Positions 1-24,000 of a DNA stretch of 24,000 nt are shown piece by piece. The notes under the pieces were generated by a model. That model did no database searches. It had not been told where the DNA came from and saw only the letters and a list, made by a program, of their open reading frames with translations. Position 1 is the stretch's first letter; each line of letters opens with the position of its first letter. The position numbers were made by a program, and so were the translations under genes. The DNA comes from Jeotgalibaca sp. MA1X17-3 (GTDB taxonomy: Bacteria; Bacillota; Bacilli; Lactobacillales; Aerococcaceae): contig NZ_CP090983.1 in assembly GCF_021513155.1 (NCBI RefSeq), positions 1,984,265 to 2,008,264 on the forward strand. The letters are read 5' to 3'.

Positions 1-141
1 GCAAGTACAGTTCTCTCTGGTCAGAATTGGGGCATTACGATTTCATCTAAATTAGGAGTTTGGATTGATAATAGTTATGTGAAATTTTATATAGAAGCAA
101 ATGGTAAAGAGTATACATATGAAAATCATTTAGATAGATAG
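1..141 (+). CDS. 3' end of an unidentified protein-coding gene (partial, runs off the left edge)
   Basis: Frame 1 is open from base 1 to TAG at 139-141 (...GVWIDNSYVKFYIEANGKEYTYENHLDR*). A strong hairpin plus T-run follows 20 nt later. No family recognised. Confidence 0.45.
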   Translation, partial: ASTVLSGQNWGITISSKLGVWIDNSYVKFYIEANGKEYTYENHLDR

Positions 142-160
142 TATAAATTTACTAAAAAAA

Positions 161-194
161 GCAAGGAAGTCAAAACAGACTTCCTTGCTTTTAC
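161..194 (+). terminator. Rho-independent terminator of the left-edge gene
   Basis: Perfect 11-bp stem GCAAGGAAGTC (161-171) / GACTTCCTTGC (178-188), 6-nt loop, followed by TTTT. Confidence 0.7.
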
Positions 195-202
195 TATTCG
201 CC

Positions 203-1259
203 GATTGTAAAATTAAGCTAGACAAATAAAAGAGCCATTCGTGGTACACTCAAAATGTAATTCCGTCTAAAGAATACATAGGAGTGATCACGAATGACCT
301 ACACCCATCTTACCACGGATGAATTAGTGATGATAGAGTCTTACTACCACCAAAATATCAAAGTTTCCGAAATAGCTGCGTATCTAAAACGATCTCGAAC
401 ACCTATTTACAATGTCATCCATTTTTTGAAAGAAGGCCACACGGCCTTGGAATACTACCAACAATACAAGAGAAACAAGAAGCGTTGCGGACGGCGTAAA
501 ATCGTATTGCCAGCGGAACAACAGACCTACATCAAGGAAAAAATTGCACAAGGCTGGACTCCTGATATCATCAAGGGTCGGGAAGAGATGCCGATTGATT
601 GCTCCATGCGGACTCTTTATCGTCGCTTCAAAGAAAAGGTGTTTGATGAAACCACCTTGCCCATGAAGGGAAAGAGAAAACCGAACGGTCATCAAGAACG
701 TCGCGGAAAACAGGCCTTCAAGCGGAATATTGCTGAAAGGAAGGTTGATTACCCGACATTCAAGGAAGAATTCGGCCACATCGAAGGCGATACGATTGTC
801 GGTGCCCACCACAAGAGTGCCGTTATCACCTTAGTGGAACGTCTATCGAAAGTCATCATCACTTTGAAGCCCGAGGGGCGGAAGGCGAACGATATCGAGA
901 AAACGATGAACCAATGGTTTGAATCGATCCCTAGGCATTTATTCAAATCAATCACCTTTGATTGCGGGAAAGAATTCTCCAATTGGAAAGCTTTAAGCAA
1001 TCAACAGGACATTGCAATCTATTTCGCCGATCCCGGAACGCCTTCACAGCGTGCCTTAAATGAAAACTCCAACGGCTTGTTGCGAAGAGATGGGTTGCCA
1101 AAAGAAATGGATTTCAATCAAGTGGACCAAGCCTTCGTCTCTTCCGTTGCGAACAAGCGAAACAATATTCCACGAAAATCTTTAGCATACCGGACGCCAC
1201 TGGAGGTATTTTTGAGTTACCTAGATGAATCTATTTTGTCTAGCTTAAATTGACAAATC
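203..1259 (+). mobile_element. IS30-family insertion sequence (~1.06 kb)
   Basis: Imperfect terminal inverted repeats: GATTGTAAAATTAAGCTAGACAAA (203-226) versus the reverse complement of 1235-1259, GATTTGTCAATTTAAGCTAGACAAA. They share a 14-nt identical core TTAAGCTAGACAAA. The element encloses a single DDE transposase ORF. Confidence 0.85.
294..1253 (+). CDS. IS30-family DDE transposase
   Basis: 319 aa. N-terminal HTH region (MTYTHLTTDELVMIESYY...) and the catalytic region GHIEGDT...ITFDCGKEF...NENSNGLLRR typical of IS30-family transposases of lactic acid bacteria/enterococci. GGAG lies 8 nt upstream of the ATG. Confidence 0.95.
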   Translation: MTYTHLTTDELVMIESYYHQNIKVSEIAAYLKRSRTPIYNVIHFLKEGHTALEYYQQYKRNKKRCGRRKIVLPAEQQTYIKEKIAQGWTPDIIKGREEMPIDCSMRTLYRRFKEKVFDETTLPMKGKRKPNGHQERRGKQAFKRNIAERKVDYPTFKEEFGHIEGDTIVGAHHKSAVITLVERLSKVIITLKPEGRKANDIEKTMNQWFESIPRHLFKSITFDCGKEFSNWKALSNQQDIAIYFADPGTPSQRALNENSNGLLRRDGLPKEMDFNQVDQAFVSSVANKRNNIPRKSLAYRTPLEVFLSYLDESILSSLN

Positions 1260-1394
1260 AAAATTTAAAAAAACATCTAGTATCATAAAAAATTATTCTG
1301 AATCAAAATTTTAATTCTCTCATAATTTCTTTTAAGCTCTTTATTTTTTTATCTGCCAAATCTTGTTGGAAAGCAAATCGATTATCTTCTTTTG

Positions 1395-1952
1395 CTAGGA
1401 CAAACATTTCCGCAGCTTTTCCAGCTTGAATTCAAAGGTAGAATCTTCTACCGCTAAACATTCTTGAGGACGAACCGCTAGTTTTTCGGCACTCTTTAGA
1501 TAAATTTCTGGATGTGGTTTGGACTGTTCGAACATTTCACCACTTAAAATCGTTTCAAAGTATCCAGTGAGTTCACACTCTTCCAATACACTTTGAATAT
1601 TTTTGAAAGAAGACGAGGATGCTAAGCCAACTTTGTATTCTTCCTGTTTCAACCAATCTAGAACTTCAAAAATATCTCGGTCTAGGATTTCAGGATAAGG
1701 AATGGGTTCGTCTTTGTAGAAGGAATGATAGGCTGTGTCATAGTCATCTTGGATAGACCCTTTCCCCCAAACTTCTTCAATCCATTTCCAAGTGTCTCCA
1801 CTCGTCAGGCCTACTGTTTTTTTCAATTCTTTTTCATCGGTTTCTACTTCGTAGTGTTCTAGGAAACGTAACAAGCGCTCATAATAAATCGGCTCGGTAT
1901 CGACAAGAACACCATCCATATCAAAAATTACTGCTTTAATCATTTGCTCCAC
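1395..1952 (-). CDS. HAD-IA family hydrolase (beta-phosphoglucomutase-like), apparently frameshifted near the 3' end; the intact reading would end at 1303
   Basis: Motif I FDMDGVLVDT, motif II GLASSS, motif III SKPHPEIY, start of motif IV AVEDS. The rest of motif IV (IQAGKAAEMFVLAKEDNRF...) is encoded in another frame, 1303-1431. SD AGAGGTGGAG lies before the ATG. Confidence 0.85.
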   Translation of the reverse strand: MEQMIKAVIFDMDGVLVDTEPIYYERLLRFLEHYEVETDEKELKKTVGLTSGDTWKWIEEVWGKGSIQDDYDTAYHSFYKDEPIPYPEILDRDIFEVLDWLKQEEYKVGLASSSSFKNIQSVLEECELTGYFETILSGEMFEQSKPHPEIYLKSAEKLAVRPQECLAVEDSTFEFKLEKLRKCLS

Positions 1953-2021
1953 CTCTTCTTAGTCAGTATTCATAGTTTACCATTTATATTTGAAATTTTA
2001 TCGAAAAACCGGTTGGAGTTT

Positions 2022-2747
2022 CTAGTTACTTTTTTTAGGTGTTTCTTTTCCAGAATAATATTCTACAAAAGTAATCGCAGGATGAATATAATAGATTTCT
2101 TTTTTTATTTGTTTGATATCTTTATTTTCAGGAACCTGAAGGTAATACCTCACTTGATCTTGTAATTTTACAAAAGAATCCAAGTACTCAACCCGACTGA
2201 TGATTAGATTATTACGCTTCATAAATGCAAGTAATTCTTCTAGTACATGGTCGCTTTTTTTGAAGGATATATCGAGCTGAACATTATAGAAACGGTTGTT
2301 AAGACGCGTTTGGTAATAGGTTACGACATACAGCGTGGTGAAAATAAATAGGGCACTTATGATAGAAAGTAAATAAAAGCCCATTCCAATTGCTAAGCCT
2401 ACTACCGCAACGGACCAGACCGAAGCCGCAGCTGTTAGTCCCACAATCGTATTTTCCTGATGTAGAATCATTCCCGCACCAATAAAACCCATTCCTGCTA
2501 AGGCTTGAGAAGTTAGTCGGGCAATATCAATCCCAAAAAGAAAGGCATGTTCTGGATCACTAATCGCTAACCCGACCATATACTGATTCAATGAAATCTG
2601 GATGAGCGCAACGATGGTCATAGATAGCGCCACTAGAATATGAGTTCGTAAACCCGCTCCAGCTTGACGCCTATTTGGTTCATAGCCTAAGAAAATACCA
2701 ATGATAAGAGCTAAACCAAGTCGAGTAAAAATAGTTACTATAGTCAA
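2022..2747 (-). CDS. mgtC: MgtC/SapB-family membrane protein
   Basis: 241 aa. Hydrophobic N-terminal domain with the family-typical ...RRQAGAGLRTHILVALS... segment, plus a soluble C-terminal domain. TTG start preceded by GAGGAA with 5-nt spacing. Confidence 0.8.
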   Translation of the reverse strand: MTIVTIFTRLGLALIIGIFLGYEPNRRQAGAGLRTHILVALSMTIVALIQISLNQYMVGLAISDPEHAFLFGIDIARLTSQALAGMGFIGAGMILHQENTIVGLTAAASVWSVAVVGLAIGMGFYLLSIISALFIFTTLYVVTYYQTRLNNRFYNVQLDISFKKSDHVLEELLAFMKRNNLIISRVEYLDSFVKLQDQVRYYLQVPENKDIKQIKKEIYYIHPAITFVEYYSGKETPKKSN

Positions 2748-2849
2748 TAGAATTCCTCATTTCGTATTTGATTTGGGTTTAAGTTTGATAGTGCAGCATG
2801 TATCATATCATGAAGCAGTTTTTTAACCCATTTTAAGCTTTTATTGTTT

Positions 2850-3031
2850 ATTTGAGGGTTTGCATCAAGTGGAAGCAGTTTTTTCTTCTACTTGATGCGT
2901 ATCGGCGCTTGCGTATCAAGTGGATGCAGTTTTTTTCTTCTACTTGATGTGTATCAGCGTTTACGTATCAAGTGAGCGTGGTTTTTTCTTTTACTTGATG
3001 CGTATAGGCGTTTACGTATCAAGTAGGTACC
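2850..3031. repeat. Tandem array (about 3.5-4 units, ~52-bp period) of a hairpin-forming intergenic repeat
   Basis: Units TACTTGATG(C/T)GTAT-N-ACGTATCAAGT (12-bp stem, 8-nt loop) plus spacer GTGGATGCAG-T6-7-CTTC at 2889-2940, 2941-2991 and 2992-3031. A degenerate unit lies at about 2850-2888. Confidence 0.85.
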
Positions 3032-3050
3032 AATTTATACCTATTCTACT

Positions 3051-3082
3051 AAAAAGCCCTTTTCCAAAGAAAAAAGGGCTTC
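3051..3082 (-). terminator. Rho-independent terminator of the php/yhf-type operon
   Basis: AAGCCCTTTT / AAAAGGGCTT stem immediately downstream of the yhfW-like stop codon. A/T runs lie on both sides, with a T-run on the minus-strand transcript. Confidence 0.7.
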
Positions 3083-3091
3083 ATTATGTAC

Positions 3092-4318
3092 TTATTTGTT
3101 TTGAATTTTTTCCAGGTATGACTCCCCATGTTGTGGAGCTTCTACTTGGAAGTATTCTGCTGCAGTTGCGGCGGTATCGGACATGTTATCGCGTATGCCA
3201 ACTTCTTGTCCTTCCATTCCTTTTCGATAAATTAGCAACGGTACATATTCACGGGTATGCTGGCTATGACCAATCGTAGGATCATTTCCATGATCGGCGG
3301 TGACAATGAGAATATCTTCTTCATTTAAAAGAGGAATTAATTCTTTGATTCGTTTATCACTTACTTCTAAGCGGTCTGCATAACGATCCACATTTTCAGC
3401 ATGACCCGCTAAATCGGTTTCTTGAATATTTAAACAGAAAAAGCCAGTATCTATTTTCTTTACTTGAGAAATTAAGCTATCGAATAGATCATCACTATCT
3501 ACTCCTAAGAAAACATGTGGACTAGTAGTTTGTACGATGTCCCCTACTTTTCCAACTAAGGTAACGGATATATTTTCATGGTCTAGTATCGTAGGAATCT
3601 GGACTTCAGGATCAATGCCATACCCTAAATGAATCACTTGGTATCCAGTATTGTAGACACCGGACTCCGGAGCATCCACTCCAGCAAATTTATTTTCTTT
3701 CACTTTACGAGCATTCAATAAATCATTTAAATCGATTTCTTCTCCACCAAATGCAATCACACGAGAGACTTTTACGACTTCTCGGACTGCTTTCCCTAGT
3801 TTCTTTACTTCTTCAAAAGGCATCAGATCGAGGCAGGCAGATACATTGAAAACTTGTCCCAAGTCAGTTTCTAAGTTATCTCCTACCGTTGCGGAGTCAT
3901 TTACTACTAAAATTTTTGGTTCGTCTTCTGCTCCTTCTTTGCGAACCTCATATCCTTTTTCTTTTAAGTGACGTTCTACTTCCTCAATCATGTCATTAAA
4001 AGCTTGGTTAAGTGGGATAGGTGGGGTTGTTCCCATTATTTCTTGGTGTCCTAAAAAAGAATCTGCACCTTGGTGTCCTAGGTTTGCTTTTCCCCAATTA
4101 GCTTTGGGAGAATATTTCAACCGGTCTGTTTCTTGACCGATGGTATTCATCAAACCTAGTTCTACTAAGGTATCGATCTTGATATCTGGTTTTCTTTCGA
4201 TGATATGGAAAGCAGTATTACTGCCTCTATCAGCAGGTCTTACTTCTGGAACGTCTTCCATTGCTCCCACTCCAAAGCTATCTAGTACAATTACAATATA
4301 TCTTCCCACACTGCTCAT
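3092..4318 (-). CDS. yhfW: YhfW-like phosphopentomutase/alkaline-phosphatase-superfamily metalloenzyme
   Basis: 408 aa. N-terminal IVLDSFGVG and C-terminal VTADHGNDPT metal-binding motifs, as in DeoB-type phosphomutases. The start overlaps the upstream stop (ATGA). Confidence 0.85.
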   Translation of the reverse strand: MSSVGRYIVIVLDSFGVGAMEDVPEVRPADRGSNTAFHIIERKPDIKIDTLVELGLMNTIGQETDRLKYSPKANWGKANLGHQGADSFLGHQEIMGTTPPIPLNQAFNDMIEEVERHLKEKGYEVRKEGAEDEPKILVVNDSATVGDNLETDLGQVFNVSACLDLMPFEEVKKLGKAVREVVKVSRVIAFGGEEIDLNDLLNARKVKENKFAGVDAPESGVYNTGYQVIHLGYGIDPEVQIPTILDHENISVTLVGKVGDIVQTTSPHVFLGVDSDDLFDSLISQVKKIDTGFFCLNIQETDLAGHAENVDRYADRLEVSDKRIKELIPLLNEEDILIVTADHGNDPTIGHSQHTREYVPLLIYRKGMEGQEVGIRDNMSDTAATAAEYFQVEAPQHGESYLEKIQNK

Positions 4319-5472
4319 CCTCTCAAGTATTTCCCTTGACTATCATAAATCCCCATTATTTCTGGTTTACCTGCTTGGATTCCTCTTACAAGAGCTACCT
4401 CACTTCTTGTTACAAAAATCTGAGTGCGTAATGCCATAATGGCTGTTGCTCCTATTGGCTCTTCTTCATTTACTTCTAAGTAATAATCAATATTTTCTTC
4501 TGGCAAAGATTTCATAGTAGACTGCCAGCGTTTGCCTTTTTGGTCAAATAGAACATATTTTAAATTCCCACGGCGATACAATCCGCCCCCATACAAGTAC
4601 GCATGTCCTTTAAAGTTATGAGAAACTTCACTGACATATACGTAAGCTGGGATTTCTGGTAAATCTTTTTCTGCATGCATAGGGGTTGTTCCAGTTAATG
4701 CATGCCCCGGCTCCCCTTGCGTTCCTTTTAATTCATTGATAAATGGTAACGTATATACAGAAGTTGTGGAAGGCATATTCAATTCCTTTGCTGGAAAACC
4801 AGCGTCCAGTAATAGATTTTGTGCTTTTAAAATCGTATCTGCATTATTTGTTTTTTCCAATATATCTTTTTTTGTATTTTGAAGGAAACAAGGAAATGAA
4901 GTTGCTCCAGCAATTTCAATATGGTCCAGTTCTTTAAAGGCATCAAAATACTCAGGCAGCTCCTTTAACTCAAACCCTCCATATTGCCCTGGATACAACG
5001 CATCCCCTTCATCGACTACACGGACTAATATTTTTTGGGTAATTGCTAATTCTTTTGCTGCTTGATTAATTTCTTTCAACTTATCTAGAGAATAAATGGT
5101 TATATATTCAGTGCCATATTCCATAATTTCTTTTAGTAAATGACTCGGAATCTGCACCAAATGACCTACGTTTCCTAATGGAATATGATTGGCCATCATC
5201 GTTTTCGCTTCACGAAAATCTACGACGACTGCTGCTGGAAATCCAGTTTTAATTAGTAATTTTGCTAAATCAGGATTTCGTCCAATTTGTTTAAGCATAA
5301 AGTACAATTCTATTCCTTGTTTGTCGGCTTCATCCAAAATAAGACGAGCATTTTTCAAAATAGCATCTACATCTAATACATACGTATCCGGTTGAATTTC
5401 TCCTGATTGATGCAGTTGAACAGCTGTATTAATTAGATTCGGATTTCGTTCTTTTGTTTTCTGCATAAACAT
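4315..5472 (-). CDS. yhfX: YhfX-like fold-type III PLP protein (alanine-racemase N-terminal barrel family)
   Basis: 385 aa. Sequence character and position (between the yhfY-like and yhfW-like genes) match the E. coli YhfX slot. Candidate PLP lysine in FMLKQIGRNP. Confidence 0.7.
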   Translation of the reverse strand: MFMQKTKERNPNLINTAVQLHQSGEIQPDTYVLDVDAILKNARLILDEADKQGIELYFMLKQIGRNPDLAKLLIKTGFPAAVVVDFREAKTMMANHIPLGNVGHLVQIPSHLLKEIMEYGTEYITIYSLDKLKEINQAAKELAITQKILVRVVDEGDALYPGQYGGFELKELPEYFDAFKELDHIEIAGATSFPCFLQNTKKDILEKTNNADTILKAQNLLLDAGFPAKELNMPSTTSVYTLPFINELKGTQGEPGHALTGTTPMHAEKDLPEIPAYVYVSEVSHNFKGHAYLYGGGLYRRGNLKYVLFDQKGKRWQSTMKSLPEENIDYYLEVNEEEPIGATAIMALRTQIFVTRSEVALVRGIQAGKPEIMGIYDSQGKYLRG

Positions 5473-5478
5473 AGGGTA

Positions 5479-5841
5479 TCACTTCCCTTTCTTGTTTTGA
5501 AGGAGCGTTACCAAATGTAGATAAAAGTAATCATCTTCATTTTTGGGGAAATCTACATTAATTTTCTCAGATAATTGCTTCCATACGGAAACAGCTTTTT
5601 CATATTCTATTGCTGCTTCAATTTCTTGTTTAATCATTGGATCTACAGAATCTACTTGTTCCTCATCTTTCCGTTGACGAGAAGTCGCCATCGCTAAATG
5701 AGTAATAAACGTATCTGCTTCATCTTCTTCTGTGATGACATTTTCTTGCTTCAAATAATTCAACGCTACTTGCATATCTTCGTATGTGGTCTCATCAATA
5801 ACATCATTTTCTTTTAAAATGGTTAACTTTTCTTGAATCAT
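5479..5841 (-). CDS. yhfY: YhfY-like stand-alone PRD-domain-like protein
   Basis: 120-aa acidic, helical-looking protein. AAGGAG lies 7 nt upstream of the ATG. Size and position between the yhfZ-like and yhfX-like genes match the E. coli cluster. Confidence 0.6.
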   Translation of the reverse strand: MIQEKLTILKENDVIDETTYEDMQVALNYLKQENVITEEDEADTFITHLAMATSRQRKDEEQVDSVDPMIKQEIEAAIEYEKAVSVWKQLSEKINVDFPKNEDDYFYLHLVTLLQNKKGK

Positions 5842-5866
5842 CTAAATTCTCCTTTGTTCACGTGTT

Positions 5867-6760
5867 TTAATACCGTGGGGTCATTTGTCCATTTTTAACT
5901 TGTGATTGAATATCACGAATTTGTTTTGTATCTAATGTGCGTTTTAAAGTGGAAGAAACGAGCGTATTATCTTTTTGACAAATAATAACTGCTTCACTCA
6001 TTTCTCGATGATGGTTCTTGACTGGTAATTCAATAAAGTACACATCTTCTAAACGTTTATCGATAATTTCATCATAGTTCCAAACTCCTGCGTCGATTTG
6101 TGATTCACGCAAACCATAAATTAATTGATTACTCGGCAAATCAACCTTTTCAACATCAAAACCTTCAATGATTTCATTGGTTAACAGCTTATGATCTAAT
6201 GAATCCGTATCAATTCCTACTCGTAGTCCATCTTTCATTACTTGTTCAACACCTTGACGGAAAAGTAAGACATGACGAGATAAGTACGTTTGTTCACCAA
6301 ACTGCATAATTACTTTAATCGCTCGGCCTTTATCGATTTCATGCTGTGCTGCGAATCGTGAGACAACCGCAAAGTCAAAAACCCCTTCTTCAACTGCACG
6401 AATTCGTTCTTCCGATCCACGTATATAAGCCAAATTTAATTTAATATTTTTATCGCGAAAAGCAGTATACAATCCTGTAGCTAATCCTTCATATAATCGG
6501 GAATAGGGTAAAGGCATCGTTGCAGAAAGTTGACTAGACGAAATATATTCTTGTAGAACTTGATGGTTGATCATTTTCAGAAAGGTTCCCAAATGTCCTT
6601 TACTTTCTGTTTCGATTGCTTGTTCTTCTTTAAGAAACTTTAATGCATTTTGTACCGTTCCTCTGGATAGTAAAAAAGTCGTTTGAAAGTCACTAATATT
6701 CGGCATACGGTCGCCTGTTTTTAATTGATAGAGTTCGTTAGCAATCTGTTCAATTGCCAA
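5867..6760 (-). CDS. yhfZ: YhfZ-like transcriptional regulator (N-terminal winged HTH plus C-terminal ligand-binding-like domain); start uncertain
   Basis: 297 aa from the TTG at 6760. HTH segment ISDFQTTFLLSRGTVQNALKFLKEE. The TTG directly abuts AAAGGA (no spacing), and an out-of-frame ATG at 6789 lies across an A7 run. Confidence 0.7.
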   Translation of the reverse strand: MAIEQIANELYQLKTGDRMPNISDFQTTFLLSRGTVQNALKFLKEEQAIETESKGHLGTFLKMINHQVLQEYISSSQLSATMPLPYSRLYEGLATGLYTAFRDKNIKLNLAYIRGSEERIRAVEEGVFDFAVVSRFAAQHEIDKGRAIKVIMQFGEQTYLSRHVLLFRQGVEQVMKDGLRVGIDTDSLDHKLLTNEIIEGFDVEKVDLPSNQLIYGLRESQIDAGVWNYDEIIDKRLEDVYFIELPVKNHHREMSEAVIICQKDNTLVSSTLKRTLDTKQIRDIQSQVKNGQMTPRY

Positions 6761-6812
6761 TCCTTTTTTTGGTAAAAGTATTTGTTCATTTTTTTATCTA
6801 CTTTCGTTTAAA

Positions 6813-7901
6813 TTACACTTCCATCGCTTGTTTGAGAATTCGTATAATGGTATCTGCTCCAGCACGCATAGGATTGATACGAATCGTATTAGTCTCTACA
6901 TCAGGAATAGCAGCACGGAACGTTCCGGATACTCGGTAGAACATCGGTACGATTTCATATTTTGATTCTGCTCCAACTGGATTGGGTGCAGCTCCTAATT
7001 TTTCGGCCTGTTCCAGCACTTTCTGTGCAATGGGCTCATTAAAGGTTACTAAAATAACTTTTGATTGTGCATTCGCAATAAAGGCTTTTTGGATACCGGG
7101 TACTTCCCCTTCATTCAAACGAGTAAATACTTCATCTGTAACTTTTGCAGACAAGGCAAGTGCTACTGGAGCATAGGTCATTCCACGTAATACATCTAGT
7201 GCTTCGAATCCTTGTACTTGTAGCCCGCCGGAATAATTTTCTTTACGAAGAAGGTCGATGTACTTCTGATCTCCTACAATGCACCCGACTCCTTCTGGTC
7301 CTAATACTTTAAACGTCGAGAAGCAAGAAAGGTTTGCTCCTTGCTCGCAGCCAATTTTAGGAATTTTCATAACGGCATAATTATCATCCGTAATGATGGG
7401 TCGATTGGGTGCAAATGTTTTAATGCATTGAATAACAGCTTGACTATCATAGGAATCATCTGGTTTCTGTCTCGTTAATTGAACTAAAGCACCATCAATT
7501 GTTTCGTTTTCTAATACTTTTTGTAACGCTTCTAAATCATTGAAATTGGCAACAACCGTCTGAATCCCTAACATATCTAACGTTACTTGTGTGGTTGGAT
7601 AAACAGGTGCTTCATGAACTAATAAAGTTGCATTTCTTGGCAAAGCTGCATGTATGGCCAAACGAATTGCCATCGTTCCGGCTCCTCTAATGAGCATCGC
7701 CGCTTCCGCATCAAAAAATTGAGCGAGTACTTTTTCTACTTTGTGCGTAGTGATCGGTTGATTGTAACCAGGGACGACACCTAAGTCTCCTCGAGTTAAA
7801 ATATCTTTTCCTTCAAAGACTTGCGTGATGGCATCCACTAAGCCAAATTGTTTTTCTGTTGCTTCTTCTACGGTAATGCTCTTTAATGGATAAGTTTTCA
7901 T
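6813..7901 (-). CDS. yhfS: YhfS-like fold-type I PLP-dependent enzyme (aminotransferase/SelA-like)
   Basis: 362 aa. Candidate Schiff-base lysine in SCFSTFKVLGPEG. AGGAGG upstream of the ATG. Confidence 0.75.
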   Translation of the reverse strand: MKTYPLKSITVEEATEKQFGLVDAITQVFEGKDILTRGDLGVVPGYNQPITTHKVEKVLAQFFDAEAAMLIRGAGTMAIRLAIHAALPRNATLLVHEAPVYPTTQVTLDMLGIQTVVANFNDLEALQKVLENETIDGALVQLTRQKPDDSYDSQAVIQCIKTFAPNRPIITDDNYAVMKIPKIGCEQGANLSCFSTFKVLGPEGVGCIVGDQKYIDLLRKENYSGGLQVQGFEALDVLRGMTYAPVALALSAKVTDEVFTRLNEGEVPGIQKAFIANAQSKVILVTFNEPIAQKVLEQAEKLGAAPNPVGAESKYEIVPMFYRVSGTFRAAIPDVETNTIRINPMRAGADTIIRILKQAMEV

Positions 7902-7920
7902 TTAGTCAGATACCTCCTAT

Positions 7921-8802
7921 TTAATAAGATGGATAAAATGTACGAGGATTGTCGACTAACATTTTTTGGATAAACTCTTCTGATAGTCCACCTTCACGTA
8001 GCAAGGGAATAAAGGAGTCTAGTAAGAAACTGTAGCCTAATCCATCTTTATACTCCAAATGTGATCGACGAGTAATATCCATTGAAAGGAAAACTCTATC
8101 GGTGTAGCCTGCTTTTTCGATTGCTTTTAACATCTCTAAACGAGTTGCATCGGGCATATAGTTTTCTTTTCCAACCGTATCAAATTCTACGTAAACTCCT
8201 TCTTTTAAAAGGTCCAATACATATTGCGTATCTCCGGTAAGATCAACATGACCAATAACAATTTTAGAAAGATCTGCACCTTGTTCTTTAAAAAATTCAA
8301 CTTGTTCTTTTCCATACGTACCTAGTGTCGTATGAGTAGTGATTGGAACTCCTGTTTCTTTTTGAGCGAAGACTGCAGCTTCAAAAACTTTACGTTCTCG
8401 TTCAGTCATTTCATTTTTACTCGTTCCAATTTCACCAATAAGTTCCGCCTTAATAGACGTTCCATCGATTCCTTTTTGGATATCGTCCATCATCATCTGT
8501 GCTAATTCTTCTACAGACTTTTCATAAATGTATTCTGGCAAGAATTTATCTTGATACCATCCGGTTGATTGTAAAATATTCATTCCAGAAGCTTCTGCTA
8601 CTCGTTGTACATATTCAGGATTGCGTTTCATCCCTCGTACGGTAACATCAACCACGTTTCGAACACCTTTTTCGTATAACTTCTTGTATTCTTTAACGGT
8701 TTCCTCAAAACAGTTTAGATTGGTATCTTCGGTATGTTTTAAGGAAGAGAGATCGATTGTTGTATGCTCATGTGCATAGGTGATTCCTTCAACTAGAGGC
8801 AT
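7921..8802 (-). CDS. php: Phosphotriesterase-homology protein (Php; amidohydrolase superfamily)
   Basis: YAHEHTTIDLS (HxH), GEIGTS, TTHT, IGHVDL and SMDITR metal-site motifs of the PTE family. I place the start at ATG 8802 (GAAAGGA 9 nt upstream; 293 aa) rather than the ORF-track GTG at 8862. Confidence 0.9.
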   Translation of the reverse strand: MPLVEGITYAHEHTTIDLSSLKHTEDTNLNCFEETVKEYKKLYEKGVRNVVDVTVRGMKRNPEYVQRVAEASGMNILQSTGWYQDKFLPEYIYEKSVEELAQMMMDDIQKGIDGTSIKAELIGEIGTSKNEMTERERKVFEAAVFAQKETGVPITTHTTLGTYGKEQVEFFKEQGADLSKIVIGHVDLTGDTQYVLDLLKEGVYVEFDTVGKENYMPDATRLEMLKAIEKAGYTDRVFLSMDITRRSHLEYKDGLGYSFLLDSFIPLLREGGLSEEFIQKMLVDNPRTFYPSY

Positions 8803-8875
8803 TTTATCCATTCCTTTCTCTGTGTTAAAAAGGGAAGGTGCCAAACCATTATGGTCTAGCACCTCTGTTTAATTT

Positions 8876-10180
8876 TTAAACGACTGGGGCAAATAGTCCC
8901 AGCACATAAAGAATATTTACAATAATTCCTAATGCGATTGCGGCAACAGGTCCAACTGCCATATCTACTAATGGTTTCTTAGCAGTACGGTTCATCAGAT
9001 AAGCTCCGAACACCCAGAAGAATCCAATTCCAGGAGCAATTTGTTCACTTGCCATCGCTCCACCTACTAGAAGAGCAATTTCTAAGACACGATTCATCGC
9101 GGTACGGATATGTTCACCCATGTCACGAACTCCAGGGAAACGATCCAATCCTTTTGCAGCTGCATTCAATAAGTTTACTTCAATAAACATAATCACTGCA
9201 CCAGCTAGGAAAGCAAAGATAGGATTTCCGTGCAACAAAATTCCAGCAACATAAACAAAAGTTGTTCCAGCTGGACTGTATACACCGGTAACAATAGCAG
9301 TAGAGAATACTAATGGAATAAAACCAATTCCTCTAGCAAAAGCAGCAAGTGCTGCTTCTCCAAATTTACCTTCACTTAATAGATTCAAGGATATTGGGTC
9401 ACCAGCAATAATCGTTAAACTGGTTGCAGCAGCAACTAGTCCACCTGCAACAGAAAGAATAATCCAGTTTTTCTTAATACGAGTAACCCGTTCAACGAAA
9501 ATACTAACTAAGTTTTGATTGTCGTCGGATTGACCTTTCACTTGGACTGCAAAGATAAGCATGAAGATCATTCCTACTAGAAGAGCCATTCCTTCTGCAG
9601 ATAAAGTAAAAGAAGTTTGTTCGTTTAATTGGAATGTTCCGAAACGTTTTACAATAAATAATACCAATGTACTGGTTGCTAATGTGATCGCACCTTTGTT
9701 AAATCCATGTTGATACGCAACAGCAACTGCTGGGAACACTGCAAATCCAATAACGATTGGGGTTCCAACTGCTCCAAGAGCACCTAATACATCAACTGGT
9801 AACATTGCGAATAAGTCAACCACTGCTTGTAAGCCTAATGTTAATGCGATACCATAAACGGCACCGATGACTCCGGCTATGATCATTCCTTTTTTACCAT
9901 CTGGAGTCCATGTACCAATAATATCGGTCATCAATAATAAACTATGAACTAAAATAATACTTGCTCCAATGGAAACCGGAATACCAAATCCGATTACCAA
10001 TCCAAAGCTGACTGCGAAACTGGTTGCTGCCAATTCTTTTTTACTAATGACCCCATCTAAGTATTCTGGCATAACGGGACGGAGGCCATCGTTAAATACA
10101 GCAATCCCCGTATTTGATAAGATAGCAGCGAGAGCACCTAATGCCCCTACAACAACTAATTGTATAATATCCAAACTCAC
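8876..10180 (-). CDS. yhfT: YhfT-like polytopic membrane protein (putative transporter)
   Basis: 434 aa, Gly/Ala/Val/Ile-rich, with about 11-12 hydrophobic segments. The AVFNDGLRPVMP N-terminal region and ...NILYVLGLFAPVV C-terminus resemble my recollection of E. coli YhfT. The true start may be TTG 10174 (9 nt after AAGGAG). Confidence 0.8.
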   Translation of the reverse strand: MSLDIIQLVVVGALGALAAILSNTGIAVFNDGLRPVMPEYLDGVISKKELAATSFAVSFGLVIGFGIPVSIGASIILVHSLLLMTDIIGTWTPDGKKGMIIAGVIGAVYGIALTLGLQAVVDLFAMLPVDVLGALGAVGTPIVIGFAVFPAVAVAYQHGFNKGAITLATSTLVLFIVKRFGTFQLNEQTSFTLSAEGMALLVGMIFMLIFAVQVKGQSDDNQNLVSIFVERVTRIKKNWIILSVAGGLVAAATSLTIIAGDPISLNLLSEGKFGEAALAAFARGIGFIPLVFSTAIVTGVYSPAGTTFVYVAGILLHGNPIFAFLAGAVIMFIEVNLLNAAAKGLDRFPGVRDMGEHIRTAMNRVLEIALLVGGAMASEQIAPGIGFFWVFGAYLMNRTAKKPLVDMAVGPVAAIALGIIVNILYVLGLFAPVV

Positions 10181-10201
10181 TCACTCCTTAATATTATAAT
10201 A

Positions 10202-10567
10202 TTATGATAATTTCAATAACTCATCCATTAGAATTGGAATTACATTTTCTTTGTGTTGTGCAGTAAATCCAAATGCAATTTTTCCTGAAGTAACTTGCTC
10301 CCGAATTTCTTCTTCTGCCATAATTTTTCCTGGCATAGAAACCGTTGCCGTTTTCGGTCTACCTACAAGTGCGATTGCCATCGCTAAAGCACCGCCGCCT
10401 CCTGTATTACAAGCGCCAAAGTAATAATCAGCTGTACCATTTTTAAGTGCCATCGCTGCTTCCAAATCACTTTTGGTTTCAATCTCGAATTTCCCTTGTG
10501 CATACTTCTCTACTAATTCTGCAACTTCTTTTTTGTCAATCTGGCCGCCTACTACAATTTTTTTCAT
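10202..10567 (-). CDS. yhfU: YhfU-like DUF2620 protein
   Basis: 121 aa. MKKIVVGG N-terminus and Gly-rich Cys motif YYFGACNTGGGGALAMAIA. GGAAGGA upstream of the ATG. First gene of the operon. Confidence 0.75.
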   Translation of the reverse strand: MKKIVVGGQIDKKEVAELVEKYAQGKFEIETKSDLEAAMALKNGTADYYFGACNTGGGGALAMAIALVGRPKTATVSMPGKIMAEEEIREQVTSGKIAFGFTAQHKENVIPILMDELLKLS

Positions 10568-10655
10568 TTTTTTCCTTCCTTTCTTTCTTTTTCAAACGTA
10601 CCAATGTACATTTTTTTGTATATTGGCATATATTGAAAACCTTTTCTTATAAGTA

Positions 10656-10684
10656 AGTTTACCCCATGTATTTTTAGATTGCAA
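10656..10684 (-). promoter_or_regulatory. Candidate sigma-A promoter of the php/yhf-type operon
   Basis: Minus strand reads AAACCC-TTGCAA-17 nt-TAAACT, about 85 nt upstream of the yhfU-like ATG and just downstream of the preceding gene's terminator. Confidence 0.45.
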
Positions 10685-10692
10685 GGGTTTTC

Positions 10693-10741
10693 TAAAAAAA
10701 ATAAAAAAGTGTCAGTATAGGTCCTCTATTTTTCTGACACT
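10693..10741 (-). terminator. Rho-independent terminator of the serine-hydrolase gene
   Basis: 8-bp stem AGTGTCAG/CTGACACT with an 18-nt loop, followed on the minus strand by TTTTTTATTTTTTTT. Confidence 0.65.
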
Positions 10742-10756
10742 TCTTATGCTAATTTT

Positions 10757-12121
10757 TTATTTTTTTATCGATTCGTATACTTTATTGGATATATCTTGAG
10801 ATAACTGCCCCGTACTAGCATAGGAGCTATCTTCTTTTTGTCCGTTATTTTGTTTATTGGTTAATATAATAATTTGTACGTTATATTCTGGATCAAAGAT
10901 TACTTGAGTTCCCGTAAAACCAGTATGGCTAAACGTTTGGTCAGAATGTTGGTCACCCATGTACCACTCTTTATTCAATTCCCATCCATATCCTTGTTCG
11001 AATCGTTGTGGGCTAATAAATGTTTGGAGAACTTCTTGACTATATAGTTCTACATCTTCATAAGTTCCTCCATTTAACATGGTCTGTCCTAAAACCGCTA
11101 AATCCTTAGCAGTAGAAAATAATCCTGCATGACCAGCAATTCCTTCATTTGCGTAGAAACCATTTCCATCATTTATTTCACCAACTAATGTATACTCTCT
11201 CCAGCCATCAAACATTTCTGGATCTTCTTCTACTGTATAGCCGAACTCATCATCTTCAATCATTTTATACTCGTAAGGATTTCCCCATGACGTTGCGGCA
11301 ATCGGTTGCTCTGTATTATCGGCAGCATTGAATAAAGTATCTTCCATTTGAAGCGGACCATAAATTTCATCTTGTAAATATTCATCTAAACGTTTATCTG
11401 TAACACTTTCTAAAATAAAGGCTAGAGTCATAAAACTGAAATCACTATATTTTCGGTCTGTTCCAGTTTCATATTCTAGAGGTAAATCATTAATGTAGTC
11501 CAGTACTTCTTCTCGATTTTTCGCAGTTAGATAAGTAGGTTCCCATGGCGTCAATCCCGATGTGTGAGTCAGTAAATCGGCAACCGTAACCTCTTCTTTT
11601 CCATTTTTACTAAAATCAGGTAAATACATAGCTACTTGATCGTCTACAGATATTTCACCTTCAGAAACTAATTTCATAATACCTTGCGTAGTTGCCATTA
11701 CTTTTGTAACAGATGCTAAATCAAATATTGTATCTGTTGTCATTTCAATTGGTTCATTTAGTTCTTCACCCATGTCATATTTTTGAGCATACCCATAGGC
11801 CGTTTCTTTTACAATCATATTATCTTTTGCAATAAGTACGACTGCTCCTGGAATAATTTTTTCTTCCATAGCAGCTTCAACAATTTGATCAATTTCAGCA
11901 AGTGTTTCTTCATCCATATTTGCTTCTTCAGCTGAGCCGTCTTTCAATTGGTTATCAGCCACTTGTTCTTCTGAAGATTGACTCTCCATCACTGAACTTT
12001 CTGTGGAAGAATTTTCTATTATAGAACTTTGTGATTCACTGTCCGTTTGATCTGTCGTTTGACATCCCGTTAGGAATACTGCCCCTGCAAGAATTGCTCC
12101 TGTTGCCATTCTTAATTTCAT
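10757..12121 (-). CDS. Lipoprotein serine hydrolase of the beta-lactamase/PBP4*/D-aminopeptidase fold
   Basis: Signal peptide with lipobox LTGC, a Ser/Glu-rich acidic linker, the SVTK (SxxK) nucleophile motif, YSD (YxN-like) and HTG (KTG-like) boxes. Confidence 0.85.
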   Translation of the reverse strand: MKLRMATGAILAGAVFLTGCQTTDQTDSESQSSIIENSSTESSVMESQSSEEQVADNQLKDGSAEEANMDEETLAEIDQIVEAAMEEKIIPGAVVLIAKDNMIVKETAYGYAQKYDMGEELNEPIEMTTDTIFDLASVTKVMATTQGIMKLVSEGEISVDDQVAMYLPDFSKNGKEEVTVADLLTHTSGLTPWEPTYLTAKNREEVLDYINDLPLEYETGTDRKYSDFSFMTLAFILESVTDKRLDEYLQDEIYGPLQMEDTLFNAADNTEQPIAATSWGNPYEYKMIEDDEFGYTVEEDPEMFDGWREYTLVGEINDGNGFYANEGIAGHAGLFSTAKDLAVLGQTMLNGGTYEDVELYSQEVLQTFISPQRFEQGYGWELNKEWYMGDQHSDQTFSHTGFTGTQVIFDPEYNVQIIILTNKQNNGQKEDSSYASTGQLSQDISNKVYESIKK

Positions 12122-12208
12122 ATTTTATCTTCCTTTCTATTTGTACATGATTACGTATCAATATACAATATTTTATATATTGATGCATAAACTATGTTCT
12201 ATAATTTA

Positions 12209-12237
12209 TACTAAAGTATATAAAATTCGATTGCAAG
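12209..12237 (-). promoter_or_regulatory. Candidate promoter of the serine-hydrolase gene
   Basis: Minus strand reads AAACCC-TTGCAA-17 nt-TAGTAT. The -35 region is identical over 14 nt to that of the php/yhf operon promoter. Confidence 0.35.
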
Positions 12238-12251
12238 GGTTTACATCTATT

Positions 12252-12280
12252 TGACAAAACCTCATTAAAAGTTGATAGTG
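12252..12280 (+). promoter_or_regulatory. Candidate promoter of the amidase-like gene
   Basis: TTGACA (12252-12257), 17-nt spacer, GATAGT (12275-12280). Followed by RBS GAGAGGTG and ATG 12311. Confidence 0.45.
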
Positions 12281-12310
12281 GGTTATAAGATAAATAGAGA
12301 GGTGAAAAAT

Positions 12311-13321
12311 ATGGAACCCAGTGAATGGATTAACGTGGCAAATCAAACCTTTATTGCTATGAAAAACCCTTACGAAAGTGTAGAAAAAGTATATCCTCGT
12401 GCATTAGAAAAGTATTCAGTGGGAAGTCGTTACATGGGCGTAAAAAACAAAGTTCAAATTCCACGTCATTTGATTGAACAATTAGAAACCTTTGGCTATA
12501 TCCTCCATACATTGGATAAGGCTAGTATGGGAGGTCGAGCTATTGATGTATCCTTAACCAATCCAATAAGTGGTCGCCCAATGACCGGTTCATCTAGTGG
12601 AACAGCTATCAATGTTCTATTAGGAATCAATGATTTAGGGATTGGTACAGATGGGGGCGGCTCAGTACTCGCACCTGCGATGGCAGTCCAACTATTCGGA
12701 TTTATTTGCCCGATCATTGAACAAGAACATTTGGAAAATTTTTCCTCAACCTCAACCGATGGAATTGGTTTTCACGCTTCTATCGGATTTATGAGTCGAG
12801 AATTTGAAGTTATTTTACATGCAATTCAGTGTGTTCTTCCATTGGAAGATACAAAAACCATTGCTTCCCCTAGGATTTTTGCAACAGGTTCTTTTGATGA
12901 TTTAGATGTAGCAGAAAATGTAAAAGTCGTTCAGACTCCTAACCTATTTGGCGAACGCGAGCCTCTTATTGATTTCTTGAAAGAAAATTTACCACAGTGT
13001 GACTTCTTGATTTCCAAAGAAGGTCCTGCAGATTTTCTAGGTTTTGGTGATACTGTGCTAGGGCATTTAGGCAATGAAGCTACCCGTTTACAACAGTCCT
13101 CTGGAAAAGGTCTGATTCGTGTCGCGAATATGGTTGATGCTACTGCGCTCGTCGTACCAACAAAAGATTTCGCTTGTGGATATGTACTCCTTTGCGAATC
13201 AACCTTACCAAAAGTGAAAGCGATGCTGGAATTTGCAAAAACAATTGCCCTTCCTCAAGATCCTCTATTGAAAAAATATTTTCAAAATATAGAGAATTAC
13301 TTTCCTGATGAATTTATTTAA
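12311..13321 (+). CDS. Short amidase-signature (AS) family protein
   Basis: TGSSSGTAINVLLGINDLGIGTDGGGSVLAPA matches most positions of the AS-family signature (GGSSGG...GTDxGGSxRxPA). Only 336 aa from ATG 12311. That start is preferred over the ORF-track TTG 12272, which would lie inside the predicted promoter. Confidence 0.75.
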   Translation: MEPSEWINVANQTFIAMKNPYESVEKVYPRALEKYSVGSRYMGVKNKVQIPRHLIEQLETFGYILHTLDKASMGGRAIDVSLTNPISGRPMTGSSSGTAINVLLGINDLGIGTDGGGSVLAPAMAVQLFGFICPIIEQEHLENFSSTSTDGIGFHASIGFMSREFEVILHAIQCVLPLEDTKTIASPRIFATGSFDDLDVAENVKVVQTPNLFGEREPLIDFLKENLPQCDFLISKEGPADFLGFGDTVLGHLGNEATRLQQSSGKGLIRVANMVDATALVVPTKDFACGYVLLCESTLPKVKAMLEFAKTIALPQDPLLKKYFQNIENYFPDEFI

Positions 13322-13408
13322 TAGTGACATTTGCGAGTGAAGTTCGTTTAGATTTTTTTCTACTTGATAAGTAAATTTACTAGTATACATAAAAGAGAAT
13401 GGGATAAA

Positions 13409-13499
13409 AGGCGTTTAAACCCGAACACTGGAGTGAATCAACGGAGGATGGTCGCAGACCATCTGAGGATAATTCGCGAAGTGGACGTCGGGTCTGCCT
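13409..13499. other. GC-enriched ~90-nt imperfect palindrome (candidate structured RNA or miniature repeat element)
   Basis: Nested complementary segments AGGC/GCCT (13409-12 / 13496-99), ACCCGA/TCGGGT (13419-24 / 13488-93) and a central GATGGTC-GCA-GACCATC hairpin. Lies between convergent genes. Confidence 0.35.
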
Positions 13500-13520
13500 A
13501 GGTATATTTTCTAGCCATAG

Positions 13521-13577
13521 AAAAAAGCCTCCTTCAAAGTAGTTTACTTTTTACAGTGTCTACTTTGAAGGGGGCTT
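13521..13577 (-). terminator. Rho-independent terminator of the ABC-transporter operon
   Basis: 17-bp stem AGCCTCCTTCAAAGTAG / CTACTTTGAAGGGGGCT (one mismatch) with a T6 run on the minus-strand side, 32 nt downstream of the permease stop. Confidence 0.75.
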
Positions 13578-13608
13578 ATCACTTTGTCCCAACCTCTTCT
13601 TTGTACAT

Positions 13609-15273
13609 TTACATAGTAATTTCGTCGCTATTAGTGACTTTCATGAATATCAACAAGGAAACGACAGTGAAAAGAGTTAAAATGGTAGATAATGCTGCGG
13701 CAATCCCATAGTTCCCACGAATAACTTCCGTATAGATGGCAACAGTCATGGTTCGGGTACGCACATTATACAAGAGAATCGAAGTGGAAAGTTCGCTAAG
13801 CATTGTGATCCAGCTAAGGATTGCACCGGAAATAATTCCAGTCATCATCATCGGAACTGTTATCCGAAAGAATGTATTGACCTGTCCGCTTCCCAAGCTA
13901 GCTGCAGCTTCTTCTATTGAAGGCGATATTTGCATAAGCGCCGCAACAGAGGAACGAATCGTATATGGTAAGCGACGAACTGCTAATGAAATAATTAGAA
14001 TCGATGCTGTCCCAGTAATGGCGAGCACACCACTTCCCCCTATACCTGTGTTAAAGGAGGTTAAGAAAGCAATCCCCATTACCGTTCCCGGTACAATATA
14101 GGGAATCATACTGAGAGAATCGATTGCATTCGTAACTGGATTGCGTTTTCGTACTGCTAAATAAGAAATAAAAATAGCAAAAATTACGACTACAACCATT
14201 GCTAACAAAGGGATACGAATTGTGTTGAAAATAGCTGATCCCATTCGAGTAAAGGCTTCACGGTAACTATTTAATGAATAACCTGGTTGGAATACCATTC
14301 CTTTCGTATTTAAGAAAGAAGTATAAATTAAGTATCCTTGGGGTAGAATCGCTAAGAATACGATGCCATAAGTAACTAGGTATACTATTATTTTTTTCAA
14401 TCCGCTAATTGGTTTCACCACAACTGGATGCAAAGAGCTCATCGTTACTGACTGTCTTCGTGAAACGGAACGCTGAATTAAAAATATAATCAAAGCAATA
14501 AAAATAGCAATAATAGCTAACGCGGACGCAAAGGCAGCATCTCCCCCTACCTCACTCATGAATTCTGAGTAAATCAATACCGGGAAGGTTCGATATCCTT
14601 CTCCAATTAGCATTGGTGTCCCAAAATCGGAAAAGGCACGCATAAATACAAGTAAGGCTCCAGCTAAAATAGTTGGTACTAGTAAAGGGAAAATCACTTT
14701 AAAAAAACGATTCAACCCTGTACTCCCCATACTTTCAGCTGCTTCTAGTATAGAATTATCGATATTGCGGAATGCCCCATTTACATAAAGAAAAATTAGT
14801 GGAAATAACTGTAGAGTGAAAACCAAAGTAATTCCAGTGAACCCATAAATATCAGGCATTTGGAAACCAAATGCATTACTTATAAAACGGGTGATCACTC
14901 CATTTCTTCCCAATAATAAAATCCACGAATAGGCTCCAATAAAGGGTGCTGACATAGAAGCAATAATAATGAGGATTCGTAATACCTTTTTCCCTTTAAA
15001 ATCGAACATTGCAAAAAAGTATGCCAACAAAATTCCTAATACTAATGAAAAGATAGTAGCAGTCATCGAAACTTTAAAACTATTCCAAAGTGTATCTGAA
15101 TAATAACTTTTAGAAAAAAAAGTAATAAAGTTTTCAAAGCTAATTCCCTGTTCGGTCATAATAGCTTGGCGTAAAACATTTCCTACCGGATAAACGAGAA
15201 AAATCAGATAAGTAAATAAAATAAACAAAGAGGAGCTATTCCAAAGATTCAAGTTCCATTTCTTTTTGTTCAC
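13609..15273 (-). CDS. ABC importer permease, fused double domain (AfuB/FbpB/ThiP type)
   Basis: 554 aa with about 12 hydrophobic segments in two homologous halves. The start overlaps the ATPase stop. Confidence 0.85.
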   Translation of the reverse strand: MNKKKWNLNLWNSSSLFILFTYLIFLVYPVGNVLRQAIMTEQGISFENFITFFSKSYYSDTLWNSFKVSMTATIFSLVLGILLAYFFAMFDFKGKKVLRILIIIASMSAPFIGAYSWILLLGRNGVITRFISNAFGFQMPDIYGFTGITLVFTLQLFPLIFLYVNGAFRNIDNSILEAAESMGSTGLNRFFKVIFPLLVPTILAGALLVFMRAFSDFGTPMLIGEGYRTFPVLIYSEFMSEVGGDAAFASALAIIAIFIALIIFLIQRSVSRRQSVTMSSLHPVVVKPISGLKKIIVYLVTYGIVFLAILPQGYLIYTSFLNTKGMVFQPGYSLNSYREAFTRMGSAIFNTIRIPLLAMVVVVIFAIFISYLAVRKRNPVTNAIDSLSMIPYIVPGTVMGIAFLTSFNTGIGGSGVLAITGTASILIISLAVRRLPYTIRSSVAALMQISPSIEEAAASLGSGQVNTFFRITVPMMMTGIISGAILSWITMLSELSTSILLYNVRTRTMTVAIYTEVIRGNYGIAAALSTILTLFTVVSLLIFMKVTNSDEITM

Positions 15274-16355
15274 TCCGTCACCCCCTGTAGGTTCCTCGTC
15301 CCATCAGCGGTAAATACATTAATTTTTTGCGTATTAATATTCAAATAAATTTCATCACCTGGGTTAAGATTGACATGGAAGGTTGATTCTTCACTAAATT
15401 GAACTCGTTCTCCAGAATCCAAATGTAAATAGTACTCGGTATTTTGCCCTAAATAAATACTGTCCAAAATTTCTGCATGAATATCACCTTTTTCATGTAC
15501 ACGGACAAATTCTTCTGGACGAATACTGATACGAATATCTTGTTCTGGCTCATCCTTTAACGCTGGGAAAGGAATTTTATATCCAGTTGGTAGTTGAAGA
15601 TGCGTCACACCATTTTCTTTTACTAACTTTCCATCCAACATATTCGTACGACCAATAAAAGTCGCTACAAATTCATTGCTTGGACGATGGTATAACTCTT
15701 TCGGATTTCCAATTTGTTGAATTTCGCCTTTAAGCATTACAGCTATTTTATCGGAAATAGCCATTGCTTCTTCCTGGTCATGGGTTACATAAACAGTAGT
15801 GATACCAACTTCTCTTTGGATTTCGCGAATAGCTTGTCGCATTTCTACACGCAACTTTGCATCCAAATTACTCAGCGGTTCATCCATTAACAAAACATCT
15901 GGATTAATAGCTAATGCTCTTGCAAGAGCAACCCGTTGTTGCTGACCTCCACTAAGTTTATCTGGTTTTCGATCTTGATATTCATCAATTTGCATTAATT
16001 GTAAATACTTGTCTGCATTGATTTTAATACTATCTTTAGATAATTTTCGTTGTTTTAATCCAAATTCAACATTATCTCGAACGGTTAGATGTGGGAAAAT
16101 AGCATAGTTTTGAAAAACCATTCCAATATTTCGTTTACTGGGATCTTTATCATTAATTCTGGTTTCATTGAAATAAAAATCTCCACCTTCTATGGTGTTA
16201 AACCCTGCTATCATACGCAGCAGGGTTGTTTTTCCACATCCAGATGGTCCCAAAAGAGTAAAAAGAGTTCCATCTGGGATTGTAACAGATAAATCAGCAA
16301 TAACTGGTTGGCCGTAATATTCTTTTCGGGCATGTTTAATGATAATTTCACTCAT
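15270..16355 (-). CDS. ABC importer ATP-binding protein (AfuC/FbpC/PotA type with C-terminal regulatory/TOBE-like domain)
   Basis: Walker A GPSGCGKT, signature LSGGQQQR, Walker B LLMDEPLS, H-loop VTHD. Confidence 0.92.
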   Translation of the reverse strand: MSEIIIKHARKEYYGQPVIADLSVTIPDGTLFTLLGPSGCGKTTLLRMIAGFNTIEGGDFYFNETRINDKDPSKRNIGMVFQNYAIFPHLTVRDNVEFGLKQRKLSKDSIKINADKYLQLMQIDEYQDRKPDKLSGGQQQRVALARALAINPDVLLMDEPLSNLDAKLRVEMRQAIREIQREVGITTVYVTHDQEEAMAISDKIAVMLKGEIQQIGNPKELYHRPSNEFVATFIGRTNMLDGKLVKENGVTHLQLPTGYKIPFPALKDEPEQDIRISIRPEEFVRVHEKGDIHAEILDSIYLGQNTEYYLHLDSGERVQFSEESTFHVNLNPGDEIYLNINTQKINVFTADGTRNLQGVTE

Positions 16356-16370
16356 ATGACTACCACCTAC

Positions 16371-17423
16371 CTATCTATTGGATTCGATGTCTACAAAAAC
16401 ATCCGTGTAGTGATCTACAATTTTTTGTTTATTTTCAATCACATAGTCCATATCTTCTTCCAGTATCTTAATATCATCTAATGGTTTCATATTTTCACTC
16501 GTTTCAGCATCTTTACGTACCGGTCTATTCGTCGTTGTTGTTCCCAATACATTTTGGATATCTTCAGAAATAACAAAATCAACAAATAATTTAGCATTTT
16601 CCATATTCTCAGCATCCTTGATAACAGCAATGCTTGCTGGTAAGAACACGGTTCCTTCTTCTGGATACACAATTTCTACATTTGCCCCATCATTTAACAG
16701 CTTAACTGTTGGATCTTCATAAGAAAGACCTACTGTCATTTCTCCATCCGCTACTGTTTTGTAAACATTACTGGAGCTTGAACTAATTTTTCCATCAACT
16801 AAAGTGAAAACGTCTTTTACATAATCCCAGGCTTCGTCACTCTCATATCCACCTTTTGCAGCTAACATATTCGTTAGTTGTGCAAATGCACTCGAGGAAT
16901 TTGCTGGATCAGCCGTAGCAATCTTTCCTTTTAATTCAGGATTCAACAAGTCTTCATAACTTTTAATTTCAATATCTCCAATTAAATCTGGGTTTACGAC
17001 AATCACACTACCATCAATCGTATATGGTGTGTAAAAACCAGTTGTATTTTGATATTCAGTTACTAACGCATCGTTCTCTTCAGGAGTATATTCTTCAAAT
17101 AATTCTGTACTTTGTGCATATTGAGAATACGCACCTCCAAAAATAATATCTGCTATAGGAGCATTTTTTTCACTTTCTAATTTTGTAAACAGTTCGCCTG
17201 TTCCTGCTTGGATTAATTCTACTTTAATATCATATTTTTCTTCAAAAGCAGGAATCGTTGCATTTATTAAGCCTTCTGAGTTTGGAGAATAAACGACAAG
17301 TGTACTCGATCCAGCAGTAGTATTACCCGTTGAATCTGTATTTGCTTCGTCACCATTCCCACATGCGCCTAAAAATAATAACGTTAATGCTGCAGTCGAC
17401 AAAACTTTTCTTATTTTACTCAT
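16371..17423 (-). CDS. Lipoprotein ABC substrate-binding protein (AfuA/FbpA family)
   Basis: Signal peptide with lipobox LGAC. About 330-aa mature protein of the Fe3+/thiamine/sugar-phosphate SBP class. AAGGGGGA RBS. Confidence 0.85.
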   Translation of the reverse strand: MSKIRKVLSTAALTLLFLGACGNGDEANTDSTGNTTAGSSTLVVYSPNSEGLINATIPAFEEKYDIKVELIQAGTGELFTKLESEKNAPIADIIFGGAYSQYAQSTELFEEYTPEENDALVTEYQNTTGFYTPYTIDGSVIVVNPDLIGDIEIKSYEDLLNPELKGKIATADPANSSSAFAQLTNMLAAKGGYESDEAWDYVKDVFTLVDGKISSSSSNVYKTVADGEMTVGLSYEDPTVKLLNDGANVEIVYPEEGTVFLPASIAVIKDAENMENAKLFVDFVISEDIQNVLGTTTTNRPVRKDAETSENMKPLDDIKILEEDMDYVIENKQKIVDHYTDVFVDIESNR

Positions 17424-17509
17424 TTAAAATTCCCCCTTACTATTTTCTCTATCTTACCAACAATGACAGCGCATACATATCCGAAAAACAAACATTTTAG
17501 GAGAAAATC

Positions 17510-17872
17510 CTACATTTGAGAAAGATTCATAAATTCACTAGCACTCATATTAATATATTTTTTAAAAACTTGATTAAAATATTTGTAGTCGTTGAAACCA
17601 CACTGGGTTGCTACTTCATACAACTTCACTTCTTTATTTTTTAACAATTCAATCGATTTTTGGATCCGATATCGGTTTACATAATCATTAAATGTAAGGT
17701 GCATGTATTCTTTAAAACGATTGTGCAACAAGGTCGGACTATATCCAATTGTCTGAGCTACATCTTGAAAAATAAATCGTTTGTCATAATTTTGTTCAAC
17801 GTAGTGGATCATCTGTTGAATGACACCATCTTGAATAGAAGTAATATGTCTACCAATTAATTCAGGGTTCAT
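17510..17872 (-). CDS. AraC-type HTH DNA-binding domain, encoded as a separate ORF (C-terminal half of a YesN/HptR-type response regulator)
   Basis: 120 aa with two AraC HTH units (...VAQTIGYSPTLLHNRFKEY... and ...VATQCGFNDYKYFNQVFKKY...). No SD precedes its ATG. The ATG overlaps the receiver ORF stop (ATGA). Confidence 0.8.
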   Translation of the reverse strand: MNPELIGRHITSIQDGVIQQMIHYVEQNYDKRFIFQDVAQTIGYSPTLLHNRFKEYMHLTFNDYVNRYRIQKSIELLKNKEVKLYEVATQCGFNDYKYFNQVFKKYINMSASEFMNLSQM

Positions 17873-18282
17873 TTGCGCTTCTGTCTTTTCTTTTTTTCTG
17901 TGAAGTGTTGATTGATTTCACATTGTTGCTGGGCTCTTTGGAGAGCTTTTTCAAATTGTTCTGATTCAATCGGCTTTACAATAAACTCACTTACCCCATA
18001 TTGTATGGCTTTTTGAGCATTAACAAATTCATCATATCCTGAAACAATAATAGCACTGTATGGAAATTCCATTGTTTCTTCAAACATTTGAAAGGCATTT
18101 TTGATTGGCATATTAATGTCGGTAATGACAATATCAGGTTGCAATTCTTTAATCTTTTGAATGCCTTCCTGTCCATTAGATGCTTCTCCTACAACTACAC
18201 AATCCCATTTTTCATAGTTAAATCCATATATCATTCCTTTGCGAATAATGTACTCATCTTCCACAATTAATACCCGATACAT
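17869..18282 (-). CDS. Response-regulator receiver domain (N-terminal half of a YesN/HptR-type regulator)
   Basis: 137 aa. Acidic pocket VEDE, phospho-acceptor Asp in IVITDINMP, conserved Lys in FIVKP. GGAG lies 10 nt upstream of the ATG. Confidence 0.88.
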   Translation of the reverse strand: MYRVLIVEDEYIIRKGMIYGFNYEKWDCVVVGEASNGQEGIQKIKELQPDIVITDINMPIKNAFQMFEETMEFPYSAIIVSGYDEFVNAQKAIQYGVSEFIVKPIESEQFEKALQRAQQQCEINQHFTEKKKRQKRK

Positions 18283-18287
18283 AATAG

Positions 18288-19940
18288 CTACACTCCTATC
18301 CTAATCTCTACAATAGTATATTGATTTTGTTTTATCAGATTAAATTTTGTTTTTGGGTACATAAGTTGAATACGCTTCTTACTATTAATTAATCCATGGT
18401 GATTACCCATGGGAATATTATTTTGAAGGTTATCATTGATTTGGAAACTTTTTTCCCTCGTCAAATTATCTCCATTATCCTTTACTTGAATCAAGAAAAT
18501 TCGATCAGTTTCTTTTTTTCCTGAAATCGTAATGTGTAAATCAGTACGTTTTTGAAAGCCGTATTTCAGACTATTTTCAATGAGTGGCATTAAAAATAAT
18601 TTGGGAACAAAAATTTGTTCACACTCCGTATCTAAATCTATTTTATAATCAAAATGCTCAAATCTAGCTTTATTTATTTCGAGATACTCTTCAATAAAAA
18701 CAATATCATTTAATAATTTCACTTCTGGATTTTCTTCGTTGATACTATAACGTAATATTTTATTCAGTCGGATAATTAGTTGATTAGCCAAATCTTTGTC
18801 GAAATAAAGCGAAGCACGAATGACTTCCAATGTATTGTAAAGAAAATGTGGGTTGAATTGTGCTTCTAGTTTTTTTCTTTCCGCTAACAAATTAGCTTGC
18901 AGTAGTGAAATGTTGTTGTGATGCACGGAGGAAAGTTCTTCCAACATCAGATTGATACGTCTTGATACGATTTCAAATTCGTCCTTTGTATGAATATTTA
19001 GACGATGCGTGGGATCTTTTCTAATAATTTTCATTTCATTAATTAATTTTTCTAAGGATTTTGCATTTCGTAAAGAAATTCTTTTCGAAAATAAAAAGGC
19101 AAATCCAAGCATCATACTAGCAATTAATAGTACAATCATTGTACTAATGGTTAAGAAATACGGATACATCAAACTTTTTTGATAAACCGTTAGCGTAAGA
19201 GCCGGTGTGAGGGATGTCGTTTGTGAATAGAATAAATCATTTCTGTATTTAAATTGATTTTCAAACAAGGTGCTCTCTACTCTTCCAAGAGTTCCCGTAA
19301 TGAAATCAGAAGAGCTGGAGGATAAAACATTATCAAATTTATCAGAAATAACATATTGGCTTTGCGTTTGGTTGAGGTTCGATCGAATTTCCTTACCATT
19401 AATAATAGTCACAGCATATCCTTTGGGAACAAATAAATTCCGGATAGGTGTGGTTAAAATTAAGTAGTGTTCCTTGTCATTGTCCATAAAAATTTTTTGA
19501 GTAGAATCCATATGTTCTTCTTTCATTTTTTCTGTTATAACCGACAGGAAATTCATAAATATCCCGGAATCGTCCCAATATGGATTACTGCTGAATTCAA
19601 GTTGCATATTTTGATTTACAATCATTAATTCACTTTTTAGTTCATTTTTAGAATTAAATGCATAAAAATTAGAATATATGGTAGGATCATTGCTTTTACC
19701 ATTTAAATAATCTAGATAAATCGTTTCTGCATTATCTTCCATTCGTTTTTCATATTCTTGAAGATTCTCTGTAAACAGTTGTTGAATGTTACTCTCCGTA
19801 TGATTGAGTTGCATGCGTGTCGTTGTAGTATTTAGCCAATAAAGAATCACACTTAGAATAATAGTAACTAATATAGTCATACCAAATGAATACATAAGGA
19901 TTTCCTTTTGTAATTTTTTTTGAAATGGTATTTTTTGCAT
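18288..19940 (-). CDS. Sensor histidine kinase, YesM/HptS type
   Basis: Two TM segments flank an ~220-aa extracytoplasmic domain, followed by a HAMP-like linker. The FNPHFLYNTLEVI H-box matches the LytS/YesM-type His_kinase domain, and a C-terminal ATPase domain follows. Start set at ATG 19940 (GGGAGGG 6 nt upstream) rather than TTG 19946. Confidence 0.88.
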   Translation of the reverse strand: MQKIPFQKKLQKEILMYSFGMTILVTIILSVILYWLNTTTTRMQLNHTESNIQQLFTENLQEYEKRMEDNAETIYLDYLNGKSNDPTIYSNFYAFNSKNELKSELMIVNQNMQLEFSSNPYWDDSGIFMNFLSVITEKMKEEHMDSTQKIFMDNDKEHYLILTTPIRNLFVPKGYAVTIINGKEIRSNLNQTQSQYVISDKFDNVLSSSSSDFITGTLGRVESTLFENQFKYRNDLFYSQTTSLTPALTLTVYQKSLMYPYFLTISTMIVLLIASMMLGFAFLFSKRISLRNAKSLEKLINEMKIIRKDPTHRLNIHTKDEFEIVSRRINLMLEELSSVHHNNISLLQANLLAERKKLEAQFNPHFLYNTLEVIRASLYFDKDLANQLIIRLNKILRYSINEENPEVKLLNDIVFIEEYLEINKARFEHFDYKIDLDTECEQIFVPKLFLMPLIENSLKYGFQKRTDLHITISGKKETDRIFLIQVKDNGDNLTREKSFQINDNLQNNIPMGNHHGLINSKKRIQLMYPKTKFNLIKQNQYTIVEIRIGV

Positions 19941-20047
19941 CAACAACCCTCCCTTCCACTCACTTTTGGAGCGCTTACACTTTATTGTTACTTTTAGTTT
20001 AGCAGAATTATGGTGTTAAATCACTATACGTTTACCAGTACAAAAAT

Positions 20048-20665
20048 TTATATTTGTGATTTTTTGGAATTTGTTTTTCTCTTTTTAAAATAATACTCCT
20101 CATCATGCTGGTTTACTTTTCGAAGAATACGACATGGATTTCCTACTGCTACTACATTGTCCGGTAAATTTTTGGTTACTACGCTTCCAGCACCCACTAC
20201 GACATTTTCTCCGATCGTGATACCCGGAAGAATGATTGCTCCGGCACCGATCCAGCAATTTTTACCAATATGCACAGCTGCATTATACTGGTATGCTTTC
20301 TCACGAAGGTCTGGCAGGATTGGATGCCCGGCAGTAGCAACTACGACATTTGGGCCAAACATTGTATAATCTCCTACATAAATGTGTGTATCATCAACTA
20401 GTGTTAGATTAAAATTTGCATAAATATGTTTTCCAAAATGGACATGTTTCCCACCAAAATTGGAATGAAACGGCGGTTCAATATAGCAGCCTTCTCCAAT
20501 TTCTGCAAACATTTCTTTTAACATCTGTTGTCTTTTATCTTGTTCAGCTGGACGAGTTTGGTTGAAATCGTAAAGGCGGTCCAAGTGCTGTAGTTGTTTT
20601 TTCATTAATTCTTCGTCATTCGGTAAGTATAAATCGCCAGTATGCATTTTTTCTTCGTGATTCAT
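20048..20665 (-). CDS. maa: Maltose/galactoside O-acetyltransferase (hexapeptide-repeat family)
   Basis: 205 aa. N-terminal Mac domain (MHTGDLYLPNDEEL...) followed by left-handed beta-helix hexapeptide repeats (...IGKNCWIGAGAIILPGITIGENVVVGAGSVV...). Confidence 0.88.
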   Translation of the reverse strand: MNHEEKMHTGDLYLPNDEELMKKQLQHLDRLYDFNQTRPAEQDKRQQMLKEMFAEIGEGCYIEPPFHSNFGGKHVHFGKHIYANFNLTLVDDTHIYVGDYTMFGPNVVVATAGHPILPDLREKAYQYNAAVHIGKNCWIGAGAIILPGITIGENVVVGAGSVVTKNLPDNVVAVGNPCRILRKVNQHDEEYYFKKRKTNSKKSQI

Positions 20666-20749
20666 GTAAAGGTACCTCCATTTTTTTGTTTTATACTTTT
20701 ATGATACTACTAATGGGATGAGAATGGATAATTTGTGGAGTGCGTTGGT

Positions 20750-20831
20750 AATTTTTTGGTTATACTTGATGTGTATATGGCTTTGCGCATCAACTGAGAT
20801 AACTTTCCAACTGCTACTTGATGCGCATCAA
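20750..20831. repeat. Second locus of the TACTTGATG hairpin repeat family
   Basis: T-run plus TACTTGATGTGTA-loop-TGCGCATCAA hairpin (20763-20793), and a loop-less copy forming the perfect 14-bp palindrome TTGATGCGCATCAA (20818-20831). Confidence 0.75.
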
Positions 20832-20850
20832 ACTAAACCCTACATACACA

Positions 20851-20878
20851 AAAAACAGAGGGGGAGCCCTCTGTTTTC
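20851..20878 (-). terminator. Rho-independent terminator of the DUF975 gene (bidirectional in form)
   Basis: ACAGAGGG-GGAG-CCCTCTGT hairpin flanked by A5 and T4. It directly abuts the stop codon at 20879. Confidence 0.7.
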
Positions 20879-21490
20879 TTATTCATTACGCTCAGATAGA
20901 TAGACATAATACTGTGTCCAGGTTGCATTTTGATAAGGGACGGCATATAAACCGACTAAACCGAATGTTAACGCACTGGCAATATTCCATAAGACAAAAG
21001 AAAAGTCCATAATGAATAAATCTATTTTATATCCGTACGTCATATCTTGACTTAATTTGATAGCATCTGCAATTCCTATCTCAGGGTCATCTGCTAGGAT
21101 ATAGGGAACCATCGAGTAGGCATACCCTTTAACAACTCCAGGGATGATAAATAAGAACGTCCATAGAACTGTATAAATACCAACGATAATCATAGCAGCA
21201 ATATCGCGAACCCATTGTGCGTTTCGGAATAGACTATCGGTAGCATTTTGGTAGACACCATCGGTTAAATCAATAGCGACTCTTGTTAAAGGAACCGTTA
21301 GAATCAATTGTAAGAGATTTAACCAGCGAACACGAATATCAAAAAAGGAAACTGGATCAAATTCGGATGATACTTGGCTTTGAGAATTTGCATAAGATAA
21401 AATAATGGTAATGATTCCTACTAATAACCAGGGGATGTAATTGCGTCGAACGATTTCTTTAGCATTTTGTTTAAGATGGACCCTATTCAT
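20879..21490 (-). CDS. DUF975-family integral membrane protein
   Basis: 203 aa. N-terminus MNRVHLKQNAKEIVRRNYIPW... followed by several hydrophobic segments, as in DUF975 proteins of Firmicutes. Confidence 0.7.
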   Translation of the reverse strand: MNRVHLKQNAKEIVRRNYIPWLLVGIITIILSYANSQSQVSSEFDPVSFFDIRVRWLNLLQLILTVPLTRVAIDLTDGVYQNATDSLFRNAQWVRDIAAMIIVGIYTVLWTFLFIIPGVVKGYAYSMVPYILADDPEIGIADAIKLSQDMTYGYKIDLFIMDFSFVLWNIASALTFGLVGLYAVPYQNATWTQYYVYLSERNE

Positions 21491-21550
21491 TTTTTCACTC
21501 CTTTTATCTTTCCTCTTATTGTAGCAAATTATATATGATTTTTATATACC

Positions 21551-21592
21551 AAAAAAGCACTACAAGGGCTCAGCCTTGTAGTGCTTTACTTT
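21551..21592 (-). terminator. Rho-independent terminator of ald
   Basis: Perfect 12-bp stem AGCACTACAAGG / CCTTGTAGTGCT with a 6-nt loop and a T6 run on the minus-strand transcript. Confidence 0.8.
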
Positions 21593-21600
21593 ATACGAGT

Positions 21601-22713
21601 TTAGATTAAATCATTAATGTCTGCGTAGTCTAATCCAAGTGATTCAGCTACACCTTCATTAGTAACTTTATTTTTGTACGTATTGAAACCTGTTAGGATT
21701 GTATCGTCTCCTTCAGATGCTTCCAAAATACCCTTGTTCGCAATTTTCACTGCATATGGCAAGGTTGAATTTGTTAAAGCAATCGTAGAAGTTCTTGCTA
21801 CGGCACCAGGCATATTTGGTACTGCATAATGCAATACGCCATGTTTTAAGTAAACAGGATCATCATGAGTCGTTGTGTGGTCTTCTGTTTCAAAGATTCC
21901 ACCTTGGTCTACTGCGATATCAACGATAACAGAACCAGCTTCCATTCCTTTTACCATTTCTTCCGTTACAAGAGTTGGAGCTTTACGTCCAGGAATAAGT
22001 ACCGCACCAATTACGATATCTGCATCTTGAATTGCGTTAGCAATATTTACTTCGTTAGACATCAACGTAATAACTTCATTACCGTATAATTCTTCAATTT
22101 CGATTAAAACTTCTGGTTTTACGTCTAGAACAGTTACGTGAGCACCTAAACCAAGTGCAATTTGTAATGCGTTTCTTCCAGAAACTCCGCCACCGATAAT
22201 AACAACTTTTCCATTTTTAACTCCAGGTACTCCACCAACTAAGACACCTTTACCGCCATATTGGTGTTCAAGGAAATGTGCACCAATTTGTACAGATAAA
22301 CGTCCAGCAATTGCACTCATTGGGTTTAGCATTGGTAAGTCGCCGGTTTCTCCAACCATTGTTTCATAACCAATTGCTGTTACACCAGAATCAACTAATG
22401 CTTTTGTTAGTTCAGGTTCGTTTGCTAAGTGCAAGTATGTGAAGAGGATTAATCCTTCACGGAAAAACTTGAATTCTTGTTCCAGTGGTTCTTTTACTTT
22501 AATGACCATATCTGCAGACCATACTTTTTCAGCAGATGGTTCCATTGTTGCACCTGCTTCTATATATGCGCTATCTTCAAAGCCAGCATCTGTTCCTGCG
22601 TTCGTTTCAACCATAACATCATGGCCATTTTGAACCAGTAACTCTACTCCTAATGGTGTAATTCCTACACGACTTTCATTATTTTTAACTTCTTTTGGTA
22701 TACCAATTAACAT
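21601..22713 (-). CDS. ald: Alanine dehydrogenase
   Basis: MLIGIPKEVKNNESRVGITP N-terminus and the NAD-binding VVIIGGGVSG motif. Start set at ATG 22713 (GGAGG 7 nt upstream), not the ORF-track TTG 22740. Confidence 0.93.
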   Translation of the reverse strand: MLIGIPKEVKNNESRVGITPLGVELLVQNGHDVMVETNAGTDAGFEDSAYIEAGATMEPSAEKVWSADMVIKVKEPLEQEFKFFREGLILFTYLHLANEPELTKALVDSGVTAIGYETMVGETGDLPMLNPMSAIAGRLSVQIGAHFLEHQYGGKGVLVGGVPGVKNGKVVIIGGGVSGRNALQIALGLGAHVTVLDVKPEVLIEIEELYGNEVITLMSNEVNIANAIQDADIVIGAVLIPGRKAPTLVTEEMVKGMEAGSVIVDIAVDQGGIFETEDHTTTHDDPVYLKHGVLHYAVPNMPGAVARTSTIALTNSTLPYAVKIANKGILEASEGDDTILTGFNTYKNKVTNEGVAESLGLDYADINDLI

Positions 22714-23444
22714 AAATTTTCCTCCGATTTTTGTTTTCAACTATCCAATTAGCAAATCATTCTGATTTTTCTTTGCAAACACGCTTTGTTCAAAATAAGT
22801 ATTTTATCAAGTGGCTGCATCCAGACGTCCCGTCGATCTAGTATTCGAAACTTTTACGTCTTATTGCTTGTCCTGGATAACCTAATCATTTTGTACCACA
22901 ACACTGCTTTACTCATTCTGGATATTTAATATTGATTCAAAAAATTACATGCTTATTCGCAAGTCATTGCATCGGATAATTGTGAATTTAATAACTTTAC
23001 TTTAATACTATACCATCTTTTGGAAAAAACTCAAAAAATAACCCCTGTTTTTCATTGTTTTTTATCAATAAAAAAGTATATTGATACATATTTATACAAT
23101 ATTTGTCCTTTTCAAAGACGCTTCCATCCTTAGTGTTTACCAATTCCCTATATACTATTAATTTATTATCTTATTTTTCCAAAAATGATGCGAGTGCCTA
23201 CTATTACAACAGTCACGGTCTCTATTCATCAATCAAAAATCAAAAGATAGAAGCTAAATATCCTTTCAGTCACACTATTTTCACCTATAAAATTGATAAC
23301 CATTCCTACACTCAAATAATAATGTTGTTTATTTTAATAATTTATCATAAAACACTTAGATTGTAGGAGCTCTAGTCTAGTAAGACTAAAAAATATAAGA
23401 TAAACAGAATAAAACTGTTTACCTTATACTTAAAGTATCTTAAT

Positions 23445-24000
23445 TCATTGTTGCGTGCCAAAATACCAATCTGGAGATTCCTTGATACTTCCCCATAGTC
23501 CATCTGGGATGAGTAGCTGGTCTTTTGAGAGCTCTTCGACTGTCTTTGGTAGATTGGTATCAACTGGGAACGTTGGATGCAGAACAAGGGGTCTTGCGAT
23601 AGAAACTAAGGGAACAACCTCTAGTGCTTTCGCAATTTTTTCTTCTGTATCTACAGATCCATTGCCAATCAGACAAATTGAATGTTCCAGCCCTTTTTCT
23701 ATTACCGATACTTTTATCTCTTCATTTTGTATTTCAAATAGATCATTCTGATTAAAATGAATATAATCTACCGTTAATTTGGAAATCTTTTCAGCAAGCC
23801 GACAGGTTTCTTGAAAAGTAATTCCATCTGCTGCATTTTCTTCCATAGCTAGTCGAACTCCAATAACGAATGAAGGACTGGCAGTTTTTTCTTTGATTTC
23901 GTTTGCTAATTTTAAAAGCGCTTCTAAAAAACGAAATCGTTTTTGTGCGTTTCCTCCCCAAAAATCTTTTCTTCGATTCGTTCGAGGAGATAAAAATTGT
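23445..24000 (-). CDS. Old-Yellow-Enzyme-type NADH:flavin oxidoreductase, 3' part (partial, continues past the right edge)
   Basis: The frame stays open upstream of the ORF-track Met to base 24000. It encodes FLSPRTNRRKDFWGGNAQKRFRFLEALL, the OYE-family FLSPxxNxRxDxYGGSxENRxRF motif. Confidence 0.8.
   Translation of the reverse strand, partial: QFLSPRTNRRKDFWGGNAQKRFRFLEALLKLANEIKEKTASPSFVIGVRLAMEENAADGITFQETCRLAEKISKLTVDYIHFNQNDLFEIQNEEIKVSVIEKGLEHSICLIGNGSVDTEEKIAKALEVVPLVSIARPLVLHPTFPVDTNLPKTVEELSKDQLLIPDGLWGSIKESPDWYFGTQQ

Follow-up and report, generated by a model that had tools for sequence, protein, structure and literature searches.

The window, by which we mean the whole 24,000-nucleotide stretch analysed here, carries on its minus strand, from position 10567 to 3092, eight intact, co-directional genes encoding YhfU, YhfT, Php, YhfS, YhfZ, YhfY, YhfX and YhfW. 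The junctions between them are short or overlapping, with gaps of -4 to 73 nt, and a hairpin with a T-run directly 3' of yhfW (3057-3077, minus strand), found in a scan for terminator-like elements, is the probable end of the operon. All eight reading frames are full length, with intact catalytic residues in invariant alignment columns. The set corresponds by orthology to E. coli yhfZYXW-php-yhfUTS, and its members stay together across phyla; the host of this complete copy is a lactic-acid bacterium, Jeotgalibaca. The cluster type is already known from E. coli and widely conserved, and two extra hydrolase genes accompany it here. The preliminary description had named the eight genes correctly: each reading frame was found where it had been placed, profile searches matched every named family, and the motifs it quoted (HEH, GHVD, SMDITR, VLDSFG and TADHGNDPT) all lie in invariant columns. 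The eight-gene extent it gave holds for the core but not for the boundary, since a PBP4B-like gene (10757-12121) and an amidase gene (12311-13321) lie outside it. The comparisons below draw on 80 related loci from different species, together with Cetobacterium, Vibrio and E. coli.

Encoded proteins

The leading gene, yhfU (10202-10567, minus strand), encodes a 121-residue DUF2620 protein (Pfam 1e-46) with 44% identity to E. coli YhfU. Across 80 sequences its invariant residues are G7 G8, D34, D47, Y49, C53-x-T55-G56-x-G58-G59, K96 and F99-G100-F101-T102. The AF2 model has a pLDDT of 94.8, and its top Foldseek matches in the PDB are RpiB structures (TMq 0.64-0.68), so that YhfU is predicted to have an RpiB-type alpha/beta isomerase fold with an invariant Cys-x-Thr. 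The earlier assignment to DUF2620 stands as a family match and was incomplete as a description. The predicted fold agrees with that of the RpiB/LacAB isomerases, and the catalytic Cys66/Thr68 of E. coli RpiB occupy the same place as the Cys-x-Thr and Gly-rich helix start of YhfU. However, the YhfU-RpiB sequence alignment, at E 0.035, is below statistical significance, and the Pfam LacAB_rpiB model does not match YhfU. YhfU is also about 28 residues shorter than RpiB and lacks its C-terminal part, which we take to be the helix carrying the phosphate-binding arginines; other active-site residues differ, and, unlike the RpiB/LacAB genes, yhfU is always paired with a membrane-protein gene. That gene, yhfT, always follows directly (here 8876-10180, minus strand; about 432 residues; Pfam YhfT 2e-169) and encodes a polytopic membrane protein that is presumed to be an importer and is 100% identical to its counterpart from Jeotgalibaca sp. 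MA1X17-3. Its model (pLDDT 70) matched no solved transporter fold in the PDB, EIIC included, and no similarity to UlaA was detected.

Php (7921-8862, minus strand) is a phosphotriesterase-family amidohydrolase (Pfam PTE 2e-87; PDB 4LEF/1BF6 2e-82), whose start codon, judged from the surrounding sequence, is probably the ATG at 8802. Its metal ligands H31/H33, E144, H177, H205 and D262 occupy invariant columns, and E144 is presumably the bridging Glu, as in E. coli Php. Between the yhfT stop and the php start, the scan for terminator-like elements found a strong stem-loop followed by CCCTTTTT (8835-8865, minus strand), with a predicted RNA folding energy of -26.4 kcal/mol (z = -5.6), which may act as a partial terminator or stabilise the RNA. 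In many other loci, an amidase gene lies at this same yhfT-php junction.

Both PLP enzymes have solved relatives. YhfS (6813-7901, minus strand; Pfam YhfS-like_C 7e-45; PDB 4J8L 1e-122) is of fold type I, its PLP lysine is likely K198 in FSTFK, and its nearest characterised relatives in profile searches of the PDB are methionine gamma-lyase and other Cys-Met-metabolism lyases, and cysteine desulfurases. YhfX (4315-5472, minus strand; Pfam YhfX-like_C and Ala_racemase_N; PDB 4KBX 2e-101) is of fold type III, with an alanine-racemase fold; alanine racemase is its nearest profile match in the PDB (1e-6), the EPGH motif is invariant, and K61 is the likely PLP lysine. YhfW (3092-4318, minus strand) is a phosphopentomutase-like phosphomutase of the alkaline-phosphatase superfamily (NCBIfam PRK12383, 564 bits against a cutoff of 254; PDB phosphopentomutases, 4e-36). 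Its metal ligands are D13, D302, H306, D342, H343 and H354, and by column counts position 87, after the invariant D86, is Ser or Thr.

Two regulators complete the set. YhfZ (5867-6760, minus strand; NCBIfam YhfZ_full, 376.5 bits against a cutoff of 260) joins a GntR-type winged-HTH (Pfam HTH_41) to a YhfZ_C ligand domain, and YhfY (5479-5841, minus strand) is a stand-alone PRD domain of 120 residues (Pfam PRD, 30.4 bits against a cutoff of 23; 5e-7), 25% identical to E. coli YhfY (E 1e-9), with H48 and R55 invariant and H109 conserved.

Candidate operator, accessory hydrolases and gene order

A 24-bp palindrome, CAATATACA-N6-TGTATATTG, occurs twice in the window. One copy (CAATGTACA-N6-TGTATATTG, 10602-10625) lies 35 nt upstream of the yhfU start codon, and the other (CAATATACA-N6-TATATATTG, 12159-12182) separates the divergently oriented PBP4B-like and amidase genes. 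Over the 80 loci the palindrome is about 40-fold enriched near cluster starts (0.68 hits/kb, against 0.016/kb elsewhere). In most loci it precedes U or Z, and where the PBP4B-like gene leads the operon (L021-L025, L057) it precedes that gene; in E. coli a perfect palindromic variant stands before yhfX. By its position and conservation, it is likely the YhfZ operator.

The first accessory gene (10757-12121, minus strand) encodes a PBP4B/YfeW-like PF00144 serine hydrolase with the lipoprotein signal LTGC (Pfam 1e-69). Its best named family is NCBIfam PBP4B, although at 292 bits it falls below the cutoff of 385; its nearest PDB entry is Flp (4GDN), FmtA was also matched, and B. subtilis AmiE is presumably another PBP4B homologue. 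The motifs S137-x-x-K140, Y225-S-D and H399-x-G are present, and the gene has its own terminator-like hairpin at about 10700-10740. A PBP4B-like gene adjoins or sits inside the cluster in 13 of the 80 loci, always with a signal peptide on its product, and is a facultative accessory gene. The second (12311-13321, plus strand) encodes a short amidase-signature protein of 336 residues (Pfam Amidase, 30.4 bits against a cutoff of 27), in which no signal peptide was found and whose triad K45/S94-S96/S118, in a signature aligned to GatA, is invariant. The amidase gene is present in 53 of the 80 loci, often embedded between yhfT and php, and ranks as a ninth, near-core member in Firmicutes, Fusobacteria and Mollicutes; it is absent from the E. 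coli, Lactobacillus and Vibrio clusters, the last of which also lacks yhfS. Because both accessory genes share the candidate operator and recur in other clusters, ten genes (3092-13321) probably make up the functional unit here, as one co-regulated system. Two hydrolase genes under the same control site would be concrete leads toward the substrate of the cluster.

That the eight genes form a single conserved unit, as had been proposed, is borne out: the set is kept in every complete locus among the 80, far beyond chance co-occurrence. Firmicutes, Fusobacteria, Spirochaetes, Mollicutes and Proteobacteria between them show the set in three or four different orders. Among Firmicutes, Z-Y-U-T-(amidase)-Php-S-X-W occurs most often, whereas the order here is U-T-Php-S-Z-Y-X-W. 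The proposed division into two modules, Z-Y-X-W and U/T/php/S, does not fit these orders, since the regulatory pair Z-Y moves while U-T and X-W are invariant pairs; the units that stay intact are Z-Y, U-T, Php(-S) and X-W.

The same data contradict the notion that these genes are mere neighbours in a syntenic block, or a decaying remnant in this genome. We give that almost no credence, given the recurrence of the set in different orders across phyla, the shared operator, the tight junctions, and the full-length reading frames with invariant catalytic residues.

Proposed pathway and substrate

The preliminary description had held that the cluster has no assigned substrate, and none, nor any function, is assigned in RefSeq (2026), the PDB or the searchable literature. 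RefSeq 2026 still names the E. coli proteins 'putative' or 'uncharacterized', and the four PDB entries 4J8L, 4KBX, 1BF6 and 4LEF carry no functional name. We tentatively favour, at somewhat short of even chances, a YhfZ-repressed and PTS/PRD-modulated breakdown of a conjugate of an amino acid and a sugar phosphate or amino-sugar phosphate, possibly derived from the cell wall. The earlier guess of an aminated and/or phosphorylated sugar-acid or amino-acid derivative is compatible with the findings. In the pathway we favour, YhfZ on its palindrome would repress until a pathway intermediate occupies its C-terminal domain, and YhfY would tie this control to the phosphorylation state of the PTS. 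Where present, the secreted PBP4B-like hydrolase would free a small conjugate from an extracellular polymer in which a (D-)amino acid is bound through an amide or ester, for which bacterial cell-wall material is the leading candidate. YhfT would take up the conjugate, and the amidase and Php, a lactonase/esterase-type metallohydrolase, would open or split it. The racemase/epimerase-type YhfX and the beta/gamma-lyase- or aminotransferase-type YhfS would then handle the amino-acid-like part, while YhfU, as a Cys-based RpiB-like isomerase, and YhfW, as a phosphomutase with a Ser/Thr nucleophile, would convert the sugar-phosphate part into central metabolites. In some Clostridia, the sugar-phosphate route may run through glucosamine-6-phosphate and NagB: nagB directly follows yhfW in 6 of the 80 loci, and in L058 is itself followed by a lactate permease gene. 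No known route for a cell-wall fragment could be put together in which YhfX, YhfS, YhfU, YhfW and Php all have a step. The links to PBP4B-like genes (13/80), nagB (6/80) and murQ (2/80) are minority features, and other neighbours point elsewhere.

The cluster encodes no kinase, so the phosphate that Php, YhfW, YhfU and NagB would act on is unexplained unless uptake phosphorylates the substrate. This is what a PTS-like group translocator would provide, with YhfU as a phospho-cysteine carrier in the role of EIIB, charged by HPr or an EIIA, and YhfT as the EIIC of a new family; YhfY would sense the phosphorylation of YhfU, and later steps would be as in the pathway above. The E. coli ula system, in which a lactone is taken up by the PTS and then meets a lactonase, would be the analogue. 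In every arrangement yhfT directly follows yhfU, and the invariant Cys53 starts a Gly-rich helix N-terminus. A PRD protein belongs to the core set, DUF2620 and PRD are naturally fused in one protein (P0317), genes for HPr and Enzyme I follow the cluster in 3 of the 80 loci, and in L046 a LicT-type antiterminator replaces YhfZ. Although hhalign pairs the Cys motif of YhfU with the Cys9 loop of UlaB, it does so over 16 columns only, with no significant profile similarity between YhfU and UlaB or GatB, or between YhfT and UlaA. Within its top 50 PDB matches the YhfU model pairs with RpiB and with no EIIB, and its Cys follows strand 3, as in RpiB, rather than strand 1, as in EIIB. The YhfT model, at a pLDDT of only 70, matches no solved EIIC, and no EIIA is encoded. 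A Php-YhfU fusion (P0257), probably a read-through of adjacent E. coli-type genes, fits an enzyme role as well as a carrier role. We regard such a translocator as rather doubtful.

The neighbours that point away from cell walls suggest instead an amino-acid conjugate that contains ribose and stems from nucleic-acid or SAM metabolism, for example a modified nucleoside that bears an amino acid or has a reduced ring, S-ribosyl- or S-adenosyl-homocysteine, or a product of SAM breakdown such as homoserine lactone. A RihA-type nucleoside hydrolase gene lies upstream of the cluster in 7 loci, psuG/psuK directly follow yhfW in L071, a cytidine-deaminase-family gene is found in L068, and MetNIQ-like transporters adjoin several clusters. 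Php would then serve to open a ring, either a lactone or a cyclic amide, the amidase would act by cleaving a ureido or amide group, gamma/beta-elimination would be the task of YhfS, and YhfW and YhfU would carry ribose-1-P through ribose-5-P to ribulose-5-P. This suits the closest relatives of YhfW (phosphopentomutase), YhfU (ribose-5-phosphate isomerase B) and YhfS (methionine gamma-lyase), and pentono-lactone 5-phosphates are the substrates of Php's nearest characterised relatives. However, the nucleoside hydrolase and MetNIQ genes sit on the upstream side of the operator and do not belong to the regulated unit, there is no nucleoside phosphorylase or kinase to make ribose phosphates, and the secreted PBP4B-like hydrolase, in-operon nagB and murQ neighbourhood are left unexplained, which makes a ribose conjugate unlikely. 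Very improbable is a glycation (Amadori/Heyns) product of an amino acid or its amide, parallel to E. coli frl and Salmonella fra, in which the amidase would deamidate an Asn or Gln conjugate and YhfU would be the isomerase/deglycase. The aldose-ketose isomerase fold predicted for YhfU would suit a deglycase step, the regulator is GntR-type, many hosts live in fermented food or the gut, and the E. coli cluster abuts frlABCDR. That adjacency is seen only in E. coli, though, and the 80 Firmicute loci showed no frl-like genes beside them, such as a SIS deglycase or a PfkB kinase next to the transporter; known deglycation also needs a kinase, and uses no PLP enzymes, lactonase or mutase.

Relation to known systems

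The closest counterpart is the E. coli K-12 cluster yhfZ-yhfY-yhfX-yhfW-php-yhfU-yhfT-yhfS (b3383-b3376), whose order had been given in agreement with the E. coli record and to which the proposed orthology holds, with the same eight families at 25-54% identity. It too lies on one strand with short or overlapping junctions, and has a related palindrome of AATAT[A/T]CA half-sites with a 6-bp spacer. The gene order here differs, of the two only this locus has the secreted PBP4B-like hydrolase and the cytoplasmic amidase-signature enzyme, and the frl operon adjoining the E. coli cluster has no adjacent counterpart here.

With the PTE-family phospho-sugar lactonases of the Lmo2620/Bh0225 type, the best characterised relatives outside its own subgroup, Php shares the family and a binuclear metal site. 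Phospho-furanose lactonase is its second-best NCBIfam family, but it scores only 101 bits against that model's cutoff of 630 and belongs to a subgroup of its own (PRK09875), with a bridging Glu. The E. coli ula system (the UlaABC PTS and the UlaG lactonase) follows the same logic, in which uptake of a ring compound is followed by a metal-dependent lactonase acting on the phosphorylated product and by sugar-phosphate isomerases or epimerases. UlaG, however, has a metallo-beta-lactamase fold whereas Php is of the PTE family, YhfT and YhfU have no detectable similarity to UlaA and UlaB, and ula has no PLP enzymes.

The MurNAc operons share other features with the locus. In E. coli, the PBP4B gene yfeW is part of the murQ-murP-yfeW operon, and B. 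subtilis AmiE is an extracellular MurNAc-L-Ala amidase (PMC5061867). Both this operon and murQ-murR-murP-amiE-nagZ of B. subtilis place a secreted PF00144 hydrolase with a sugar-uptake and catabolic operon, as here. Like the yhf cluster, they have connections with the PTS and with amino-sugar catabolism at its GlcN-6-P/NagB end, and murQ-murP-mupG-murR directly adjoin the cluster in two lineages, Thermoanaerobacter and Halanaerobium. The yhf cluster itself nevertheless lacks the MurQ etherase, the MurP EIIBC and NagZ, and has YhfZ and YhfY in place of MurR, while nothing in MurNAc catabolism corresponds to its two PLP enzymes or to Php, YhfW, YhfU and YhfT.

Identity and arrangement of the yhf/php cluster

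The YhfZ, YhfY, YhfX, YhfW, Php, YhfU, YhfT and YhfS families all lie contiguously on one strand of the window, as seen in a six-frame ORF list and Pfam/NCBIfam profile searches. The preliminary description had claimed a run of eight co-directional, tightly spaced or overlapping minus-strand ORFs from 10567 to 3092, and that run is present in the ORF list, with junctions of 21, ~73, 19, 52, 25, 6 and -4 nt, none of them longer than 73 nt and the last an overlap. The gene identities it proposed agree with the profile matches (DUF2620; YhfT; PTE; YhfS-like_C; HTH_41 plus YhfZ_C; PRD; Ala_racemase_N plus YhfX-like_C; Metalloenzyme). They also agree with BLASTP, run in the window-to-E. coli direction against the eight E. 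coli cluster proteins only, which gave 31-54% identity to the K-12 namesakes and 25% for YhfY, at a pairwise E of 1e-9. YhfT shows 100% identity to a protein of Jeotgalibaca sp. MA1X17-3 (Carnobacteriaceae), which assigns the window to this strain or a near relative. The php ORF is listed from a GTG at 8862; homologues and a ribosome-binding site make the ATG at 8802 its likely start. The order in the window is U-T-Php-S-Z-Y-X-W, versus Z-Y-X-W-php-U-T-S in E. coli, an order that the preliminary description had given and that the K-12 region shows.

The cluster is already on record in E. coli as a block of uncharacterised genes, and its families have names in Pfam and NCBIfam. That it has no established function still holds: all eight E. 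coli genes are putative or uncharacterised in RefSeq (September 2026 copy), and no functional study was found in the searchable literature under the gene names, b-numbers, DUF2620, the family names or Lmo2620. The matches returned were coincidental (a strain name, B3379; a gap-filling table, E 0.47; an operon list; L. rhamnosus accessory-gene lists).

One genome per species was scanned with a degenerate pattern, 185,579 species representatives in all, and 391 had a YhfT relative; at ~390 of 185,579 species the yhf/php pathway is a specialised niche trait. The loci analysed are the best 80 of these 391, and among them the whole gene set is present wherever no contig end truncates the locus; chance adjacency of the cluster genes is effectively excluded. 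The order U-T-Php-S-Z-Y-X-W is found in Carnobacteriaceae, Enterococcus, Vagococcus, Granulicatella and the window, and Z-Y-U-T-(amidase)-Php-S-X-W in Clostridia, Lactobacillaceae, Fictibacillus and Fusobacteria; the third class is the E. coli order. These classes establish U-T and X-W as invariant adjacencies, usually together with Php-S, and the part that relocates is the regulatory pair Z-Y. The census thereby contradicts the suggestion of two conserved modules, Z-Y-X-W and U/T/php/S. Since gene order varies across taxa, it is not a strict mark of membership.

A Vibrio halioticoli plasmid (AP024877.1; locus L085, 7447-13857) has a fourth order, Z-Y-Php-U-T-X-W, with no yhfS at the locus, which means that some lineages may do without YhfS or encode it at another site. 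On the Bacillus thuringiensis plasmid NZ_CP126475.1 (locus L083, 11184-23547), the cluster is divergent and partial: it reads Y-U-T-Php-S-X, yhfZ and yhfW are missing, and three ATP-grasp (L-amino-acid-ligase-like) genes and one for an MFS transporter come after it. It is possibly a variant with peptide-related chemistry. Two loci from Bacillota/Negativicutes MAGs (L047 and L049) read Y-T-Php-S-X-W-T-U-amidase, with two yhfT copies of which only the second is paired with yhfU.

Accessory genes and a candidate operator

Clustering of the flanking and embedded ORFs of the loci yielded two recurrent extra genes, one for an amidase-signature protein of ~340 aa and one for a PF00144 serine hydrolase, and the functional unit in the window is probably larger than eight genes. 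The amidase gene occurs in 53 of the 80 loci, placed between yhfT and php, directly after yhfW, or divergently just upstream; the Cetobacterium cluster has it inside. Its copy in the window (12311-13321, plus strand) scores 30.4 bits in Pfam against a cutoff of 27, and the product, ~120 aa shorter than typical amidase-signature members, has the GGSS(G) signature and the Lys/cis-Ser/Ser triad of the family, with K45, S94-96 and S118 invariant across 29 homologues.

The second gene in the window (10757-12121, minus strand) encodes a PBP4B-like lipoprotein, recognised by the PF00144 HMM, its motifs and a secretion signal. It is present in 13 of the 80 loci, sometimes embedded in the operon; the SxxK, YSD and HxG motifs are in place and every copy has a signal peptide. 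PBP4B/YfeW is the closest named family, not an equivalog, at 292 bits against an NCBIfam cutoff of 385; the substrate may be a MurNAc-peptide amide, a D-Ala ester or another compound. Among solved structures the closest is Flp, an FmtA-like protein; FmtA itself, the teichoic-acid D-Ala esterase, was also matched. We take AmiE to be a PBP4B homologue. In the MurNAc operon of E. coli the third gene codes for PBP4B, and AmiE, encoded in the MurNAc cluster of B. subtilis, is an extracellular MurNAc-L-Ala amidase (PMC5061867).

Directly after yhfW, nagB follows in the same transcription direction in six loci (TIGR00502; score 297 bits, cutoff 237), an HPr gene in three, one of these also with Enzyme I, and a lactate permease gene in one. 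The cluster abuts murP-mupG-murQ(-murR) in Thermoanaerobacter and Halanaerobium, and one Streptococcaceae locus has a LicT-type antiterminator in place of YhfZ. Looser neighbours include RihA-type nucleoside hydrolases (seven loci), MetNIQ-like transporters, psuG/psuK and nan genes. The ABC transporter and two-component system of the window (13609-19946) were discarded as members because they are conserved next to 0 of the 80 clusters, as were the downstream MgtC and HAD genes (1395-2747), which are not conserved beside clusters.

An inverted repeat, CCAATATACA-N6-TGTACATTGG, lies upstream of yhfU in the window (10602-10625), and the divergent spacer that separates the PBP4B-like gene from the amidase gene holds a near-identical one (12159-12182). 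When all loci were scanned with the consensus CAATATACA-N6-TGTATATTG, most of them showed a site immediately before the first cluster gene; the Z-first arrangement has a further one ahead of the Y or U transcription unit, and where the PBP4B-like gene leads the operon the site precedes that gene (Granulicatella, locus L057). Allowing at most two mismatches, 39 of 62 sites fall within -250 to +60 of the U, Z, amidase or PBP4B-like starts, a density of 0.68 hits/kb versus 0.016 per kb elsewhere. The obvious reading of this position and conservation is that the palindrome is a candidate YhfZ operator, and under this reading the two accessory genes of the window would belong to the same predicted regulon as the core. 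E. coli K-12 has a perfect palindrome, AAATATTCA-N6-TGAATATTT, in its yhfY-yhfX spacer (14007-14030 of locus L001), another candidate YhfZ site, of which we found no mention in the searchable literature; its position fits a database operon listed as php-yhfSTUWX (PMC4448311). In the close relative J. caeni, two operator-like sites share a 269-bp spacer between the divergent amidase gene and yhfU, and the PBP4B-like gene is absent; in the window this gene has its own terminator-like hairpin, and gene and hairpin appear to have been inserted between two operator-like sites. A riboswitch or other known RNA leader was dropped from consideration, as Rfam gave no match anywhere in the window.

Several further features of the window were recorded. 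Between the yhfT stop and the php start (8835-8865, minus strand), exactly where many other loci have the amidase gene, there is a 14-bp stem-loop (-26.4 kcal/mol, z -5.6) followed by a T-run, which could be a partial terminator setting the stoichiometry of U-T to the enzymes, or what was left when a gene was lost. Two terminator-like hairpins with repeated sequence (GCGTATCAAGTG...) occupy 2887-2979 (plus strand), in the interval from the MgtC-family gene to the yhfW end; a spurious ORF over them (2920-3279) encodes a repeated FFFYLM..GVYVSS peptide and so betrays a direct DNA repeat. Two separate minus-strand ORFs that overlap by 4 nt, one for a response-regulator receiver domain (17869-18282) and one for an AraC-type HTH (17510-17872), look like a split or frameshifted YesN-type regulator; beside them lie an ABC importer (13609-17423) and a 552-aa ORF (18288-19946) that presumably encodes the partner histidine kinase. 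A 319-aa ORF at 294-1253 (plus strand) has a weak HTH_38 match only (E 5e-4).

Active sites and folds of the core proteins

The residues expected of active enzymes are intact. Php matches PTE at 293.6 bits against a cutoff of 22.4, and its binuclear-site ligands H31, H33, E144 (the bridging Glu), H177, H205 and D262 are invariant. PRK09875 is its best NCBIfam model, yet the 338.6 bits are below the equivalog cutoff of 486, and it is genomic context rather than this score that makes the window Php a diverged orthologue; the second-best family is the phospho-furanose lactonase. YhfW reaches 564 bits with PRK12383 (cutoff 254). Its metal ligands D13, D302, H306, D342, H343 and H354 are invariant, and Ser or Thr at position 87, presumably the DeoB nucleophile position, directly follows an invariant Asp. 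The true DeoB models score below cutoff (TIGR01696, 148 against 341), so YhfW is not DeoB itself. In PDB searches the top match of the YhfS profile is the uncharacterised 4J8L; behind it rank methionine gamma-lyase and enzymes of Cys/Met metabolism (1e-10), C-S lyases of the YnbB type, and cysteine desulfurases. For the YhfX profile, 4KBX is followed by alanine racemases (1e-6), and there are weak matches to D-threonine aldolases and DAP decarboxylase. Both regulators are recognisable: YhfZ contains HTH_41 and YhfZ_C in Pfam and reaches 376.5 bits with YhfZ_full (cutoff 260), and YhfY matches PRD at 30.4 bits (cutoff 23), with H48 invariant and H109 conserved as predicted phosphorylatable His.

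DUF2620 (YhfU) is a tiny family, with 176 clusters at 50% identity among 1.84 billion proteins, and has the invariant motif G-A-C-x-T-G-x-G-G-A-L. Its predicted fold appears RpiB-like: the top Foldseek matches of the AF2 model (pLDDT 94.8) are RpiB, at TMq 0.64-0.68, probability 1.0 and E 4e-4, and in hhalign C53 and T55 line up with the catalytic C66 and T68 of the E. coli enzyme, an alignment that is not significant (E 0.035, probability 1.5%). Pfam reports DUF2620 only, with no match to PF02502, and YhfU has 121 aa versus 149 aa in RpiB and does not show the C-terminal phosphate-binding helix; because of the missing match and the shorter length, we describe YhfU as RpiB-like only and do not file it as an RpiB/LacAB member. 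Fusions of DUF2620 exist with Php, probably through enterobacterial read-through, and with a PRD domain. In the latter, protein P0317 from a high-GC organism, DUF2620 (motif G-T-C-x-S-G-G-G-G-A-L) precedes the PRD domain, an order that read-through of none of the arrangements seen could produce, which suggests that YhfU and YhfY are directly linked in function.

A possible role in cell-wall catabolism

A mechanism can be proposed from what the computations show: a conserved gene set in one orientation, with a palindromic site in common, catalytic residues that are intact, and accessory hydrolases that recur. YhfZ would repress the system through the palindrome, and YhfY would tie it to the state of the PTS. 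Where present, the secreted PBP4B-like enzyme would free a small conjugate outside the cell, which YhfT would import and the amidase and Php would open. YhfX and YhfS could then act on an alpha-amino-acid function, by epimerisation followed by elimination or transamination, YhfU and YhfW may rearrange a sugar phosphate, and in some Clostridia NagB would take the product. The in-operon accessory genes are the only ones that seem to be co-regulated with the core, and jointly they would point to amino-sugar, D-amino-acid, cell-wall material. On paper we fitted MurNAc, muramic delta-lactam, stem peptides and D-alanyl-teichoic fragments, as well as glucosaminate lactone, dihydrouridine, SRH/SAM products and Amadori compounds; none uses all core enzymes, and we therefore assert no specific substrate. 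As no pathway from a single known wall fragment engages every core enzyme, we hold the cell-wall-linked catabolic explanation as a whole tentatively, as plausible and somewhat short of probable, and any specific substrate with less confidence.

The main rival concerns the uptake step and, by analogy with the ula system, would make YhfU a phospho-Cys carrier for YhfT. Such a carrier would suit a cluster that has no kinase even though the substrates of Php-type lactonases, YhfW and NagB are phosphorylated sugars. It would also suit the constant position of yhfU before yhfT, the PRD protein in the core set, the DUF2620-PRD fusion and the HPr and Enzyme I genes that sometimes follow the cluster. 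However, the fold and Cys position of YhfU are RpiB-like, not EIIB-like, and neither YhfU nor YhfT resembles known EII components, so that we consider this role rather doubtful. The Foldseek top 50 of YhfU contain no EIIB, and hhalign gave nothing significant for YhfU against UlaB and GatB or for YhfT against UlaA; a classical EIIB role for YhfU was accordingly rejected. For YhfT, Foldseek found no PDB fold match, with all TM < 0.2 for a mediocre model (pLDDT 70). We also regard as unlikely the combined proposal that the cluster is an undescribed cell-envelope-conjugate route whose uptake is a new group translocator, made of YhfT and an RpiB-fold, Cys-containing DUF2620 phosphocarrier with a stand-alone PRD readout. 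If true, it would constitute a new PTS permease family and account together for a block of eight unexplained E. coli genes.

Other readings replace the cell-wall substrate. A ribose/nucleoside or SAM-derived conjugate fits YhfW, YhfU, Php, YhfS and some neighbours, but not the in-operon accessory genes, and seems distinctly unlikely. Highly improbable, in our judgement, is a glycation-product pathway, for which the argument is mainly the adjacency of frl in E. coli.

The function of these eight contiguous genes is a question of long standing in the best-studied bacterium, and three of the E. coli proteins have crystal structures, yet no assigned activity. A cell-wall fragment as substrate, if true, would fill a gap in envelope recycling and scavenging by Gram-positive and gut bacteria. 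The predicted ten-gene regulon, its conserved candidate operator, the near-core amidase, the module structure and the RpiB-like DUF2620 were not found described in the searchable literature, and they are leads, not findings on function. Compared with E. coli, the Gram-positive versions, including that of the window, have an extra secreted PBP4B-like hydrolase and a cytoplasmic amidase in the predicted regulon, additional nagB, HPr and murQ neighbours, and a well-conserved candidate operator; with the RpiB-like DUF2620 fold, these differences provide a short list of testable substrates and assays.

Follow-up and report, generated by a model that had tools for sequence, protein, structure and literature searches.

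A two-component system and a Pit-type ABC importer in Jeotgalibaca: a possible organophosphate sensing and uptake module

Does the ABC importer encoded in a 24,000-nucleotide stretch of Jeotgalibaca sp. MA1X17-3 (contig NZ_CP090983.1; hereafter the window) take up ferric iron, or a phosphorylated organic compound? The ferric-iron importers FbpABC, HitABC and FutA share the superfamily of the substrate-binding protein (SBP), the overall fold and the transporter architecture with this module, which explains its automatic "iron(III)" annotation. A sequence-only reading of the window had proposed that a kinase and a response regulator lie directly 5' of an SBP-ATPase-fused-permease importer for phosphosugar, not iron. 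All five functions were found on the minus strand, in the order LytS/YesM-type kinase, REC–AraC regulator, lipoprotein SBP, ATPase and fused permease. The proposed gene order was correct, but the regulator is frameshifted here into two ORFs, which that reading had overlooked. The sensor histidine kinase (18288..19940, minus strand; Pfam His_kinase PF06580, E 3e-18) has 550 aa from the ATG at 19940, a length shared with its relatives. It is followed by a REC ORF of 137 aa (17869..18282, minus; Pfam Response_reg, E 7e-20) and an AraC-type double helix-turn-helix (HTH) ORF of 120 aa (17510..17872, minus; Pfam HTH_18, E 4e-18, and HTH_AraC). The lipoprotein SBP (350 aa; 16371..17423, minus) has its lipobox at Cys21 and matches Pfam SBP_bac_6/8/11, the ATPase (361 aa; 15270..16355, minus; Pfam ABC_tran and TOBE_2) carries a C-terminal TOBE domain, and the fused two-module permease (554 aa; 13609..15273, minus) contains two BPD_transp_1 halves.

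The five-gene order was kept in 75 of the 80 related genome loci, a set dominated by one streptococcal group, and in every relative fetched by hand; the arrangement is therefore far above chance. Across genera, the transporter proteins are 67-85% identical (the permease 70-85% in orthologous loci), whereas the kinases are 24-58% identical. The module is self-contained, combining nutrient sensing with uptake. Its importer is the Carnobacteriaceae-type ortholog of Pit from streptococci (pit1ADBC; S. pneumoniae SP_0240-0243 / SPD_0223-0227), and its two-component system (TCS) is the one found with Pit in most species. SBP, ATPase and fused permease are ~69/69/72% identical to their Pit orthologs, and the gene order, the kind of kinase and AraC regulator 5' of them and the promoter boxes are the same. 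The published primers for D39 pitA (SPD_0226) map to the orthologous SBP gene, the qPCR primers for D39 spd_0225 (pit1) map to the orthologous ATPase gene in mitis-group loci, and L039 is the S. tigurinus AZ_3a contig carrying pitA-pitD-pitC plus reg_RR and reg_SK, an operon that a 2016 paper presented as an iron system (PMC4978470). The sequence-only reading had missed this family, although a TCS-plus-Pit operon has been in print since that year. Jeotgalibaca belongs to a different lactic acid bacterium family, and it differs from Pit-bearing streptococci in its frameshifted regulator and in having just one SBP gene where many mitis-group loci carry a tandem pair. The published ferric-iron label of Pit rests on genetics, and no direct ligand identification was found in that literature.

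We then asked which characterised binders the SBP resembles. It is orthologous to streptococcal PitA and distantly related to HptA and AfuA. Among PDB sequences it matched HptA at 3e-33 and AfuA at 2e-32, while no iron binder scored better than 1e-15, and a profile search returned HptA (3e-41), AfuA (7e-39), VcA0625 (6e-37) and P5PA (4e-32), with C. jejuni Fbp as the best iron binder at 2e-24. For the AF2 model of the SBP (pLDDT 86.5), Foldseek ranks 1-9 were taken by AfuA, HptA, VcA0625, P5PA and PhnS. HptA, AfuA and VcA0625 bind glucose-6-phosphate, P5PA binds PLP and PhnS binds 2-aminoethylphosphonate (2-AEP). The SBP looks more like the sugar-phosphate binders than the iron binders, at identities of 24-33% to any characterised binder, and it is closer to over 150 uncharacterised 50%-identity clusters than to HptA/AfuA. 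The phosphosugar-not-iron proposal is supported in part by these nearest neighbours in sequence, profile and predicted fold, with FbpA-type proteins well behind; it is weakened by the ~28-33% identity to HptA and AfuA, by the lost AfuA motif and by the published iron genetics of the Pit ortholog.

The phosphate contacts of AfuA and P5PA have been reported (PMC8427247, PMC4546632), and their Ser/Thr/Gly positions are retained in the SBP. AfuA G36/S37/G38, S148/G149/T150 and S184/G185 correspond to G74/T75/G76, S176/S177/S178 and the S214-S218 run, respectively. These segments lie at the N-termini of model helices 75-84, 177-189 and 217-225, a three-helix cradle, and are invariant or near-invariant in 43 orthologs. 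The essential sugar-recognition residues that define AfuA are not conserved: H205/D206/E229 are D237/P238/L261 in the SBP, which therefore lacks the AfuA motif. AfuA Y103 and Q269 are replaced by I136 and T298, and the P5PA ring contacts Y103 and H203 are lost. A synergistic anion is also held by iron proteins of the FbpA type; retention of an anion cradle is thus by itself compatible with a metal complex as well.

Taking these results together, we see about an even chance that the module is an organophosphate importer under two-component control. The lipoprotein SBP would capture a phosphorylated organic compound rather than bare Fe3+, with a sugar or polyol phosphate as the leading candidate; it would hold this ligand without AfuA's sugar-recognition residues and hand it to the fused permease and ATPase.

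A Pit-type importer of ferric iron, or of an iron chelate or iron-anion complex, whose expression is tuned by the adjacent TCS, seems unlikely to us. Orthology to pneumococcal pit1ADBC, with its published genetics, speaks for it. According to reviews and primary papers, loss of pitA adds to piu/pia defects in chelated medium; FeCl3 partly restores growth, and intracellular iron drops, the defects of pneumococcal pit mutants in growth and iron content being additive. The pit1 ATPase gene (spd_0225, i.e. pitD1 or pitB) was up ~9-10-fold in two mutants whose iron homeostasis is disturbed, and 1.7-fold in one iron-chelating treatment, and the S. tigurinus paper takes operon and TCS together as iron uptake (PMC4978470). 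However, the level of PitA protein was constant under iron starvation in wild-type D39 in published work, and D39 carries a truncated pitA, which means that a fragment was used in much of the pit genetics. The protein itself points in both directions. Y235/E236/D237 are invariant hard-oxygen donors that may sit at the place of the FbpA Tyr pair, as judged without an FbpA alignment. On the other hand, the adjacent Tyr-Tyr pair itself is missing, as the sequence-only reading had stated, with no YY dipeptide anywhere in the SBP sequence; the N-lobe pocket positions aligned to AfuA (P47/S49 and G97) supply no His or Glu, and the nearest solved relatives all bind organophosphates or phosphonates. 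Sequence matches to FbpABC, HitABC and FutA are far weaker (E 1e-15 to 1e-5), and a search of the module's promoter regions found no Fur-box-like site, in line with the earlier prediction. In addition, an AraC-output YesMN-type system together with a cre-like box is typical of carbon-source uptake. Since the binding protein looks closer to sugar-phosphate than to iron binders, the iron label of the whole Pit family deserves a direct test.

Quite improbable, in our view, is that the module imports, and the same TCS senses, some other small charged compound of the kinds that this SBP superfamily handles, such as 2-AEP, a vitamin phosphate (PLP or thiamine (pyro)phosphate), a polyamine or inorganic polyphosphate/pyrophosphate. 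This reading draws on P5PA and PhnS (4r6y) as leading structural matches and on the replacement of AfuA's sugar contacts. In NCBIfam, the putative 2-AEP system PhnS2/PhnT2/PhnU2 scores best and thiamine and polyamine binders come next, but the scores are all far under the curated cut-offs (140.8 vs 392.75, 349 vs 457.7 and, for the permease against PhnU2, 177 bits vs 593), and the best ATPase matches UgpC, PhnT2 and PotA are each under their own. The genome has no PhnX phosphonatase above the curated cut-off, the P5PA ring contacts are absent, and vitamin importers are usually riboswitch-controlled or constitutive and rarely under two-component control. No catabolic partner gene conserved beside the module was found in the related loci inspected, which fits a compound that goes straight into central metabolism.

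Returning to the organophosphate reading, the kinase would sense the same compound outside the cell through a PAS/Cache-like domain of ~220 aa, directly or via the loaded SBP, and would phosphorylate the REC-AraC regulator. The kinase is laid out as TM1, the ~220-aa extracytoplasmic domain, TM2, a linker, the His_kinase domain with H367 and the ATPase domain, with hydrophobic spans at ~18-40 and ~263-287 on either side of the outside domain. Its H-box EAQFNPHFLYNTLEVI contains His367, and H-box and N-box are invariant in an alignment of six orthologs. Between orthologs the outside domain is 25-54% identical, compared with 36-67% for the cytoplasmic part. The model of the outside domain is of low confidence (pLDDT 60) and gave weak generic PAS/Cache matches only, and the PDB match 6swj covers the catalytic core only.

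Among known systems, S. aureus HptRSA (HptA SBP, HptS kinase, HptR AraC regulator) is a glucose-6-phosphate sensor that controls uhpT. HptA is the best sequence and profile match of our SBP. The suggested HptS/HptR likeness of kinase and regulator extends to the Pfam domain types but not to the outside domain, for which comparison detected no similarity to the HptS sensor domain. The gene order also differs, being kinase-regulator-SBP here and SBP-kinase-regulator in HptRSA. While HptA is a sensor only and its target is the UhpT antiporter, the SBP here has its own ABC permease and ATPase; no UhpT/GlpT-family member above the curated cut-off was found in the genome, and the adjacent ABC system is therefore the only plausible target of the TCS. 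AfuABC, the hexose/heptose-phosphate importer of Actinobacillus, Citrobacter and EHEC, likewise carried an iron-transporter annotation for long; together with V. cholerae VcA0625 it gave the top structural matches (TM 0.76-0.86), and it shares the transporter class with fused permease and the kept phosphate-contact positions. It differs in its sugar motif, at ~28% identity, and no dedicated YesMN-type TCS is described in the AfuABC literature found. For the regulatory logic, the C. beijerinckii XylFII-LytS-YesN three-component xylose sensor controls the xylFGH ABC importer (PMC8050422), so that there, too, a LytS/YesM-type kinase and an AraC-output regulator turn on the adjacent importer of the sensed nutrient. 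XylFII is a separate, transport-inactive sensing SBP of another fold family, whereas only one SBP is encoded here.

Two promoter boxes, one of them cre-like, are conserved across genera. The upstream box GTAGGATTTTCTCC (17500..17513, minus) overlaps the regulator stop codon and is a candidate regulator-binding site. Its core is invariant in five Jeotgalibaca-like loci, this is its sole exact copy in the genome, and related boxes take up this position in loci of Enterococcus and Streptococcus (GTAGAGAATTTTCTCC, GTAGAGAATTTTACTC, GTAGATAATTTTCCCC). The cre-like box TGTATGCGCTGTCA (17464..17477, minus), with one mismatch to TGWAANCGNTNWCA, lies at the -35 position of the SBP promoter, 5' of a -10-like TAAGAT (17451-17456, minus). 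L015 (TGAAAGCGATTTCA) and L016 (TGAAAACGTTAACA) match TGWAANCGNTNWCA perfectly at this position. Of 61 distinct spacers between regulator and SBP, 17 had a cre-like site with at most one mismatch 52-65 nt 5' of the start codon, compared with 0.26 such sites per kb of flanking sequence, counted over relatives that are not independent. We infer from the sequence that CcpA may bind this box, but it could alternatively be the regulator's own -35-proximal site. Binding of the regulator to the conserved GTAGGATTTTCYCC-type box would activate a weak promoter located between the regulator and SBP genes, and the cre-like box over the -35 region would put the operon under catabolite repression. CcpA control has been reported for hptRS (PMC6291074), a parallel to the cre-like boxes here. 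A second, weak cre-like site in the kinase leader, TGTAAGCGCTCCAA (19966..19979, minus), downstream of an extended -10-like TGCTAAACT, has two mismatches to TGWAANCGNTNWCA; it is only partly conserved, with one mismatch in L015, two in L028 and three in L008.

The split regulator bears on whether this control still operates in the strain. The REC ORF matches residues 1-134 of L008's intact regulator (257 aa) at 94% identity, and the HTH ORF, which starts at an internal Met of the intact protein, matches residues 127-257 at 94%; the two overlap in ATGA, the REC TGA lying over the next ATG. Alignment with L008 and L005 placed the frame break at GAA AAA AAG (17890..17898, minus), an A7 run. Compared with the syntenic relative L008 (~88% DNA identity), one nucleotide is missing at 17891-17897, where L008 reads GAAAAACAAG and the window reads GAAAAAAAG. 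No other uncompensated indel breaks the frame in the five genes when they are compared with L008, and every relative examined at the junction has an intact regulator gene of 255–257 aa. Either the assembly is in error at this A7 run, or the strain has lost or altered induction. That the frameshift is real, and the module decaying with its induction lost or rewired, strikes us as an evenly balanced proposition. The assembly has two contigs, which suggests long reads, and such reads miscount homopolymers; but at least 12 other runs of at least 7 A/T in the window's ORFs stay in frame, so homopolymer miscalls are not pervasive in the window. In a decaying module, the AraC domain, now free, might function unphosphorylated, or occasional -1 slippage might yield small amounts of full-length regulator. 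The REC frame has an A AAA AAG heptamer at the break, and a -1 slip on it would yield a product of 257 aa, the native length, but the heptamer is missing from the relatives in the same alignment and no stabilising structure was found downstream of it (z = +1.08). Loss or decay of the TCS is seen elsewhere: L074, L078 and L098 have neither kinase nor regulator, and L062 and L097 carry partial regulators.

The module comprises six open reading frames (ORFs) on the minus strand at positions 13609-19946 of the window. The kinase ORF is 552 aa long, and an ATG at 19940 with GGAGG before it gives a protein of 550 aa, as in its relatives. This kinase carries the Pfam His_kinase domain (PF06580) with the H-box EAQFNPHFLYNTLEVI, and an outside domain of approximately 220 residues lies between two hydrophobic spans at about residues 18-40 and 263-287. 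The response regulator is divided into a receiver ORF of 137 aa and an AraC-type double helix-turn-helix (HTH) ORF of 120 aa, with an ATGA overlap between the two. The remaining genes encode a substrate-binding protein (SBP), a lipoprotein of 350 aa, then an ATPase of 361 aa with a TOBE domain and, directly after this pair, a permease of 554 aa containing two BPD_transp_1 modules. The sequence-only reading had described a two-component system coupled to an Afu-type importer, and its gene description and coordinates were correct. Its claim that the SBP has no adjacent Tyr-Tyr pair also held, as no YY dipeptide occurs in the whole protein.

This gene cluster is already known, being one more example of the operon that joins the streptococcal Pit transporter to a two-component system. 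In a comparative genomic study of Streptococcus tigurinus, pitA, pitC and pitD were described as "a ferric iron ABC transporter" together with reg_RR and reg_SK, and similar clusters were noted in S. mitis and S. pneumoniae TIGR4 (PMC4978470); one of our related loci (L039) is a contig of that S. tigurinus strain itself. The published qPCR primers for D39 spd_0225 (pit1) match the ATPase gene of mitis-group loci as a convergent pair, and the cloning primers for D39 pitA (SPD_0226) match the SBP gene, the forward one encoding MTVGLSY, which corresponds to residues 229-235 of the window SBP. Since the D39 primers match the orthologous ATPase and SBP genes, the window transporter, which is 67-72 % identical to the loci matched by these primers, is a Pit ortholog, its SBP, ATPase and fused permease orthologs being encoded together in a single operon as in the Pit family.

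The kinase-regulator-SBP-ATPase-permease order was also found in Jeotgalibaca porci, S. porcinus, the syntenic relative L008 and four further genomes. Searching with an SBP alignment yielded 80 genome loci from Fundicoccus, Enterococcus, Alkalibacterium, Vagococcus and many streptococci (mostly of the mitis group), and the same order was present in 75 of them, a count that is not a statistic because the genomes are kin; two of the five exceptions are cut by contig ends. Across genera, the transporter proteins share 67-85 % identity, the regulator 34-69 % and the outside domain of the kinase 25-54 %. The module is patchy inside the genus (present in two of the seven congeners searched), and no conserved catabolic neighbour was found beside it across genera.

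Several variants were seen among the related loci. In three mitis-group loci (L074, L078 and L098) the 6 kb upstream of the Pit transporter contain neither kinase nor regulator, and in L062 and L097 the regulator match spans part of the protein only; the two-component system seems to have been lost repeatedly in the Pit family. Many mitis-group Pit loci, namely L089 and 46 others among L028-L107, carry two tandem SBP genes between regulator and ATPase, which in L089 (L089:4798-5838 and L089:6001-7047) encode proteins 59 % and 68 % identical to the window SBP. In such loci the conserved promoter boxes lie upstream of the second SBP gene only, and the first copy deviates at a few putative pocket positions, e.g. 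PNPED for PNSEG and TETTIRP for TTTTNRP. In addition, a His_Phos_1 gene ("phosphoglycerate mutase family", histidine-phosphatase superfamily) is convergent to the Pit permease at L089:9902-10594 (minus strand), the one mitis-group locus scanned for it, and is absent beside the module in the window and in J. porci.

The sequence-only reading omitted that the regulator is interrupted. Compared with L008, a syntenic metagenome contig whose DNA is approximately 88 % identical to the window, the window has one base fewer at 17890-17898 (GAAAAACAAG in L008 versus GAAAAAAAG in the window). A single intact regulator of 255-257 aa is present in L008, J. porci and S. porcinus, and regulator matches are uninterrupted in four other genomes of the order. 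This indel is the only uncompensated frame-breaker across the five genes compared with L008, and at least 12 further A/T runs of 7-8 bases inside window ORFs stay in frame. The run contains an A AAA AAG heptamer, where a -1 slip would yield a regulator of 257 aa, the native length. We rejected programmed -1 frameshifting at a designed recoding site, since the heptamer was absent when looked for in relatives and the RNA downstream of it folds worse than shuffled sequences (z = +1.08), with no structure there. Slippage at the heptamer is possible as leakiness, and the break itself is about equally likely to be an assembly error or a real mutation.

To place the SBP, we compared it with proteins of known structure. 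In a single-sequence search of the PDB, the top match was HptA (6lki/6lkg, 3e-33), the SBP of the S. aureus glucose-6-phosphate (G6P) sensor HptRSA, followed by AfuA (2e-32), VcA0625 (3e-27) and P5PA (8e-25), with iron binders at 1.5e-15 and weaker. A profile built from 43 orthologs gave the same sequence of proteins, with HptA at 3e-41, AfuA at 7e-39, VcA0625 at 6e-37, P5PA at 4e-32 and C. jejuni Fbp at 2e-24. For the AlphaFold model of the SBP (pLDDT 86.5), Foldseek returned AfuA (E 6e-29, TM up to 0.86), HptA (5th match, E 6e-27), VcA0625, P5PA and the 2-aminoethylphosphonate (2-AEP) binder PhnS (STM0429), in that order, and the Fbp/Hit/Fut iron proteins appeared at about 1e-22 or weaker. 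Among these relatives, VcA0625 has been described as a "periplasmic G6P binding protein", AfuABC binds and transports G6P, F6P and S7P, and the entries 6LKG and 6LKH are HptA-HptS complexes (PMC8050422). More than 150 clusters (50 % identity) are closer to the SBP than HptA or AfuA, and by sequence it belongs to a large uncharacterised subfamily and is a close relative of neither.

The binding pocket was compared with the published contacts of AfuA and P5PA alone (PMC8427247, PMC4546632), its residues being mapped through pairwise and profile alignments and not by distance. The phosphate cradle of AfuA is kept: G36/S37/G38 correspond to G74/T75/G76, S148/G149/T150 to S176/S177/S178, and S184/G185 to the S214-S218 run. 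Model helices 75-84, 177-189 and 217-225 begin with these segments, the same three-helix dipole arrangement as published for P5PA. The sugar half is not kept. The motif H205/D206/E229, by which Sit et al. define the AfuA family through its coordination of the sugar, is replaced by D237/P238/L261 in pairwise and profile alignments alike, and these three residues are invariant among orthologs; in addition, Y103 corresponds to I136 and Q269 to T298. Of the likeness to AfuA invoked by the sequence-only reading, the phosphate half was borne out and the sugar motif was not. HptA and the window SBP have the local motifs SYE(Q/D), EGT and RKD in common. Unlike FbpA-type iron binders, which use adjacent Tyr-Tyr ligands with His/Glu or a further Tyr, the window SBP has no such Tyr pair; when its pocket is equated with that of FbpA through AfuA, the C-lobe segment reads Y235-E236-D237-P238 and the N-lobe positions are P47/S49 and G97. 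Between the window and the S. pneumoniae-labelled locus L037 the mapped pocket positions show little or no variation, and one and the same ligand would be predicted throughout the Pit family.

For the outside domain of the kinase, no PDB sequence match outside the catalytic core was found at E<=1, and a word search with this domain retrieved three homologues. An AF2 model from a five-row alignment reached a pLDDT of 60 and lacked the last 70 residues. Foldseek of this low-confidence model gave weak PAS/Cache matches to LuxQ, DctB and KinD (E ~1e-3), and HptS was not among the best 50; LuxQ is a kinase that works through the SBP LuxP. A Cache-like sensor would fit this model, which speaks neither for nor against a docking of the SBP such as that by the dCache-like outside domain of HptS.

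The arrangement resembles HptRSA in its SBP, which is homologous to HptA, and in its regulator with receiver and AraC-HTH domains, which is split by the frameshift in the window and intact in relatives. However, the target of HptRSA is a UhpT-type antiporter and its SBP is not paired with a dedicated transporter, whereas here the ATPase and permease directly follow the SBP. No member of the UhpT/GlpT family was found in the genome above the curated cut-off (best TIGR00881 match 71 bits against a cut-off of 408); therefore the adjacent ABC system is the natural target, and regulation of a distant uhpT was discarded. Separately, in locus L019 of a congener (G005, contig C53) an SBP-kinase-regulator trio at L019:3154-6718 shows the hptA-hptS-hptR order with no ABC genes after it. 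The SBP of this trio is most similar to AfuA and P5PA. Transcribed divergently from the trio is a mannose-6-phosphate-isomerase-like cupin gene, again hinting at sugar phosphates as what trios of this kind sense.

Two elements in the spacer between regulator and SBP genes are kept across genera. Box 1 is T-rich and overlaps the regulator stop codon; it reads GTAGGATTTTCYCC in Jeotgalibaca-like loci, an exact sequence with a single occurrence in the genome of the window, and its counterpart in Enterococcus and Streptococcus is GTAGAGAATTTT(C/A)CTC. Box 2 lies approximately 20-25 nt downstream of box 1, over the -35 of a promoter with a TAAGAT-like -10, and differs from the cre consensus by one mismatch in the window and by none in two congeners. 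Of 61 distinct spacers, 17 have a cre-like site (one mismatch or none) at constant spacing from the start codon, and a weaker cre-like site lies in the kinase leader. The S. aureus hptRS genes have been reported as CcpA-controlled (PMC6291074). We infer that box 1 is a candidate site of the regulator and box 2 a candidate CcpA site. The Fur 19-mer had no match at <=3 mismatches and the Fur 7-1-7 box had two matches versus 4.5 expected, neither of them in a promoter, a test that is weak here because lactic acid bacteria often use iron regulators other than Fur.

Both structure and regulation cast doubt on the iron label, and we regard an organophosphate as the best single guess at the ligand, an even call, with a hexose phosphate as a candidate only. 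The sequence-only reading, which had proposed phosphosugar and not iron, was supported in part; the AfuA sugar motif is missing and the published genetics of Pit point to iron. In reviews, Pit is one of the three classical iron importers listed for S. pneumoniae, and it is also counted with the lipoprotein systems linked to virulence in this species. According to the literature, loss of pitA worsens the defects of piu/pia mutants in chelated medium, with growth partly rescued by FeCl3, cellular iron drops further in the triple mutant, and strains whose iron homeostasis is disturbed show induction of spd_0225, the pit1 ATPase gene (also named pitD1 or pitB). However, in wild-type D39 the PitA protein level is unchanged on iron starvation, and pitA is truncated in D39, the strain behind much of the work, where its fragments were treated as cytoplasmic proteins. 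The published support for iron is genetic; in the literature searched we found no direct identification of the Pit ligand and no paper linking Pit with AfuA or HptA. As for other iron systems, the genome has one Peripla_BP_2 SBP, and its FeoB_N matches look like generic GTPases, which is uninformative for the ligand. We consider it unlikely that the window transporter imports iron as Pit's published genetics indicate. A 2-AEP importer was dismissed, as the SBP, ATPase and permease score below the PhnS2/T2/U2 NCBIfam cut-offs (140.8 vs 392.75, 349.3 vs 457.7 and 177.3 vs 593.25, respectively) and no PhnX was found in the genome above its curated cut-off, which would leave a 2-AEP role without its usual catabolic partner.

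Returning to an organophosphate ligand, a wider proposal is that the whole Pit family was mis-assigned, as AfuABC once was, and would be a catabolite-repressed, two-component-induced organophosphate importer. An ancestral single SBP would both feed the permease and report to the kinase, and HptA would be a descendant that kept sensing only. We put this forward tentatively, as a possibility that is doubtful as a whole. As a rule, a carbohydrate-style two-component system and a promoter with a cre-like box accompany the family, and the Pit binding protein lies near G6P binders in sequence and fold, its phosphate cradle kept and the iron-ligand Tyr pair absent. If the ligand is an organophosphate, an entry in the streptococcal iron-uptake inventory changes, lactic acid bacteria gain a new nutrient route, and HptRSA-type sensing becomes tied in evolution to ordinary ABC import. 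If it is iron, the Pit family is an unusual iron binder under unusual control.

Other genes surround the module in the window. A 203-aa DUF975 ORF at 20879-21490 matches only the last 100 of 243 Pfam profile positions and may be N-terminally diverged or truncated. A complete cluster of yhfZ / PRD protein / yhfX / yhfW-like metalloenzyme / yhfS / php / yhfT / yhfU type adjoins the module at 3092-10567; it is syntenic in L008 while J. porci lacks this synteny, which makes cluster and module independent of each other. Between this cluster and the permease gene, at 10757-13321, lie genes for a 454-aa lipoprotein with a beta-lactamase fold and a short protein of 349 aa bearing an amidase signature (Pfam Amidase match of 43 residues only), both of which are kept in L008.
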